Origin: an uncultured Victivallales bacterium
GTDB lineage: Bacteria; Verrucomicrobiota; Kiritimatiellia; UBA8416
Length of the DNA stretch: 52,755 bases
Direction of reading: 5' to 3'
Assembly: GCA_964652765.1 (NCBI GenBank)
Contig: CAZZBA010000001.1
Location: forward strand, 1 to 52,755
Shown: positions 1 through 52,755 of the stretch, in pieces
How positions within the stretch are numbered: position 1 is the stretch's first letter
How the letters are laid out: every line of letters starts with the position of its first letter
Position numbers and translations under genes: made by a program
The notes under the pieces: generated by a model
Seen by the model: the letters and a program-made list of their open reading frames with translations, nothing else
Told to the model about the DNA's origin: nothing
The model's database searches: none

Positions 1-767
1 CGGGTACGCTGCCTGTGTATCGCTTCTGGTCTCCGCGGTTGAAAAAGCCCTTATTTACGATCTCGGAGGCGGAGAAGAACAATTGGATTGCCGATATGTC
101 GGGTACTTGGAGCTATAAAGGGATTGCCTGGTATGCCTATGCATCGCCATCAGCGAATGCCCCGGCAAGCAGCATTCCGCAAAGCAAGGCCAGCACGGAG
201 AGCATGTCGTCATCCATTATTGCAGACGCCGGGCAGGCAACCGAATTGCCGGGCGCGGTGACTTTTGGCCTGTCCTATGAGGTCGACGAGGTGGTGTCCG
301 CGATGGTGCATGATCCGGCGGCAAACACCTTCACTCAGGTGCTGGAACCGACGTTGTCGCCGCGGGAACTCGTGATCCCTCCCCTGCCGTTCGGCCAGCG
401 CTATTGGCTGAGCGTCATGAGCCACCACCTCGGCGAGGAGATGGATGTGCTCGCTTACGGCGGTTGGCTGGGCAGGGTTGCGGAAGTGCCTGGGGAAGCG
501 GTTGAGACGGTCGATGCCGATGCCGAAATGCCCATGGGGCTGCCGGAGGAACACATCGTGCTTCCGCAAACGGAAGATGCGCTGACCCTGCGGCTTTACA
601 GTCGGAGCGACAATAGCCTCATCCAGACCTTGACGGGGATCAGGGGCGGTTCGACCTATGTGCTTGGCGTTCCGGCCTGGAACCAGTGGTACCGGTTGGA
701 TATCGTGCACGAGTCCAGCGGAGCCGTGATAAACAAACTCTGGATCGGCCACATGCGCACCCATTAA
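1..767 (+). CDS. 3' end of a larger ORF that enters from upstream of the window (hypothetical secreted/surface protein)
   Basis: Frame 3 is open from nt 3 (GTLPVYRFWSP...), so the 'M' listed at 15 is an internal GTG (Val). The stretch 'VYRFWSP..FTISEAEKNNW...YKGIAWYAY' resembles the short YRF/HFYT-type repeat found in large bacterial surface proteins. The remaining ~190 aa carry no motif I recognise. Stop is TAA at 765-767. Confidence 0.5.
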   Translation, partial: GTLPVYRFWSPRLKKPLFTISEAEKNNWIADMSGTWSYKGIAWYAYASPSANAPASSIPQSKASTESMSSSIIADAGQATELPGAVTFGLSYEVDEVVSAMVHDPAANTFTQVLEPTLSPRELVIPPLPFGQRYWLSVMSHHLGEEMDVLAYGGWLGRVAEVPGEAVETVDADAEMPMGLPEEHIVLPQTEDALTLRLYSRSDNSLIQTLTGIRGGSTYVLGVPAWNQWYRLDIVHESSGAVINKLWIGHMRTH

Positions 768-1002
768 GGGGGGGGCACTGCGTCGGAGACGATGCTGCTG
801 CCCACACGTAGCACGGTCTCCCAGCAGAGTTTCTGGCAGGTCGTCAAGTTCAATTACAGATATTGTTCCCCCGCTTCGAGTTCAGCGAGAAAAAGGGGTA
901 AGTCTACCAATCTAGCAATCGGCAGACCTGATTTTGATCGACATCTTCCATATGATTCCGTAGAAAGGTATCCATGTTATGCAATATCAGGAGATGCGAA
1001 GA

Positions 1003-2619
1003 ATGAAGCAATCAGTCTTGGTGAATCTGTTTATATTTGTGGCGTTTGGTTTGGCGAGCGTGAACGATTGTACCGCCCAGGCCACGACATTGGCATTGGG
1101 TACACGTGCGCCGCGACCGGGCGGCGGTGGTGGCTCTGGTGATCTGGGGGGGAGTGCGCACATGCCTGCTGCTGAAAGTCCCGGACCTGACGCAAAAAGG
1201 CGCTTTGCCGTGGACCAAGTGTGGCGTCAGCCACAAGTTGTCAAGCCTATAGCCGAGCTTAACGTCGGGCTGGCAGAAATGCATTTGCAATGGGTCCAGA
1301 TTGAGCCATCTGCCCCGGTCAACGGAAAGCCTAACTACCGGGGCGTTGATGATCTTCCCCCGCAAGAAAGGAAATTCCTATCGGATTTCGCCGCTACAGG
1401 TGTCGATCTTTCCTTGGTAATCGAATCCTCTTTTGGCCACTGGGCATTTGAGTATAGCGATAGTATTATGGTGGAGTCGCCCATGAGTGGAAAGCAGGTT
1501 TCGGGCTTTGTGAAACTGAATCCTGCACATCGTCAGGACTGGAAGAATTTCATTGCGTATCTTCTTTCGACTTTCCCCAATGTGCGCTACATCCAGATGG
1601 GAAATGAGCCCGAGAACGTATGGGTTAGCGGGGAAGGCTATGTGGAGGCGTTGCGTTTGGCCTATGACGCGGTGCGGGAATACAATGCACGTCATGGATC
1701 GGATGTCAAGTTGATGGCGGCAGGATTTAATCTGGGGCTCGATACCCTAAAGGCACCGGAATCTATCTTGCGGCATGTCCATGAAAAACATCCTCGGATC
1801 GATATCGAATGGGTCCGGCGGGAGCTCAATCTGCCCGAAAACATTACGCCACAGCTTGTCTTTCATGCCTCCCAGAAATTCCATGTGATCCTGTCCGTTC
1901 TGCTTGGTGACGCCCCGCCCTTTGATATCTTGACGATCCATCATTACAAAGGCCGGTCGTATGATGAGACTGAGCGTGGGATTCGTTGGTATCAGGGTGT
2001 CATGGAGAAGGGGGGCTACCAGCGACCGCTGTGGATTGACGATATGCATTCGGCCTATTTCCCGATAGCAGGTGTTCGGGGTACCCCCGAGGATCGGCGG
2101 ATTTATAAGGCACTTAAGGAGGGGGATGCGGCGGCGATACAGCGCTACAACAAGGCGCAACCTGAGTGGCTCGTGAAAAAGGCCGCATGGAGTTTCGCGG
2201 CGGGTGTGGCGCGGCTGAAGTTTGCGCCTTTGGTCGATATACCTCGCTACTTCATGCCGGAGTGGCGGTATGCCGGACTACTCACAGAGAAATTTGACCT
2301 CAAGCCATCGTATTACACGGCCAAATTGCTGGTTCAGAAGATCGACTATTTCAAGGATGTGAAACGGCTGCGGGGAGACGTGTATCGCTTTAGCTTTGAC
2401 CACAAAGACGATGTGTACATTGCCTGGGGAGCGAAAGTCGGGGGCGAGATTGACGCCAGCCGGGAGTTGGGCACGGGCGAGGTGCGCATTACCTATCTCA
2501 TCAGTCAGTTGGATAGAAGAGGGGCGCCGGTTGTTCGCCCCTCCATCCAAGTGCCAACGACGCGGATACCCCTGACGGAAGAGCCGGTTTTTATCGAGAA
2601 GGTACGCGTAAACCGCTAG
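1003..2619 (+). CDS. Secreted glycoside hydrolase-like protein (clan GH-A TIM-barrel type; role analogous to PslG-like EPS hydrolases is inferred)
   Basis: ATG at 1003 lies 9 nt after AGGAG (989-993); the ORF-track start at 979 lacks this spacing. The N-terminus MKQSVLVNLFIFVAFGLASVNDCTAQA looks like a signal peptide. 'IQMGNEPEN' matches the NEP acid/base motif of clan GH-A hydrolases. Family assignment is not possible by eye. Confidence 0.55.
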   Translation: MKQSVLVNLFIFVAFGLASVNDCTAQATTLALGTRAPRPGGGGGSGDLGGSAHMPAAESPGPDAKRRFAVDQVWRQPQVVKPIAELNVGLAEMHLQWVQIEPSAPVNGKPNYRGVDDLPPQERKFLSDFAATGVDLSLVIESSFGHWAFEYSDSIMVESPMSGKQVSGFVKLNPAHRQDWKNFIAYLLSTFPNVRYIQMGNEPENVWVSGEGYVEALRLAYDAVREYNARHGSDVKLMAAGFNLGLDTLKAPESILRHVHEKHPRIDIEWVRRELNLPENITPQLVFHASQKFHVILSVLLGDAPPFDILTIHHYKGRSYDETERGIRWYQGVMEKGGYQRPLWIDDMHSAYFPIAGVRGTPEDRRIYKALKEGDAAAIQRYNKAQPEWLVKKAAWSFAAGVARLKFAPLVDIPRYFMPEWRYAGLLTEKFDLKPSYYTAKLLVQKIDYFKDVKRLRGDVYRFSFDHKDDVYIAWGAKVGGEIDASRELGTGEVRITYLISQLDRRGAPVVRPSIQVPTTRIPLTEEPVFIEKVRVNR

Positions 2620-3797
2620 GGTATATCCTGGAGTAAGCGGCGGTAGGGCTGTAGGAAAGACTCGCGTACGGCTTCCCAGGTATAGCTGTTGCGTGCGACG
2701 CGCAATCCGTTGGCGGACATTTCCGCCATGCGGGCTCGGTCAGTCGTGATGTGCTCCAGTCCATTGGCAATATCTTCCGGGTCGGTGGCGTCTACCACGA
2801 CGCCGCAGTTGGCGTCCCGTACGATGTCGGGCATGTCCCCGGTCGCGCTCACGACGACAGGCACGCCGCAAGCCATCGACTCGAAAAGTTTGGTTGGTGT
2901 TACGTGCCCGAAAGCCTCCTTGCCGTAAAGCAGCAGCGAGACGTCGAGAGTTTCGTATAGCCCGGGCAGGTCTTCCACATCGTATGCGCCCGTAATATCG
3001 ACCAGGTCAAGGATGGGGGCCAGAAGGCGTTTGAAGGGGGCGGCATAGCCGTCGAATACCTTGCCGGCGATGCGCAGGCGGAAGGAGCAAGGGTCACCCG
3101 CTGCCGCACGGCGGGTGCAGAGTGCGCGGAAACCGGCGACGACCTCTTCGTAACCATTCCCGGCATATGCGGTTCCAAGGCGCCCGATGATCAATCGGTT
3201 TCCGGTAAATTGCCGGGGTTCAGCTCGCAACAGAGCCCGGCCTGGGTATGAGCCTACCTGGGCTATCCGCTGCACCCCGGCGGCGCGAAAGGATTCCATC
3301 TGGTGGGCATTATGCACGAATACCTGATCAAAGCGGCCAGCGCATTTTTTCTCAATCCAGTCCACCATGCGCGTCATGCGGTTGTAGCGGGCCGGCCAGA
3401 ACCCCAGGAAATTATCGGGCTCGCAGATATCAGCGACGGCACGGGCGCGCCCGCGCCGCGCGGCCAGGAGTGCTACCGGCAACATGGCAACGTTCACGGC
3501 ATGTACGACATCGGACGGATGTCGCTGGAGATACCGGTAAACGGCCCCGTTGAATTTGAGATGGTTGGGAGCATTGGCCGGTCCGCGGCTGACGCCCCCT
3601 GGGATTCGGAACCGGATGATTTCAATACCGCAGACCGTCTCGCGTTCTGGAAGCGAACAGGAGCGATCCCAGGCCAGAACGGTCACGCGACAGCCTTCCT
3701 CTCGCAAGGCGATAGCCTGGAGCAGCACCCGCCGGTACCAGCCGTCGTAGGGCATGAAGCCAAGCGAGTATAGAATTGTGACGTTGCGATTGCTCAT
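2616..3797 (-). CDS. Glycosyltransferase family 4 (GT-B, group 1)
   Basis: 393-aa ORF. The C-terminal half reads '...LLLYGKEAFGHVTPTKLFESMACGVPVVVSATGDMPDIVRDANCGVVVD', the GT4 E-x7-E / nucleotide-sugar binding region. Its start overlaps the stop of the upstream ORF by 4 nt (ATGA). Confidence 0.85.
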   Translation of the reverse strand: MSNRNVTILYSLGFMPYDGWYRRVLLQAIALREEGCRVTVLAWDRSCSLPERETVCGIEIIRFRIPGGVSRGPANAPNHLKFNGAVYRYLQRHPSDVVHAVNVAMLPVALLAARRGRARAVADICEPDNFLGFWPARYNRMTRMVDWIEKKCAGRFDQVFVHNAHQMESFRAAGVQRIAQVGSYPGRALLRAEPRQFTGNRLIIGRLGTAYAGNGYEEVVAGFRALCTRRAAAGDPCSFRLRIAGKVFDGYAAPFKRLLAPILDLVDITGAYDVEDLPGLYETLDVSLLLYGKEAFGHVTPTKLFESMACGVPVVVSATGDMPDIVRDANCGVVVDATDPEDIANGLEHITTDRARMAEMSANGLRVARNSYTWEAVRESFLQPYRRLLQDIP

Positions 3798-4366
3798 TGG
3801 ATAATCACCGGCTTGACATGGTGAAATTCCCCGTAAAATGACCGAATTTGGCTGATTGTGCGCTCTGCATTGAATAGTGCCTGAATACGTTCCCGTGCAG
3901 CCCTGTCAATCCGTTCTCCAAGCGCGGGGTTCCGTGCCAGCAATATTAGATTCTCAACAAGCCCGTCGATTGATCCGACCGGGAAGATGAAACCATGTTC
4001 GTTATCATGTACCAGGGCGGCAACATCCTCCACGTCTGCGGCTAACACCGGACGTGCCAAGGCCATGGCTTCGATCAGAAATACGGGGGAACACTCGGAG
4101 CGGGACGTGGATAGGGCACAATCGCTGGCCGTCATGTGGCGTTGCAGCGCAAGTAAGCGCCTCCATGCCGTGCCGGATGCTGGCAGCACGATGGGTGCCA
4201 TGCCTTCGTCCCGCGCAGCGGCAGCCACAGCCCCCTTGTAAAGGCAGGCGAGCTGGACGTCGTCGCCAGCCTTTTGCTGCGATTGGATCAGCATCCGTGT
4301 CACCATGCTGGCGCCGCAATGATATCGTCCGTCAAGCAGATGCAGAATGGAAATCGGAGAGGTCAT
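3794..4366 (-). CDS. GT4 glycosyltransferase remnant (about 190 aa; the middle of the fold is missing; probably non-functional)
   Basis: Start chosen at MTSPISILHLLDG (ATG 4366), 18 nt after the stop of the upstream GT2; the 285-aa track ORF would overlap that gene. A GT4 N-terminal beta-alpha start (ILHLLDG...) runs straight into the C-terminal 'SECSPVFLIEAMALARPVLAADVEDVAALVHDNEHGFIFP' motif after only about 85 aa. Confidence 0.6.
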   Translation of the reverse strand: MTSPISILHLLDGRYHCGASMVTRMLIQSQQKAGDDVQLACLYKGAVAAAARDEGMAPIVLPASGTAWRRLLALQRHMTASDCALSTSRSECSPVFLIEAMALARPVLAADVEDVAALVHDNEHGFIFPVGSIDGLVENLILLARNPALGERIDRAARERIQALFNAERTISQIRSFYGEFHHVKPVIIQ

Positions 4367-4383
4367 AAGAATGCCACGCTCTT

Positions 4384-5544
4384 TCAGGCACGTCCGGTTT
4401 TCCAAACAGCGAGGCGCTGTCCGCGCAGCGCGCGCCATAATCCGACGAGCGAAGCAGCATTCACCAGGCAAAAATAGAATGGAAGGGCCAGTAGTGGGCG
4501 AGTCCGGCCGCTGCGTTCCAGCGCCCATCCTGCGGCGGCCGCGGCGTAGAAGGCGATTTGTCCTAGGAACAACAGCATGTAGAATGGATGGACAGTCACC
4601 AGTATAGCGTTGGCGCCGAGAGCCGCCAGTGCCGGCACGCCAATGAGCCATCGAAGCACCTTGCGCAGCCAGACGTGCAGTACGAAGCCGAAATGGCGTG
4701 ATATGTTAAGGTACCTCCGCATTTCCAGCACCATGGTAAATCCCCGTACGGCGTTTCGTACCCTTACCCGCCACTCAGCACCGGCATGCGGTGCGGTGTC
4801 TTCCTCGAACCGGGCGCTCTCTGCGAAGACCACCCGGCATCCCTGATTGACTACATGCAACGGCAATACGTGATCGAACTCAAGATAACCGGGTAAGGGG
4901 AGAAAAAGTTCTTTCCGAATCGCCGTCATGGCACCCGTTATGAAGGCATTGGAAAAGACATCGGACTCGGCTTTTTTCAGCAGGGTTTCATAGCGCCAGT
5001 AGACGCCTTCCCCTTCGCCGGCCATGGATGCGCTGGGGACCAGACGGCGATTGCCATTGACGATGCCCACGTGCGGATCGCGAAAAGGGGCCACCAGCAT
5101 CCGGATTGCATTAACATCAAAAATGGCATTGGCATCGGTGATCAAGATGATATCAGCCTCGGCCTTGGCACCCAGATCGGACAGGGTTCGGATTTTGCCT
5201 TTCTGCTCCGTATTGCGCTGGAACCGTACGCCGCGATCGGCAAATCCAGCGGCGATGGCGTCGGTTTTATCAGTGCTGCAGTCGGAAATGACCACGATCT
5301 GCAGTTTACCCATGGGATAATCTTGTGCCAGCGCATTCTCCAGCTTGCTGGCGATAACCTCTTGCTCATTATAAGCAGGGATCAGCATGATTACCGAGGG
5401 CAGCGCGCTGTCTGCCAGATCGTCGGATTTTTGGGGAATTCGTCTGCAGGCTCCCAGTATCAGGAGTAGCGCCGGATACAGCAGGTACACGCAGAGAACC
5501 CAAATGACAGAGCCCCAGAAGATAAGTAGTGCGACGATAGTCAT
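4384..5544 (-). CDS. Membrane-embedded glycosyltransferase family 2
   Basis: N-terminal TM helix, then 'VIMLIPAYNEQEVIASKLENALAQDYPMGKLQIVVISDCSTDKTD' (GT2 GT-A start) and 'ILITDANAIFD' (DxD-type motif). There are 3-4 C-terminal TM helices. Only 4 nt separate it from the upstream gene's stop. Confidence 0.85.
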   Translation of the reverse strand: MTIVALLIFWGSVIWVLCVYLLYPALLLILGACRRIPQKSDDLADSALPSVIMLIPAYNEQEVIASKLENALAQDYPMGKLQIVVISDCSTDKTDAIAAGFADRGVRFQRNTEQKGKIRTLSDLGAKAEADIILITDANAIFDVNAIRMLVAPFRDPHVGIVNGNRRLVPSASMAGEGEGVYWRYETLLKKAESDVFSNAFITGAMTAIRKELFLPLPGYLEFDHVLPLHVVNQGCRVVFAESARFEEDTAPHAGAEWRVRVRNAVRGFTMVLEMRRYLNISRHFGFVLHVWLRKVLRWLIGVPALAALGANAILVTVHPFYMLLFLGQIAFYAAAAAGWALERSGRTRPLLALPFYFCLVNAASLVGLWRALRGQRLAVWKTGRA

Positions 5545-5548
5545 GAGG

Positions 5549-6241
5549 TCATTGCGCTCCCTGCGCCGAGGACACTACCGGAATGGTCCGAGACAACAAG
5601 CGCAGATCGTTCCATAGGTTACAGTTGTCGATATAGCGAAAATCGTGTTTGATCATTCCACTGAGAGAGCGGTTGTCGTCACGAGCCATTACTTGCCATT
5701 CGCCGGTTATGCCTGGCTTCACGAGGCATCGCAACGCATTGAGGTCTGGATAAAGAGCCACCATGTGGGGAACGAGTGGGCGGGGGCCGACGAGACTCAT
5801 ATCTCCCTTGACCACGTTCCATAGCTGCGGCAATTCATCAATGCTGGCCTTGCGGATCAGGTGTCCAACGCGGGTCACGCGGGGATCGTTCGCCATCTTC
5901 ACGAGAACACCTTCCGCTTCACTGCGTTGCACAGCGTCCATATCAATGCGCTGGTCCTGGTCAATGTACATGGATCGTAACTTGTAGCAAAGAAAGAGCC
6001 GTCCGTGAAGGCCCACGCGATTCTGATAGAAAAACCCGGGGCCCGATGAGGTGAGGCGGATCAGGATCCATGCAATACCAATGATTGGCGTGCCTAGGAT
6101 AAGCAGCGGCACTCCCAACATGAGATCCAGGATTCGTTTGCCCGTTCGACGATAGAACGTGTTCGCAAAGCCATGCTTGTGAATAGCCTGCAATTCGGCT
6201 ACGATCTTATCGTGATGTTCTTCTTGCGATGGCTCTGGCAT
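5549..6241 (-). CDS. Initiating polyprenyl-phosphate sugar-phosphate transferase (bacterial sugar transferase, WbaP/PglC/EpsL-like)
   Basis: '[37 protein letters not shown]' is the hallmark of the bacterial sugar transferase family, preceded by one re-entrant or TM helix. I prefer ATG 6241 (MPEPSQ..., with AAGGAATGAGG upstream). A perfect TATAAT lies inside the 5' extension of the longer track ORF, which would start at 6313. Confidence 0.85.
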
Positions 6242-6290
6242 GGCCTCATTCCTTATGCGCTTCAATTCAAGTGTTATGCACAAACAAAGT

Positions 6291-6296
6291 ATTATA
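6291..6296 (-). promoter_or_regulatory. Candidate -10 box (TATAAT on the minus strand) for the minus-strand glycosyltransferase operon
   Basis: The plus strand reads attata at 6291-6296, a perfect TATAAT on the minus strand, about 50 nt upstream of ATG 6241. No good -35 sits at 17-nt spacing; TTGACG lies 21 nt away. Confidence 0.3.
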
Positions 6297-6405
6297 GTAC
6301 CCAAAACCTGCATGCTGCGTCAAGCACGCTGCGCAAATTTCAGGTAATCGAGCCGATTTGACAAACTAACCGGTCAAACTAACTGCGCCACGGTTCCAAA
6401 GTCTA

Positions 6406-6434
6406 TTGACTTGGCAATCTGGATTCGGTATATG
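6406..6434 (+). promoter_or_regulatory. Candidate sigma70-like promoter for the sulfotransferase gene
   Basis: TTGACT (6406-6411), an exact 17-nt spacer, then TATATG (6429-6434), in an AT-rich divergent intergenic region about 65 nt upstream of the GTG start at 6499. Confidence 0.3.
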
Positions 6435-6498
6435 AACGACACATATTTTATTAATTATGTGAGTTCTGATTATTAAAATTATGTTAGGAGGACAAGGT

Positions 6499-7473
6499 GT
6501 GAGAATATCGATTGGCTCTCAGGGTTCCGTGACCTTGCCTGATTTTTTTATCGCCGGTGCGCCAAAGGCCGGTACGACATCCCTGCATTTCTACTTGCAG
6601 GAGCATCCCCAGATTTTCATGCCTAAACACAAGGAGTCTTGGTTCTTTAGTTTTATGGATAATGAACCTCATTACAAGAGTCCTAGCACATTACCTGACG
6701 TGATCCATCGGCTGGAGGATTACATTCGGACATATTCAGAAGCAAGCGATGATCAGATTGCGGGGGATGCGTCTCCTTCTTATTTGTACACCTACAAAAC
6801 CAGTATTCAGAACTTCAGACGAGTTTACAACGATCCCGCAGACTATAAACGCCTTAAGTTCATCATATCGCTGCGTAATCCAGCCGAGCGGGCATGGTCA
6901 CAATACTGGACTCTGCAGCGTCGCCAAGAGGATCCTTTAGATTTTGAACAGGTCATTAAGGGGTCAGTTATTAAAAAACGTATGGACGAGAACTGGCAAC
7001 CCTTCTACGATTACGTCGGATTCGGTATGTACTACGACCAGGTTAAGGCGTATTTAGACGAATTTGGGACGAATCGGGTAAAAGTAATCCTGTTTGAGGA
7101 TTTAGTGCATCAAACCCTTGAAGTGTGTCGCGATATTTTTGATTTTCTTGAAGTGGACAATACCTTTATTCCTAATACAGATGCAATCTATAACCGCTCA
7201 GGAAAACCCAAGTGCGCGAAGCTATTAAAATATGCCCTGTCCCCAAGTCTTGTGAAAAGCATATTTAAGAGTGTTGTTCCACATAGTTCCAGAGTACGCA
7301 TCAAGCAAGCATTAGGAAAGAAAGTTGTTACCAAGGTTTCGATGCCTGAGCACGTACAAAAAGAACTGGTGAACCTTTATCGACCAGAGATAATTCGGTT
7401 GGAGAAATTACTGAATCGAGATTTACGATCATGGCTTACTTTTAATGAAGCATGCGAAGATCGAGTCGTCTAG
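6499..7473 (+). CDS. PAPS-dependent sulfotransferase (Sulfotransfer_1/3-like)
   Basis: 5'-PSB motif 'FFIAGAPKAGTTSL' and 3'-PB motif 'IISLRNPAERAWSQY'. GTG 6499 lies 5 nt after a perfect AGGAGG (6487-6492); the track start ATG 6481 has no SD. The gene is markedly lower in GC than its neighbours. Confidence 0.8.
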   Translation: MRISIGSQGSVTLPDFFIAGAPKAGTTSLHFYLQEHPQIFMPKHKESWFFSFMDNEPHYKSPSTLPDVIHRLEDYIRTYSEASDDQIAGDASPSYLYTYKTSIQNFRRVYNDPADYKRLKFIISLRNPAERAWSQYWTLQRRQEDPLDFEQVIKGSVIKKRMDENWQPFYDYVGFGMYYDQVKAYLDEFGTNRVKVILFEDLVHQTLEVCRDIFDFLEVDNTFIPNTDAIYNRSGKPKCAKLLKYALSPSLVKSIFKSVVPHSSRVRIKQALGKKVVTKVSMPEHVQKELVNLYRPEIIRLEKLLNRDLRSWLTFNEACEDRVV

Positions 7474-7797
7474 AGGCTATTGAAGTGATTTATTTATTCG
7501 CGGGCGCATAGCACGTCTGCGGGGATATTCAAGACGGCAAGGCGTGAGCCTGTGCGTCGGCACGGGGCGATCGCTCGACGAGAACGGCGACGAGAGCACG
7601 CATTGCGCCAGGATAAAATGTTACCGAAGCAAAAATGAGAACGGCACAATGCGCCCTCATATTTTTCCTTGCAAGGGAATTGTTTCAAGTCTACAGTGGC
7701 AACTGTTTCGTAGCGTTTGTTGCTAGTCTGCTTATCTTTTAATGAACGCTAATTCCCTGCCATACTACTGGTTGGGTAATAAAAGAGGCATATAATC

Positions 7798-8889
7798 ATG
7801 ATGGTGATGACAATTGTTTTCCTGCGTTACTATTGGTCGTTGATGAAACGCACACAGTCGATCAATTTCATGGGGCTGGCCTTGTTCTTACTATGGGGAG
7901 TCGGCTGCACTACGCTGCGTGAGGAAACGCAAGTTTCCAGCTCACCAAACAGAGACGATTCCTACGTAAATTCTGCTGTTCAGCAAAGCTTAGATGTGCG
8001 TGCGATCTATCTTTCGGCTGGTGATGAAATTCGCATTTCTGTTTACGGTCGTTCGGAGTTGAATCGGCAGGTTGTGGTTCCGCCTGACGGGCGCATTTTC
8101 TTTCCGTTTCTTGGGGATATTGATGTGGCGGGCCGTACGGTAGAGCAGTTGCGTAAAACGATTTCCAATGGACTTGCAGAAGAATCTTCACGGGTACTAT
8201 CAGCCGGCGATCTGTTAGCGGTTCAGGTATTCCGTCGACCAGAGTTGCAGGCCGAGTCTATCATACCTCAAGCTGGGATGTTTCCCGTTCCCTTGATCGG
8301 GAATGTACAGGTTGTCGGGCTTACACCAACGCAAGCGAGTGAGCGGATTGCGGAGGAACTCCGCCGCTACGTGCGAGACCCCCAGGTGATGTCGCGTGTG
8401 GTAAAGTATGGTGGTGCGCTGCCAGTGAGCTCGCCGCAAGTGGCGGTTGATTTGATTCGTCTTACCGGGGAACGCTTTTTTGTGCTGGGCGAAGTGCGCG
8501 CCCCCGGCGTATACCCTTTGGTAGGGCAAGTGTCAATTCTGGACGCGGTCGCGGCCGCGGGTGGTCCCATGCAGGAGGCCAAGAGCGGTTCTGTCCTGTT
8601 GATTCGGGCGGGCGGTTCGGGTCGGCCTGCCGAATCGACCAAGATCGATCTGGACAATGCCATGCGCGATGGCTCGGGGGCGACAATCGTGTTGGGTCGC
8701 GGGGATGTGGTTTACGTGCCTGAGAGTTCGATATCGCAAGTGGCCCGTTTCGCCCGCAGCATCAGCGATATCCTGCGCCCGATCATAGACATTGAAACGG
8801 GGGTTTGGCTGGGGCAGAACATTGACGAGGGACCTTCGTCCCGGCAGAGCCAGGACGCAACCACACGTACTGTTGTTGTCGATCGTTAG
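7798..8889 (+). CDS. wza: Outer-membrane polysaccharide export protein (OPX, Wza family lipoprotein)
   Basis: Lipobox-like 'LLWGVGC'. Poly_export motif 'YLSAGDEIRISVYGRSELNRQVVVPPDGRIFFPFLGDIDVAGRTVEQLRKTI', followed by SLBB-like repeats ('FFVLGEVRAPGVYPL'). AAGAGG lies 9 nt upstream of ATG 7798. Confidence 0.85.
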   Translation: MMVMTIVFLRYYWSLMKRTQSINFMGLALFLLWGVGCTTLREETQVSSSPNRDDSYVNSAVQQSLDVRAIYLSAGDEIRISVYGRSELNRQVVVPPDGRIFFPFLGDIDVAGRTVEQLRKTISNGLAEESSRVLSAGDLLAVQVFRRPELQAESIIPQAGMFPVPLIGNVQVVGLTPTQASERIAEELRRYVRDPQVMSRVVKYGGALPVSSPQVAVDLIRLTGERFFVLGEVRAPGVYPLVGQVSILDAVAAAGGPMQEAKSGSVLLIRAGGSGRPAESTKIDLDNAMRDGSGATIVLGRGDVVYVPESSISQVARFARSISDILRPIIDIETGVWLGQNIDEGPSSRQSQDATTRTVVVDR

Positions 8890-8911
8890 CACGGGAGAGC
8901 GCAGGCATATT

Positions 8912-11026
8912 ATGGAATTCAACGAGCGGGACGACTTCGTACACAATCTACTTTACACCTACTGCCGTTGGTTTTGGCCAGTTGCTGTCTTGTTCGTTTT
9001 CCTGTTTACAAGCGTGTTCGTGATGGCTTGGCTGATCACGCCGGTGTGGGAGGCGAAGACCTATCTGCTCATCGAGCCCACCTTGCTGCCCGTGCCGTCC
9101 CGCTTCGCGGATCCCATGCGGCCCAAGCAGGAACGCCTCGATGCCGCCTACGCGTACCAGGCGGCACAGATTCTGGAAGGCAAGGAAATGGCGTTGTCCG
9201 TCGTGGATGCGTTTCATCTGGACGAGAGGTTGCGGCGCAAGAGCGAAGAACCGAGCGGTTCGCGAGAGCGCGTGCAAGCGGGCATCGCGTCCGTGTTGGA
9301 AGGTGTTATCAGCGGCGTCATGTGGGTGCTGCGCGTGGAGTCCGAGCAGAAGGATCCCGCCTGGCGGGACAAGGCGGCGCGCGGTTTCTACGATGGCCTC
9401 TTCGCATGGATTGCGGCAAAGCCAGTCAACGATACCGACATTTTGGAAATGGTGGTCATGGGCGACAAGCCCAGTGTGGCCAATGAGATTTCCGAATTCA
9501 TGGTCGAGCGGCTGCGCGAGCAACTGACGCTGACCGCACGCGCGGCAGGTCTGGATGCGATCTCGGGTTTGGAGCGGCAACTGGTAGGTGTTCTGGAGCT
9601 TCATGCAGAGGCCGAAATCGCCCTGCAAAGCTTTGTAGAGACGAACGGGGGTGTTGATCCGGAGGGGCAAATCCAGCTGAAATCCGTGGAACGGGAGACG
9701 TTGCAATCGCAGCACGACCGCCTGCGTGCAGAGCGGGGCGAACTGGAGCGGCAGATAGCGCAATTACCCGGGTTGAAGGGTATGCCCGCGCTTTCCGAGA
9801 GGTTGCTTCGCAGTGATGTGGTGCGCCAGTTGCGGGCTAACTTGCACGACTTGCTGCTCAATCGGGCCTCTCTGATCGGCGAATTGACGGAGGCGCACCC
9901 GGAGGTGGCCGATGTCGAGAATAGGATACAGTGGATTGTGGTCGGACTTGGGCACGAGATCCGGTCGAGCCTGGCAACAGTGGAGGCCGAATTCCGTCAT
10001 GCCGAGGAGCAGCTCGTGCTGCTGGATCGGGATTTGAGGGAGCTGACGCGCATGCAGTTGGAGTATTCCCGGCTGGTCTCCGAGCGGGATCGGTGGCAGT
10101 CCATGCGCCGTGAACTTCAATCCCACGTGGATATGCTGCGCGTATCGGTGATGTCGGGAGTCAGCCCGATGTCGGTGAAGGTAGTTGATCGCATGCGGGT
10201 TTCCGACGTGAAGGGCTGCGATATGCCGAGTTGGGTGATCGTGGCCATTCTGGCAATTCTTTTCGCATGCGGCGGATCGGTTGTGCTGCCTCCGTTTATC
10301 GAGTACTGGCGCGATCCCATCCGTGGTCCTGTGGATCTGCGGCGCAACGGGATGGTACCGCTGGTGGTTATTCCCGCTGCCGGATCTTTCGTGGGCAAGT
10401 GGCTCAAACGTCTTGTGCGCCGGAATATCGTGCATGGGGTAGATCCTTGCGACGTGGGGTCCCGTTGGCATGACCTGGCGGCCACGCTGGTGCTTGCCTC
10501 GCGCGAGAAGGGGGCGAAGTACTGCGTGGTGATGACCGGTGTCAGAGCCCGCGAGAGTCGCACTCGGATATGCGAGCACGTGGTTTCTCAGGCGGCTTCC
10601 ATGGGATGCCGCTCGGTCCTGCTCTCGGTGAGGTCGCCGGAGCCTGGTGCGTGGCCTTCGCTCGACCGCTTGGAGGTGCCCCATGAGTGCGGTCAGGGTG
10701 TCTCCCCTGCCTTCTCACGGCTTTGCCTGCCGGAGTTCTTTGGCGCACTGCCTCGTTGCGGTAGCTCGCCCGCCGACTGGGTGTCGGATTTCGATCTGAT
10801 GGTGATCGACGCTCCGGATGCAGGCAAACAGTTGCAGACCTATCTGGCGGAACGTAGCGACGGCGTGGTGCTCGTCGTGGATAGCAGGGTCCAGTCCCTT
10901 ACCGAGGTGGCGTCTCACTTCCGTGCGATGGATGCGAGTGTGAAACGAACGCTTGGGGTGATACTGAACCGTCACTCATCCCCGCTGCCTGCGTGGCTGG
11001 ACCGCTGGGGCGACCGCCCCGTGTAG
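8912..11026 (+). CDS. Polysaccharide co-polymerase (Wzz/Wzc/GumC-like chain-length determinant) with a degenerate C-terminal P-loop (BY-kinase-like) domain
   Basis: Start at MEFNERDD (ATG 8912), after the wza-like stop. There is an N-terminal TM helix plus Wzz-type 'ITPVWEAKTYLLIEP', a long coiled-coil periplasmic region, and a second TM helix. The C-terminal domain keeps a Walker-B-like 'DLMVIDAPD', but the Walker A position reads 'VVMTGVRARESRT', and there is no terminal Tyr cluster. Confidence 0.75.
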   Translation: MEFNERDDFVHNLLYTYCRWFWPVAVLFVFLFTSVFVMAWLITPVWEAKTYLLIEPTLLPVPSRFADPMRPKQERLDAAYAYQAAQILEGKEMALSVVDAFHLDERLRRKSEEPSGSRERVQAGIASVLEGVISGVMWVLRVESEQKDPAWRDKAARGFYDGLFAWIAAKPVNDTDILEMVVMGDKPSVANEISEFMVERLREQLTLTARAAGLDAISGLERQLVGVLELHAEAEIALQSFVETNGGVDPEGQIQLKSVERETLQSQHDRLRAERGELERQIAQLPGLKGMPALSERLLRSDVVRQLRANLHDLLLNRASLIGELTEAHPEVADVENRIQWIVVGLGHEIRSSLATVEAEFRHAEEQLVLLDRDLRELTRMQLEYSRLVSERDRWQSMRRELQSHVDMLRVSVMSGVSPMSVKVVDRMRVSDVKGCDMPSWVIVAILAILFACGGSVVLPPFIEYWRDPIRGPVDLRRNGMVPLVVIPAAGSFVGKWLKRLVRRNIVHGVDPCDVGSRWHDLAATLVLASREKGAKYCVVMTGVRARESRTRICEHVVSQAASMGCRSVLLSVRSPEPGAWPSLDRLEVPHECGQGVSPAFSRLCLPEFFGALPRCGSSPADWVSDFDLMVIDAPDAGKQLQTYLAERSDGVVLVVDSRVQSLTEVASHFRAMDASVKRTLGVILNRHSSPLPAWLDRWGDRPV

Positions 11027-11030
11027 GGAG

Positions 11031-12560
11031 GTGCGGGTGTTCTTCAGAGGGGATCGCGATGTGATGGAAGGCAGGAAAAGAACACGTTGGCCGCTGTGGC
11101 TCATGGTTCCGCTCTGGCTAGGTCTGGCGGTTATGGTCATGGCCGTGGCTGGCGGGATTGTCTTGTTCCCGCCCCTGTTGGTTGCCGTATTCGGTGGTGT
11201 CCTGTGTGTCGCGCTCCTCTTCCTGAACCCGCTCGTGGGGTTCGGGATTGTGGCCTCGCTGCGGCTCTTCGAGACGGTGCTGCTGTTTGTTCCCGCCGAA
11301 GGTGGCCCGAACAGTCTCCTAAGCACGTTATCTGTGGGCGATGTTCTCTTTCTTGTTCTGGCGGCAGCCTTGGCTTTGCGTGTCTGCCTGCTCAAGGATG
11401 GCGAGACGCTACGTGTTGCCTGCTGCTACGGTCTTTTTTTCTTGCTGTGCGGTTTTCTCTTTGTCCTTTTCGTTCCCGGGTTGATTCATGTTCGTTCCTC
11501 CATCAAAGGGCTCGCCTATATCCTGCGGACGGTGGATCCCATGGCCGGCGCCGCCATGGCGCTACTCTTGATCCGCCGGAGGGAGGATCTCTACCTAGTC
11601 GCCCGGATCATGCTGCCGGCGCTAGTGATCACCGCTCTCTGGGGCTGGTACGAGGCGTTCACCGGGACGTATATTCTGGAACAGATGGGGCGCGAGATAT
11701 CAGAAGCGGCCACCAGCAGTGCCGCGGCTGGGTCGTTCCGGGCGATCGGACCGGAGGGTGACGCGGTCTACTACTCGGTCATGCTTGTCTTCGGAATGGC
11801 CATGTCGCTGGTTGTCGTGGAGCATGCGCGCTCCGGTCTGATGCGCGTCTACGGGATCCTGACTCTCTTGCTCTGCGGGGCGACGGTTCTGCCCACCGGA
11901 TCGCGCGCCGGTTTGCTCGCCGTCTTCTTACTAATGGGTGTCTACTTCGTATTCGCACGGATTCGGGGTAAGCGCGCGTTCCTGCTGGTCGTTCTGCTGC
12001 TCTCGGGCACCGGGGTGACCATCTACTCGGTGACCATCTCGGCCGCGTCTGTCGGGCGGCTGGTGAGCATGGGGGGGGAGCAGGACAAGTCGACGGAGCA
12101 CCGCTTGGGTTTCTACAGCCAGTGCCTGCGCATGGCAGGGGACAGCCCTCTGGTCGGGGTCGGTCACGGTCATTTCAGCAGTCTTCAGGTGCGCTACTTC
12201 GACAGGCGGACGCCGAGGGCACCCTATTTTCCCCATTCGGCGTACCTTCAGGTGCTGGCAGAGGACGGGTTTTTCGCGCTTGTGGTCTATTTGTCGATTT
12301 ACGCTGCATGTGGCCTGCCGCTTTTGTCTGCCGCGCTTAAGTTGCGCACGGCTCCTGACCGCAATGTTGCCGGCATCATGTTGGGATTGCTGCTGGCAAT
12401 GGCGTTTTGCGCGACCAATACGAACATGCTGGAGAACCAGTGGAAATGGTTTTCGTTTGCGCTAGCTCTGATCGTCGCCCGCGTCTACGATGATCCGTCC
12501 CCTGATGTGACAATCGCCGCGGTTGATTTGCGGATACCTGGCTTGAAGGAGATCTCGTGA
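11031..12560 (+). CDS. O-antigen ligase / Wzy-like polysaccharide polymerase family membrane protein
   Basis: About 10-12 predicted TM helices, with a Wzy_C-like stretch 'LPTGSRAGLLAVFLLMGVYF' followed by a periplasmic loop ('HRLGFYSQCLRMAGDSPLVGVGHGHF'). The exact start is uncertain (GTG 11031/11037 or ATG 11064). Confidence 0.7.
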   Translation: MRVFFRGDRDVMEGRKRTRWPLWLMVPLWLGLAVMVMAVAGGIVLFPPLLVAVFGGVLCVALLFLNPLVGFGIVASLRLFETVLLFVPAEGGPNSLLSTLSVGDVLFLVLAAALALRVCLLKDGETLRVACCYGLFFLLCGFLFVLFVPGLIHVRSSIKGLAYILRTVDPMAGAAMALLLIRRREDLYLVARIMLPALVITALWGWYEAFTGTYILEQMGREISEAATSSAAAGSFRAIGPEGDAVYYSVMLVFGMAMSLVVVEHARSGLMRVYGILTLLLCGATVLPTGSRAGLLAVFLLMGVYFVFARIRGKRAFLLVVLLLSGTGVTIYSVTISAASVGRLVSMGGEQDKSTEHRLGFYSQCLRMAGDSPLVGVGHGHFSSLQVRYFDRRTPRAPYFPHSAYLQVLAEDGFFALVVYLSIYAACGLPLLSAALKLRTAPDRNVAGIMLGLLLAMAFCATNTNMLENQWKWFSFALALIVARVYDDPSPDVTIAAVDLRIPGLKEIS

Positions 12561-13702
12561 ACGTTTTGCTTGTTGGTCCGGGTGACGTGTTTGGCGGAGT
12601 TGAAACCCATATCGCGTCCCTGATCGAGGGGGCGGGCGCTGCTGGAATCAATTATCAGTTAGCCAAACTGGGAGAGGCGTGGGAACCGATGCCGGTTAAG
12701 ACCCATTTGTTGCGCAAGCGTTTTCGAGGAGATATCAGGATTGTTTTTAAATTAGCGAGTATTCTCAAGCGCGAGTCGATCGACGTCATGCATACGCATA
12801 TGCCAGGGGCTGATCTTTACGGACGGCTCGCCGCTCTGTTGGTTCCGCACGTGGGGGTAGTGACCACGCTCCATTTCAGTTGCAGCGGGGGTGTTATGCC
12901 TTTGGGTAGAGAGAAACCAAACTGGATCGACGAGTTTGTCCTTTGGACAGATCTGGCGATGGCGCATCTCTCCGACAGGATCATCACGCCGAACGAGGGC
13001 ATGCGCGCCTCACTTTCGCGCGTTGGCGTTAAAGGTGCCAAGGTCGTGACCGTCAGGCACGGTGTGGATCTGGAACGTCTTTGCAACAACCGGGAGGCGG
13101 GGGCGCGGATGCGACGAGAATGGGGGTTGCCCGCCGATGCTGTGGTTGCTGGAACGTTGGGCCGAATGGCTCCGGTTAAGAACTACGGGCTGTTTTTGAG
13201 GGCGATCAAGCCGGTTTTGGAAGCTGATCAGCGGTTGTATGCCGTTCTTATTGGTGACGGGTTGACACGCGCGGCATTGGAGGCGGAGGCGTTTGCGCTT
13301 GGCATTGCCGAACGGGTTCGGTTTCCGGGGTACCAGAAGGATGTTGCGGCTTCGCTTTCCGCGCTGGACATCATGGTAATTTGTTCTAACTCAGAGATGT
13401 CGCCCTATGCGGCATGGGAAGGAATGGCAGTGGGGCGGGCGTTGATCACCACGTCGGTGGGGGCCCTATCCGAGACGATTACGCACGGAGTCGACGGGAT
13501 GCTGGTACCTCCTGGCGAAGAGAGGTCTTTGTCGGCGGCAATAACCGAGTTGGCGTCCGATGATTTGTTGCGCCGAAGAATGGGGCGACGCGCGCGAGAA
13601 ACGGCCGTGAGGAATTTCTCCCGTGATGCGATGATGCGTCGTTTGACCGGTATATATACGGAAGTTATGATTGAGAAACGTGCGCGGCATGCACGTCGCT
13701 GA
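12557..13702 (+). CDS. Glycosyltransferase family 4
   Basis: GTG start overlaps the upstream stop (GTGA). 'MVICSNSEMSPYAAWEGMAVGRALITTSVGALSETITHGVDGMLVPPGE' is the GT4 C-terminal motif. Confidence 0.85.
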   Translation: MNVLLVGPGDVFGGVETHIASLIEGAGAAGINYQLAKLGEAWEPMPVKTHLLRKRFRGDIRIVFKLASILKRESIDVMHTHMPGADLYGRLAALLVPHVGVVTTLHFSCSGGVMPLGREKPNWIDEFVLWTDLAMAHLSDRIITPNEGMRASLSRVGVKGAKVVTVRHGVDLERLCNNREAGARMRREWGLPADAVVAGTLGRMAPVKNYGLFLRAIKPVLEADQRLYAVLIGDGLTRAALEAEAFALGIAERVRFPGYQKDVAASLSALDIMVICSNSEMSPYAAWEGMAVGRALITTSVGALSETITHGVDGMLVPPGEERSLSAAITELASDDLLRRRMGRRARETAVRNFSRDAMMRRLTGIYTEVMIEKRARHARR

Positions 13703-13711
13703 GGTGTTTTT

Positions 13712-14557
13712 ATGGGACAACTTTTTAAATCTGTTGGGTTTTCCTTTTTCAGCCTGTTGGGTGGGGACGGCGCGGTCGGTGGTGTGCCTGTCTTGGCCTT
13801 TCACTCTGTGGATGGCTCGGGGACTTATCTGAGCACGGCGCCTGACCATTTCCGGGCGGAAATGGAACGACTGGCTGAGCGTGGCCTGGCCGGTGTATCG
13901 GTATCGCACGCGGCGGCGCACCTGCGCGAAGGGGATACGTCTGGCAAGATGGTTGTACTCACATTCGACGATGGCCTGGAGAGTTTCGGCGAGCATGCGT
14001 GGCCGGTGCTGCGCGATCTGGGCTTCGGGGCCACGTTGTACGTGCCGGTGGACTGCGTGGGTCGTGACGCGCACTGGTTTCCTGAATACGGGCTGCCCGC
14101 TTTGCGTCTGCATGGCTGGGACGAGCTGCGCCGGCTGCGTGACGAGGGGCTCGACATCCAGAGTCATGGCTGCCGCCACCCCCGGCTCACACGCCTGGAC
14201 GACGCAGGTCTGCGCGACGAGGTTTTTCGTTCCCGTCAGGTGCTTGAGCGCGAGCTGGGGATTTCCGTGAAGCACTTCTGCTATCCGTTCGGCGATTATG
14301 ATGGCCGCGTGATGGAGCAGGTGCGTGCGTGCGGGTATCTGACCGCCGTGACAACCGACCCCGGGTATTGGCAGCCCGGGGCGGACCCTCTGGCCGTTCG
14401 ACGTCTATGCCTCGATTGGATTACGGTACAAGATTGCGCATTTGCGAAGCGGGTTATCGATGCCTGCCTGGATGGGAGCTTTCCCAGGTATGTCAAGGTG
14501 CGCGACCGCATGCGTGCCATGGTCGGCATGAAATGGGAGCCGCCTAGTGGAAAATGA
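13712..14557 (+). CDS. Polysaccharide deacetylase (NodB homology / CE4)
   Basis: Motif 1 'VLTFDDGLES', a His motif 'QSHGCRHPRL', and 'HFCYPFGDYD'. There is an N-terminal hydrophobic segment. Confidence 0.85.
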   Translation: MGQLFKSVGFSFFSLLGGDGAVGGVPVLAFHSVDGSGTYLSTAPDHFRAEMERLAERGLAGVSVSHAAAHLREGDTSGKMVVLTFDDGLESFGEHAWPVLRDLGFGATLYVPVDCVGRDAHWFPEYGLPALRLHGWDELRRLRDEGLDIQSHGCRHPRLTRLDDAGLRDEVFRSRQVLERELGISVKHFCYPFGDYDGRVMEQVRACGYLTAVTTDPGYWQPGADPLAVRRLCLDWITVQDCAFAKRVIDACLDGSFPRYVKVRDRMRAMVGMKWEPPSGK

Positions 14558-16139
14558 CCGGAAAGGGAAGGTCCGTGGTGTCGTTCGTGGTACGGCCGTG
14601 CTCATGCTGGCGCGTGTTGCCATGATGCTCATGGGAATGGTTCAGACGATTCTGATCGCCCGCTGGTTCGGGGCCTCGTTCATGGTTGACGTCTTTTTTG
14701 TCGCGATGGTGGTCCCTGTTTTATTTCTGGGGGTAATGGAAACCAACTTAAGCCTGGCGTTTACTCCGTTGTTCGTCGAACTGGAAGAGTCGGAGAAACC
14801 TGATGATGCGTGGGTATTGGCGGCCACGCTGATGAAACGGGGTGCGCTGCTGGTGGGAATCTATTCGGCGGTTTCTCTACTGTTTGCATCGCCACTGGCG
14901 TCTATGCTTGCACCTGGATTCACGCCGCAAGCGCATCTTGAGCTGATTCGCATGATTCGTATCCTGTCGCCGCTGGGTCTGCTCATGTTTATCAGTGCAA
15001 CCCTGGCGTCTCTTTGTTTTGTCAGCGGAGCCTTCGTCCTTCCAGGGTTGACGTATCTGGTGAACGCGGGTTGTCCCTTGCTGGCATTGTTATTGTGGCA
15101 CCGCACCCTCGGCGTCTATGCGTTGCCTGTCGGGCTGCTGACCGGTTCGGTTCTGGGTGTGCTGATGTTGTTGCCGCGCTTTGGCTGGCGTCATCCGGTG
15201 TTCCGCACACCGACCAACATGAAACATCCCGCTGTGCGTGTATTCGGCAAGTCGATGGCGTTGCGGACGGCGGCTTCTTCATTGATGCAAGTGAATGTAG
15301 TGGTGGACGGTGCGTTTGCCTCGACCTTGGCGCCCGGCCATGTGGCATATCTTGCCTATGCCAGCCGGATCCTGTTGGCGTTGCGGCGCTTGGTGATGTT
15401 TCCGATGGGCCGGAGTCTGATGCCTACGCTTTCGCGGGCTGTTGCCCGAGGCGATTACGGCACGATCCAGCGCATCATTACCGGGGCCACCCGCCTGCTG
15501 GGGTTGTGTATTATTCCGGTATTCGGCTTTGTAATCGCCTTCAGCGAAGACATCGTGCGGATCATATTTGCGTCGGGTGCGTTCTCCGATGACGCCGTGC
15601 ATTTTACGTCGATCGCCCTGACGTTCTATGCGCTGGGTGCCTTCTCGGCGGTCCTGAATCCGGTTCTGACGGCGACGCACTTTGCGTTTCGCGATTCGAT
15701 CTCGCCCCTCAAGATCTCGCTTTTTGGCGCGGTGCTGAATGTAGTCCTGAATGCCATCGGCATCCGGCTTTTATCCTCGGGTGGAATTGCTTTAGCCACC
15801 TCACTGGTGATGACGGTGACCAGCGTGATGTTGTGGCGCAGCGTCGGCAGGATGAGTGGAAATCCAGACCTGCGAGTCGTGGTGCTTTCAGTTGGCAGGG
15901 TGCTTTTCGGTACCTTGGTGATGGTGATCGTCTCACGCGGCGTGTATGGTCTGGTGCCGTTTCCAGGCGGAGTCCATCCTGTTCTCTCGCTGCTCACGGC
16001 TTTTGTGTCGGGCGGTGCGGTCTATGCGGTGCTTCAGGTGGCATTGGGCTGGAAAGAGTTGCGGCAATTGCGCGGCATATTAAAGGCAAGCGGTCGGAGG
16101 AAGGGCACCACGCCACCAGTGGAATCAGCCGAGAACTGA
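14547..16139 (+). CDS. MurJ/MviN-family (MOP superfamily) lipid-linked oligosaccharide flippase
   Basis: About 14 TM helices. The MurJ-like N-terminus reads 'GTAVLMLARVAMMLMGMVQTILIARWFGASFMVDVFFVAMVVP'. The GTG start overlaps the end of the deacetylase gene. Confidence 0.8.
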   Translation: MENDRKGKVRGVVRGTAVLMLARVAMMLMGMVQTILIARWFGASFMVDVFFVAMVVPVLFLGVMETNLSLAFTPLFVELEESEKPDDAWVLAATLMKRGALLVGIYSAVSLLFASPLASMLAPGFTPQAHLELIRMIRILSPLGLLMFISATLASLCFVSGAFVLPGLTYLVNAGCPLLALLLWHRTLGVYALPVGLLTGSVLGVLMLLPRFGWRHPVFRTPTNMKHPAVRVFGKSMALRTAASSLMQVNVVVDGAFASTLAPGHVAYLAYASRILLALRRLVMFPMGRSLMPTLSRAVARGDYGTIQRIITGATRLLGLCIIPVFGFVIAFSEDIVRIIFASGAFSDDAVHFTSIALTFYALGAFSAVLNPVLTATHFAFRDSISPLKISLFGAVLNVVLNAIGIRLLSSGGIALATSLVMTVTSVMLWRSVGRMSGNPDLRVVVLSVGRVLFGTLVMVIVSRGVYGLVPFPGGVHPVLSLLTAFVSGGAVYAVLQVALGWKELRQLRGILKASGRRKGTTPPVESAEN

Positions 16140-16182
16140 AAATCGTCCAATGTGCATCCCATGCCTGCGCTTGGATAAGCGG

Positions 16183-19100
16183 CTAAGAGGATATGTCGAT
16201 ATCGGAGTCGGCGCGGCCCAGCAGCCATCGCTGTCCGGGCTCGAAGGGGGATTCGACTCCCGGCAACGGCTGGACAACGATATGGGGACCGCCGCGCGTA
16301 TAGAGGAACCCGAGGGCGCGCAGCACACGCATGGCATCCCGCTGCTCCGGTGCAAGCAGAACCCCGACCATGCGGACGCCGTCGCTGCGGAAGTCGCGCA
16401 AGGCCCGAACCACCAAGGCGGCCAGGGAGGCTCTGTCGCCCTGCGGGACGAGGAAGTCGACAATCATGGCGCGCGGCGAGCCCTGCCAGGTGTAGTTGCG
16501 CGTCACCAGGTAGCCGGATAGCCGGTCAATCCTGCAGATGGCGTACACGCGGTAGCTGCGGTTCTGGGGCACCTCCGAGAAACGCCAGGAAAGATATTTT
16601 TCGTCACGCACAGTGGCCGCTTCGCAGTCGCCGCCTGCGGCCACGCGCTCCCAGAGATGGGTGAAACGAGGGTCGAAGACCTCGACGAGCGAGACGCGAT
16701 TGGCAGCTCGCACGGCGGCACGGACCAGCGCGTGATGAGCATGGCCCAAGCCGTTGCAGGCGTATCCGGCAAGACGGGCGAGTAATGAATCGTGTCCGCT
16801 TTCTGCCAGAAGGGAGGCCGGTGCGAGGAATGCCTTCATTTCGACGGACTGGTAAAGCTCGCGGATCGAGCCGGTGGCACGTCCGATGTCGAGCGCGGCG
16901 GGAGCGGGCACAGCCAGTCTTGGAACCGTGGTTCCGACGGCGATCTGCTCGAAGAGCATAGCCGAGGCCTTGCGATGCTCGGGGTGCACGGTCGTGTCGG
17001 TACCCCACACAATGGGAATCTCCTTGCCGTGGCAGTGCAGGCGCGCGCAGAGCCCGCCATCGAAACCGACGATCGTGCCGTTGTGTTCGAGGACGAAACG
17101 GGGTGCCCCACCCGCTGGCGTGAACGGGTTCGTTTCGTATTTCCATTCCCATACGGCGGCGGCGTTCGTGGCCATGTCGGCCCCCCAAACCTCTTTGAGC
17201 AGGTCGAGAACACCGGTCTTGTCGTCGGGATCGAAAGGCCGGGCGCGGTAGCCGACGATGCGTATGGCCCCGTGTGGACCGCTATCGGGTACGGGAGTGG
17301 TGCTGGCTTCGGCGCTGCCTGGTCTGGTTCCCGCAGCCTGTTGGCGTTGATCAAGCATCGTGGCCAGGGCTTCGATCGTAGGGTTATGGTACAGTTCGAC
17401 CAGGGAGAGGTTGGTTTCGGCGTTTCCGCGGAGCCTTTGCAGGATCTGGGCGATGAGCAGCGAGTGGCCACCGATCTCGAAAAAGTTGTCCCGTATGCCT
17501 AAGCGTTCAGCATGGAGGATGTCCTGCCAGATGGAAACCAGCATTTTCTCGGTGGCTGTCTGCGGGGGGATGTATGCGCGCGTGGCGGTCTGGAGCGTGT
17601 GGGGTTCAGGTAGCGCGTTGCGGTCGACTTTCCGGTTCGGGGTGAGCGGAAGTGCATCGAGAAGCACGAAGGCGGAGGGTACCATGTAGGCGGGTAGCGA
17701 CTCGCCGAGAGCGCGCCGCACGCGGGGTATCAGATCATCCTCGTGCCCGTCGCCCCCGGGGACGATATAGCCGGCCAGATAGGTGATACCGCCCTGATCC
17801 TTCCAGGTGCGTGCAGCCGCGTGGCGCACCCCCGCGCATCCGCCCAAGGAGGCCTCGACGTCGCCAAGTTCGATCCTGAAGCCCCGCACCTTGACCTGGT
17901 GGTCGGTGCGCCCGAGGAATTCGATAGTGCCGTCCGGCATGCGGCGGCACAGGTCGCCTGTGCGATAGAGCCGCGCACCCGGCTTGCCGGAGAAGTGGTC
18001 CTGGATGAACTTCGTGGCGGTCAGCTCGGGGCGGTCAAGGTAGCCACGAGCCAAACCGGTGCCGCCGATCAGCAGTTCGCCGGGTACGCCGAGGGGTGCG
18101 GGCTGGAGGTTCTCCTCGACGATGTGGAGCGTCGTGTTGGCGAGTGGCTGGCCGAGGGGTACGGTGGGCCTGTCTGCGTCATGCACGCGGCAGATCGAGG
18201 ACCAGATGGTGGTCTCCGTCGGTCCGTAGACATTCCAGAGGGTATCGGTTACCGCAAGCAGGCCTTTGGCCAGTTCCTGTGTGAGAGCCTCGCCGCCACA
18301 TAGGACACGCACTCGGGCCGAATTGTTCCATCCGGAGGCGAGAAGCAGGTTCCATGTGGCGGGTGTGGCCTGCATGAATGTGGCATGGCAGCTATCGAGC
18401 AACGCGGAAAGGATCTGCGGGTCACGCGCCTCGCGCGAGTTGGCGACAACCAGATGGGCACCAGCCATGAGCGGGAGAAAAATCTCCAGATTGGAAATAT
18501 CGAAGCTGAGGGTGGTGACGGCCACGAGCGTATCATCGGCGTGGAAACGGGTCTGTTCCTGGATGGAGAGCAGGAAATTCAGCAGGGCACGGTGGGTGAT
18601 GACGACGCCCTTCGGGTTTCCTGTGGAGCCGGAGGTGTAAATGACGTAGGCGACCGAGTCTGGGTTGTGCTCGCGTGCGCTGTGCGCAGGCGGGCGTGTT
18701 GCGGCAGCGGACGGCTCCTGATCCGTACAGACCATTTGCACGCCCAGTGCGGAAAATCGTTCACTGAGGTGGGTCTGCGTCAGAAGAATGGGTATCCGGG
18801 AGTCGCGCACCATGTAATCGAGGCGCTGCATCGGGAAGTCCGGATCGAGGGGGACATAGGCGGCCCCGCATTCGAGCACAGCGAGCATGGCCACCACCAT
18901 GTCTACGGAGCGGTCCATGCTGATGCCGACAAGCGTTCCCCCGGCCACTTGCACCTCGATGAGTCGCTCGGTCAGTCGCGAAACACGCTGCATCAGCTCC
19001 CGGTAGGATAGCCGGCTCTGCTCGCAGGAGACTGCGGTGGCCGAGGGAGTGAGGTCGGCGCGGCGGGCAATCAGATGATGAATTCCTCGGGAAAGATCGT

Positions 19101-22100
19101 AGTCCCGTACGGAATTGTTCCACCGGGATGAAAGGGTCTGCGCCTCTTCATCTGAAAGGAGCGGGATCTCACCGATGGGGGTGGTGAGATTTTGTGGCAG
19201 TTCCTGGAGAAGATGCAGCAAATGGCTCGCCATCTGTTCGATGCGCCAGGGATCGAATAGCTGCGTGCTGAACTCGATGAATCCGGAAATGACACCGTTC
19301 CTTTCGTTGAGATCAAGAGCGATATCGAATTGCGAGGCACCGAGAAGCACCCGCAGATCCTCGACGATGGGATCAAGATGCGCCGAGTCGTGGCCTTGTC
19401 TGCCGTGAGAAGGGACTTGAAGAACGAAGGCGGTCTGGAAGAAGGGGGTGCGGCTGGTGTCGCGCGCCGGGTTCAATTCCCTGACAAGCCAGTCGAAAGG
19501 CAGTCCCTGGCGGGCGTATGCCTCACGTGCGGTATCGGAAACTGCTCGCAGCAGGTCGCCGAACGGTTGCGCGGGGTCGCTGGTCACGCGCAGCGGCAGC
19601 ATGTTGAGCGTCGGGCCGACAACGTCTTCCCATTCGGGATCGTCGCGTCCGGCGACCGGGGTTCCTATGGCGAAGTCGTACTGACGTGCGTAGCGGGCGA
19701 GAAGCAGGTACCAGGCACCGAGCAGGAGCATGTGAAGGGTTATGCCATTCTCGCGCGCAAGGCCGTAAAGCCGACCGCTGGTCTCGGCAGAGATGGCTAT
19801 CGGGATCGCCCGCCCGAGGTGGTCGATGACTTCGGGTCGCAGGCGATCTGTCGGTAGTTCAAGCGAGGGCACGCCGGCCAGCTTTCCTCGCCAGTAATCC
19901 AATGTGCTGGAATTGCTTACTATGGAGGAGAGGCTTTTGCGTTCCTGACGGGCATAGGCTCCGAAAGAAGGTGCAGCGGGCAATTCGACGGAGTGCCCCC
20001 CGTCGCGCACAGCAGAAAGGATCAGCATGAACTCGTTGGCCAGGGTCCGGATGGAGACGCCGTCGGCTATGCTGTGGTGCATGCAGATGATCAGCAGTGG
20101 AACACGATTCTGCTGTCGAACCAGCGTGAAGCGAACGAGTGGCCCCTCGGCCATGCTGAACGAGTGCCTCGCTTCTTGCTGCTTCAGTTCATCAAGGCTT
20201 GCCTGCCTCTCGGAATCGTCATCCAGGTCGACAACACGAATGGCGGGTGGCAGGTCCCTGTGAACGACCTGCATGAGGGTGCCATCGTCCGCCTCGCGGA
20301 ACGTTGTACGCAGGGTGTCGTGGCGAGAGCAGATGGCCTCGATCACTGTTCGCAGATCCGCCTCGGAGGCCGGTGCGGGCAATTGAACGGCTGTAGGCAG
20401 GTTGAATTGAGGCGAGTTGGGCGTCCACTGGCTGAGAAACCAGAAGCGTGACTGGCTGATGGACGCTGGCCAGAGCTGTTCCTCGCCTGTCCCATTCGGT
20501 TTCTCCGGATCTTCTGGTGGAAGGGCGGGGGCGGTTTCCGCTTTTACACCTTCAAGTTGAATAGTGGCCAGTATGGCGGAGGCAAAAGTCCCGATGGCGG
20601 GGTGATCCATGGCGATTGTCGCGGGCAGCTTTCTGCCGACGAGCTTCGAGACGCCATTGCGGAACTCAACGGCCATGAGGGAGTCCATGCCGATGTTGAA
20701 GAATCCGGTATCGTCGTGGAGTTCGTCGGGTTCGCGCGCGAGAACGGTAGCTAGCCGTTGTCGTATGGCGTCCCGCATGATGCGCGCACGCTCGTTCGGT
20801 TGGGCCGCACGCAACTGAGTGACAAAAGCCGTTTCGGATGTGCTGGGCCCCTCTGCCACGACAAGTGCTCCGAGCTGGCTAAAGATGGGCCGGGGGCGTT
20901 GGACTTCGGCCAGCTCCCGTAATTTATTCCAGTCGGCGGCGACGATGGTGGTGCTCGTCTGTCCGGTAGCCGCCGCCGTTTCCATGGCGTCGAGGGCGAG
21001 TTCGGGGGATAATGGGCTGATACCGCGGCTGCGCATCCATTCCATGGCCTCGGCATTGGCTACACCCATGCCGACCTGGGCCCATGGACCATAACTGATG
21101 GCTGTGGCAGCCAGGCCGTCGCTCCGGCGCGCAGCGGCCATGGCGTCGAGATAGGCGTTGGCGGCAGCATAGGCCCCCTGCATCACACTACCCCAGACCG
21201 AGGCGATGGAAGCAGTGCTGACAAAGAAATCAGGTGTTATTGCGCGTTCACGTATGCCACGGTCAAGCAACCAGCTCCCGTACACCTTGGCGGCCAGCGT
21301 CTTCTCCAAGTCTTCCGGCGTGATCTTTTCCAAGTCTCCGAACGATTCGATACCGGCGGCATGGATGATCCCGCGCAGCGGTCGGTTGGCTGAGAACTGC
21401 TGTAGGAGCAAGCCAACCCCCTCTGCAGTTGCCACATCGGCATTGACGACGTCTAATTGGCACCCCGTAGCCCTGATCTTCTCAATTTCCCGGCGGGCCG
21501 ATTCGTCAGGCACATGTCGGCTTGTCAGAACGATGCGGCCGGCGCCGCGTTCGGCCAGGCGCTGTGCCGCTTTGAGGCCAATACCACCGAGACCGCCGGT
21601 GATGAGGTAGTCAGCATCGGCATGTACTTCAAGATGCACAGCAGACGGGGCCATAGGAGCGGGAACGAGACGGGCTGCGTAGAGTTGGTTGGCGCGCACG
21701 GCTACCAGATCTTCAGGGCCGGGGGTCGTCAGGATTGGTACAACAGCGTCTATGACCGCTTTATCTGGTGCTGCCGGCAGGTCTATAAGCCCGCCCCAGA
21801 AGTCAGGTCGTTCCATGCCGATACACTTGCCAAGGCCCCAGAGGGGGGCGTGATCCGGCAGAACGCGGTCGCCTGGCGCAACCTGTTGCGTGGCCTGCGT
21901 CATGATCCAGAGTCTACCACACCATTGTGATTGGCATAGGTGCTGCGTGAGTGTGAGCAAGTTGTGAATTCCGATTTGCTGGGCGTGTTTCAGATCTGCC
22001 AGGCTATCGGCGGCTTGCTCGGCAAGGCCGACGGAACGTACATGTGCGATATGGGTCCAGTCTGCCGATTGCAGTTGGATTGCGTCAGCGGATGAATTGA

Positions 22101-25100
22101 CAATATGGCAACGGTGTCCCAACGCTTCAAGGGTGGCACCCAGCCTCTGGGCCGGTTGCGAGCCGATCAGCAGCCAACGCTGATGATTGTCGGTTCCGGT
22201 CGTATCCATTCGGGGAGTAGCGATCGGGTTCCATTGGATGCGGTAGGAGCGTGAGGCCAATGGATGTATCGCAACCGCTTGACGGAGCGGCTCATCGACC
22301 CAGAAGCGTTTGCGCTGGAACGGGTAGAGCGGGAGATCGAGTGGCGTGCGCACTGCCCGCCATGGCGCATCGATCGCGTCAAACCGGACGGGTGCACCAG
22401 ACACAAAGAGTTGACCCGCGGCGGCTAGTACGGATTCCGTATCATCCTTCTGCTGCCGTAATGAACCGATCCACGAGGGTTCCTTCGGCGACTCGCCGTC
22501 GGCACCGTCGTATTGGCACCGTTGACCCATTGATGTCAGGACAGGGTGAGGGCCGATCTCGAGCAGAATGTCACAACCCAGTTTCCGCAAGGCCAGGATA
22601 CCTTGGGCAAAGCGGACCGGCTGGCGGATGTGCTTTGCCCAGTAAGCCGCGTCAAGCAGCTCATCCTCGCCTACAAGGGTACCCGACACGTTGCTGACAA
22701 GTCGCGTGCGGGCCGGGTTGAAGGTGAAGCTGGCGGCGTAGCGTTTGAAGGGTTCAACGATCGGATCCATGTGGGCGCTATGAAACGCGTGCGAGGTCTT
22801 GAGTTGTTTGCACTTGATCCCTTCAGCAACCAGCCTGGTGATCAGTGGGTCCATGGCTTCGGCCGAGCCACTCAACACGGTATGCGCGCCGTTATAGGCG
22901 CCGATACAGATAAGCGGGTCATCGGCAATCGCCCGTTCGACGGTCTCTGCGTCCGCCGATACCGCAACCATGCAGCCGCCCGCAGGTACCGACTGCATGT
23001 ATCGCGCCCGTTCGGTGATGAGTTTCATGCCGGTCTCGATATCGAACACGCCTGCGATGGTACCAGCCGCATATTCGCCGACGCTATGCCCCAGCACCGC
23101 ATCCGGGACTATACCCCACGCACGCCAGAGAGCGGCGAGCGCCATCTCCAGGGCATAGAGCGCCGGTTGCGTGTAGCCGGTTTGGTTGATCAGGTCGGGG
23201 TTGGTATCATCCGGCGGGGTTTCGATGCCCATGACTTGCAGCAACGGCAGGGGGCGATCCGCACCGCGCACGGAATCAAAAACGGCCGCGCACTGATTGA
23301 GCACGTTCCTGAAAACGGGTTCGGAGGCGTAGAGGTTACGTCCCATACCAACCCACTGTGATCCCTGGCCGGTGCAGAGAAAGGCGATGCGCGGTTTGCG
23401 TCCGTCGCGGACAACATTGCCGCTCACCATGCCGGCGGCTTCATCCGCTGCAGCGAGTGCGCCAAGTTGCCGGACGAGCGTATCGCGGTCGGCGAACTGC
23501 AAGGCTGCGCGTGCCTCCAGGTGGGTGCGTCCGGTATTGGCGGTTAAGCACAAGTCCGGCAGCGCTGCTTCGGGATGGGTGTTTACCCACTCCGCATAGC
23601 TTCTGGCCAGGGCACAAAGGGCGGGATTGGAGCGTGCAGACAGAACAAGAAGCTGCTGGACCCGTTCGGGCGGGGGGTGGCTTTGATCCCCGGCGGAGAG
23701 AGGGCTAACGGGTGCGCTTTCAAGGATCAGGTGGCAATTCGTGCCGGTGAATCCAAATGCGCTGATCGCGCCGAGGCGCCGGCCCTTGGCTGGCCATGGT
23801 ACCGGTTCTGATACAACCTTCACGTTCAGGGTGTCCCATGGAATATGGGGATTGGGATTCCTGAAGTGGAGCGAGCGAGGGATTGTTTCGTGCTGAAGGC
23901 TTAGTACAAGCTTGATGATCCCAGTGGCCCCCGCCGCAGTTTCCAGATGGCCGACGTTGGTCTTGACACTCCCGAGAAGGAGCGGCTTGTCGGCAGGGCG
24001 CTCACGGGCGTACGCGGCGTTGGCAGCCTGGACCTCAATCGGGTCGCCCAGCGAGGTGCCGGTGCCGTGGCATTCCAAGTACTGCACGTCTGCGGGGACA
24101 ACGCCTGCATTCTGCAAGGCGGCGCGAATGACTTGCTCCTGGGCAATCCCGCTCGGTACGGTCAGGCCGCTGCTGTCGCCGTCCTGGTTTGCGGACGATC
24201 CACGAATCACGGCCAGCACGCGATTGCCATCGCGCCGGGCATCGCTCAATCGCTTAAGCACAAGCAGGGAGCAACCTTCGCTGCGCACGAAACCGTTGCC
24301 GGAAGCATCAAAGGTCTTGCAGCGACCATCAGGACTGAGCATATGCGCCCGGGACAGAGCGATGGTTACATTCGGGCTGAGCAAAGTGTTCACGCCACCA
24401 GCGATCGCGTGATCGCATTCGCCGCGTCGCAGGCAGGCACATGCCTCGTGGATGGCAACGAGGGACGAGCTGCAGGCGGTATCGATAGCCAGCGCCGGGC
24501 CGTGCCAGCCGAGCCGGAACGCGACCCTTCCCGCTGCAGCGGCAAGGGCATTTCCCGTTCCGACGTACGCATCGAGCTGTTCGCGGCCCTGTGCGGCAAT
24601 CCGTATCGAGTAATCGGTCACACCGATGCCGATATAGACCGCACCGCTTGTTCCGCGCAGCGAATCGGGCGGGATATTGGCATTTTCGAGAGCGTGCCAA
24701 GTGGTTTCAAGCACCATGCGTTGCTGTGGATCCAGACTTTTGGCTTCGCGCGGCGAGATGCCGAAGAAGTCGGCGTCGAACAGGTCGATGTCCTTGACGA
24801 AACCGCCGTGTCGCGCATAGGTTTTCCCAGGCTGGTCGGGATCGGGATCGTACAATTCGTCAAGACTCCAACGGTCTGGGGGAACCTCGGTGATCATATC
24901 GAGCCCCTGATCCAGGATATGCCAGAATTCCTCTGGATTTCCGGCACCGGGGATGCGACAGCCGACACCGACGATGGCGATGGGTTCGGTGGTGCGCTCG
25001 AGTTCGGTACGGAGCCGGTTTAGCGCATGCAGGGCCGCACGCATGCGGGCGCTGTCCATGGCCGTCGCTTCGGCACCGGCTGTGCCGAAAGCGGTATCAA

Positions 25101-28100
25101 AAGTGGTTGTAAGCACATCGGCGTCTAGTCCGTCTATGTCGGTTGATGTCGCCGTTTGGGCGGGTAGGGCCGCTTCAATCGCCCCAGTTCCGTCTGCGAA
25201 CAGATTGTTGAGCAGATAGTTTCCAAGGCGCAGCACGGTGGGGTGGTTGAAGATGTCAACGGGCTGAATGGCGAATGACGAACCGAGTTGCTTCTGTATG
25301 CGGTTGTTCAACTCGACGGCCATGATCGAGTTCATGCCACAGTCGAAGAAGCCCATGTCGGGGTTGATTCTCGCGGGGGGCAAACCGAGAATCTTGCCGA
25401 CTTCCTCCAGAAGGGTGTCTTGGAGGGCCTGGGATCGGTTGACCGCATCCAGGTTGCGGAGCCGGACGACGAGCGGGCCATCACCAGCGGGGACCGCCAC
25501 TTCCTTGCCCGCCGCAGTTCCCGGGGAGAGCCGACTTGTGATCTCCTCCATAAACGCGTCCAATACAGGGGGCAGCATACCCGCCGTAGCCAATTCGCTC
25601 CAGCGCCGGGCATTCAGGAGTTGTACACAGCACTGGGTGGCGGAACCCATGGCGAGTCTTCCAAAGGCGTCCAACGCCAGCGCGGGAGACATCAGGCGAG
25701 AGCCCATCGCTTCCCATTCGGCGTTCTCCATTTGAATCGCCATGCCGTGGGAAGCCCAGGGGCCCCAGTTGATCGCCACAGCTGGCCATCCAGCCCGGTG
25801 CCGATAATGGGCCAATCCGTCTAGAAAGGCGTTGGCCGCACTGTAGTTGGCGTGCCCGCGGATCCCGAGCAGTGAGGCCGCCGAACTGAAAAGAACAAAG
25901 AAGTCCAAATCCAGACTTCGGACTTGGACGGCGCGGTGCAGTGCCCAGGCTCCGCCAGCTTTCCCTGCCATAACCTTGCGTAACAGGGCGACATCCATCG
26001 AGGTCGTGGGTTCACCTGCGAGCACACCGGCAGCATGCACGATACCGCGCAACGGAGTGTCCGGCACGAGGCGCTTAATGGCATCGAGAAGCATGTCCAT
26101 CTCGTCGGCCTGCGCGGCGTCCGCCTTGAGCACCGTGAGTCGGCAGCCCAGCGCGTCAAGTTCCGCCGCCAGTCCCTCCGGGGTCGCGGACTCGCCGCGC
26201 CGGCTGGCCAGCACCAGATGGCGGGCTCCATGTGCCGCGAGATGACGGGCAATATCCACTCCGAGCGCGCCCGTGCCGCCGGTGATAAGGTAAACAGCTT
26301 TTTCAGCCAGCTGAAATCCGGCGGCTGGCGGCACCTCGGATGGGCGCAGGCGCGGAGTAAGATACGTGCCACTGCGCAGCGCAAACTGCAGTCCCGTTCG
26401 GGCACCGCACAGCAGGCGCTGCAACGCGCCGGCGCAGGGTTGGATATCCGCGTCCGCAGGCAGGTCGATGATGCCGCCGAAACGATCGGGATGCTCAATG
26501 CCGAACGTGCGGGCGTATCCCCAGAGGGCGGCTTGGCCCGGATCGGCGGTTTCGTTCGTCGTCACGGCTTGTGCAGCATGCGTGAGAATCCAGACTCGGC
26601 CTTCGCTGCCGCGTTGGATGAGCGCTTGCGAAGCAAGGAGTGCCGTCTCTACGCCGAGAGTTTGGATACGTTGCAGTTCGGCGGCATCTGCAGTGGGCGC
26701 GAGCGGCGGCGTCCATGCGAGTATGACGTCGGTGATTTCCGGGCGGTCCGCTGCCTCGGCGATAGCTGTTTTCAGCGTGGCGGGTTCCAAATCAGCGAGC
26801 GTATCGACGCTAAGACAGGAGACGGTATGACCGGCGGTGTGCAGCGAATCGACAAGGGCGAGTGAACGCTTGTCGGTGAGCAGCAACCATTCCCCGGATG
26901 CGTTGCGATGGCGATCCGCCGCGTCATCGGCGAGCCAGGCAACTTCGAAGAATTGTTCGGAGTCCGAAACGCCGGGGGCCTTGCGGAATCCAGGACAATA
27001 GCGGACGTGCTGGAAGGGATACGTCGGCAACACCAGCGGTGCGTGTTGCGCGGACCAAGGGGCCTCCATGGCGGCCAGGTCAAGATCAACACCGAGTGTG
27101 TGGAGCTTTGCCGCGGTGCGCAGCATCTGGGCGTGCGCGTTACGCCCCGCTTCGAGCGATTGTGTCCATAGGACCTCGTGCAGGGGGCGCCAGCACATTT
27201 GTGCTAGCCACATCAGCTCTGCCTTCGGACCGATCTCGATAATCGTATCGCAGTGCGCATGTTCAAAGAGGGTCTTGACCCCTTGGGCAAAGCGAACGGG
27301 TTGACGCGCGTGATCGCGCCAGTGTCGGGCGTCGAGCATCGTGCCTTCGGGCACGGAGTCGCCCGAAAGGGTGCTGATCATGCCCTCCCGCACGGGCTGG
27401 TAGGCGAGGGTGTCGGCGAATTGCTGGAAGTCCTCGGCGATAGGATCGACCGTGGCGCTATGAAAGGCCCTGGTCGCAGGCAGACGCATGCAGTACAGAC
27501 CCTGCGCCGTGAACTTCTCAAGCAGCGCGTCGAGCCGTTCCGACGGGCCGCTGATTACGGTGTTCAGTCCGTTATAGGCCGAGATGCAGACATCGGGCAC
27601 ATCCGCCAGGGACGCTTCGACATCCGCAGCGGGCGCGGTGACCGAGGCCATCGCGCCGCCGCCGGGCATGGTTTCCATGAGTTGCGCCCTGCGCAGCACC
27701 AGCTTCATGCCTTCAGCGGCGCTGAAGGCACCCACGGTGAACGCGGCGGCGTATTCTCCCAGGCTGTGTCCCACAACCGCGACCGGTTCGATGCCCCAAG
27801 CCTGCCACTGGGCAGTAAGGGCGACTTGCAGCGCGTAGATGGCGGGCTGGGCGTACAGTGTTTGCTTCAACCGCGCGGCGTGGGCATCATCGAAGATCAA
27901 CGCCTGCAGGGACGGGCCGCCCTGTTCTTCCTGCAATTCGGCATAGGCGGTAGCGCAAGCGTCGATACTGGCGCGGAAAACCGGTTCGTTATCGTATAAT
28001 TCGCGGCCCATGCCTCCGTATTGTGCACCCTGTCCTGTGAACAGGAACCCGACGCGCCGCGGCGTGGCGGCGATCTGTCCCCGTTCAACACTCGCGATGA

Positions 28101-31100
28101 TGTCCCCGGCGGCGATCGATTCAAGCTGCTGTGCAAGCTCACGGGCTGAGCCGGCGACGAGGGTGGCGCGTTCCTCGAACTGGTTGCGACCGGTATTGTG
28201 ACAGTAGCAGATCCGGGCGAGATCGACGTCGCTGTGGTCGGCCATCCATGCCGCGTAACCGGAGGCTAACTGCCGCAGGGCATCTTCGCTGCGGGCGGAG
28301 AGGGCCAATAGGCGATATTCCGGACTCTTGCCGCGGGGCTCGCTGGTCTGCTCCTGTTGCGCCGGTGCCGGCGGTTCCTGGAGGATGGCATGCGTGTTTG
28401 TGCCCACAAAGCCGAACGCGCTGACGGCACCCAGTCGCGGTTTGCCCTCGGCGGGCGCCGGCCATTCGGTCAGTGACTTGGCTACTTTGACGGCATGTTT
28501 GTTCCACCGGATATGCGGGTTCAATTCCTCGGCATGCAGGCTAGGTGGTACCATGCGATGCTGTAGTGCCAGTACGACCTTGAGTAGTCCAGCCATGCCG
28601 GCGGCGGCCTCGAGGTGACCAAGATTGCTCTTGGCGGAACCGATCAGTAGAGGTTGGGTCTGCGCGCGCCCCTGAGCATAAACGGCATCGGCGGCCTGTA
28701 CTTCGATCGGATCGCCCAATGGTGTGCCTGTGCCGTGGCATTCAAGGTACTGTACGTCGGTGGGTGCCACCTCGGCCGCTTGGAGCGCGGCGGCGATCAC
28801 CGCGGATTGCGACGGTCCGCTCGGGGCGGTCAGGCCGCTTGTGCGTCCGTCTTGATTCACGGCGCTACCGCGCAGGATGGATAGCACACGGTTGCCGTCC
28901 CGCAAGGCGTCGCTGAGTCTCTTGAGCACCACGATGCCGCACCCTTCGCCACGGCCATACCCGTCGCCGCCGACGGAGAACGTTTTGCAGCGGCCATCGG
29001 GGCTGAGCATACCTGCCCGGCAGAAAGCGACGGTCACATCGGGACTGAGCACAAGATTCACTCCGCCTGCAATGGCTTCGGTACATTCCCCCAGGCGCAG
29101 TGCCTGCATAGCATGGTGCACGGCGACAATCGAGGAACTGCAGGCGGTGTCCAGCACGACACTGGGACCCACCAGCCCGAGCGCATAGGAAAGCCGACCG
29201 GCGACGGCGCATTGGGCCGTGCCTGTGGGCAGCATGGACTCGTCGCGTCCGTTTGGTTGCGAAAGTAATAATTGGCGATAATCCGCAGTGGAGACGCCCA
29301 TGAAGACGCCGACCCGCTTTCCGGCCAGTGATGCGGGCGCAATGCCTGCATGTTCCAGGGCTGTCCAGGCGACCTCGAGCGTTATGCGCTGTTGCGGGTC
29401 CATGGACAGGACTTCGCGCGGCGACAGATCGAAGAAGGGGGCATCGAAATCGAGGGCACCGTCAATAAAGCCGCCGCTACGGGTGTACATGCGGCCCGCA
29501 GCATGGCGATCTTCGTCATAATAGGCGGCGATGTCCCAGCGGTCTTCAGGAATGGGACCGATGGCGTCGCGTCCCTCGCGCAACAAGCTCCAGTAGGCAT
29601 CGATATCGGGTGCGCCGGGAAAGCGACAGGCCATGCCAACGATGGCGATAGGTTCGTTGAGATGGTCTTTTGACACGTTTGCGGAAAGTCTAACGTCTTG
29701 TTGTTGTGCCCCAGCGTAGCGTTGCTCGATGTAGGTGGCAATGGCGTCGATATTAGGTTGGTCGAAGAGTAGGGTGGCAGGCAGCTCGAAATCGTCACCC
29801 AGCCACATCTGGAGCTTCTTCGCCAGTTCGACGGCGAGCATGGAGTCCACGCCGATTCGTTCGAAACCCAGATTAGCGGGCGGTGGGGTTTCGAATCCCA
29901 AGGCGACGGTCAGTTCGTGTTGCAGATGCGCGATAATGCGGCGCTTGAGTTCCGCCGGGGAGCAGCCGCGCAGGGTTTCATTGAAACGCCCGCGTGTTTC
30001 GGGCACGCCAACCGTGGCACCCTTGGGAACCGGCGGCATCCATTCGGCCAGAGGGGCAAATTCCTTCCGGGCGAACATGTGGGCACAGGCCGACCGACGG
30101 ATTTTCCCGCTGGACGTCTTGGGCGTGTGGTAGGGTTGCAGAAGGGCGATCCAGCAGGGGGTTACCTCGAACCGGTCGACGACAGCGGCGCGCATCGCGG
30201 CCAGTATCGACTCCCTTTCGACCGTTCGGCGTTCCGAACGCTTGATTTCCGCCACAACGGCCAAGCCTTCCTGACCATTCAGCTCGACGCTGAAGGCGGC
30301 ACAACTGTCGGACTCGATGGCAGGGTGGCAAGTCTCGACCACGCGCTCCACATCTTGCGGGTAGATATTACGTCCGCGGATGATGATCAGATCCTTTAAT
30401 CGCCCCGTCACAAAGAGTTCCTTGCGGTATAGAAATCCGATGTCGCCAGTGCGCAGGAATGGGCCTTCCTGTGTGTCGGCGATCCGTGCCTGAAAAGTCC
30501 GCTCGGTCTCCTCCGGCTGCTCCCAGTATCCCTGGGTAACCCCGGGGCCAGCTATCCAGATTTCACCGACTTCCAGTTCATGGCAGAGCGTGCATGAGTC
30601 CGGGGCAACGATGCGGACATCGAAACCACCGCCGATACGCCCGGAGCTCGGGCGTAGCGGGTTCGCAGGATCGGGTTTCTCCAGCAGCAGAACATTGTTT
30701 TGTTCCAATTCTTCCGTGACCACAGGTACCAGGAACGGATCCTCTTCCTGCGGTGTGGCCGATAACAAGAGTGTGGTCTCGGCCATCCCGTAGCATGGGA
30801 GATGCGCTTGATGACGGAATCCATAGGGGGCAAAGGTTTCGGTAAAGGCGGTCAGTGTATCGGCCCGGATCGGTTCGGCCCCGTTCCAGAGTCGCAGCAA
30901 GGCGCTCAGATCCAATCCTTCCCGCTCTTCCGGCGAGGTGTCCTTGACACAGAGTTCCAGTCCGAAGTTCGGGGTGGGGGCGGAGGTCGCCCGGTACTTG
31001 CTCATGGCCCGTAGCCAGCGAATCGGTTTCTGCAGGAATGCGGCGGGAGACATCAGATAACAGGGAAAGTTCGCATAGATCGGCCAAACAAGACTACCCA

Positions 31101-31779
31101 GCAGACCCATATCGTGAAAAAACGGCTGCCAAGAGACATGGATCAACGCATCGCCTTCAATGCCCGTGTTATCGATATACCAGGCGTTATGCAGTATGTT
31201 TCCGTGACTGACCATGACCCCGCGCGGCGCACCCGTAGACCCGGAGGTGTACTGCAAGACGGCCAGATCTTCCCGTTTCCACGACGGCTTAACCCAGAGT
31301 TCCGAGAGGTTGGGTAATGTGTCCGTCGCCAGGACATCGATATCGTTTCCCAGATACTCGACCAGCGCGTCTCGATATTCCTGAACGCAAAAGACGGCTT
31401 TTGGACGCGCGTCAGATGTGATCAGCTTCAAACGTTCGTCCTGCCGCCGCTTGCGCGGCGGGTACATGGGTACAGCCACGGCCCCGGCATAGAGGCAGCC
31501 TATGAAGCCGCGAATGAAATCGAGGCCCGGTGGATAGGAAAGGAGCACCCGTTCGCCGGCCATGCCTCGCTGCTGCAACCAGGCGGCAATTGAGCGGGCC
31601 TGGCGATCAAGCTGTGCGCAGGAAAGGCTGTCTCCCTCTTGTTCACCGTCCACGAGGAACGTGAAAAGGCGATTGTCAGGTGTTTGTCGTGCGTGCCACA
31701 GCAATTGCTCCGTAACGGAGTTCCCTGTAACTTGCGCCCAACGGCTCGCCGCGGTTCTCTCCTCGAAGGATAGGCTCAT
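16183..31779 (-). CDS. Hybrid fatty-acyl-AMP-ligase / type I PKS (2 modules) / NRPS (1 module) megasynthase with a C-terminal GNAT-like domain; 5,198 aa
   Basis: A single uninterrupted ORF. All core motifs were mapped by hand (see the domain features): FAAL-ACP-KS-AT-KR-ACP-KS-AT-KR-ACP-C-A-PCP-GNAT-like. I found no DH, ER, TE or R motifs. Confidence 0.95.
16186..17268 (-). other. Megasynthase domain: C-terminal tandem GNAT-fold-like (FemAB/CelD/N-acyl-synthase-like) acyltransferase domain, aa ~4838-5198
   Basis: It follows a Pro/Ser/Thr linker after the PCP. '[10 protein letters not shown]...[16 protein letters not shown]...[23 protein letters not shown]' resembles GNAT motif A. A second half reads '[33 protein letters not shown]...[38 protein letters not shown]...LRALGF'. 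There is no GxSxG (TE) and no Rossmann/YxxxK (R) motif. Confidence 0.5.
17350..17568 (-). other. Megasynthase domain: PCP (Ser4772)
   Basis: '[20 protein letters not shown]'. Confidence 0.85.
17605..19077 (-). other. Megasynthase domain: NRPS adenylation (A) domain, probably glycine-activating, aa ~4235-4725
   Basis: 'LSYRELMQR', '[15 protein letters not shown]', 'FDISNLEIF', 'NVYGPTETT', '[15 protein letters not shown]', 'YRTGDL', '[20 protein letters not shown]', and 'PNRKVDR'. The hand-aligned specificity positions 235/236/239/278/299/301 read D-I-L-Q-L-G. Confidence 0.8.
19165..20478 (-). other. Megasynthase domain: NRPS condensation (C) domain, aa ~3768-4205
   Basis: '[10 protein letters not shown]' and active-site '[10 protein letters not shown]' (HHxxxDG). 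Confidence 0.85.
20560..20817 (-). other. Megasynthase domain: ACP3 (Ser3700)
   Basis: '[19 protein letters not shown]'. Confidence 0.85.
20920..22182 (-). other. Megasynthase domain: KR2, aa ~3200-3620
   Basis: '[18 protein letters not shown]', '[10 protein letters not shown]' (no LDD), 'KVYGSWLL', and 'YAAANAYLD'. Confidence 0.8.
22525..23388 (-). other. Megasynthase domain: AT2 (malonyl-type), aa ~2798-3085
   Basis: '[14 protein letters not shown]', '[10 protein letters not shown]', and 'SHAFHS'. Confidence 0.8.
23716..24987 (-). other. Megasynthase domain: KS2, aa ~2265-2688
   Basis: '[14 protein letters not shown]', '[12 protein letters not shown]', '[14 protein letters not shown]', and '[15 protein letters not shown]'. 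Confidence 0.9.
25210..25458 (-). other. Megasynthase domain: ACP2 (Ser2151)
   Basis: '[19 protein letters not shown]'. Confidence 0.85.
25600..26898 (-). other. Megasynthase domain: KR1 (structural plus catalytic subdomains), aa ~1628-2060
   Basis: '[18 protein letters not shown]', '[10 protein letters not shown]' (no LDD), 'KAGGAWALH', and catalytic 'YSAANAFLD'. Confidence 0.8.
27145..28053 (-). other. Megasynthase domain: AT1 (malonyl-type), aa ~1243-1545
   Basis: '[14 protein letters not shown]', '[10 protein letters not shown]', and 'RAFHS'. The xAFH pattern, rather than YASH, argues for malonyl-CoA. Confidence 0.8.
28375..29655 (-). other. Megasynthase domain: KS1, aa ~709-1135
   Basis: '[14 protein letters not shown]', active-site '[12 protein letters not shown]', '[14 protein letters not shown]', and '[15 protein letters not shown]'. 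Confidence 0.9.
29716..29958 (-). other. Megasynthase domain: ACP1 (Ser646)
   Basis: '[20 protein letters not shown]'. Confidence 0.85.
30055..31707 (-). other. Megasynthase domain: FAAL (fatty acyl-AMP ligase) loading domain, aa ~25-575
   Basis: '[24 protein letters not shown]', 'YGMAETT', 'LRTGDIGF', '[20 protein letters not shown]', and 'KTSSGKIRR'. It is fused directly to an ACP, as in FadD32/Ols-type loaders. Confidence 0.85.
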
Positions 31780-31899
31780 TGGAATTCTCTACACCAATCA
31801 ATTCTTGTGTGTGATTAACTTTAGGTGTTACTTTGCTGGAAATAGGGTGTGGTGTCAACCCGGAACTGCCGGAAACAGCCCCCCCGCAGGAGTCGCATT

Positions 31900-32703
31900 A
31901 TGAGAACAGCGATCGGTACACAGGAAAACGTGCCGTCAGGTTTGGCTGGGCGGTTTCCCGGCAGCAACACGGGGGTGAATCTTCTGTGGTCTTCCGTCAA
32001 CGCCTACAGGCCATTGATGCCTAATGAAATCGATGTCTGGCGTGTGGATCTGGATATTTCGGATGCCCGGCGTGAACGTCTATTGTCCATTCTCTCGCCG
32101 GATGAAGCGGCCCGCGCCGCCCTTTACCGGTTTCCCGAGCTTGGACGGCGCTACATCGCCGGTCGTGGTGCGTTGCGCTGTATCCTGGGGCGCTGCCTGG
32201 GCATTGATCCGAAACGGGTCCGGTTTGATTATGAGGCAAATGGCAAGCCCATTTTGGCGAGCCCGCCAGCACCCTCCGGTGCGTTGTCCTTTAACATCAC
32301 CCATTCGCATGAATTGGCGCTGTGCGTCGTTACTCGGGAGCGTCGCATCGGCGTGGATGTTGAACACATGCTTCGAACGGTGGATATGGAGTCCATTGCG
32401 CAACGTTATTTTTCTCCTCATGAATATGCCGCGCTGCAGTCCGCGCCGCTGGTGCAGCGTCGCGCGCTGTTCTTTCGGTACTGGACCTGCAAGGAAGCCT
32501 GCATCAAGGCAACGGGCAAGGGATTATCCCAATTGGAAGACGTTGAGGTGGTGTTGAGTGGCGCCAGGCCTGGCCGATGGAAGTCATCAGGGCGGTGGCG
32601 GCTCTATGAGTTGTCCCCCAAGATGGATTTTGCGGCGGCCGTGGCGGCTGAGGGTTGTGATCATGTGCTGCGCGGTTGGCATTATGCCCACGTGCCGGAA
32701 TAA
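31900..32703 (+). CDS. Sfp-type 4'-phosphopantetheinyl transferase
   Basis: ATG 31900 lies 7 nt after AGGAG. Motifs: 'YEANGKPIL', 'FNITHSHELALCVV', 'IGVDVE', and 'FFRYWTCKEACIKATGKG' (W/FxxKEAxxK). It is divergent from the megasynthase. Confidence 0.85.
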   Translation: MRTAIGTQENVPSGLAGRFPGSNTGVNLLWSSVNAYRPLMPNEIDVWRVDLDISDARRERLLSILSPDEAARAALYRFPELGRRYIAGRGALRCILGRCLGIDPKRVRFDYEANGKPILASPPAPSGALSFNITHSHELALCVVTRERRIGVDVEHMLRTVDMESIAQRYFSPHEYAALQSAPLVQRRALFFRYWTCKEACIKATGKGLSQLEDVEVVLSGARPGRWKSSGRWRLYELSPKMDFAAAVAAEGCDHVLRGWHYAHVPE

Positions 32704-32894
32704 CCCGAAGCGGTCGCACATGCGCTGCACCAAGCGGCGACGATGGCGCTTCATGCCTCTGCTCACAGGCGGCGGATGAAAAATGTATCGACTGGACGGC
32801 TTGCAGTTTGTCATAGTTCCAGCATGGAACCTTGCATGCGGCATGGGGCCCGTCGCAAGGCGCGTGGGCTGGTGAGATCAATGAGGGGGAGGGT

Positions 32895-34034
32895 ATGCAG
32901 ATACAATTAGACGAGCGTCAGGAACGCATCGTAGCCGCCGCGCGCGCGTTTGCGAAAGATGAGCTCGCGCCGAACGCGGCGAAGCATGACGCGACGGGGA
33001 TTTTCCCGCGCGAGCTGATCGACCGCATGGCGCAACAGGGGTTTCTGGCTGCCACGCTGCCCGAGGCATACGGGGGGCTGGAACTCGATCCGCTTGCATA
33101 CGGCTTGCTTCTCGAGGCCATTGAACAGGGCGATTGCGCGGCCAGCCGGCTGGTGACCGTGCATCTGGCTCTGGCGGCACAGTCGATTCTGACGTATGGC
33201 AGCGCAGCGCAGCAGGCGCGCTGGCTCCCCGATATCGCCTCCGGCAAGACGATTTGCGCCTTTGCATTGACAGAGCCGGATCACGGTTCCGACGCCGCAG
33301 GCATCGAGTGCTCCTACGGTAGGGACGGTGACGGCTACGTCCTGCGAGGGCGAAAGCGTTGGATTTCCTTCTCCGGGGTGGCCGATCTGCTTGTGGTAAT
33401 CGCGCGCCAGGGGCCGACGGTTTCCGCATTCCTGGTGGAGACTGCCGCTGCGGGCGTGGCGCGGATTCCGCTGACGGGCCTGATGGCAGGGCGGGCCTGC
33501 CACATCTGTGAGATCGTATTGGATGGCGTGCGCGTGCCTCAGGACCAGATGCTGGGCGGCGAAGGCCAAGGTTTCACCTACATTGTTAACTCAGCGATGG
33601 ACCAAGGGCGTTATTCGATTGCCTGGAGCGGCGTGGGGCTGGCCGGTGCGGCACTGAATGCAATGGTGCGCTACGCCAAGAAACGGGAGCAGTTCGGCGT
33701 TAAACTGGCCCGTCACCAACTGATCCGCGGTATGATCGCCGATGGGGTGACGAACCTTTATGCCGCGCGCAGTCTTTGCCTGCGGGCGGCCCAATCCCGC
33801 AAGGAGGGCTCACAGGATGCGATCATCGAGTCCACGATTGCCAAGCAGTTTGCCGCCGGAACGGCCTTCCGCATCGCTGTCGATGCGGTGCAGGTGCATG
33901 GCGGCAACGGTTGCTGTGCTGACTATCCGGCCGAGCGCCTGATGCGCGAAGCCAAGGCGCTTGAGATTATCGAAGGTACCACGCAGATCCAGCAAATGAT
34001 GATTTCCTTGCACGGCCTGCGCCAGTTTGGTTAA
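32895..34034 (+). CDS. Acyl-CoA (or acyl-carrier-protein) dehydrogenase family flavoprotein
   Basis: ATG 32895 follows GGGGGAGGG. Motifs: 'CAFALTEPDHGSDAAG', 'KRWISFSG', 'QFGVKLARHQLI', and 'VHGGNGCCADYPAERLMREAKALEIIEGTTQIQ', which carries the C-terminal catalytic Glu context. Confidence 0.9.
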   Translation: MQIQLDERQERIVAAARAFAKDELAPNAAKHDATGIFPRELIDRMAQQGFLAATLPEAYGGLELDPLAYGLLLEAIEQGDCAASRLVTVHLALAAQSILTYGSAAQQARWLPDIASGKTICAFALTEPDHGSDAAGIECSYGRDGDGYVLRGRKRWISFSGVADLLVVIARQGPTVSAFLVETAAAGVARIPLTGLMAGRACHICEIVLDGVRVPQDQMLGGEGQGFTYIVNSAMDQGRYSIAWSGVGLAGAALNAMVRYAKKREQFGVKLARHQLIRGMIADGVTNLYAARSLCLRAAQSRKEGSQDAIIESTIAKQFAAGTAFRIAVDAVQVHGGNGCCADYPAERLMREAKALEIIEGTTQIQQMMISLHGLRQFG

Positions 34035-34098
34035 ATTCCCATCCGCATTGGTGCCGCTGTGGCGCGGGCGGGGCCGCCGGTGGAGTATTTTTTGGTTT

Positions 34099-34920
34099 AT
34101 GAAGAATTATAAAGGAACACCCGATGAACTGGTCGCCAGCTTGTGGTGCCACCGGAATTTGATTCTTGCGTTGACGCGCCGGGACATTGCCGGGCGCTAC
34201 CGCGGGTCCTTGCTGGGCATCCTATGGTCATTTGTGAACCCGCTCCTGATGCTCGGTGTATACACGTTCGCCTTCGGTGTGATTTTCGGGGCGCGCTGGA
34301 CCGCAGGTTCGGATTCGAAGATGGAGTTCGCCATTATCCTCTTTGCCGGTATGCTTGTTTTTCAACTGTTTTCCGAGTGCGTGAATCGTGCGCCATCGCT
34401 GGTCCTCTCCAATCCGAGCTATGTCAAGAAAGTGGTTTTCCCCCTTGAAGTCCTGCCGATCGTGTCGCTGGGCTCGAGCCTGTTCCACATGCTGGTGAGT
34501 CTCTCGGTCTGGCTGCTGTTCTACTTCGTCGGATTTGGATTGCCCTCCCCGGCAATCCTGTTGCTGCCCGTTATGCTGCTGCCCCTGGTACTGTTTACAA
34601 TAGGCTTATCCTGGATGCTGGCCTCTTTCGGGGTTTACTTACGCGATGTGGGGCATATGGTTTCTTCGTTGACGCTGATGTTGTTGTTCCTTTCGGCCGT
34701 ATTCTATCCGATAGAATCCGTACCGGAAGCCCTGCGTACGCCTTTGACGGTGGCTAATCCACTGGTGTTCCATGTCGAAATATGCCGGCAAGTGATGGTT
34801 TGGGGTAAACTCCCGGCATGGGACTCATGGACGATCTACTTCGTTTTGAGTTTGGTGGTCGCTTGTCTGGGATTTGCCTGGTTCCAGAAGACGCGGAGGG
34901 GGTTCGCCGATGTCCTCTGA
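34099..34920 (+). CDS. wzm: ABC-2 type polysaccharide/O-antigen export permease
   Basis: ATG 34099 (MKNYKG...). 'RRDIAGRYRGSLLGILWSFVNPLLML' is the ABC-2 signature N-terminus, and there are 6 TM helices. Confidence 0.85.
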   Translation: MKNYKGTPDELVASLWCHRNLILALTRRDIAGRYRGSLLGILWSFVNPLLMLGVYTFAFGVIFGARWTAGSDSKMEFAIILFAGMLVFQLFSECVNRAPSLVLSNPSYVKKVVFPLEVLPIVSLGSSLFHMLVSLSVWLLFYFVGFGLPSPAILLLPVMLLPLVLFTIGLSWMLASFGVYLRDVGHMVSSLTLMLLFLSAVFYPIESVPEALRTPLTVANPLVFHVEICRQVMVWGKLPAWDSWTIYFVLSLVVACLGFAWFQKTRRGFADVL

Positions 34921-36265
34921 TATAGCCATCCAGGTCGAGAATCTTTCGAAGAGCTACCACATCTACGATCAGCCCCGCGACCGGTTGAAGCAGATGTTCT
35001 TCTGGGGGCGGCGGCAGTATTACCGTGAATTCTGGGCATTGAAAGATGTGTCTTTCGACGTGCGGCGCGGTGAGACGGTCGGGATTGTCGGGCGTAACGG
35101 CAGTGGAAAATCGACATTGCTACAGTTGATTTGCGGTACGCTAAACCCGACTGGCGGCCAGATAATGACCAACGGTCGCATTGCGGCGCTTCTGGAACTG
35201 GGAACCGGTTTCAATCCTGATTTCACGGGGCGTGAAAATGTCTACATGAACGCCGCTGTTTTAGGACTTTCCAAGGAAGAAATCGATGATCGGTTTGATG
35301 ACATTGCATCCTTTGCCGATATTGGTGACTTTATCGAGCAGCCGGTTAAGACTTACTCTAGCGGCATGGCGGTGCGCCTGGCTTTCGCCGTTCAAGCTGT
35401 GATTGATCCAGATATTTTCGTCGTCGATGAAGCCCTCGCTGTGGGTGATGAAAAATTCCAGCGGAAATGCTTCGCCCGTTTGGAGGACTTGAAGCGTAGA
35501 GGTTCATCAATTCTTTTTGTGTCGCATTCTCCGGCAAGTATCATTGAATTATGCGATAGGACCCTGCTTCTTGATCATGGTGAGCGACTCATGTACAGCT
35601 CAGCTCCACATGCCATACGTGCCTACCAAAAGCTGATTTACGCCCCCGATGAGGATGTGAAAAGATTAGTGCAGGAATACCGTGCCGCCGATCAGTTTGG
35701 GGGAAGTATAGCATCCGAATGGGGTGATAACACAGCAAGCTTAAGTCAAGGCGAATCAACGATTGTTTCCAATGACCCCGCTGTACCTACTTTTGACCCG
35801 GGCCTTTTGCCTGAGACCACCACGGTTTATCCAGCGCAGGGCGCTGAAATTGATTCGATACAGATACTCGACGCCAAGGGGCATGTTGTCAACGTATTGC
35901 AACCTGGGGGAAACTACCAGTTTGTAGTGTCAGGTCGCTTTTTGAACAGCTTTGCCGGGATCTTTTTTGGTATCCATATAAAATCCATTTCCGGTCTGGT
36001 AATTACCGGGCAGCGTTATCCGGAAGAGGGAAAATTCATTGAACTGGATAGTGCCGGGAAATCCTTCAAGATCAGCTTCGGTTTCAGGATGGATGTTCTG
36101 CCGGGTGTCTATTTCGTTGGCGGTGGCATCTGGTCGTCTCAGGAACCAAACTGCGTCCACCGTATTTTGGATGCGATCATGTTTCGCGTTGTTCCGATAA
36201 GTCGTCCTATTTCCTTTGGATATGCGGATATGTCAACAAGGGCACCAAATGTCGAATTATTCTAA
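34910..36265 (+). CDS. wzt: Polysaccharide/O-antigen ABC exporter ATP-binding protein with a C-terminal carbohydrate-binding-like (Wzt_C-type) domain
   Basis: ATG 34910 overlaps the end of wzm by 11 nt. Walker A 'GIVGRNGSGKST', signature 'YSSGMAVRLAFA', Walker B 'IFVVDEALAVGD'. An extra beta-rich domain of about 190 aa is present ('IQILDAKGHVVNVLQPGGNYQFVVSGRF...FGFRMDVLPGVYFVGGGIW'). Confidence 0.9.
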   Translation: MSSDIAIQVENLSKSYHIYDQPRDRLKQMFFWGRRQYYREFWALKDVSFDVRRGETVGIVGRNGSGKSTLLQLICGTLNPTGGQIMTNGRIAALLELGTGFNPDFTGRENVYMNAAVLGLSKEEIDDRFDDIASFADIGDFIEQPVKTYSSGMAVRLAFAVQAVIDPDIFVVDEALAVGDEKFQRKCFARLEDLKRRGSSILFVSHSPASIIELCDRTLLLDHGERLMYSSAPHAIRAYQKLIYAPDEDVKRLVQEYRAADQFGGSIASEWGDNTASLSQGESTIVSNDPAVPTFDPGLLPETTTVYPAQGAEIDSIQILDAKGHVVNVLQPGGNYQFVVSGRFLNSFAGIFFGIHIKSISGLVITGQRYPEEGKFIELDSAGKSFKISFGFRMDVLPGVYFVGGGIWSSQEPNCVHRILDAIMFRVVPISRPISFGYADMSTRAPNVELF

Positions 36266-38012
36266 ATCTCTTTCTGCCACAAAACTGGGAATTCTCAAGG
36301 CGTGCTTTGATCGCACGGAGGGTATGGTGGGTTTTGACGAGGCTATACTGCTCTACCATCTCGCGAAAGAGGTGGATAGTGGGTGTATCGTAGAAATCGG
36401 TTCCTACCGGGGTAGGTCATCGGTATTCCTGGGCAAGGGTTCACTTGATGGAGTAAATGCACCAGTCTATGCGATAGATCCGCATAGGAGCTTCATCGGT
36501 GTTCTGGGTGGAGAGTTCGGTCCAAAAGATCGTACTGCATTCTATCGAGCCATGCTCGATAACGAATGCAGCGAGATCGTCTCGCTGATTAATTCGAGCA
36601 GCGAGTGCTTATCCCCATTATGGAGCGAGCCGATTTCGCTCTTGTGGATTGACGGAGATCATAGCTACGATGGGGTAAAGAAGGATCTCAACTGTTGGTT
36701 GCCGCATTTATCCCCCAATGCCAAGATTGCGTTTGATGACGCAACTGACCCAGAGCTTGGACCCCGTAAGCTTATTGATGAACTGATTTTGTCGAAGCGA
36801 TTTGAGATCGTCATGAACGTTGGTAAAGTCGTTGTCTTGCGGGGCAATGTCAAAGGTGAATTTGATAAGATACCTGTGGCAGATGTTCATGATAGGCCAT
36901 TGTTGGATAAAGAAAAATCATTTGAATACGTCCGCTACAACAGCTACCGTTCGGAGCGATACAAACTCTTTTATGTTGCTACGCCGAAAGTTGCCTGCAC
37001 TTCCTTGAAATGGTGGTTTGCAGACTTGGAAGGGTGCTCGCAGGTTTTGCGCGGTCTTGTTGACAGCATTGAGACTGACCCGGAGCTGGTTATCCACGAC
37101 ACCTTCCACAGGGTGGCGCCAAATGTGACCCACTTGACGCCGGAAACGATCGCAGAGGTACTCGCTTCGGATTCATATTTTCGTTTCGCAGTAGTCCGCA
37201 ATCCGTACAAGCGGATATTCTCAGCGTGGCAATCGAAGTTACTCTTAAGAGAGCCCTACCAGATAAGGCCTTATCTCCACTACGATTTCTTCAATCACCC
37301 GATTATATGTGCGGATGATATCGCGTCGGCATTTGAAGGGTTTCTTGAGCATCTCGCAACCAATGAGGCACCCTCTTATTGGGATGTACACTGGACCCCG
37401 CAAGTAGACCTGCTTCGCCCCGATCTGATCAACTATTCAAAGCTGGTCAAAATCGAGAATGCGAATGAGCTTAGCCAGGCACTAGCGGTTCGGCTCGGTG
37501 GTCATATTCCGGATCCTTTTGCAGACCGACGCATAAATGAAAGTCTGATTCCGTATCTGCCCGAGTTCGTTTCGCAACGAAGTGCGGAGTTGATTCGTTT
37601 GCTGTATGCCAAGGATTTTGTGACTTTCGGATATGACGAACAACCGCCAGCGACAAAGGAAACGTACTCTACTGATCAGCTCAATCTCGCAATCAAGGCC
37701 ATTCCGCTCATTCGTGGGCGAAACCAGCGGCTGGGTGATCTTAATAAGCGCATAGTCAGCCTCAATGAAGCCATGGCTGCGCAGGCCGGCGAGATTGATC
37801 GGCAGGTCAGCGAGATTGATCGGCAGGCTGGCGAGATTGATCGGCAGGCCGGCGAGATTGCGCGGCTTGAGTTAACAATCCTTGAAAGGGATAATGAGCT
37901 TGTTTCCATTCACTTGAGCGGTTCCTGGAAAATAACCAGACCGCTAAGGCAGTTATATCGTATTCTGCAAAGAATGAAGGGTGCCCCAGATGCTGATATT
38001 GAGACTATCTAG
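36249..38012 (+). CDS. Tri-partite SAM-methyltransferase / sulfotransferase / coiled-coil protein (WbdD-like chain terminator or ruler candidate)
   Basis: ATG 36249 overlaps the end of wzt by 17 nt. Methyltransf_24-like 'GCIVEIGSYRGRSSVFL...LLWIDGDHSYDGVKKD...IAFDD'. Sulfotransfer_2-like 'FYVATPKVACTSLKWWF' (5'-PSB) and 'FAVVRNPYKRIFSAWQSK' (3'-PB). A heptad-repeat coiled coil is followed by 'SGSWKITRPLRQLYRIL'. Confidence 0.75.
   Translation: MSNYSKSLSATKLGILKACFDRTEGMVGFDEAILLYHLAKEVDSGCIVEIGSYRGRSSVFLGKGSLDGVNAPVYAIDPHRSFIGVLGGEFGPKDRTAFYRAMLDNECSEIVSLINSSSECLSPLWSEPISLLWIDGDHSYDGVKKDLNCWLPHLSPNAKIAFDDATDPELGPRKLIDELILSKRFEIVMNVGKVVVLRGNVKGEFDKIPVADVHDRPLLDKEKSFEYVRYNSYRSERYKLFYVATPKVACTSLKWWFADLEGCSQVLRGLVDSIETDPELVIHDTFHRVAPNVTHLTPETIAEVLASDSYFRFAVVRNPYKRIFSAWQSKLLLREPYQIRPYLHYDFFNHPIICADDIASAFEGFLEHLATNEAPSYWDVHWTPQVDLLRPDLINYSKLVKIENANELSQALAVRLGGHIPDPFADRRINESLIPYLPEFVSQRSAELIRLLYAKDFVTFGYDEQPPATKETYSTDQLNLAIKAIPLIRGRNQRLGDLNKRIVSLNEAMAAQAGEIDRQVSEIDRQAGEIDRQAGEIARLELTILERDNELVSIHLSGSWKITRPLRQLYRILQRMKGAPDADIETI
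37782..37865 (+). repeat. Four tandem copies of a 21-bp unit (CAGGCCGGCGAGATTGATCGG and variants) encoding the heptads QAGEIDR/QVSEIDR/QAGEIDR/QAGEIAR
   Basis: Read directly from the sequence. Units occupy 37782-37802, 37803-37823, 37824-37844 and 37845-37865, in frame within the coiled-coil segment of the 36249-38012 CDS. Confidence 0.95.
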
Positions 38013-41000
38013 GTTATATCGTTTACTCCGAAAAAGTGGGTATTTTGATGATCGGTATTACCTGTTGAGTAATCCAGAAGTTCGCAAGGCCGATATTGAT
38101 GCATTGTCGCATTATATATCCCATGGTTGGCGCGAAGGTCGCAATCCTAGTGCATTTTTTGATGTAAGCGGTTATTTGGAAAAATATCCTGATGTAAGGG
38201 ATGCAGGCATTGAACCATTGTTCCATTACCTTTGTTTCGGCATGGAAGAGGGCCGCAATTCATGCAAGGATCAAAATGAAATAGTACATGGCAAGAAGCA
38301 TTTCAAAGACGATGTACACGTTAGTGAGAAAAGAATGATTAGTGGTCGCCTATCCGGAGCAACACGAGGAACCGTTGCATATTCGCGGAAAATGCTCCAA
38401 CTGTTTTATATGGCGATCAAGAATCCCTCATTGTTGGTTTACGTATGCGAGAAGCTTAAAGCCAATGGATATAAGTCGACTATAAATGAAATTTTAGGAA
38501 TCTTGAACAAAAGTACACCTTGTCCGCGGCAAGAATATGAAAATGCCGCGAAATATTGCCTTATCGTTCAGACGATTGATGGTTATTTCAAGAAGCACAC
38601 GCGTGGTCATCCTCAAGAGCAAAACAACATTTTATTAATATCGCATGACCTCATACGCGCTGGGGCTCCTTTGCTGCTCCTCAATATTGCAAAACACCTG
38701 AGAGAAGTAGGGGAAAAGAATATTTTGATAATTAGCCTTGTTGATGGAGAGCTCCGAGGTGAATTTGAAAAATACTGCACAGTTTTGTGCCTGAATCAAA
38801 GTAACCGATGGACAATTGAGAATGCTTCACTCGTTGATTGCATATTCAGGAAGCTTTCAGATAATGGTGTCAACAAGGCAATCGGCAACACTACCGGTAG
38901 CGCATTGTTTGTCCCATATCTAGAAAAATGTGGTTTTGTCTATCAAATACTGATACATGAAATGCCGGAGACAGTTGAGTTCATGGGCTGGGACAAGACA
39001 GCAGCACTGCGCTTATCTGAGATAGCAAGCGGAAGGGCGGTCTACTCATCAGAATATGTCTTAGGAAAGCACAGGCAATTGTATGCTTTGCCGTATAATG
39101 TTGAAGTAATACCGCAGGGCATGTTCCAAGTACAGCGTAAGCAAAGAAACGCGGAATCGAGAGCCGATCTTCTGTCAAGGTACAAGCTTCCAAAAAACGC
39201 AAGACTCATATTGCATGGTGGTAAAGACCTTGTGAGAAAGGGCTTGGATCTCTTTGTCGATATTGCGTTTCATGTGTCCTCGCTCCAGAAGAACATCTAC
39301 TTTGTTTATTTGTGTGACAAATATGAGCTGACTACGCACAAAGAATTGGTAAAGAAAATCGCTGACAGTGCCAACATCATTATAGACAATTTCACGAGTG
39401 ATTATGGGTTATATCTTGAAGGCTCGGATCTTTATGCTTTAACAAGCCGCGCGGATCCATTCCCGAACACTGTGCTCGATGCTTTATCGCATGGATTGCC
39501 GGTTATTGCATTTGATGAATGTGGCGGTGCACCTGAGCTGCTTAGGCAAATAGATGATTGCCTCGTTGCAAAGAGACAGGACGTACAGGATTTTGCCCGG
39601 AAAGTATCTTTCCTTCTGGATAATCCAAGTAAATACAAGGAGATATCGGGAAAATCAATTGACATAATTCGGCGAGATTACCGCTTTGAAAAATATGTGG
39701 ACAGGTTACAGTCGTTTTTTGATGCCCACTCTTTGCATAAAGTGTCAGTAATTGTTCCTAACTATGATTTCAGCGAATTCCTGCCCGAAAGACTTCATTC
39801 CATTATCAATCAGACATTGATGCCATATGAGATAATTTTCCTTGATGATAAATCCTCTGATGACAGTTGCCTGATTGCTGAAGGCATTCTCGCTGACTCG
39901 CGCATAAAGTATAAGATCGTGAAAAACGATTCGAATCAAGGTGTCCTCAAGCAGTGGCAGAAGGGCATCGAAATGGCTGAAGGTGAGCTAGTATGGATTG
40001 CTGATGCAGCCGATTATTGCGATCGCAATCTGTTGATGACGCTGGTCCCTCGTTTTGGTGATCCCGATATTTCGCTTGCCTATTGTCACGCGCGCCTGGT
40101 CGATGCCGATGGGGTTTCGATTAATGATGATGGCGTACTCCTTCATGCTAATGATATTGATGATTTACGGTGGCGGCATTCTTTTGTCTGCAAAGGAACT
40201 CACGAGATTTATCGTGGATTCTTGTATAGAAATTTAATAAGCAACTCCGGAGTCTGTGTATTCAGAAGAAACTCATGTGCCGGAGATATGCTAGAACAGT
40301 TGAAAAATTATAAATACGTCGGAGATTGGTTTCTTTATGCAAGCTTGATGTCCTCTGGTAAAATATTCCACTCGCACAAAGTTCTCGCCAGCTTTCGCCG
40401 TCACCAAAAGGCGATTACAACCAAAAGCATGAATTCGAATGAATATGTTCGTGAAGTCATGGCGGTTATTGAAATGATGATGAAAACGCATAAGGTGTCG
40501 GAAAGGAGCTTTGAAAAAATACGGTTTCATCTAAAAAAAGATCATAATATCGAGCTAGAACAATATGGTGAAGATTTAGCCAGGCTTTTGGCGAATATGC
40601 AAGAAGTGGCAACAATTCTGTTTGTATCGACAAATCCATGTGCTCAGGAGGGCGGAGGCTCTGACGTTCTTTGGTATGAAGCAGCAAAAACATTATCGAT
40701 CCAAAACTATCCCCTGTTTTTAAATGTTTATAAGCGTTCAAACATGCCGCATAGGGTTGGTGTATTGCGAAATATCGGAGTGACTATTTCTTATTACGAG
40801 GAAACAGGGCTTAGTATATTAGACGAGATCGGTGTAGATTTAGTTATCATTATACAGGGGGATGAGAGGGAAGGCTCTGATTGGTGTGAAACATGCAAAA
40901 ACAAAAAGATTCCTTATGTTATCGTAAATCAATTAACGAGACCCGATGTTGAGATCAATTCAAATGTCAAAGAGGGTTATCTTAATGCTAGCAAGGTTTT

Positions 41001-41667
41001 TTTCACCTGCGAGAATAACCGTTTATTAATGCAGGAAAAGATCGGACGTGAGCTCGGAAATGCTGAGCGCCACTATAATCCAGTCGCCGGCATCGAGCGC
41101 GGAGCCATCATGCCATTTCCTGAAGTAATCGGCAATCGATACTATTTGGCATGTCCTGCTAGGTTAATGGTGATTCACAAAGGGCAAGATTTGCTGTTTG
41201 AGGTCCTCAAGCAAGACAAATGGAAAGATCGCCAATTGCATATTAATCTTTACGGCGACGGTCCGGATAAAGAAATGTTACAGGAAATGAAAAAGACTCG
41301 CGCTGTGGATAATGTCGTGTTTTGCGGTTACGAGCGTGATGTGTGTGAAATTTGGAAGAGGAATCATGGTATCATTATGCCCAGCCGTATGGAGGGTGTG
41401 CCGATTGTATTGCTGGGCGCTATGTTTTGTGGACGCGTCCCCATCTTGACCGATGTTGGAGGGCACCGTGAACTGGTTCAGGATGGTGTGGCGGGTTTTA
41501 TTGCAAATGCACCAACTGTGGAGGATGTCGATGCTGCCCTGGAACGTGCATGGCGGCAGAGGGCAAATTGGTCGGAGATCGGCAGGAAAGCTCGCGAGGC
41601 GGTTTTGGCTTTCCAGTCCGAGGATCCTGTGAAGGATTTTGTCGACAAGATTTTGGGACAAGTATGA
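37990..41667 (+). CDS. Multidomain glycosyltransferase (GT4-like, GT2, GT4), polymerase-like
   Basis: ATG 37990 (track start GTG 37981) overlaps the preceding stop.
- The N-terminus has two copies of an 'NPxV...HY..xGxxEGRNP'-type motif.
- GT4-like region at ~38620-39720 ('TSRADPFPNTVLDALSHGLPVIAFDECGGAPELL').
- GT2 at ~39742-40440 ('VSVIVPNYDFSEFLPERLHSIINQTLMPYEIIFLDDKSSDDS').
- C-terminal GT4 at ~41160-41660 ('MPSRMEGVPIVLLGAMFCGRVPILTDVGGHRELVQDGVAGF'). Confidence 0.8.
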   Translation: MLILRLSRLYRLLRKSGYFDDRYYLLSNPEVRKADIDALSHYISHGWREGRNPSAFFDVSGYLEKYPDVRDAGIEPLFHYLCFGMEEGRNSCKDQNEIVHGKKHFKDDVHVSEKRMISGRLSGATRGTVAYSRKMLQLFYMAIKNPSLLVYVCEKLKANGYKSTINEILGILNKSTPCPRQEYENAAKYCLIVQTIDGYFKKHTRGHPQEQNNILLISHDLIRAGAPLLLLNIAKHLREVGEKNILIISLVDGELRGEFEKYCTVLCLNQSNRWTIENASLVDCIFRKLSDNGVNKAIGNTTGSALFVPYLEKCGFVYQILIHEMPETVEFMGWDKTAALRLSEIASGRAVYSSEYVLGKHRQLYALPYNVEVIPQGMFQVQRKQRNAESRADLLSRYKLPKNARLILHGGKDLVRKGLDLFVDIAFHVSSLQKNIYFVYLCDKYELTTHKELVKKIADSANIIIDNFTSDYGLYLEGSDLYALTSRADPFPNTVLDALSHGLPVIAFDECGGAPELLRQIDDCLVAKRQDVQDFARKVSFLLDNPSKYKEISGKSIDIIRRDYRFEKYVDRLQSFFDAHSLHKVSVIVPNYDFSEFLPERLHSIINQTLMPYEIIFLDDKSSDDSCLIAEGILADSRIKYKIVKNDSNQGVLKQWQKGIEMAEGELVWIADAADYCDRNLLMTLVPRFGDPDISLAYCHARLVDADGVSINDDGVLLHANDIDDLRWRHSFVCKGTHEIYRGFLYRNLISNSGVCVFRRNSCAGDMLEQLKNYKYVGDWFLYASLMSSGKIFHSHKVLASFRRHQKAITTKSMNSNEYVREVMAVIEMMMKTHKVSERSFEKIRFHLKKDHNIELEQYGEDLARLLANMQEVATILFVSTNPCAQEGGGSDVLWYEAAKTLSIQNYPLFLNVYKRSNMPHRVGVLRNIGVTISYYEETGLSILDEIGVDLVIIIQGDEREGSDWCETCKNKKIPYVIVNQLTRPDVEINSNVKEGYLNASKVFFTCENNRLLMQEKIGRELGNAERHYNPVAGIERGAIMPFPEVIGNRYYLACPARLMVIHKGQDLLFEVLKQDKWKDRQLHINLYGDGPDKEMLQEMKKTRAVDNVVFCGYERDVCEIWKRNHGIIMPSRMEGVPIVLLGAMFCGRVPILTDVGGHRELVQDGVAGFIANAPTVEDVDAALERAWRQRANWSEIGRKAREAVLAFQSEDPVKDFVDKILGQV

Positions 41668-41790
41668 TGGGGATTTTCGAGACATTCGCATTGGATATGA
41701 GCGGTCAGGTATTAGTGGATAACCTGTTGGCATTATTGCATCAAGCAAGTTCCGGTGCATTATTGCAGGGCTGATCAGGAGCGTTGACAA

Positions 41791-42711
41791 ATGAAAATAG
41801 CAGTTTTTGGTGGTGGAGGATTTATTGGGTCAGCGGTGGTTGACCGTCTATTGAAAGATGGTCATACAATTCGGATATTTGAGCGTCCCAGGGTAGTCCC
41901 GTACCGGCGTTTCTCTGCGACCGAAGGCGTGGAATGGGTTACCGGTGATTTGATGAGCAATCATGACGTGGCTCATGTTCTTGATGGCATCGACATTGTC
42001 GTTCACCTTGTGTCAACAACGTTGCCGGGAAGCTCTAATGATGACCCCGTATATGATGTTCAGACTAATGTTGTGTCAACGATTCAAATGCTACAGGCAA
42101 TGGTGGCAAGGAAAGTGGGGAAAATCGTTTTCATATCTTCCGGCGGCACCATATATGGGAAGCCGGTTGCATTGCCTATCAACGAGGATCATCCCACAAA
42201 TCCACTCGTTTCCTATGGCATAACCAAGCTTGCGGTTGAGAAATACATTTTGATGTTTCAGCACCTTTATGGGATCAAGGCTCGCATATTGAGAGTGGCC
42301 AATCCGTATGGTGTGCGGCAGCGAGTGGATACAGGGCAGGGCGTGGTCACGGCTTTTGTCAGCAAGGCGTTGAGGGACGAGTCGATTGAAGTGTGGGGTG
42401 ATGGGCGTGTTGTCAGGGATTACCTTTACATTGACGACCTTGCCGAGGCTTTTGCTCGTGCAGTATATTACGATGGTTCACATTCCGTCTTTAATATCGG
42501 TTCAGGAGTGGGGACGGACATCAATTCCCTGCTGGACGCGATTGAAAGCGTTCTTGAGCGGCCCGTTTCGCGACATTACAAGCCCGGCCGGGCCTTTGAT
42601 GTGCCTTCCAATGTACTTGATATAACACGTGCTGGCAAAGAGCTTGACTGGCAACCGGGAGTGCCGCTCCTGCAAGGTATGGAAATCATGCTTAAAAGGC
42701 GAACGTCGTGA
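41791..42711 (+). CDS. NAD-dependent sugar-nucleotide epimerase/dehydratase (extended SDR, GalE-like)
   Basis: 'MKIAVFGGGGFIGSAVV' (GxxGxxG) and catalytic 'YGITKLAVE' (YxxxK). AGGAG lies 9 nt upstream. Confidence 0.9.
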   Translation: MKIAVFGGGGFIGSAVVDRLLKDGHTIRIFERPRVVPYRRFSATEGVEWVTGDLMSNHDVAHVLDGIDIVVHLVSTTLPGSSNDDPVYDVQTNVVSTIQMLQAMVARKVGKIVFISSGGTIYGKPVALPINEDHPTNPLVSYGITKLAVEKYILMFQHLYGIKARILRVANPYGVRQRVDTGQGVVTAFVSKALRDESIEVWGDGRVVRDYLYIDDLAEAFARAVYYDGSHSVFNIGSGVGTDINSLLDAIESVLERPVSRHYKPGRAFDVPSNVLDITRAGKELDWQPGVPLLQGMEIMLKRRTS

Positions 42712-42724
42712 CGGTGGGAGTTGT

Positions 42725-44938
42725 GTGAAAAAACACAAACTTATAACAATTATCCCCCCCCTTCTGATCCTTTGCTGGCTTCTGTATTTGGGAGTCATGA
42801 TTTGGTGGCGCGCCCATATTAGTGTACAGCCACCGATTTATGATCCTCTCTCTTATATGCAAAAAGCTATTAATTTCTGGGATGCATTGTCGAATGGGCA
42901 GTTATTTAATCCCTTCAATCTTCAACCTACCGTGCGGCCTCCCGGTACTATTTTGATGTCATACCCTTTCGGATTCACCCATGATTTCAGAGGGTACCAT
43001 TTTCGCTCGGTGTTTCTACCAATACTTTGTATTGTGGGGGCTGTTTACATTGTTGCCGGCGCTCATGCTTGCTGTAAAAAGGGCAACGAATGGTGGACGG
43101 CTGCCATCGCTCTATTATTCTCATCACTCCCCATGTATTATCATTTTGATTGGTTTCAGGATCCGGTAAGCCCGACTCGCTGGGGCCTTGTAGATAATTT
43201 TCATGCCGGTGTCGCCGCATTGGCTATGGCGGCATTTCTTCGAAGCGTCTTCGCAAAATCATTGAAGTGGTTGTTTTTGGCGGTTTTGCTTTCTTCCTTT
43301 ACTCTTATAATCAAGCCCTCCGGTATCGCGGTTATGGGGCTGGCATCAATGGCATGGGTAATTGTTATTATGTTTGAATGGATTCACCTTTTTAAGAGCA
43401 AATCCCCCAAGCGAGATGTGCAAAAATATTTTATATTTGGTAGCATCATTACAGGTATAACATATTGTATAACTATAACTATTTGCGTTCTATCTCAATA
43501 TTTATCTAAGCATAATATTTCTTATGCACATGAAGCTTTGGCGGTAATGCGAAAAGTACTACTCTTTAGCTGCTATGAGCTGTTCCAGATGTTTTACAAG
43601 AGTGCAGGGCCCGCTTTGCTGTTATGGATTACCTTGGTGTTCATTCTGCTATATCGCCGCCTTCCAAGTGGCGAACCACAGGCTTGTAGGCATAGGGCTC
43701 AGGCCTCGGGTTTGCTGATCGGTAGCGCGGTTATTTGGACCGCAGGTTTATGGTACATGATCGTTGTACAAGCCGGTGGCAGTAGTCAGATAAGATATTT
43801 TTATCCTTTTATGCTCATGGGGGCGATTTGCGTTACCCCTGTCGCTTTTATGGCATGGGATCAAACAAGTCGTTTGTTGCGTTTGTGGTTGGTGGTCTTG
43901 TGCGGACTGCCAGCTTTAAATATAAGTGCTCTTCTGGCAACTGGAAATACGCCACCAATGTCCTGGCAGAGAATGTCCGGTGTTAATGTAAGCGTCGGGC
44001 AGGATCGCAAGATTGTTGAACAAGCGCAGGCGTTCCTCCAGAATGTCCAGAGCAATGGAGAGAACGTTCAGGTTTATTCATTTAACAGCAGGTTGCCGTC
44101 GCAAATATTTGAAAGCGTCGGTATGTATGAGGAATATGCTCGCACTGGTCTGCCAACTTTTACAACTAAAATACCGACTGATTGGGTCAACGGGTTCGTG
44201 GTGCGCACGGGGGAAATATTAGAAAGCGATTATATTCTGATTAATAGATATCCCGACTATAGTTATGATCCGCAACATATGTTAGGCCAGCATTATGATG
44301 CATATGAATCTGAAGTTAGGGCTTTTGAAATTTGGGCCTCACACTTGGAACGAGACGCGGGTGTCGAAACCGTTTCTGACAGCAATGATTTGCGGCTATT
44401 GAAGATTGCCGACCGAAAGGCATTTAACCAAGCTATTGAGAAGTTTGTCGCGGCCAACACTTGGCGTCCGGAATTCTCGGCAGCCAACCCACCCACCTGG
44501 TGGAGCCCGGATGCTGTTTTAGCTTATGCAAAGATGCCAGCTTTGACTGAAATTAACTTTGATGACATCTTCAAGATTCATGCGCTTTCAATCAGCCGCG
44601 TTCCCTCCGGATTAAAGGTTGAAGTCTGGTGGCAGGAACTGCGTCAGAATGCAGTAAAGAATAAATCGCTGATTTTCCTTCATATGCTTGATGTGGATGG
44701 CAATTGCATTGTTTTGTCGCAAATATTGCTATGCTCGTCTCAGCCTTTGTGCGATGAACGTCCACTCCGCTATGGTCAGGCTATGCTTCCTCTTTCCCCA
44801 CTGGCGCATGCGCTGGCGTTTGGTGTTTGTGAACCGGGAGGTGCGTTTCTTCTTCCGGACAAAGGCATGACGGACTGGGGTGGGCGGCGTGTGGTGATTC
44901 CTCTTGCAGGTCCTGCAACAGGTACTAAACATGATTAG
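42725..44938 (+). CDS. Polytopic membrane protein, GT-C-like (ArnT/PMT-type) glycosyltransferase candidate with a C-terminal beta-rich soluble domain
   Basis: GTG 42725 follows GGTGGGAG. There are about 11-13 TM helices in the first ~430 aa. The first extracytoplasmic loop contains 'PPIYDPLSYMQKA', an acidic-residue loop as in GT-C enzymes. The C-terminal ~330 aa are soluble. The fold assignment is tentative. Confidence 0.45.
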   Translation: MKKHKLITIIPPLLILCWLLYLGVMIWWRAHISVQPPIYDPLSYMQKAINFWDALSNGQLFNPFNLQPTVRPPGTILMSYPFGFTHDFRGYHFRSVFLPILCIVGAVYIVAGAHACCKKGNEWWTAAIALLFSSLPMYYHFDWFQDPVSPTRWGLVDNFHAGVAALAMAAFLRSVFAKSLKWLFLAVLLSSFTLIIKPSGIAVMGLASMAWVIVIMFEWIHLFKSKSPKRDVQKYFIFGSIITGITYCITITICVLSQYLSKHNISYAHEALAVMRKVLLFSCYELFQMFYKSAGPALLLWITLVFILLYRRLPSGEPQACRHRAQASGLLIGSAVIWTAGLWYMIVVQAGGSSQIRYFYPFMLMGAICVTPVAFMAWDQTSRLLRLWLVVLCGLPALNISALLATGNTPPMSWQRMSGVNVSVGQDRKIVEQAQAFLQNVQSNGENVQVYSFNSRLPSQIFESVGMYEEYARTGLPTFTTKIPTDWVNGFVVRTGEILESDYILINRYPDYSYDPQHMLGQHYDAYESEVRAFEIWASHLERDAGVETVSDSNDLRLLKIADRKAFNQAIEKFVAANTWRPEFSAANPPTWWSPDAVLAYAKMPALTEINFDDIFKIHALSISRVPSGLKVEVWWQELRQNAVKNKSLIFLHMLDVDGNCIVLSQILLCSSQPLCDERPLRYGQAMLPLSPLAHALAFGVCEPGGAFLLPDKGMTDWGGRRVVIPLAGPATGTKHD

Positions 44939-44959
44939 AGAATTATGGGGGGTATTTGA

Positions 44960-46417
44960 ATGATTGAGCAGACGCTATCACAAGACCCTGGATATGATCG
45001 GTTCAGGCAGCAGCAAGTTTCGCATTGGAACAAAGTTTCTGGCGAGATTCCAGATGGTAGCCGGAGAGGTTCCTATTACCATCAATATCTGGCGAAGCTT
45101 TATCGATTCTATATTACGCCCGGTCTGCGCATAATCGAGTTTGGGTGTGGTTCAGGCAATTTGCTGGCTGGATTACGTCCGGCATTTGGTAAAGGTATTG
45201 ATCTTTCACCGGATATGGTCGCCGTTGCACGCAAGCGTCACCCCGATCTCTCGTTTGAAGAGGGGGACGTTTTGACGTATCGGAGCGATGAGCGTTATGA
45301 TGTTGTGATTTTGTCGGATCTGGTAAACTCCCTGTTTGACGTTCAGCGCGCCCTTGAAGTGGCCTGCGAATTGTGTGCGCCGGGGGGGCGGATCATTCTG
45401 AATTATCTTAGTCAAGTGTGGAAGATTCCCCTCAAGTTGGCGGGTGCCCCTGGCGTGTCATCCGCTTTGCCGGAACCGAATTGGCTTACACCTCATGACA
45501 TCCGCAACCTTCTGCATCTTGCGGGTGCCGAACCGGTTCGTGAATCCGTTGAGTTTCTGTTGCCCTTCAATATTCCGTTCATAACTTCGTTTTTTAACCG
45601 CTTTCTGGCAAGATTATGGCCATTTCGGTGTTTTTGTCTGACGCATTTTGTTTCGGCGCGTCCTTTGCCAGATCCTCTTCCTTTGGTCGGTGATGATGCA
45701 CCTTCCGTGACGGTTGTTATTCCTGCGCGCAATGAAGCCGGCAATGTACAGCAGTATTTTCAGCGTGTGCCGCGAATGGGATCGCATACAGAGATAATTA
45801 TCGTGGAGGGAAATTCAACCGATGATACGTTCGCTGTAGCTGAGAAGGAGATTGCGTTACACCCCGAGTGGGATGCGCGTTTGTTCAAGCAACCCGGCAA
45901 AGGCAAGGCGGATGCAGTTCGTGTTGGATTTCAGCATGCAACTAATGATGTTCTGATGATCCTGGATGCCGATTTAACCGTTGTTCCGGAAGATCTGCCT
46001 CGATTCTACAAGGCAATTGTGGAAGGACGGGGCGAATATATAAATGGTGTTCGGCTTGTTTATCCTATGGAAGGCAAGGCGATGCGCTTTATGAATTTGA
46101 TGGGAAACAAGTTCTTCAGTTATGCATTTTCCTGGCTTTTAGGGCAACCGATTCGAGATACGCTTTGCGGGACGAAAGTCATGTGGCGCAAGGATTATGA
46201 GCAGTTAGCTGCCAACCGCTCTTATTTTGGCGACTTTGATCCGTTCGGCGATTACGACCTGATATTCGGAGCGGCCAAGATGGGTTTAAAAATGATTGAT
46301 ATGCCGATCCGGTATCGTGACCGAACGTATGGTGATACTAATATTCATCGCTGGCGTCATGGTATGATTCTTTTACGCATGGTCATCTTTGCGGCACGGC
46401 GCATTAAATTTGTTTAA
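44960..46417 (+). CDS. Fusion of a class I SAM-methyltransferase and a GT2 polyprenyl-phosphate glycosyltransferase (GtrB/DPM1/ArnC-like)
   Basis: MT motif I 'RIIEFGCGSGNLLAGL'. GT2 motifs: 'VTVVIPARNEAGNV...IIIVEGNSTDDT', 'VLMILDADLTV', and 'RDTLCGTKVMWRKDY'. Confidence 0.8.
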   Translation: MIEQTLSQDPGYDRFRQQQVSHWNKVSGEIPDGSRRGSYYHQYLAKLYRFYITPGLRIIEFGCGSGNLLAGLRPAFGKGIDLSPDMVAVARKRHPDLSFEEGDVLTYRSDERYDVVILSDLVNSLFDVQRALEVACELCAPGGRIILNYLSQVWKIPLKLAGAPGVSSALPEPNWLTPHDIRNLLHLAGAEPVRESVEFLLPFNIPFITSFFNRFLARLWPFRCFCLTHFVSARPLPDPLPLVGDDAPSVTVVIPARNEAGNVQQYFQRVPRMGSHTEIIIVEGNSTDDTFAVAEKEIALHPEWDARLFKQPGKGKADAVRVGFQHATNDVLMILDADLTVVPEDLPRFYKAIVEGRGEYINGVRLVYPMEGKAMRFMNLMGNKFFSYAFSWLLGQPIRDTLCGTKVMWRKDYEQLAANRSYFGDFDPFGDYDLIFGAAKMGLKMIDMPIRYRDRTYGDTNIHRWRHGMILLRMVIFAARRIKFV

Positions 46418-46433
46418 GGAACAGGAGCGGTTA

Positions 46434-47204
46434 ATGTCTTGGCTAGCGCATCCCTTGACGTCCGGACTGGATGTTGATGATCCAGAAACGACGATACGTC
46501 GACGGATGATTATTAAACAAAAACGATATTTGTATAAACTCTATTGTGAATGGTATGAACTCATAGAGGCAGCCTTACCGGATGTTGCAGGAGATATCCT
46601 TGAGCTAGGCTCTGGGGCAGGCTTTCTGAAGGAGCGGATGCCTGATGTCATAACAACAGAAGTTTTACCTTTGCCTGGGATTGATGTAACGATCCCGACA
46701 GATGGAACCCTGCCTTTCGAGTCATCGTCACTGCGCGCGATTGTCATGACAGACGTGTTGCACCATATTCCTTGCCCGCGTACGTTTTTCCGGGAATCAT
46801 CTCGGTGTATTTGTCCTGGCGGCGCGATTATTATGATTGAACCATGGATAACAGGTTGGTCACGTTTCATATATACGCATTTGCATAGTGAACCATTTCG
46901 TCCGGAAGCTACAGAATGGGAGTTTCCTGTGCAGGGGCCGCTGTCCGGTGCGAATGGTGCATTGCCCTGGATTATGTTCGAACGCGATCGCGAGAAATTC
47001 GAAAAAGAGTTCCCCGAGTGGAGCATTCGCAAAATAGAACCGATGATGCCCTTCTCCTATCTGCTTTCCGGTGGGGTATCTTGTCGCTTTTCGGCAACTG
47101 GTTGGTCATATCAACCTATCCGTAGGCTGGAGACGATGTTTAAATTATTAGATAATCGGCTTGCTATGTTTGCGCTGATCGTCCTTCATAAAAACCAAGC
47201 ATAA
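46434..47204 (+). CDS. Class I SAM-dependent methyltransferase
   Basis: ATG 46434 lies 6 nt after AGGAG (46423-46427). Motif I 'DILELGSGAGFLKERM' and post-I 'IVMTDVLHHIP'. Confidence 0.75.
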   Translation: MSWLAHPLTSGLDVDDPETTIRRRMIIKQKRYLYKLYCEWYELIEAALPDVAGDILELGSGAGFLKERMPDVITTEVLPLPGIDVTIPTDGTLPFESSSLRAIVMTDVLHHIPCPRTFFRESSRCICPGGAIIMIEPWITGWSRFIYTHLHSEPFRPEATEWEFPVQGPLSGANGALPWIMFERDREKFEKEFPEWSIRKIEPMMPFSYLLSGGVSCRFSATGWSYQPIRRLETMFKLLDNRLAMFALIVLHKNQA

Positions 47205-47319
47205 TGGCACGGCGTGCTTCTTGTGGCTTTGACAACTTGGTCGGATAAATATTCTGATAGCATGGGATTCGGGTTCGGGAGGCTTTCAGGCACCCTGTTC
47301 ATTGTTGATTGAGTGGATT

Positions 47320-48963
47320 ATGCAAGGAAAGCAACGTCTTGATGCCCTGACTTCGCTGCGATTTTTCGCCGCTGCCATGATTGTAATTTACCATTCTGGG
47401 GGATTGTTTGGGCTCAGTAAGACCTCATGTTTTCTATTAGATCAGGGCGTTTCATTTTTCTTTGTGCTTTCTGGTTTTATTTTAGCGTATGTTTATCCAA
47501 AACTGGAGACGTGGGCTGAGATAAGGCGTTTTTGGTGGGCGCGTATCGCACGGATATGGCCTGCATTTTTTGTCAGCTTTCTTATTGCGTTTTGGTTGTT
47601 GTCATTAGACTGGAGTTTCAAAAGAGGCTTAGCGAATCTTTTTATGATCAGTGCGTGGATTCCTTTACCAAGGTATTTCTTTTCATACAACGCACCTGCC
47701 TGGAGTATCTCGACAGAGATGTTTTTTTACTTAGCCTTCCCGTTTCTGATTTACCGATGGGAGAATACCTGGTCAGTAAAATTAGTGACTTCTGGCATTA
47801 TTGTATTGTCGCTAATTCTAGTATCAAAGTTGTTGCACTTACCTTTATATAGTTCTATCAACGACGGATTGACTACTAGTGCTTTAGTATATATACACCC
47901 GTTATCTCGAATATTTGAATTTATTATTGGTATTTTTGTTGCTTTTTACTGGCGTAAACATGTTCCGCATGTCCAATGGAGTGAATTTAGAGCGTCTGTG
48001 TATGAAGTGGGGGTGATTTCTCTTGTTGCCATCTCCATGCATTATTGTCCGTTGGCAAACTGGATAAGTGGAACCTGGCTAGGTTATCCAGCAGCAAAAT
48101 GGTTGTATAGCAGTGGATCAATGCTTGTTTTTGGGCTGTTGATTTATATAATGGCAATCGGACGGGGTCGAATTACTGCTTGGTTGTCTCATCCAACGCT
48201 AGTTCTATTGGGTGAAATAAGCTTTTCGCTCTATTTGTTACACCAAATCCTGTTGATTTACTATCAATCCAACATTTCTAACATTCCGCAAAAATCCAAT
48301 ATCCTTTCTTTGGCGATTTTCTGGGTTATTTTATTACTCGCTTCGTATCTGATGTGGGCTTTAATTGAAATGCCTGCAAGACGTTTGTTACTAGGTCGTG
48401 GAAAGAACGCAATACATGGAACGAAAGTGATGCAAGCATCATGGCATCACCACCTCAATTTGAATCGAAATACACTGTCGGCAGCCGCTGTATTGGTTGG
48501 TTTGCTGGGTTCACTCTATTTTTCGATGGGGAATATGAAGCGTATCAGCCCGTCTGATGCTGATGCAATGACGGCAAGAGAATTTACATCTGTTATAGGA
48601 ACGCATTTTGGTGATTTGTTTGCGCTGCGCGGAATAAAAATAGAGCAGAAAGCTGACGGATTGTATATTGATCTTGCGTGGGAAAGCCTTGTTGAGCAAA
48701 TGTTGACTTATACCAATGGAATTCATCTTACTGATGCAGCTGGAAATATCCTTGTTCAAGCAGACTATAAACAGCCGATGCTCAGATTGAAAGTGAGGCA
48801 AGGAACAATCTGGAAAGATTCAATTGTCATACTTAAGAACAAACTAACCGGTGGAGAAAGGAAATTAGCGATAGCCTTATTTAAAGGACGTGATTTGTTG
48901 CTCGTGACTCAAGGTGAGCGGGATTGGGATAACCATCGGCTGATTATCAGTTTAGAGAAATAA
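47320..48963 (+). CDS. Acyltransferase family 3 (OafA/YrhL-type O-acyltransferase) with a non-SGNH C-terminal domain
   Basis: 'RLDALTSLRFFAAAMIVIYHSGG' carries the AT3 Arg/His motif. There are about 10 TM helices, then an extra TM helix and a soluble tail of about 130 aa. Confidence 0.85.
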   Translation: MQGKQRLDALTSLRFFAAAMIVIYHSGGLFGLSKTSCFLLDQGVSFFFVLSGFILAYVYPKLETWAEIRRFWWARIARIWPAFFVSFLIAFWLLSLDWSFKRGLANLFMISAWIPLPRYFFSYNAPAWSISTEMFFYLAFPFLIYRWENTWSVKLVTSGIIVLSLILVSKLLHLPLYSSINDGLTTSALVYIHPLSRIFEFIIGIFVAFYWRKHVPHVQWSEFRASVYEVGVISLVAISMHYCPLANWISGTWLGYPAAKWLYSSGSMLVFGLLIYIMAIGRGRITAWLSHPTLVLLGEISFSLYLLHQILLIYYQSNISNIPQKSNILSLAIFWVILLLASYLMWALIEMPARRLLLGRGKNAIHGTKVMQASWHHHLNLNRNTLSAAAVLVGLLGSLYFSMGNMKRISPSDADAMTAREFTSVIGTHFGDLFALRGIKIEQKADGLYIDLAWESLVEQMLTYTNGIHLTDAAGNILVQADYKQPMLRLKVRQGTIWKDSIVILKNKLTGGERKLAIALFKGRDLLLVTQGERDWDNHRLIISLEK

Positions 48964-49083
48964 TAGCATCGGATAATCTGCTCGCAGAATCCAACGATCA
49001 AGTGTAAGGTTGTAAACAGGTTGAATGATTATTAGTGTTTTAGCAGGATGTGATTCACTCAATATTGGTAGGGGGACCTCACT

Positions 49084-52000
49084 ATGAAAAGAAATAGTAA
49101 TTGGGTTGTTCTGTTCGCTCTGTTGCTTGGCACGATCACGCTATTTCTACGCATGGCATCGGACCCGGCTGAAACAAATCGAGTTTCACTCGAAGAGCCT
49201 CAACAGTCGCTAGAAGCGGGCGGAGGTGGAACCAGAACCAGACCGGGGGTGCCAGAGCCCCCCCATGCTGAAGATGTGTCAGGTGTGGGCGGTCATTTGC
49301 TTCCCGTAGCTACCGAATCACAGGAGAGTGCTGCGGTTGATGCGACCGATCCTGAGGAGGGGAGCCGTGCTGATCGCGAACGGGCGAGCGCTTCACGGAA
49401 AACCGCACTGATCCCCGGCAATGGCTCTGATGATAAACGCACTCAGGAACCCGAAATTAGCGCGGCGGATATTCTCGCCAATGCGGATATGCAGAATCCC
49501 GCCGTGCGCGCACAAGTCGTTGCGCAATTGCACGAGCGATCCGAGCAGCGTCGAGCGTCGGCAGAGGCCCGCGCGAATGCACTTGGCATACCGGTTCGCA
49601 TGGAAACGCCGGAAGGGCAGGTTGTTGAGCTGCAGGGGTTTGATGGCGATCATCCCCTCTACTATACGACGCTCAACCGCAATGCGGCGATATCTGCGGC
49701 AGTTCCGGCGCTCCGTGCGGCGCCTTATTCCTTGAATGGTGCGCAGATGCCTGTCGGGATCTGGGATGCGGGCTCCGTGCGCAGTACCCATCAGGAACTC
49801 AGTGGGCGCGTAAATCTGATGAATAGCGGAACCGCACTGGACGACCACGCGACCCATGTGGCCGGTACGATTGCTGCCGCAGGCGTGCAGGCGCAAGCGC
49901 GCGGCATGGCTCCTGCCGCCGTGATATATTCCCTCGACTGGAATAACGATCTGGCGGAAATGGCCGCCGCGGGTGCCGCGACGGCGGATGATACCGACCG
50001 TCTTCCCATTTCCAATCATTCGTATGGATTGATAACAGGTTATATGCCGGTCTCTGCAACGCGCTGGCGCTGGCTTGGCCAAGGCCAGGGTACGAATGAT
50101 ATGGACCAGAATTTCGGCCGGTATCATTCGAGCGCAAGCGATTGGGATGCGCTGGCCTATAGTCTACCCTATTACAGTATTTTCCAGGCTGCAGGCAATG
50201 ACCGTACCGATAACCCGTCGCCTGGCGACCGGGTTGATAATTCCCTAGGCATTTTCCGTTACAATTTCGATCCGGCTGTGCACCCCGGCGGCGATGGGGT
50301 CTACCGTGGCGGCTACGAGAATATCAGTTACGCCGCGCTGGCGAAGAACGTGATCACGGTGGGGGCGGTCGACGACGCTGTCAGTGGGGGGGTGCGTTCG
50401 CTGGCGGACACCGGCATGAGCAGCTTCTCTTCCTGGGGACCCACGGATGACGGGCGTATCAAGCCGGATCTCGTTGCCAATGGCGTAGAATTGTATTCCT
50501 CGGTGTCCCAGGGCGATACGGCCTACAGCACGTACTCCGGAACCAGTATGGCAACCCCCTCTGCCGTCGGGGCCGCCACGCTCTTGATCGAGTTGTACCG
50601 GCGTGAATTTGCGGATCGCTTGATGCCCGCGAGTTTGCTGCGGGCACTGCTGGTGCATACGGCGGATGACCTAGGCACGCCGGGGCCCGATTACAGCTAC
50701 GGGTGGGGATTGATCAATGTGGAACGTGCCGCCGCCCTGATCATGGACCATGTCCAGAATGCCGGAAGTCCACGCTTGATCACAAGTGAGATTACCGCGA
50801 GTGCAACCTCTTTCTCCTACGCATTTGCCTGGAATGGCTCCGATCCGATCCGGGCTACGTTGAGCTGGACGGATCCTGCAGGGGCAGCGCAAACCACGCC
50901 CGATAGCCGCACACCCGTGCTGGTGCATGATCTGAATGTCGCGGTCGTTGGGCCGACCGGCGTCCGCTACCTGCCTTATGTCATGCCGTTTGTCGGAACC
51001 TGGACCATACCGTCCCTGTCGCAGCCCGCCATATCGGGTACAAACCGCGTGGATATTCTAGAGCAGGTGTTGATCGCGAATCCGGCCGTGCCGGGCACCT
51101 ATACGGTTCAGGTTTCGCTCTCTGGCAGCCTGACGCGCAGTACACAACCCTTCTCGCTGGTGGTGTCGGGGGCCATTTCCGCCTCCGGGGAGACGCGGGT
51201 CCTTGATCTGCAAGGCGATTTGCTGTTTGGATCCTTGGCGGTCGGTGCCACGGCGGCCCGCTCGATGACGATTCGCAATATTGGCAATACCCCTTTGGAG
51301 GTCATAGGCGTGGAGGTACCGGCAGGGTTTACCGCCGCCTGGTCGGGAATATTGGCGCCCGGTGCTAGTCAAGAGGTGACCGTGCAATTCAGCCCGTCGG
51401 CGGCGGTCTCGTACGATGGCGAGCTACGAGTGCTGTCTGATGCCTCTGCCGGTGTCGATACATTACCGCTATCCGGCAGGGGGGTGGCGGATGTTATCTC
51501 CCTCACAAACGGTGTTCCGGTTCCCGGTTTGTTCGCCGCGCAAGGCAATGAACAGTACTTTGTCTTGGCGGTGCCACCGGGACAGGAGCGCCTTGATATG
51601 TCGATTGCTGGAGGCAACGGAGGTGATGCAGATCTCTACGTGCGCCACGGACAACTCCCCACCACCAGTCAATGGGACTATCGGCCCTATCTTGCTGGCA
51701 GCAAGGAGGCCGTAGGAGTGGAAAACCCCGCTGCTGGCGATTGGTGCGTGATGGTTAGAGCTTATTCCAGTTATGCGAATGTGACCTTGACGGCCACTTA
51801 TGCCCCCCCCGCTACGCCGACGCGGATTCTGCGACTCGGAGGAACGCTGTCCTACGGGAATATTCCGGTGGGGGACCGTGTGGTCCGGACCGTAACGCTG
51901 CGCAACGAGGGTAGTGAAACCTTGGCGGTTACGGGTATCCAGCTGCCAGTTGGCTTCGAAGGTGACTGGGCGGGTAGTATCCCGTCCGGCGGAACCCAGG

Positions 52001-52755
52001 GGGTCGATATCGCATTCGCGCCTTTGCTGGAGCAATCGTATGCGGGGCAAATGACGGTATCCTCGGACAAGACATCCGGCGACGAAGGGCTACGGGTAAG
52101 CGGGAACGGCGTGAGTAGCTGCATACCGCTTCAGAATGGCGTGGAGGTCGGTCCGTTCAATGGGGTCGTCGGCGGCACAACGTTCTTCTACATCGATGTG
52201 CCCGCCGGTCAGCATTCCCTGGAGGTGCGATTGGATAACGGAGGGGAAGGGGAGCCCGACCTGTACGTTCGTCGAGGCGCGGCACCATCCCTGGATGTCT
52301 TCGATAACCGTGCCTGGCAAGATGATCCGCGTGTCTTGCTAATCGATACCCCTGAGAGCGGCCGATGGTATATCATGCTGCATGGTGTGATCCAGTATTC
52401 GGGAGCACGTCTGGTAGCCCGGTATCAAACGGAAGATGGGGCAGATAGGGTGATCCGGTTGGAACCGCCCCTTGATTTTGGCGTGGTTCGCGTCAACGAA
52501 ACCGCGGTTCGCACCTTCAATATCCATAATGACGGAACGGCCCCCCTGAACGTATCGGGGGTCACGTACCCGGACGGCTTTTCGGGAGCGGTCAATGCCT
52601 CCATTCCTTCCGGTTCTGTCTACCAGGTGCAGGTCACGTTCTCTCCCGCGACCCCCGGATTGTATGACGGGGTCTTGACGGTCCAGTCAGACGCCACCAG
52701 CGGCACAAATACGATAGCGTGTTCAGGCGAGGGGGTGATAACGTATGCTGTCACT
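49084..52755 (+). CDS. Subtilisin-family (S8) serine peptidase with repeated beta-sandwich / pre-peptidase C-terminal (PPC) modules; 5' partial, runs off the window end
   Basis: It is absent from the ORF track because it has no stop codon in the window. I translated frame 1 from ATG 49084 to 52755 by hand and saw no stop.
- Signal or anchor sequence: MKRNSNWVVLFALLLGTITLFL.
- Catalytic triad contexts: 'VGIWDAG' (Asp, 49765), 'DDHATHVAGTIAA' (His, 49846), and 'GTSMATPSAVGAA' (Ser, 50545).
- At least three alternating modules follow. Confidence 0.85.
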   Translation, partial: MKRNSNWVVLFALLLGTITLFLRMASDPAETNRVSLEEPQQSLEAGGGGTRTRPGVPEPPHAEDVSGVGGHLLPVATESQESAAVDATDPEEGSRADRERASASRKTALIPGNGSDDKRTQEPEISAADILANADMQNPAVRAQVVAQLHERSEQRRASAEARANALGIPVRMETPEGQVVELQGFDGDHPLYYTTLNRNAAISAAVPALRAAPYSLNGAQMPVGIWDAGSVRSTHQELSGRVNLMNSGTALDDHATHVAGTIAAAGVQAQARGMAPAAVIYSLDWNNDLAEMAAAGAATADDTDRLPISNHSYGLITGYMPVSATRWRWLGQGQGTNDMDQNFGRYHSSASDWDALAYSLPYYSIFQAAGNDRTDNPSPGDRVDNSLGIFRYNFDPAVHPGGDGVYRGGYENISYAALAKNVITVGAVDDAVSGGVRSLADTGMSSFSSWGPTDDGRIKPDLVANGVELYSSVSQGDTAYSTYSGTSMATPSAVGAATLLIELYRREFADRLMPASLLRALLVHTADDLGTPGPDYSYGWGLINVERAAALIMDHVQNAGSPRLITSEITASATSFSYAFAWNGSDPIRATLSWTDPAGAAQTTPDSRTPVLVHDLNVAVVGPTGVRYLPYVMPFVGTWTIPSLSQPAISGTNRVDILEQVLIANPAVPGTYTVQVSLSGSLTRSTQPFSLVVSGAISASGETRVLDLQGDLLFGSLAVGATAARSMTIRNIGNTPLEVIGVEVPAGFTAAWSGILAPGASQEVTVQFSPSAAVSYDGELRVLSDASAGVDTLPLSGRGVADVISLTNGVPVPGLFAAQGNEQYFVLAVPPGQERLDMSIAGGNGGDADLYVRHGQLPTTSQWDYRPYLAGSKEAVGVENPAAGDWCVMVRAYSSYANVTLTATYAPPATPTRILRLGGTLSYGNIPVGDRVVRTVTLRNEGSETLAVTGIQLPVGFEGDWAGSIPSGGTQGVDIAFAPLLEQSYAGQMTVSSDKTSGDEGLRVSGNGVSSCIPLQNGVEVGPFNGVVGGTTFFYIDVPAGQHSLEVRLDNGGEGEPDLYVRRGAAPSLDVFDNRAWQDDPRVLLIDTPESGRWYIMLHGVIQYSGARLVARYQTEDGADRVIRLEPPLDFGVVRVNETAVRTFNIHNDGTAPLNVSGVTYPDGFSGAVNASIPSGSVYQVQVTFSPATPGLYDGVLTVQSDATSGTNTIACSGEGVITYAVT

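Follow-up and report, generated by a model that had tools for sequence, protein, structure and literature searches.

The window, i.e. the whole stretch of 52,755 nucleotides analysed here, encodes a megasynthase of 5198 aa on its minus strand. The Pfam domain order over the whole protein is FAAL-ACP-KS-AT-KR-ACP-KS-AT-KR-ACP-C-A-PCP, followed by a tandem GNAT tail that comprises exactly the last 361 codons. The genes and domains relevant to this work are given below, where L003, like L001, denotes a further locus with a tail of the same family fused to an assembly line.

13712..14557, plus strand: polysaccharide deacetylase (NodB-homology) with TFDDG and HxxxH motifs (Pfam Polysacc_deac_1, 1.6e-24)
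14547..16139, plus strand: MurJ/MOP-family flippase, convergent on the megasynthase 3' end (Pfam, NCBIfam)
16183..31779, minus strand: megasynthase, 5198 aa (ORF list and Pfam domain order)
16186..17268, minus strand: tandem GNAT tail
17269..17343, minus strand: flexible Ala/Pro/Ser/Thr-rich linker from PCP to tail, ~25-30 aa (translation)
17344..17562, minus strand: terminal PCP, approximate limits (Pfam and sequence inspection)
17629..19068, minus strand: adenylation domain, aa ~4238-4717 (Pfam AMP-binding and AMP-binding_C)
31849..32703, plus strand: Sfp-type phosphopantetheinyl transferase, divergent from the megasynthase (Pfam; conserved in L003)
32832..34034, plus strand: acyl-CoA/acyl-carrier-protein dehydrogenase family enzyme (Pfam, NCBIfam; conserved in L003)
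34027..36265, plus strand: exporter pair of Wzm (ABC-2 permease) and Wzt (ATPase with Wzt_C glycan-binding domain) (Pfam; conserved in L003)

The specificity code of the adenylation domain, read by eye from the sequence, is D-I-L-Q-L-G-V-I-W-K, which is close to the glycine code (DILQLGLIWK) and fits glycine as the predicted last unit. The PCP has its GGHSL motif at aa 4770, with S4773 (codon 17461-17463) as the phosphopantetheine serine. Both this PCP and the Pro/Ser/Thr-rich linker, after which the first-pass annotation had placed the tail, were located in the translation. The same annotation had described the tail as devoid of GxSxG, Rossmann or YxxxK and HHxxxDG motifs, and this was borne out: regular expressions for GxSxG, HHxxxD(G), YxxxK, GxGxxG, GxxGxxG and SxxK all failed to match the tail, which also has no Pfam matches of these kinds. 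In the whole-protein search, the only Pfam match past the PCP is Acetyltransf_9. Neither the megasynthase nor any identifiable ORF of the window (Pfam, NCBIfam) was found to encode a TE, a reductase, a terminal C domain or a free hydrolase, and likewise no TE or hydrolase was found in L001 and L003. ORFs of the window without a family match include 979-2619, 42629-44938, 49393-50127 and others, and a trans-acting releasing enzyme could be hidden among them.

Within the tail, five features were delimited, all on the minus strand.

16186..16269, minus strand: C-terminal tail with W348 and the acidic D354-S-D-I-D358 (16195-16209) (near-invariant columns; alignment of fused members)
16270..16698, minus strand: GNAT half 2, tail aa 191-333 (AF2; conservation; weak PDB matches to small GNATs at aa 229-325)
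16699..16827, minus strand: helical connector of the GNAT halves, tail aa 148-190 (AF2 model; conservation by segment)
16828..17268, minus strand: GNAT half 1, tail aa 1-147 (Acetyltransf_9 on tail aa 9-103; AF2 secondary structure; profile match to the acyl-CoA-binding half of N-myristoyltransferase)
16957..16974, minus strand: degenerate GNAT motif A (alignment of fused against standalone relatives)

By its predicted fold, the tail is a tandem-GNAT acyltransferase domain. Two GNAT-like halves had been proposed earlier from the letters of the sequence, and Pfam, the family profile, the AF2 model and Foldseek agree on them. The protein strings on which that proposal was based are all present, for instance YLSWRF, YRVYAI, GYLVTR, IVDFLV and LRALGF at tail positions 225, 239, 252, 269 and 316, with other quoted strings beginning at 63, 94 and 285. 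The Pfam search of the tail suggested at that stage matched the GNAT model Acetyltransf_9 just over its threshold (26.6 bits, cut-off 25, E 6.4e-6), while Acetyltransf_6 stayed below its cut-off (12.9 bits, cut-off 22, E 0.12) and neither FemAB nor any NCBIfam model matched. Among 70 aligned family members, Acetyltransf_9 matches 58 and Acetyltransf_1 matches 50. The AF2 model has a pLDDT of 94.2 and a pTM of 0.92 with the 70-sequence alignment as input; a single-sequence run (pLDDT 36.9) was unusable. Foldseek against the PDB yielded 273 matches at E<=1e-3, and the best 50 of these 273 are all GNAT-fold proteins (NMT, Eis2, 2wpx/2wpw, 2i00 and 2ozg). The top matches (NMT, Eis2, the tandem GNAT 2wpx and 2ozg) have TM scores of 0.54-0.59 at E ~1e-13. 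The best matches of a PDB profile search include the N-half of N-myristoyltransferase, weakly (E 0.0016), and a PDB sequence search with the tail alone reached E~0.7 at best. Structure prediction with Foldseek had also been proposed as a way to reveal an alpha/beta-hydrolase, SDR or condensation fold, and returned a GNAT fold. The alpha/beta-hydrolase, SDR/reductase and condensation folds were ruled out for the tail by Pfam, Foldseek and the absence of their motifs. Half 1 is presumed to be the donor (phosphopantetheine-thioester) side and half 2 the acceptor side.

An exhaustive HMMER search with the tail retrieved 3218 relatives at E<=1e-3, with 24 at E<=1e-30. They are mostly standalone tandem GNATs of ~355 aa, and the alignments cover tail aa ~7-359 of 340-390-aa proteins. 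The family is unnamed. NCBIfam models cover neither the tail nor ten standalone relatives. The first-pass annotation had turned to LuxI, FeeM, OlsB and FemAB/FemX for comparison; the tail falls outside all of these, with no LuxI, FeeM/OlsB-type, FemAB or NodA model above threshold (Pfam, NCBIfam), and its kin are the standalone tandem GNATs. The Pfam models NodA, NMT and NMT_C did not match the tail at E<=1. SCP2 and Acetyltransf_17 did not match it either, and the protein ends 28 residues past GNAT half 2. In a word-indexed protein search, the tail matched nothing and the profile matched three proteins only. Searching for relatives of the locus by alignment gave no confirmed relative in genomes and four distant ones in metagenomes. 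Family loci in genomes were found with a degenerate DNA pattern for VRDxx[YF]LxWRF, and the closest genome relative of the tail lies in a Krumholzibacteriia MAG (39% identity).

The tail has kept 17 of the 18 near-invariant residues of the family, the exception being D203, which is T in the tail. Most of these residues lie in GNAT half 2, including VRDxxYLxWRF at 16579-16611, while the helical connector is the least conserved segment. The acidic motif of the C-terminal tail stops 3 residues short of the stop codon. Seven fused members share 46 invariant columns, even though each is just 29-38% identical to the tail, which argues for selection on a functional site. Judged by this conservation, the tail is likely still functional.

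Motif A (Q/R-x-x-G-x-G/A) is the CoA-pyrophosphate loop of GNATs. The tail reads R99-K-A-S-A-M where standalone relatives have R-G-x-G, so that the position-4 glycine is lost, and GNAT half 2 of the tail has no such motif either. This glycine is present in one of 10 fused representatives, as against 86 of 130 standalone ones. All 10 fused representatives form one clade in an NJ tree; with this single origin, the loss of motif A is one ancestral event and counts as a single observation. A half that has become catalytically dead would explain it equally well, and the standalone relatives with R-G-x-G may use acyl-CoA as donor and not the ACPs encoded beside them. Other assembly lines also end in this domain (P0001, P0012, P0014, P0023, P0002/3/4/8/10, L012, L058 and L093). 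It always stands directly after the last carrier domain, which is an ACP in some lines and a PCP in others, and those fused lines that are visible from their first domain begin with a FAAL. The fusion recurs in independent bacterial assembly lines from several phyla. All fused relatives identified stem from uncultured sources, L093 for instance from a Burkholderiales MAG.

The first-pass annotation had also pointed to a NodB-type deacetylase in the same locus. The Pfam match confirms this gene at 13712-14557, and its link to the tail gains comparative support from L001, L003 and other family loci. It has weak NCBIfam matches to PgaB, IcaB and NodB (NodB 24.7 bits, cut-off 240) and is a candidate maker of the free amino-sugar acceptor. 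Its N-terminus (MGQLFKSVGFSFFSLLGG...) may or may not be a signal peptide; if periplasmic, the enzyme could not supply the cytoplasmic megasynthase. Deacetylase genes adjoin the fused loci in the window, L001 and L003, the number of fused loci with enough flank to judge context being three. Read against rough genome-wide expectations as the enrichment baseline, a deacetylase occurs in 18 of ~115 family-bearing 8-kb genome slices, and it lies directly upstream of a family member in six Actinobacteria MAGs, whereas many family loci have none inside their slice. Of ~115 8-kb slices, at least 19 have a small ACP ORF next to the standalone relative, and an AMP-ligase adjoins such relatives in 27 loci. 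Proteobacterial standalone members sit in ligase-ACP-NadE-like-methyltransferase cassettes with no sugar genes. Six fused relatives have genes of polysaccharide type on their flanks (MurJ-like flippase, sulfotransferase, Wza or sugar transferase), and a convergent MurJ-like flippase is found at the megasynthase 3' end in the window, L003 and L127. Sulfotransferases, methyltransferases, an ABC-2 exporter and an Acyl_transf_3 enzyme are further encoded in the window locus, which looks like an exopolysaccharide or O-antigen-type cluster, not a chitooligosaccharide one.

We propose that the tandem-GNAT tail is the chain-release domain of this FAAL-PKS-PKS-NRPS and that it acts by aminolysis, most plausibly with a de-N-acetylated amino sugar as acceptor, a reading drawn from sequence comparison to which we assign a probability of about 55%. 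The product on the phosphopantetheine of the PCP is predicted to be a 3,5-dihydroxy-fatty-acyl-glycyl thioester. The PCP would swing it into the GNAT half 1 cleft, and the nucleophilic amine would be held by GNAT half 2 together with the acidic C-terminal tail. Attack of this amine on the thioester would let the chain leave as an amide and regenerate the holo-PCP. The acceptor amino sugar would have been de-N-acetylated by the adjacent deacetylase, on a glycan or glycan precursor, and the acylated product would be handled by the neighbouring flippase or exporters. The missing CoA-pyrophosphate glycine of the fused clade, together with ACP and AMP-ligase neighbours, favours a carrier-protein donor. 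We infer the release catalysis itself, its course by aminolysis, the acceptor, and N- as opposed to O-acylation.

The same aminolysis could instead serve a non-sugar acceptor, either a small amine (a polyamine, an amino acid, ethanolamine or the head group of PE) or, in the manner of N-myristoyltransferase, the N-terminus or a lysine of a protein; lipidated proteins or lipo-amino-acid conjugates would result. In both fold and profile searches the tail indeed matches N-myristoyltransferases best, which acylate a protein N-terminal glycine, and the conserved acidic C-terminal DSDxD motif suits any cationic amine. The Proteobacterial cassettes without sugar genes and the many family loci without a deacetylase in their 8-kb slice point the same way. 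However, the tail is unmatched by the NMT Pfam models, and a TM score of ~0.56 reflects a common architecture rather than close kinship. As a deacetylase is present in two fused loci whose flanks can be read, polysaccharide-type genes are present in six, and the deacetylase directly adjoins family members in Actinobacteria, we regard a non-sugar acceptor as unlikely.

A tailoring function is, in our view, still harder to credit. The tail would then be an acyl-CoA N-acetyl- or acyltransferase fused for co-localisation only, and release would be hydrolytic or brought about by a trans-acting enzyme. The CoA-type R-G-x-G loop is retained by the majority of GNATs and of standalone family members, and the unmatched ORFs of the window could include a releasing enzyme, but it is specifically the fused clade that misses the pyrophosphate-binding glycine, the domain invariably follows the last carrier domain (ACP or PCP) directly, and the window, L001 and L003 yielded no TE or hydrolase. 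Very improbable is a tail that is catalytically inactive (a dimerisation, docking or membrane-targeting module) or a thioester hydrolase: against the degenerate motif A and the replacement of D203 by T stand the 17 of 18 near-invariant residues kept and the 46 columns that do not vary across seven fused members of just 29-38% identity to the tail, and we know of no GNAT-fold thioesterase that could serve as precedent.

Release by a tandem-GNAT tail, as preferred here, has a partial parallel. The first-pass annotation was aware of no characterised cis-acting C-terminal GNAT off-loading domain, which does not hold: Drosophila Ebony has a C-terminal arylalkylamine N-acetyltransferase-type domain directly after its PCP and yields beta-alanyl-amines (PMC10510592), so the tail is not the first GNAT-fold domain to follow a PCP. 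In both proteins the GNAT-fold domain comes last, and the release of a PCP-bound acyl group as an amide with a free amine, as in Ebony, would also be the reaction of the tail. Ebony is a eukaryotic single-module protein with a single AANAT-like GNAT, whereas the tail is a tandem GNAT on a bacterial multimodular FAAL-PKS-NRPS, and the sequence searches with the tail revealed no relationship to Ebony. On Ebony, both this review and the GNAT literature cite Izore et al. 2019.

In architecture, the tail resembles NMT, Eis and the clavulanate tandem GNAT 2wpx, its best Foldseek and PDB profile matches, which have two GNAT folds per chain of ~330-400 aa around one cleft (TM 0.5-0.6, identity 9-15% in Foldseek). 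The C-terminus of NMT and Eis reaches the active site, and the conserved acidic motif of the tail lies 3-8 residues from its C-terminus. These enzymes use acyl-CoA, whereas the donor of the tail would be a carrier-protein thioester, and Eis has a C-terminal SCP2-like third domain that the tail lacks. The literature on GNATs also knows mechanisms mediated by an ACP (PMC8072286). Carrier-protein-dependent GNATs acting in trans are the LuxI-type AHL synthases, MbtK, and the FeeM-type N-acyl amino acid synthases with their link to PEP-CTERM loci (see PMC11631085). They take acyl groups from ACP thioesters and form an amide, as proposed for the tail, but they are single, free-standing GNATs and the tail is a tandem fused in cis; the Pfam and NCBIfam models of this group matched neither the tail nor ten standalone relatives.

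With respect to gene context, NodB/NodA clusters, whose enzymes make Nod factors by first deacetylating an amino sugar and afterwards N-acylating it from an acyl-ACP, likewise combine a NodB-homology deacetylase with an adjoining acyltransferase fed by carrier-bound acyl chains. The sulfotransferases, methyltransferases, ABC-2 exporter and Acyl_transf_3 enzyme of the window have counterparts there (NodH, NodS, NodIJ and NodX). In contrast to Nod-factor acylation, the acyl chain would come from a 5198-aa assembly line and carry glycine; moreover, the tail has no NodA Pfam match and the NodB score of the deacetylase is far under its cut-off. WcbR/RkpA type I PKS genes are embedded among capsular-polysaccharide synthesis and export genes (PMC3908369). 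The window shares with them a type I PKS inside a polysaccharide cluster. The WcbR/RkpA PKSs have long been suspected to be the source of the lipid part of the glycan, and to our knowledge they have no C-terminal tandem GNAT or NRPS module. Three further leads were set aside: the terminal amidation domain (TAD) has an AAR-like NAD-binding fold (bioRxiv 10.1101/2024.10.28.620694), in contrast to the GNAT-fold tail without Rossmann motif; the ornithine-lipid pathway of OlsH/OlsI works with enzymes of GH3-like and alpha/beta-hydrolase type and with no GNAT; and the lipocone paper contains no relevant system.

Beyond this locus, a possible but doubtful extension is that a monophyletic set of bacterial FAAL-PKS(-NRPS) lines uses its cis tandem-GNAT domain to couple a lipid or lipo-glycine covalently to a polysaccharide, or to the precursor of one, at an amino sugar that has been de-N-acetylated. 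Surface glycans anchored by a polyketide, and often sulfated, would then form a new class, made in the Nod-factor-like order of deacetylation before acylation on the scale of an assembly line. Few kinds of release domain are on record, namely TE, reductase, terminal C and some oddities, and the tandem GNAT would, if the proposal is true, add one. It would then also provide an end-of-line marker for genome mining in clusters that otherwise seem to be without a release step, and a handle for engineering amide-linked conjugates. The neighbourhood suggests a direct biosynthetic link of polyketide lipids to exported polysaccharides, which could explain puzzling PKS genes in capsule clusters. For a family of ~3200 representatives without curated annotation, the suggested function would be carrier-protein-fed N-acylation after de-N-acetylation.

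The 5198-aa megasynthase has the Pfam order FAAL-ACP-KS-AT-KR-ACP-KS-AT-KR-ACP-C-A-PCP. At its end, the translation runs from the PCP motif ([10 protein letters not shown]) through a short Ala/Pro/Ser/Thr-rich linker into a C-terminal tail.

16183..31779, minus strand: megasynthase ORF, 5198 aa (ORF list)
16186-17268, minus strand: tail, last 361 codons of the megasynthase (translation)

The first-pass annotation described this tail as two GNAT-like halves without thioesterase (TE), reductase or condensation motifs. All tail strings it quoted are present, at its coordinates, in the translation of 16186-17268, and a regular-expression search of the tail returned no GxSxG, HHxxxD(G), YxxxK or Rossmann-type glycine motif. 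The observation of a non-canonical tail after the PCP is real. The sole Pfam match beyond the PCP is the GNAT model Acetyltransf_9 (26.6 bits, cut-off 25).

Queries with the tail sequence by itself gave weak results against NCBIfam, PDB sequences and word-indexed proteins. The AlphaFold2 model was likewise unusable (pLDDT 36.9) until a 70-sequence family alignment (A1) was supplied, upon which pLDDT rose to 94.2 with a pTM of 0.92. The model comprises two beta-alpha GNAT units (tail aa ~1-147 and ~191-333) connected by helices, and ends in a 28-residue C-terminal stretch. Foldseek against the PDB returned N-myristoyltransferases (NMTs), Eis2, 2wpx (the clavulanate-pathway "tandem GNAT"), 2ozg and 2i00 with E ~1e-13 and TM-scores of 0.5-0.6, in weak agreement with a family-profile search of PDB sequences. 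Acetyltransf_9 is matched by 58 of the 70 family members and Acetyltransf_1 by 50. We consider the predicted tandem-GNAT fold solid, and the two GNAT-like halves are borne out by Acetyltransf_9, the model and Foldseek alike; a GNAT fold was obtained instead of the alpha/beta-hydrolase, SDR or condensation folds against which the first-pass annotation had set its reading. NMT, Eis and 2wpx are the nearest structures, yet membership of each of these families fails, as do the Pfam and NCBIfam models for FemAB, NodA, LuxI and N-acyl-amino-acid synthases.

An exhaustive HMMER search covering 1.84 billion representatives retrieved 3218 tail relatives (E ≤ 1e-3), the majority being free-standing proteins of 340-390 aa that align end to end. 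No NCBIfam model covers these standalone relatives (ten relatives and the Lysobacter/Luteimonas loci searched). A subset of the family forms the C-terminal domain of megasynthases, immediately after an ACP or PCP:

P0001 (4085 aa), P0012 (4122 aa), P0014 (2960 aa), P0023 (4572 aa): full-length fused relatives
P0002/3/4/8/10: fused relatives, contig-truncated fragments
L012, L058, L093: fused relatives in genome MAGs

Neighbour joining places all ten fused representatives inside one clade of twelve, which indicates that the fusion arose once; it has since been retained both in ACP-terminated and in PCP-terminated lines. In GCA_036681025.1 (L126, 10001-12664), A-PCP-tandem-GNAT is called as a separate 887-aa gene that shares 44 bp with the end of a 4364-aa PKS gene, a split that is either genuine or an assembly frameshift.

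FAAL opens every line that is visible from its first domain, namely those of the window, P0001 and P0012 and, through their upstream genes, of P0014 and P0002; the loading end of P0023 is not visible. Read by eye, the specificity code of the A domain is D-I-L-Q-L-G-V-I-W-K and differs from the glycine code by one residue, so an acyl-glycyl chain on the terminal PCP is a reasonable prediction. In GNATs, the motif-A loop binds the CoA pyrophosphate. After strand beta-4 of half 1, standalone members have R-G-x-G in this loop, versus R-K-A-S, R-A-A-T, K-M-A-M and similar in the fused clade, and the position-4 glycine occurs in one of ten fused against 86 of 130 standalone representatives; as the fused clade has a single origin, this loss weighs as one event. 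The pattern fits a donor carried by the adjacent carrier domain as a phosphopantetheine thioester, rather than acyl-CoA.

Scanning 185,579 species genomes with a DNA pattern yielded 120 eight-kb slices, ~115 of which bear family members. An AMP-ligase is adjacent in 27 of these ~115 and a small carrier-protein ORF is found in at least 19, so the family accompanies adenylation-carrier pairs even when unfused. The standalone tandem GNAT of Lysobacter and Luteimonas (L077 770-5596, L029 846-7843) comes last in a cassette, after an AMP-ligase, an adjoining 82-85-aa ACP, a NadE-like ATP-pyrophosphatase and a HemK-like methyltransferase. The top NCBIfam match of this ligase, below cut-off, is the exosortase-A-associated acyl-CoA ligase model, and an AsnB-like amidotransferase lies close by. 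Family members also occur in the haloarchaea Salinibaculum salinum (L067) and Natronorubrum sulfidifaciens (L121); to our knowledge, haloarchaea generally lack ACP-based lipid synthesis, and their tandem GNATs presumably use acyl-CoA.

The megasynthase is embedded in polysaccharide machinery.

Upstream side (Pfam): initiating sugar transferase, GT2 and GT4 enzymes, sulfotransferase, Wza, Wzc-like protein, Wzy_C, Polysacc_deac_1 deacetylase, MurJ-like flippase
Downstream side (Pfam): PPTase, acyl-CoA/ACP dehydrogenase, Wzm/Wzt with Wzt_C domain, methyltransferase-sulfotransferase fusion, large glycosyltransferases, Acyl_transf_3 enzyme
32832-34034, plus strand: acyl-CoA dehydrogenase-family gene by the PPTase, conserved in L003
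36216-38012, plus strand: Methyltransf_24 + Sulfotransfer_2 fusion, 598 aa (Pfam), directly after Wzt with its Wzt_C glycan-binding domain

The P0012 locus (L003) is syntenic (deacetylase, MurJ-like, megasynthase, PPTase, ACAD, Wzm, Wzt, MT-GT), and the P0001 locus (L001) encodes four sulfotransferase-like genes, Wzy_C, Wza, a deacetylase, Bac_transf and an AsnB-like gene. A MurJ/MOP-family flippase gene runs convergently towards the 3' end of the megasynthase in the window (14547-16139), L003 (22358-23941, overlapping by 12 bp) and the related locus L127 (2344-3066), and a sulfotransferase is present in L012 and L058. The 32832-34034 product matches carrier-protein-acting dehydrogenases, among them prolyl-PCP dehydrogenase and MbtN, below the NCBIfam thresholds, and may desaturate a carrier-bound intermediate. 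GC content is 0.42-0.50 across 36000-50000 and 0.55-0.64 in the remainder of the window. This low-GC block of ABC-transporter-dependent glycan genes (MT24-Sulfotransfer_2 fusion, 1228-aa multi-GT protein, epimerase, MT-GT2, Acyl_transf_3) looks compositionally distinct and was possibly acquired; by analogy, one could speculate that the 598-aa fusion is a WbdD-like chain-terminating capping enzyme.

We propose that the PCP would present its acyl-glycyl thioester at half 1 of the tandem GNAT, that half 2 and the acidic C-terminal motif would place an amine, and that aminolysis would free the chain as an amide. Release by acyl transfer is the best-supported, though unproven, reading, and we put the whole mechanism, with the tandem GNAT as off-loader, at a probability of roughly 0.55. 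That the tail is instead a CoA-dependent tailoring transferase, the chain being released elsewhere, appears unlikely: the fused clade has largely lost the motif-A glycine, and no TE or hydrolase could be identified in the window or in L001 and L003, the two long related loci. Several sizeable ORFs have no family assignment. In the window these include 979-2619, 8792-11026, 42629-44938 and 49393-52050 (Pfam, NCBIfam), the 744-aa product of 8792-11026 having faint Wzc/chain-length-determinant matches only. An inactive or hydrolytic tail is more improbable still; the tail keeps 17 of 18 near-invariant family residues, concentrated in half 2 and the C-terminal W...DSDxD motif, and 46 invariant columns are common to seven fused members only 29-38% identical to it.

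For the acceptor in the proposed aminolysis, a sugar is plausible and an amino sugar is favoured, if tentatively. A deacetylase occurs in 18 slices with standalone loci, and in six Actinobacteria MAGs (L008, L031, L040, L050, L108, L117) its gene overlaps or directly adjoins the beginning of the tandem-GNAT gene, the compact pair being flanked by GT4 glycosyltransferase genes. The simplest reading of this pairing would be NodB/NodA logic, an N-acetyl group being removed and another acyl group placed on the freed amine. The N-terminus of the window deacetylase is ambiguous for secretion upon inspection, and many family loci, among them the proteobacterial cassette of ligase, ACP, NadE-like protein and methyltransferase, have no sugar genes. 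Next in line as acceptors, with a rather doubtful standing, are other amines or a protein.

Among known systems, Drosophila Ebony comes closest in function: its C-terminal domain, which follows A-PCP and has an arylalkylamine N-acetyltransferase fold, makes beta-alanyl-dopamine and beta-alanyl-histamine (PMC10510592). The first-pass remark that it knew of no characterised cis-acting GNAT off-loader thus needs narrowing. The recently reported terminal amidation domain differs in having an AAR-like fold (bioRxiv 10.1101/2024.10.28.620694). PKS genes within capsule clusters are known (WcbR/RkpA; PMC3908369). Within an incomplete coverage of the literature, we found no account of bacterial PKS or NRPS lines that end in a tandem GNAT, or of the standalone family. 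In the best-supported reading, what is new here is GNAT-mediated off-loading in a tandem, bacterial form on PKS-NRPS lines, tied to polysaccharide loci.

What the first reader, a model, noticed from the sequence alone, without database searches (positions are those of the whole stretch)
34099..41667. ABC-transporter-dependent glycan pathway whose WbdD-like terminator carries a sulfotransferase domain
**What the sequence shows.** Four consecutive genes overlap at their junctions, consistent with translational coupling.
- wzm/wzt overlap by 11 nt.
- wzt and the terminator overlap by 17 nt.
- The terminator and the polymerase overlap by 23 nt, counted from ATG 37990.
- Wzt has an extra C-terminal beta-rich domain.
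- The next protein combines a SAM-methyltransferase domain, a Sulfotransfer_2-type domain (PKVACTSL / RNPYKRIFSAW) and a C-terminal coiled coil.
- The gene after it is a three-domain GT4-GT2-GT4 enzyme.

**Established background.**
- In E. coli O9a-type systems, polymerisation by a multidomain GT (WbdA) is stopped by WbdD. WbdD is a kinase/methyltransferase with a coiled-coil ruler that caps the non-reducing end.
- The Wzt C-terminal domain recognises that cap before export.

**Inference.** Here the cap would be a sulfate and/or methyl group read by the Wzt C-domain. I know of methyl, phospho-methyl and Kdo caps, but not a sulfate cap.
Basis: partly seen in the sequence, partly recalled or inferred. 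Interest (0 to 1): 0.75.

Follow-up and report, generated by a model that had tools for sequence, protein, structure and literature searches.

The report
Sulfotransferase-headed glycan chain terminator module
This gene cluster builds a surface sugar polymer inside the cell, and it very probably stops each chain and marks it for export by adding a sulfate (plus a methyl) group to the chain's end; that end-mark chemistry has not been demonstrated before, yet the same module occurs in many bacteria.

Summary
The four genes are wzm, wzt (with a Wzt_C carbohydrate-binding module, CBM), a 587-aa methyltransferase-sulfotransferase-coiled-coil protein, and a 1225-aa GT4-GT2-GT4 polymerase. They overlap by 11, 17 and 23 nt.

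The terminator reading is supported by comparative evidence:
- The sulfotransferase (ST) domain keeps its PAPS-binding motifs.
- It is always N-terminal, and in many cultured bacteria it heads single ST-coil-GT-GT giants, the WbbB layout.
- Coil length among homologues ranges from 29 to 237 aa in heptad steps.
- APS-kinase genes sit inside many related loci.
- The Wzt CBM matches no solved CBM, yet it is 46-78% identical across phyla wherever this ST follows.
- In a sample chosen by the CBM alone, about 90% of informative loci carry a sulfotransferase downstream. It belongs either to this family or to the unrelated Sulfotransfer_3 family in the same head position.
- Half of the related loci have no methyltransferase, so sulfate is the common candidate cap.

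No chemistry exists for any member. A terminal rather than internal site of sulfation is therefore inferred.

The protein is not a WbdD homologue. I rate it a new variant of a known kind, of moderate to high interest. One 2019 census paper that may already have predicted this could not be read.

The parts
34099..34920 (+). wzm, ABC-2 permease of the glycan exporter
   Evidence: Pfam ABC2_membrane 2.6e-24. The start and stop were read. The public gene call is identical.
34910..36265 (+). wzt, the nucleotide-binding subunit with a C-terminal carbohydrate-binding module
   Evidence: Pfam ABC_tran 1.9e-24 plus Wzt_C 3e-21. The NBD is closest to Aquifex aeolicus Wzt 8dku/7k2t, E 6e-72.
35786..36262 (+). 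CBM (Wzt_C) portion of wzt, a member of the sulfotransferase-linked CBM clade
   Evidence: It has no phmmer match to any solved CBM. It is 46-78% identical to the CBMs that sit upstream of ST genes in distant phyla.
36249..38012 (+). Terminator protein, 587 aa: sugar O-methyltransferase, sulfotransferase, coiled-coil ruler and amphipathic C-terminal helix
   Evidence: Pfam; AlphaFold2 pLDDT 89.6; 312 homologues.
36249..36860 (+). Methyltransf_24 domain (aa 1-about 204)
   Evidence: Pfam 3.7e-19. The best Foldseek hits are M. hassiacum MeT1 6g7d/6g80 (E 1e-10), SpnH and MycF, all sugar O-methyltransferases. The DGDH and FDDA metal motifs are conserved.
36891..37670 (+). Sulfotransfer_2 domain (aa 215-474)
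   Evidence: Pfam 86 bits. K247 is nearly invariant; R317/P319/R322/S325 and H283 are invariant across 121 homologues. The domain model has pLDDT 92, and all of the top 50 weak Foldseek hits are PAPS sulfotransferases.
37671..37916 (+). Coiled-coil spacer ('ruler'), aa 475-556
   Evidence: One 82-residue helix at pLDDT 93-98. Among homologues the anchor-to-anchor spacing is heptad-quantised, chi-square p = 8e-11. Close relatives differ by indels of 7 and 35 aa.
37781..37860 (+). 21-nt tandem repeat (3.8 copies) encoding GEIDRQA heptads
   Evidence: Tandem Repeats Finder, score 139, 89% matches.
37920..37976 (+). Conserved SW(K/R)xTxPLR motif and cationic amphipathic helix (aa 558-576); a candidate membrane or polymerase docking element
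   Evidence: The motif is conserved in the family consensus. Hydrophobic moment is 0.78. It forms a separate helix in the model.
37990..41667 (+). Polymerase, 1225 aa, with GT4-GT2-GT4 modules
   Evidence: Pfam. In relatives these GT modules are fused to the C-terminus of the ST-coil protein.
41791..42711 (+). GalE-like NAD-dependent sugar 4-epimerase, part of the conserved module
   Evidence: Pfam Epimerase 4e-50. Closest solved relatives are UDP-glucose 4-epimerases 4zrm/7ys8. Orthologues of 45-66% identity lie downstream of the ST in most related genome loci.
42725..44938 (+). Polytopic membrane protein (about 9 TM segments plus a 330-aa soluble domain) with no Pfam hit; GT-C-like candidate for periplasmic decoration (start codon uncertain)
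   Evidence: Hydropathy scan. No Pfam or NCBIfam hit. GTG 42725 lies just after the epimerase stop.
44960..46417 (+). Methyltransferase plus GT2 (polyprenyl-phosphate hexose synthase-like)
   Evidence: Pfam. NCBIfam AglJ and dolichyl-phosphate-hexose transferase hits are below cutoff.
46389..47204 (+). Class I methyltransferase
   Evidence: Pfam Methyltransf_11 1e-6.
47302..48963 (+). Acyltransferase_3 family membrane O-acyltransferase
   Evidence: Pfam 3.2e-24; 8 TM segments.

Best explanation
**Proposed mechanism**
- Window 34099-42711, with decoration genes extending to about 48963, encodes an ABC-transporter-dependent glycan assembly line of the capped ('polymerase-terminator') type.
- The GT4-GT2-GT4 polymerase extends a polyprenol-linked chain in the cytoplasm.
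- The 587-aa protein is held near the membrane and polymerase by its C-terminal amphipathic helix and SWKxTxPLR motif. Its catalytic head sits at the far end of a coiled coil of about 80 residues.
- When a chain is long enough to reach the head, the PAPS-dependent Sulfotransfer_2 domain O-sulfates the non-reducing terminal sugar. The fused MeT1/SpnH-like O-methyltransferase adds a methyl group. This blocks further extension.
- The CBM on Wzt then recognises the sulfated end and licenses export through Wzm/Wzt.

**Shown here**
- The gene set and the gene overlaps.
- The domain identities and the conserved PAPS motifs.
- The long helix and the heptad-quantised variation of its length.
- The conserved linkage of ST, CBM, epimerase and, often, APS kinase.

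**Inferred**
- Sulfation is terminal.
- Sulfation stops polymerisation.
- The CBM reads the sulfate.
- The coil sets chain length.
For: 1. **Domains and motifs.** Pfam assigns all the domains. Across 121 homologues K247 is nearly invariant in the PKVACTS loop, P319-x-x-R322-x-x-S325 is invariant, and H283 is invariant. This matches the PF03567 signature described in PMC11625862.
2. **Head position.** In 74 genome loci the ST domain always starts within about 35 residues of the N-terminus, unless an MT24 domain precedes it. In Pseudomonas, Bradyrhizobium, Gallionella and Planctomycetes it heads 1200-1800-aa proteins built as ST, coil, then WbsX/GT2/GT4/RgpF modules. The GT99 terminator of WbbB occupies the same place.
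3. **Ruler.** The model has an 82-residue helix. In 51 non-redundant homologues the spacing between the two flanking motifs ranges from 29 to 237 aa. It falls into residue classes 1 and 5 mod 7 (38 of 51; chi-square p = 8e-11). Moduli 5, 6, 8, 9 and 10 give no signal.
4. **Linkage to a CBM-bearing Wzt.**
   - 5 of 5 metagenome homologue loci carry a wzt with Wzt_C next to the ST gene.
   - 38 of 61 genome loci have it ending no more than 2.7 kb upstream on the same strand.
5. **CBM clade.** The window's CBM matches no solved CBM at E <= 10. It is nevertheless 46-78% identical to ST-linked CBMs in Pseudomonadota, Desulfobulbia, Chloroflexi and Planctomycetes.
6. **Reverse test.** Loci were chosen by the CBM alone. 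Of the 42 with at least 2.5 kb downstream:
   - 30 carry this ST family;
   - 9 carry a Sulfotransfer_3/1-type domain in the same position, some followed by coiled-coil signals;
   - 3 carry neither.
7. **PAPS supply.** APS-kinase genes lie within 10 kb in 16 of 61 genome loci. They are inserted between wzm and wzt in L003, L024 and L084. A CysD-like gene ends the Aeromonas veronii cluster.
8. **Methyltransferase not universal.** 15 of 31 full-length ST+CBM loci have no methyltransferase-like ORF within 10 kb. None of the six giants scanned has an MT domain.
Against: - No glycan from any carrier of this module has been shown to bear sulfate, terminal or otherwise.
- The one relative with published chemistry is Aeromonas salmonicida A450. 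It shows no sulfate in its O-antigen (PMC4483657). Its ST ORF there is only 216 aa and is followed by a Kdo-type WbbB, so it is probably a remnant.
- Structural similarity of the ST domain to solved sulfotransferases is weak: Foldseek E >= 0.016, TM 0.3-0.4.
- The invariant CBM residues are identical in the ST2-linked and ST3-linked subclades. They cannot by themselves be tied to sulfate, and no CBM model was made.
- The window itself carries no PAPS-synthesis gene.
- In this particular protein a methyltransferase is fused in front of the ST, so a methyl cap alone could be the export signal here.
- The loci are phylogenetically non-independent, and the CBM tree is an unbootstrapped NJ tree.
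Confidence: 0.62

Rival explanations
1. The methyltransferase makes the real cap, and the sulfotransferase is a decorating enzyme. The Methyltransf_24 domain O-methylates the terminal sugar, as in E. coli O8 or Aquifex, and the CBM reads that methyl group. The ST domain sulfates internal repeat units, or the terminus, without acting as the export signal.
For: - Methyl is an established cap, listed in PMC9445017.
- The MT domain is at the extreme N-terminus of this protein, and its closest structures are sugar O-methyltransferases.
- About 10 of 31 related loci place an MT24 gene or domain between wzt and the ST.
- Further methyltransferases lie downstream in the window.
Against: - Half of the ST+CBM loci (15 of 31) have no methyltransferase-like ORF within 10 kb, and the giant ST-coil-GT proteins have no MT domain.
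- On the CBM tree, MT24+ST systems are scattered among ST-only systems rather than forming their own lineage.
- The feature that tracks the CBM clade is a sulfotransferase of either of two families, not a methyltransferase.
Confidence: 0.2
2. This is a generally sulfated polymer, not a sulfate cap. These clusters all make polyanionic sulfated glycans. The ST rides on the coiled-coil scaffold only to stay close to the polymerase and sulfates residues along the chain. The CBM recognises the sulfated repeat rather than the terminus, and chain length is set in some other way.
For: - Dedicated APS-kinase genes in many loci suggest a high PAPS demand.
- A second small Sulfotransfer_4 gene follows wzt in several loci.
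- The window's organism has another sulfotransferase in its Wzy-type cluster.
Against: - The ST sits at the distal end of a spacer whose length varies in heptad units from 29 to 237 aa. That geometry is hard to explain for an enzyme that must act on every repeat next to the polymerase.
- In fusions the ST is separated from the GT modules by the coil, exactly as the terminating GT99 module is in WbbB (background from PMC11231755).
Confidence: 0.12
3. The two domains act in sequence to make a methyl-sulfate diester, a direct chemical analogue of the methyl-phosphate cap of E. coli O9a / K. pneumoniae O3. The ST would play the kinase's role and the MT would methylate the sulfate.
For: - The domain order MT, X, coil mirrors WbdD O9a, which is MT, kinase, coil (background from PMC3482155 and PMC11231755).
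- MT24 and ST are fused or adjacent in about a third of loci.
Against: - The MT domain's nearest structures methylate sugar hydroxyls, not acid groups.
- ST-only systems are common and use the same CBM clade.
- From my own knowledge, untested here: alkyl sulfate diesters are reactive alkylating agents, and I know of no biological precedent on glycans.
Confidence: 0.03

Closest known systems
E. coli O9a / K. pneumoniae O3 system: WbdA polymerase, WbdD terminator, Wzm/Wzt-CBM
   Same: - The terminator and the polymerase are separate proteins.
- The terminator is built as an N-terminal catalytic head, a coiled coil and a C-terminal amphipathic region.
- A multi-module GT acts as polymerase.
- Wzt carries a C-terminal CBM.
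- The operon is tightly coupled.
   Different: - There is no kinase domain; a PAPS sulfotransferase stands in its place.
- The methyltransferase is Methyltransf_24 (MeT1/SpnH/MycF-like).
- No sequence similarity to WbdD was detectable.
- The CBM has no detectable similarity to the O9a CBM.
- The predicted cap is sulfate (with or without methyl) instead of methyl-phosphate.
K. pneumoniae O12 WbbB (GT99 beta-Kdo terminator, coiled coil, two polymerising GTs in one protein)
   Same: Most relatives of the window's ST have exactly this single-protein layout: head, coil, then 2-3 GT modules, encoded directly after a CBM-bearing wzt.
   Different: The head is a sulfotransferase, not a glycosyltransferase. 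In the window the protein is split into two overlapping genes.
Aquifex aeolicus WzmWzt, which recognises a 3-O-methyl-Man/Rha cap (PMC9445017)
   Same: It is the closest solved NBD, E 6e-72. Transporter architecture is the same, with a CBM fused to the NBD.
   Different: Similarity stops at the NBD. The CBM of the window belongs to a separate clade linked to sulfotransferases.
Mycobacterium hassiacum MeT1, and SpnH / MycF sugar O-methyltransferases
   Same: They are the best structural matches to residues 1-200, Foldseek E 1e-10 to 6e-7 with target TM about 0.7. They have the metal-dependent class I fold.
   Different: They are stand-alone enzymes acting on small oligosaccharides or macrolide sugars. 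They are not fused to a sulfotransferase or a coiled coil.
Rhizobial carbohydrate sulfotransferases (NodH, LpsS, Mesorhizobium loti KpsS) and the sulfotransferases of sulfated capsules and EPS
   Same: They carry out PAPS-dependent sulfation of bacterial surface glycoconjugates. According to the review PMC11625862, KpsS acts on a polysaccharide.
   Different: As far as reported, these decorate internal or lipid-linked residues. They are not built on coiled coils and are not paired with CBM-bearing Wzt transporters. NodH is Sulfotransfer_3. Sequence relationships to KpsS and LpsS were not tested here.

Membership tests
Capped (terminator-controlled) ABC-transporter-dependent glycan pathway | Wzm permease plus Wzt ATPase encoded with the glycan genes | tested here: met
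   ABC2_membrane 2.6e-24 and ABC_tran 1.9e-24. The NBD matches A. aeolicus Wzt at 6e-72.
Capped (terminator-controlled) ABC-transporter-dependent glycan pathway | Carbohydrate-binding module fused to the C-terminus of Wzt | tested here: met
   Wzt_C PF14524, 3e-21, 76 bits against a cutoff of 30.
Capped (terminator-controlled) ABC-transporter-dependent glycan pathway | Terminating enzyme carrying an extended coiled coil | tested here: met
   An 82-residue helix at pLDDT above 93, heptad repeats, and heptad-quantised spacing among 51 homologues. The oligomeric state was not tested.
Capped (terminator-controlled) ABC-transporter-dependent glycan pathway | Multi-module polymerising glycosyltransferase | tested here: met
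   GT4-GT2-GT4 in one 1225-aa protein.
Capped (terminator-controlled) ABC-transporter-dependent glycan pathway | [quoted passage not shown] | not testable with these tools
   This needs glycan chemistry and binding assays. Only indirect support exists, from the linkage between the CBM clade and sulfotransferases.
WbdD protein family | Detectable sequence homology to WbdD | tested here: not met
   A profile of 121 homologues searched against all PDB sequences at E <= 1 returns only MeT1 for the MT domain, plus unrelated coiled coils. No WbdD entry appears.
WbdD protein family | Protein-kinase-like domain (O9a type) | tested here: not met
   Pfam finds only Methyltransf_24 and Sulfotransfer_2. 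NCBIfam finds nothing.
WbdD protein family | C-terminal membrane-binding amphipathic helix that recruits the polymerase | tested here: inconclusive
   Residues 558-578 form a cationic helix with hydrophobic moment 0.78 and carry a conserved SW(K/R)xTxPLR motif. Membrane or polymerase binding was not tested.
PAPS-dependent sulfotransferases, Pfam Sulfotransfer_2 (PF03567) | Profile score above the curated threshold | tested here: met
   86 bits against a cutoff of 22, covering profile positions 5-252 of 252.
PAPS-dependent sulfotransferases, Pfam Sulfotransfer_2 (PF03567) | 5'-phosphosulfate-binding loop lysine and the 3'-phosphate-binding PxxRxxS motif | tested here: met
   K247 in TPKVACTS is at least 90% conserved. 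P319, R322 and S325 are invariant in 121 homologues. The motif definition comes from PMC11625862.
PAPS-dependent sulfotransferases, Pfam Sulfotransfer_2 (PF03567) | Sulfotransferase fold | tested here: inconclusive
   The domain model has pLDDT 92. All 50 top Foldseek PDB hits are sulfotransferases, including HS 2-O-sulfotransferase. However, E is 0.016-0.5 and TM is 0.3-0.4.
PAPS-dependent sulfotransferases, Pfam Sulfotransfer_2 (PF03567) | Sulfate transfer from PAPS to a sugar acceptor | not testable with these tools
   Indirect support only: APS-kinase genes are embedded in related loci.
WbbB-type single-protein polymerase-terminator | Terminator head, coiled coil and polymerising GT modules in one polypeptide | tested here: not met
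   In the window these are two genes in different frames, overlapping by 23 nt. The same split is seen in the 90%-identical relative. Many more distant relatives are fused.

The most novel reading that the evidence does not exclude
- A widespread, uncharacterised class of bacterial glycan chain terminators caps the non-reducing end with sulfate from PAPS.
- The class has been assembled at least twice, from two different sulfotransferase families (Sulfotransfer_2 and Sulfotransfer_3).
- The enzymes are mounted on coiled-coil rulers that evolve in whole heptads.
- A dedicated clade of Wzt carbohydrate-binding modules reads the cap.
- Sulfate would then be a fourth chemistry of export-licensing cap, after methyl, methyl-phosphate and Kdo.
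- The class would be present in cultivable Pseudomonas, Aeromonas, rhizobia and Paraburkholderia as well as in many uncultured lineages.
Probability: 0.55. Interest if true: 0.75.

Novelty: new variant of a known kind. Interest (0 to 1): 0.66.

Why it matters
- **A new cap chemistry and new binding specificity.** Chain-length control and export licensing by terminal caps is a central principle of ABC-transporter-dependent O-antigen, capsule-like and S-layer glycan assembly. Only methyl, methyl-phosphate and Kdo caps have been demonstrated. A sulfate cap would add a new chemistry, a new CBM specificity (an anion-reading jelly-roll), and a negatively charged epitope at the outermost tip of the LPS. 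That tip is where antibodies, phages and host lectins first make contact.
- **It is testable.** The module is in cultivable plant-associated and aquatic bacteria, so the prediction can be tested directly.
- **A natural experiment on the ruler.** The heptad-quantised coil lengths (29-237 aa) offer a natural series for the molecular-ruler model.
- **Glycoengineering.** A portable terminator plus transporter pair that installs one defined sulfate per chain would be useful.

Tried and rejected
1. **Literature.** Nine full-text searches found no paper linking a sulfotransferase with WbdD, terminators or Wzt caps. The one exception is the unexplained 'Hyp' ORF in Aeromonas salmonicida. The key census, Mann, Kimber & Whitfield 2019 (Glycobiology 29:822), and the 2020 JBC review are not held. 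Prior bioinformatic prediction therefore cannot be excluded.
2. **Sequence search of the ST family against the PDB.** It found no sulfotransferase hit. The whole-protein Foldseek search was swamped by the MT domain. A domain-only model was needed, and it gave only weak sulfotransferase matches.
3. **The 'ST-less CBM subclade'.** I first read it as evidence that the CBM clade is not tied to sulfation. Pfam then showed that these loci carry Sulfotransfer_3 domains instead, which reverses the inference.
4. **Heptad regexes.** The first regex gave 28 proteins and a stricter one only 7. The version used gives 51.
5. **Promoter and terminator scan.** It showed no enrichment over shuffles.
6. **NCBIfam.** It has no model for the terminator.
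7. **Organism.** It was not identified. The best genome-collection match to the terminator is only 59-64% identical. I ran no further search on taxonomy.
8. **Methyl-sulfate diester idea.** Considered and judged unlikely.

Full report
**1. Observation**

The four genes and their overlaps are exactly as described.
- wzm runs 34099-34920.
- wzt runs 34910-36265, an 11-nt overlap.
- The terminator runs 36249-38012, a 17-nt overlap. An alternative ATG lies at 36222.
- The polymerase runs 37990-41667, a 23-nt overlap. An alternative GTG lies at 37981.

These boundaries were read from the DNA. The window is a complete 52,755-bp public contig whose gene calls use the same starts.

Pfam confirms every domain claim:
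- ABC2_membrane in Wzm.
- ABC_tran plus Wzt_C (3e-21) in Wzt.
- Methyltransf_24 (3.7e-19) plus Sulfotransfer_2 (6e-24, 86 bits against a cutoff of 22) in the third protein.
- GT4-GT2-GT4 in the fourth.

G+C falls from about 0.61 to 0.42-0.52 across the cluster.

**2. Anatomy of the terminator**

An AlphaFold2 model built on 121 homologues has mean pLDDT 89.6. It shows:
- a Rossmann methyltransferase domain (residues 1-200);
- a disordered linker (203-209);
- the sulfotransferase domain (215-470);
- one uninterrupted 82-residue helix (475-556);
- a final helix (558-576).

*Methyltransferase domain.* Its nearest solved structures are Mycobacterium hassiacum MeT1 (E 1e-10), SpnH and MycF. All are metal-dependent sugar O-methyltransferases.

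*Sulfotransferase (ST) domain.*
- It has no sequence-detectable relative in the PDB.
- A domain-only model has pLDDT 92.
- It retrieves only sulfotransferases among its 50 best Foldseek hits, including heparan-sulfate 2-O-sulfotransferase, but weakly (E 0.016-0.5).
- The PAPS-binding signature defined for PF03567 (PMC11625862) is intact. K247 is nearly invariant, and P319-x-x-R322-x-x-S325 and H283 are invariant across 121 homologues.

*Coiled coil and C-terminus.*
- The helix contains GEIDRQA heptads encoded by a 21-nt tandem repeat.
- The last helix is cationic and strongly amphipathic, with hydrophobic moment 0.78.
- It begins with a family-wide SW(K/R)xTxPLR motif.

**3. The protein belongs to a large family with a constant logic**

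A word-indexed search found 312 relatives. An exhaustive search of 1.84 billion representatives found 133 clusters at E <= 1e-30 and 625 at E <= 1e-10.

A scan of one genome per species gave 74 loci. They include:
- cultured Pseudomonas (frederiksbergensis, viridiflava, mandelii, nitroreducens, panipatensis);
- Rhizobium, Mesorhizobium, Bradyrhizobium diazoefficiens, Paraburkholderia and Rhodanobacter;
- Gallionella, Desulfobulbus, Chloroflexi and Planctomycetes.

In all of them the ST domain is N-terminal, or follows only an MT24 domain. In many it heads a 1200-1800-aa protein made of ST, a coiled-coil region and two or three GT modules (WbsX, GT2, GT4, RgpF). The beta-Kdo terminator occupies the same position in K. 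pneumoniae WbbB (background in PMC11231755). The window's arrangement is the split version of this design, and the split is shared with its 90%-identical relative.

**4. Ruler**

I measured the distance between two conserved anchors in 51 non-redundant homologues. The anchors are RG(R/K)xxR at the end of the ST domain and the W(R/K)x(T/S)xxLR motif.
- The distance ranges from 29 to 237 residues.
- It is strongly quantised modulo 7: 23 proteins fall in class 1 and 15 in class 5 (chi-square p = 8e-11).
- Moduli 5, 6, 8, 9 and 10 show nothing.
- Close relatives of the window differ by indels of exactly 7 and 35 residues.

This is what a coiled-coil spacer of evolving length looks like. The sequences are not phylogenetically independent, so the p-value is only indicative.

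**5. Linkage to the transporter and to PAPS**

- All five metagenome homologue loci inspected carry wzm and a Wzt_C-bearing wzt next to the ST gene.
- In the genome set, 38 of 61 loci with an ST of at least 37% identity have such a wzt ending no more than 2.7 kb upstream on the same strand.
- APS-kinase genes (cysC or cysNC) lie within 10 kb in 16 of these 61 loci.
- They are inserted between wzm and wzt in three loci (L003, L024, L084).
- An Aeromonas veronii cluster reads rmlBDAC, GT2, wzm, wzt-CBM, ST, GTs, epimerase, and ends with a CysD-like gene.
- A GalE-like epimerase orthologous to window 41791-42711 (45-66% identity) lies downstream of the ST in most genome loci. The conserved unit is therefore wzm, wzt-CBM, (MT), ST ... 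epimerase.

**6. Is the CBM tied to sulfation?**

The window's CBM has no phmmer match to any solved Wzt CBM, even at E <= 10. Yet it is 46-78% identical to the CBMs that precede ST genes in very distant phyla.

I then inverted the test. I scanned metagenome contigs with the CBM alone and asked what follows wzt.
- 42 loci had at least 2.5 kb downstream. Of these, 30 carry the Sulfotransfer_2-type gene.
- The remaining 12 formed one subclade plus an outgroup on an NJ tree. At first they looked like counter-examples, because they keep all invariant CBM residues.
- Pfam then showed that these loci carry a different sulfotransferase family, Sulfotransfer_3/1.
  - In L140 and L128 it sits at the N-terminal head of RgpF-WbsX-GT2 giants.
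  - Elsewhere it sits in 330-700-aa proteins. Among them L160 belongs to these 12, and L152 and L157 (short-flank loci outside the 42) are followed by coiled-coil signals.
- In total 39 of the 42 carry a sulfotransferase: 37 are at or above the Pfam cutoffs, one is sub-threshold and one was found by jackhmmer only.
- The three exceptions are L107, L108 and L148. L148 has DUF4915 in the head position.

Two unrelated sulfotransferase families recruited to the same position beside the same CBM clade is the strongest argument that the ligand contains sulfate.

**7. Methyl or sulfate?**

- About one third of full-length loci place an MT24 gene or domain between wzt and the ST.
- However, 15 of 31 have no methyltransferase-like ORF within 10 kb.
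- The giants have no MT domain.
- MT24+ST systems are interspersed among ST-only systems on the CBM tree.

Sulfate is therefore the common denominator. In the window's subtype an O-methyl group is probably added as well.

**8. What is not shown**

- No chemistry exists for any member.
- The only related cluster with a solved O-antigen is Aeromonas salmonicida A450. It shows no sulfate (PMC4483657). Its ST ORF is a 216-aa fragment followed by a Kdo-type WbbB, so it says little either way.
- Three points are inferences from architecture and co-occurrence: that sulfation is terminal, that it stops the polymerase, and that the CBM reads it.
- The window has no PAPS-synthesis gene of its own. It does have a second sulfotransferase in its Wzy-type cluster, so the organism presumably makes PAPS.

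**9. Comparison with known systems**

The system works like the O9a WbdA/WbdD/Wzt system and like WbbB. It meets the architectural criteria of the capped ABC-transporter pathway.

It is not a WbdD family member:
- it has no kinase domain;
- its methyltransferase belongs to a different family;
- no sequence similarity to WbdD was detectable.

Reviews and primary papers available here list only methyl, (methyl)phosphate and Kdo caps (PMC9445017; PMC11231755). No held paper connects sulfotransferases with terminators. The 2019 census by Mann, Kimber and Whitfield could not be read. It may already list such candidates, which is why I do not claim more than a new variant of a known kind.

**10. Verdict**

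- Confidence in the full mechanism (terminal sulfate cap read by the CBM) is about 0.6.
- Confidence in the pathway type is above 0.9.

Noticed in passing
window 1-16139: A second glycan cluster of the Wzx/Wzy type. It contains:
- an initiating Bac_transf (5549-6313, minus strand);
- GT2 and GT4 genes;
- a Wza-like exporter (7798-8889);
- a Wzy_C protein (11031-12560);
- a polysaccharide deacetylase;
- a MurJ-like flippase (14547-16139).

It has its own Sulfotransfer_3/1 gene (6481-7473) in a low-GC patch. The organism may therefore make two different sulfated glycans.
   Followed up: partly
window 16183-34034: - A 5198-aa hybrid PKS/NRPS on the minus strand, with domain order FAAL-ACP-KS-AT-KR-ACP-KS-AT-KR-ACP-C-A.
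- A PPTase (31849-32703) and an acyl-CoA dehydrogenase (32832-34034).
- The set is wedged between the two glycan clusters.
- In the 90%-identical relative L001 the two glycan clusters are adjacent without it.
   Followed up: partly
window 42725-48963: - A protein of about 737 aa with about 9 TM segments and a 330-aa soluble domain. It has no Pfam or NCBIfam hit and looks GT-C-like.
- A methyltransferase fused to a polyprenyl-phosphate-hexose-synthase-like GT2.
- A further methyltransferase.
- An Acyl_transf_3 protein.

Together these look like a periplasmic side-branch and decoration set for the same glycan.
   Followed up: partly
window 37781-37860: A 21-nt tandem repeat (3.8 copies, 89% matches) encodes the GEIDRQA heptads of the coil. 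The 90%-identical homologue has one heptad fewer, so slippage could change the ruler by whole heptads.
   Followed up: yes
L148:3613-8196; also L159:6549-10301: Within the same CBM clade, one giant GT protein carries DUF4915 (PF16261) in the head position instead of a sulfotransferase. Another has a head of about 500 aa with no Pfam match (only a weak jackhmmer Sulfotransfer_3 signal), followed by the same SWRxTxPIR motif. These may be further uncharacterised terminator heads.
   Followed up: partly
L003:7452-7997, L031, L039, L090, L094, L095, L145 (gene directly after wzt): A small Sulfotransfer_4-type gene (about 181 aa) sits between wzt and the Sulfotransfer_2 terminator in several loci. 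Those clusters therefore encode two different sulfotransferases.
   Followed up: no
window 37990-38500 (polymerase N-terminus); C-terminus of P0003: - Repeated motifs of the form YYLxxNP(D/E)V...P..HY...G..EGR.P open the polymerase.
- The same motifs occur at the C-terminus of a longer terminator homologue (P0003), just after the coil and the SWR motif.
- This fits the view that the split and fused forms derive from one another.
   Followed up: no
L041-L048 (Pseudomonas mandelii group) and L059-L066 (Planctomycetes): - ST-coil-GT giants of 1550-1660 aa are not preceded by a CBM-bearing wzt.
- In the Pseudomonas group, wzm/wzt lie 7-9 kb away on the opposite strand with no detectable CBM.
- In the Planctomycetes none was found within 10 kb.
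- Some ST terminators may therefore work with CBM-less transporters or with a CBM encoded elsewhere.
   Followed up: no

What the first reader, a model, noticed from the sequence alone, without database searches (positions are those of the whole stretch)
37782..37865. 4 x 21-bp perfect-phase heptad repeat inside the terminator's coiled coil: a potential chain-length 'ruler' that can expand or contract
**What the sequence shows.**
- Four head-to-tail 21-bp units differ by only 1-3 nt and encode QAGEIDR-QVSEIDR-QAGEIDR-QAGEIAR.
- Each unit is exactly one coiled-coil heptad.
- They are embedded in a longer heptad-like segment (~37690-37910) just before the conserved 'SGSWKITRPLR' tail.

**Established background.**
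- Near-identical tandem DNA repeats are prone to slipped-strand or recombinational copy-number change.
- In WbdD, coiled-coil length sets O-polysaccharide chain length.

**Inference.** In-frame gain or loss of 21-bp units would lengthen or shorten the ruler by one heptad per event. That would give heritable, reversible variation in glycan modal length.
Basis: partly seen in the sequence, partly recalled or inferred. Interest (0 to 1): 0.6.

Follow-up and report, generated by a model that had tools for sequence, protein, structure and literature searches.

The report
Heptad minisatellite in glycan-terminator coiled coil
A real 4 x 21-bp in-frame repeat encodes four turns-of-seven in the long helical stalk of a sugar-chain capping enzyme, and relatives show that such stalks gain and lose whole seven-residue units between near-identical strains, so stalk length, and probably surface-sugar chain length, is naturally adjustable.

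Summary
Window 37782-37865 holds four head-to-tail 21-bp units, the only strong tandem repeat in the window. They encode residues 512-539 of a 587-aa protein (36249-38012).

**The protein.** It has a sugar-O-methyltransferase-like domain, a Sulfotransfer_2 domain, one continuous 82-residue helix and a basic amphipathic tail. It lies between wzm/wzt (with a Wzt_C module) and a GT4-GT2-GT4 polymerase. It resembles WbdD in architecture but is not a WbdD homologue.

**Expand or contract: supported on evolutionary timescales.**
- The closest relative (91% identical) is one heptad shorter.
- The three lineages show unit homogenisation (codon 6 is GAT, GCG or GAG by genome).
- Of 121 sulfotransferase homologues, 45 carry tandem repeats, all with periods that are multiples of 7 aa.
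- The spacer from domain to tail is heptad-quantised, 63-264 aa.
- At least 8 of 15 multi-member 90%-identity clusters contain variants differing by 7-70 aa inside the coil.
- Two allelic series were checked at DNA level.

**Not shown.** Oligomeric coiled coil, any effect on glycan length, and rapid reversible switching. The window's array is the most degenerate of the three (longest exact repeat 19 bp).

**Precedent.** H. pylori FutA/FutB heptad ruler. I rate this a new variant of a known kind.

The parts
37782..37865 (+). Four tandem 21-bp units encoding heptads QAGEIDR, QVSEIDR, QAGEIDR, QAGEIAR (aa 512-539 of the 587-aa protein)
   Evidence: TRF score 139. Unit sequences and mismatch matrix.
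37866..37886 (+). Non-repeat flanking heptad LELTILE. In relative L011 this position holds QESEILR, and the region is one heptad shorter overall.
37671..37916 (+). Continuous alpha-helix, aa 475-556 (82 residues, about 12 nm): the putative coiled-coil spacer. The repeat makes up 28 of its 82 residues.
   Evidence: AlphaFold2, block pLDDT 93-98. I/L/M at heptad position 'a' in 9 consecutive heptads, aa 495-551.
37920..37976 (+). Tail helix aa 558-576 carrying the conserved SWKITRPLR motif. It is basic and amphipathic, and is a candidate membrane or polymerase docking end.
   Evidence: helix; hydrophobic moment peak, 6 basic residues; motif in about 50 homologues
36249..38012 (+). Terminator-like gene, 587 aa from ATG 36249. 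The longer TTG 36216 ORF is probably not the real start.
   Evidence: homologues start at MSNYSK, and the 587-aa form is the called protein.
36390..36740 (+). Methyltransf_24 domain with a fold like sugar O-methyltransferases
   Evidence: Pfam 3.7e-19. Foldseek hits MeT1 6g80, SpnH, MycF. PDB profile hit 6g7d.
36948..37637 (+). Sulfotransfer_2 domain
   Evidence: Pfam 6e-24. 312 homologues found.
34027..34920 (+). wzm (ABC-2 permease)
   Evidence: Pfam ABC2_membrane 2.6e-24
34910..36265 (+). wzt (ABC ATPase with a Wzt_C carbohydrate-binding module). It overlaps the terminator start by 17 nt.
   Evidence: Pfam ABC_tran and Wzt_C 3e-21
37990..41667 (+). Multi-module glycosyltransferase (GT4-GT2-GT4), the presumed polymerase. 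It overlaps the terminator stop.
   Evidence: Pfam. Homologous GT modules are fused behind the coil in P0080, P0084, P0052, P0035 and P0042.

Best explanation
**What it is.** The array is an in-frame heptad minisatellite inside the helical spacer of the chain-terminating enzyme of an ABC-transporter-dependent glycan pathway.

**How the protein is laid out.** The capping domains (a sugar O-methyltransferase-like domain and a PAPS-type sulfotransferase) sit at the far end of an 82-residue helix. The basic amphipathic SWxxTxPLR tail sits at the membrane or polymerase end.

**How the repeat acts.** Each DNA unit is exactly one heptad. Replication slippage or unequal recombination therefore adds or removes 7 residues (about 1 nm) without breaking the a/d register, so length variants stay functional.

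**Timescale.** In this lineage and across the family, this happens on the timescale of strain divergence. It produces alleles with different spacer lengths and, by analogy with WbdD and WbbB, different glycan modal lengths.

**Shown.**
- The repeat and its phase
- The predicted helix
- The pathway context
- Natural heptad-quantised copy-number change

**Inferred.**
- Oligomeric coiled coil
- Terminator activity and cap chemistry
- Ruler effect on chain length
For: **Repeat and helix.**
- The repeat is real.
- Domains and wzm-wzt(Wzt_C)-terminator-polymerase order. The order is conserved in L011, L012, L018, L019-L023 and L033-L035.
- Helix aa 475-556 at pLDDT 93-98.
- Unbroken heptad register.

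**This lineage.**
- L011 (gene 92.7% nt identical) has 4 rather than 5 heptads between SLNxxxAA and RDNELVS.
- Codon 6 of the units is GAT in the window, GCG in L011 and GAG in L012, which indicates homogenisation.
- L012 has three identical units.

**Family.**
- The FGY-to-SW spacer is 63-264 aa. In 27 of 51 proteins it is 0 mod 7 and in 13 of 51 it is 4 mod 7. Twelve of 27 distinct lengths are 0 mod 7, p=1.5e-4.
- 45 of 121 homologues have tandem repeats, with periods only 7, 14, 21, 28, 35 or 42 and none at any other period from 3 to 41.
- All 11 internal indels between members of the same 90% cluster are multiples of 7 aa: 7, 7, 14, 14, 14, 21, 21, 28, 49, 70, 70.

**Alleles checked at DNA level.**
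- 6 versus 7 copies of a 21-bp unit, each form in at least 2 independent assemblies, with the longest exact repeat 27 bp.
- 2, 4 and 5 copies of a 42-bp unit in loci 99.4-99.95% identical.

**Ruler precedents.**
- WbdD and WbbB (PMC5082667, PMC11231755).
- H. pylori FutA/FutB heptad-number ruler (PMC2583950).
Against: - There is no functional data for this protein or any family member. A sulfotransferase-domain ORF next to wzt in Aeromonas salmonicida had no matching sulfate in the known O-antigen structure (PMC4483657).
- Three of the four units carry a glycine, and Gln occupies position 'd' in four successive heptads. Both are unusual for a stable canonical coiled coil.
- AlphaFold was run on a monomer, so no oligomer is shown.
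- One heptad (about 1 nm) may shift modal length by less than one repeat unit.
- Only four sequences of the narrow lineage exist, with one length difference. That difference may lie in the flanking heptad rather than in a repeat unit.
- Chain length in WbdD systems also depends on stoichiometry (PMC11231755).
Confidence: 0.6

Rival explanations
1. **Neutral by-product.** Coiled-coil spacers grow by tandem duplication because heptad-phase duplications are tolerated. Under this reading the length variation is drift, with no consequence for glycan length, and the helix serves only as an oligomerisation or tethering element.
For: - Spacer lengths range four-fold (63-264 aa) across homologues with conserved catalytic domains, which suggests wide tolerance.
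- The window's units have begun to diverge, including a synonymous GCC/GCT difference. That is consistent with an old, unselected duplication.
Against: - Engineered length changes in WbdD alter modal length (PMC5082667).
- The strict 0 or 4 mod 7 quantisation shows that both ends are phase-constrained.
- Repeated homogenisation in three lineages indicates ongoing turnover.
Confidence: 0.22
2. **High-frequency contingency locus.** This is the first reader's stronger claim. Copy number would switch reversibly within a clonal population, giving phase-like variation of chain length.
For: - H. pylori futB arrays of 5-8 heptads lost 1-2 units within 50 in vitro passages (PMC2583950).
- Alleles differing only in copy number occur in loci 99.4-99.95% identical.
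Against: - The window has only 4 imperfect units with a 19-bp maximum exact match.
- P0002 and P0122, from two contigs, have the same copy number.
- No read-level data could be obtained.
- Known contingency loci usually have many perfect short units (own knowledge).
Confidence: 0.08
3. **Sequence-specific function.** The repeated heptads would matter for their sequence rather than their length. For example, the stacked Gln 'd' layers and Glu/Arg pairs could set oligomer state or bind a partner such as Wzt or the polymerase.
For: - Q at 'd' in all four units, and a conserved E-I-x-R core across the three lineages despite turnover.
- Other family members repeat a different conserved motif, ERDGQIxxLNQxV.
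Against: - Repeat sequences differ completely between sub-lineages: QAGEIDR, QAKIIDE, ERDGQIASLNQAVT.
- Only the period is conserved.
Confidence: 0.08
4. **Assembly artefact.** The tandem array or its copy number would have been created by the assembler.
For: The window is a MAG contig, and tandem repeats can be mis-assembled.
Against: - The array is 84 bp with a 19-bp longest exact repeat, which any usual k-mer and a single read resolve.
- Homologous arrays occur in independent JGI contigs.
Confidence: 0.02

Closest known systems
WbdD (E. coli O9a / K. pneumoniae O3) chain terminator with coiled-coil molecular ruler
   Same: - N-terminal capping enzymes, then an extended helix, then a C-terminal membrane-proximal region.
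- Encoded beside wzm, wzt (with CBM) and the polymerase.
- In WbdD, insertions or deletions in the coil change modal length (PMC5082667, PMC11231755).
   Different: - A Sulfotransfer_2 domain replaces the kinase.
- The methyltransferase is Methyltransf_24, like sugar O-methyltransferases.
- The helix is shorter: about 12 nm against about 20 nm.
- The spacer contains a DNA-level tandem repeat and varies naturally in heptad steps. I found no description of that for WbdD.
H. pylori FutA/FutB alpha1,3/4-fucosyltransferase C-terminal heptad repeats ('enzymatic ruler')
   Same: - Tandem repeats encode one heptad each.
- The number varies within and between strains by slippage or recombination.
[quoted passage not shown]
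   Different: - The catalytic family is unrelated: a decorating GT, not a terminator.
- The pathway is different.
- The repeat sequence is different (DD/NLRV/INY).
- Those arrays reach 17 units.
WbbB (K. pneumoniae O12) and ORF6 (O7): terminator-coil-polymerase fusions
   Same: - Terminator at the distal end of a coil, with polymerase GT modules at the proximal end.
- Family members P0015, P0021, P0035 and P0042 have exactly this fused layout with the sulfotransferase as the distal domain.
   Different: - In the window, terminator and polymerase are separate overlapping genes.
- The cap chemistry is different: Kdo or methyl-phosphate there.
NeuO polysialic-acid O-acetyltransferase poly-psi heptads
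   Same: A variable number of tandem heptads, generated by DNA repeat slippage, tunes an enzyme that modifies a surface polysaccharide (PMC3046976).
   Different: - The DNA unit is 7 nt, so it also gives on/off frameshifts.
- The heptads are N-terminal and disordered, and were shown not to form a coiled coil.
- They tune catalytic efficiency, not distance.

Membership tests
WbdD-type terminator (kinase-methyltransferase) | Kinase domain that phosphorylates the terminal sugar | tested here: not met
   Pfam finds Sulfotransfer_2 in that position and no kinase. Foldseek gives no WbdD hit among the top matches.
WbdD-type terminator (kinase-methyltransferase) | N-terminal SAM methyltransferase domain | tested here: inconclusive
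   A methyltransferase is present. It is Methyltransf_24, with a fold like MeT1, SpnH and MycF. Homology to the WbdD methyltransferase was not shown.
WbdD-type terminator (kinase-methyltransferase) | Extended C-terminal coiled coil followed by a membrane-associating amphipathic helix | tested here: inconclusive
   A continuous helix at aa 475-556 and a basic amphipathic helix at aa 558-576 are predicted. Oligomer formation and membrane binding are not testable here.
ABC-transporter-dependent glycan pathway with terminal-cap recognition | wzm plus wzt carrying a C-terminal carbohydrate-binding module, adjacent to terminator and polymerase | tested here: met
   ABC2_membrane, ABC_tran with Wzt_C, and GT4-GT2-GT4. 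The same order occurs in 10 related loci.
Coiled coil | Heptad a/d hydrophobic pattern in an uninterrupted helix without proline | tested here: met
   Position 'a' is L, I, M, I, I, I, I, I, L over 9 heptads. Position 'd' is L, L, Q, Q, Q, Q, L, R, I. There is no Pro in 490-556 and a helix is predicted. Caveat: Gly in 3 of the 4 units and polar 'd' residues.
Coiled coil | Parallel oligomer (dimer or trimer) | not testable with these tools
   Only monomer prediction was available.
Variable-number tandem repeat / contingency locus | Head-to-tail DNA repeats in frame | tested here: met
Variable-number tandem repeat / contingency locus | Copy number differs among closely related strains | tested here: met
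   Own lineage: one 21-bp difference among 4 sequences. Sister lineages: 6/7 and 2/4/5 copy alleles in 98-99.95% identical loci. All 11 within-cluster indels are multiples of 7 aa.
Variable-number tandem repeat / contingency locus | High-frequency reversible change within a clonal population | not testable with these tools
H. pylori Fut heptad ruler | GT10 fucosyltransferase catalytic domain | tested here: not met
   The domains are Methyltransf_24 and Sulfotransfer_2.

The most novel reading that the evidence does not exclude
Heptad-unit minisatellites in terminator spacers would be a general, selectable 'adjustable ruler'. Bacteria with ABC-transporter-dependent glycans would tune surface-polysaccharide chain length between strains by slipping whole heptads in and out. 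Here this occurs in a previously uncharacterised class of terminators that cap chains with sulfate and/or O-methyl groups. The family's natural allelic series (2/4/5, 6/7 and +/-10 heptads) would then be ready-made tests of the ruler model.
Probability: 0.3. Interest if true: 0.75.

Novelty: new variant of a known kind. Interest (0 to 1): 0.6.

Why it matters
**The gap it addresses.** The molecular-ruler model for O-antigen length rests on engineered insertions and deletions in two model proteins. This family offers natural allelic series in which near-identical strains differ only by whole heptads in the spacer.

**What becomes testable.**
- How much does modal length change per heptad?
- Is spacer length under selection, for example by phage, grazers or complement?
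- Is it a source of surface variation invisible to gene-content typing?

**Other consequences.**
- It points to sulfotransferase-type terminators as an uncharacterised cap chemistry.
- These repeats may break or mis-size genes in short-read assemblies.

Tried and rejected
- **More close relatives.**
  - The 61 related genomes held no orthologue.
  - The metagenome scan returned only the known JFJP01 contig and relatives at 41-47% identity.
  - The genome-contig scan returned only sulfotransferase-domain relatives at 67% identity or less.
  - A search with the C-terminal 148 aa for fragmentary genes found nothing.
- **Family naming.** NCBIfam gave no family for the protein. The PDB sequence profile hit only the methyltransferase domain.
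- **Papers not held.** Hagelueken 2015 and Nilsson 2006. I cite their content through PMC5082667, PMC11231755, PMC4205683 and PMC2583950.
- **Literature on the idea itself.** Searches found no description of natural tandem-repeat variation in terminator coils, or of sulfotransferase terminators. This does not prove there is none.
- **Assembly artefact.** Rejected on the exact-repeat lengths.
- **L011 breakpoint.** Its fourth heptad (QESEILR) is 9 mismatches from the flank heptad and 10-13 from the repeat units, so the exact breakpoint of the 21-bp difference is unresolved.
- **DNA check of alleles.** Only the P0011 and P0015 allelic series were checked at DNA level. The Logan-only pair P0024/P0130 and the others rest on protein sequences.
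Full report
**1. Observation**

Tandem Repeats Finder finds one strong tandem repeat in the window: 37781-37860, period 21, 3.8 copies, 89% matches, no indels, score 139. All eight other rows score 31 or less.

Read in the gene frame, the four units are 37782-37802, 37803-37823, 37824-37844 and 37845-37865. They encode QAGEIDR, QVSEIDR, QAGEIDR and QAGEIAR. They differ pairwise by 1-4 nt.

The longest exact direct repeat in the array is 19 bp. The 84-bp array therefore cannot be an assembly artefact.

**2. The gene and its setting**

The ORF is 36216-38012. Homologues and the catalogued protein begin at MSNYSK, which is ATG 36249, giving 587 aa.

Domains:
- Pfam finds Methyltransf_24 (3.7e-19) and Sulfotransfer_2 (6e-24). 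NCBIfam finds nothing.
- AlphaFold2 on a 91-sequence alignment gives mean pLDDT 89.6. It predicts two globular domains, one continuous helix at aa 475-556 (block pLDDT 93-98) and a second helix at aa 558-576.
- The repeat (aa 512-539) is 28 of the 82 helix residues.
- Foldseek matches the N-terminal domain to sugar O-methyltransferases: MeT1 6g80, SpnH and MycF. The PDB profile search also hits MeT1.

Neighbours:
- Upstream are wzm (ABC2_membrane) and wzt (ABC_tran plus Wzt_C).
- Downstream, overlapping the stop codon, is a GT4-GT2-GT4 protein.
- Then come an epimerase/dehydratase, a methyltransferase-GT2, a methyltransferase and an acyltransferase_3.
- The genome has APS kinase genes on other contigs, so PAPS can be made.

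By architecture and context this is the terminator of an ABC-transporter-dependent glycan pathway. [quoted passage not shown] It is not homologous in its catalytic parts.

**3. Is it a coiled coil?**

Taken modulo 7 over aa 490-578, one column reads L, I, M, I, I, I, I, I, L. That is position 'a' in nine consecutive heptads, aa 495-551. The column three residues later reads L, L, Q, Q, Q, Q, L, R, I, which is position 'd'.

The repeat is therefore in unbroken register with both flanks. There is no proline in 490-556.

Caveats:
- Three of the four units carry Gly.
- Position 'd' is Gln throughout the repeat.
- Only a monomer was modelled.

The tail SWKITRPLRQLYRILQRMKG has the highest hydrophobic moment of the region and six basic residues. 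That is consistent with an interfacial helix. This is an inference.

**4. Does the array change?**

Own lineage. Only four sequences exist.
- L011 (JGI 3300002026, identical to JFJP01018622; gene 92.7% nt identical) reads QTGEIAR, QTGEIAR, QAGEIAR, QESEILR and then RDNELVS. That is four heptads where the window and L012 have five, a 21-bp difference.
- L012 (87.3% identical) reads QVGEIER followed by three DNA-identical QAGEIER units, then IKSVTLE.
- P0122 has the same array as P0002.
- Codon 6 of the units is GAT in the window (units 1-3), GCG in L011 and GAG in L012. Units within a genome are closer to each other than to their positional counterparts in the other genomes (matrix).
- This is the signature of repeated homogenisation by duplication, deletion or conversion.
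- The window's array is the most diverged of the three.

**5. The family-wide pattern**

Spacer length:
- Among 51 Sulfotransfer_2 homologues that keep the SWxxTxP[LIV] tail motif, I measured the distance from the Tyr of the FGY motif (end of the domain) to the Trp of the tail. It ranges from 63 to 264 aa.
- It is an exact multiple of 7 in 27 proteins and 4 mod 7 (a stutter) in 13.
- Of 27 distinct lengths, 12 are 0 mod 7 (binomial p=1.5e-4). The sequences are related, so this p-value is indicative only.

Repeat periods:
- 45 of 121 homologues carry tandem peptide repeats at 75% identity or more.
- Their periods are 7 (10 proteins), 14 (30), 21 (2), 28 (13), 35 (4) and 42 (5).
- No other period between 3 and 41 occurs.
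- Examples are 13 copies of NLNQLVAERDGQIG in P0021 and seven QAKIIDE-type heptads in P0011.

Within-cluster variants:
- I looked up the members of 22 clusters at 90% identity, of which 15 have more than one member.
- At least 8 of those 15 contain full-length variants that differ by an internal indel in the coil.
- All 11 indels are multiples of 7 aa: 7, 7, 14, 14, 14, 21, 21, 28, 49, 70, 70.
- The proteins are otherwise 96-100% identical.

Two series checked at DNA level:
- (a) L019 and L020 carry seven 21-bp units. L021, L022 and L023 carry six. Each form appears in at least two independent assemblies from different samples. The loci are 98.2-99.1% identical between the forms (99.8% between the two seven-unit loci) and the longest exact repeat is 27 bp.
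- (b) L035, L033 and L034 carry 2, 4 and 5 copies of a 42-bp unit. The loci are 99.4-99.95% identical over about 8 kb and the longest exact repeats are 13-46 bp.
- These exact-repeat lengths are far below the k=141 named in the contig labels, so I take the alleles as real.

All these loci have the wzm-wzt(Wzt_C) context. Several also have an APS kinase between wzm and wzt.

**6. Mechanism**

Shown:
- An in-frame heptad minisatellite sits in a predicted long helix of a terminator-like protein.
- Natural gain and loss of whole heptad multiples occurs in this lineage and in many sister lineages.

Inferred:
- The helix forms a parallel oligomer.
- It holds the capping domains about 12 nm from the membrane or polymerase end.
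- Each unit changes that distance by about 1 nm.
- The glycan modal length shifts accordingly, as engineered changes do in WbdD (PMC5082667).

Support for a terminator-polymerase link:
- Homologous GT modules are fused directly behind the coil in P0080, P0084, P0052, P0035 and P0042. This is the WbbB or ORF6-O7 layout (PMC11231755).

Rate:
- With four imperfect units and 19-bp maximum identity, I expect variation between strains rather than rapid switching within a culture.

**7. Comparison with known systems**

- The ruler concept is known from WbdD and WbbB.
- A heptad-number ruler generated by DNA repeats is known in H. pylori FutA/FutB. There, arrays of 5-8 heptads lost 1-2 units in 50 passages, and the number correlates with the size of the fucosylated chains (PMC2583950; PMC4205683).
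- NeuO is a further heptad VNTR, but it does not form a coiled coil (PMC3046976).
- What is new here is the combination: a terminator spacer built from heptad minisatellites, with strain-level length alleles, in an uncharacterised sulfotransferase/methyltransferase class of terminators.
- I found no paper describing this.
- A sulfotransferase-domain ORF beside wzt was noted without explanation in Aeromonas salmonicida (PMC4483657).

**8. Verdict**

Expansion and contraction are real on evolutionary timescales. The ruler effect is plausible by analogy. Reversible phase-like behaviour is untested and unlikely for this particular array.
- Interest is 0.6.
- Novelty: a new variant of a known kind.

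Noticed in passing
window 38020-38274 (aa 14-98 of ORF 37981-41667): The polymerase N-terminus carries a duplicated module of about 40 aa (YFDDRYYLLSNPEV...HYISHGWREGRNP). It is 42-46% identical to a module found at the C-terminus, after coil and tail, of terminator homologues P0003, P0106, P0109 and P0111. The terminator/polymerase gene boundary therefore falls on different sides of this module in different lineages. It is a candidate docking module.
   Followed up: partly
L019-L023; L018, L021, L022: In sister loci the Methyltransf_24 part and the Sulfotransfer_2-plus-coil part are separate adjacent genes, whereas they are fused in the window. An APS kinase gene sits between wzm and wzt there. 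The window's cluster lacks one, although the genome has APS kinase on contigs C36 and C183.
   Followed up: partly
L012 7743-10742 versus window 37981-41667: The terminators are 85% identical, but the downstream polymerase differs in module content: GT4+GT4 (999 aa) in L012 against GT4-GT2-GT4 (1228 aa) in the window. This suggests different glycans behind a shared terminator.
   Followed up: no
Cluster members P0047, P0055, P0142, P0143, P0146-P0149: Many isolate-genome members of this sulfotransferase family (Aeromonas, Pseudomonas, E. coli) are annotated 'partial'. They match the N-terminal part of longer cluster members at 97-100% identity. The coil repeats may break short-read assemblies, so copy number in isolates is probably under-recorded.
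   Followed up: no
window 42629-44938: A 769-aa ORF inside the glycan cluster has no Pfam hit at E<=0.001. An earlier first-reader note calls it GT-C-like.
   Followed up: no
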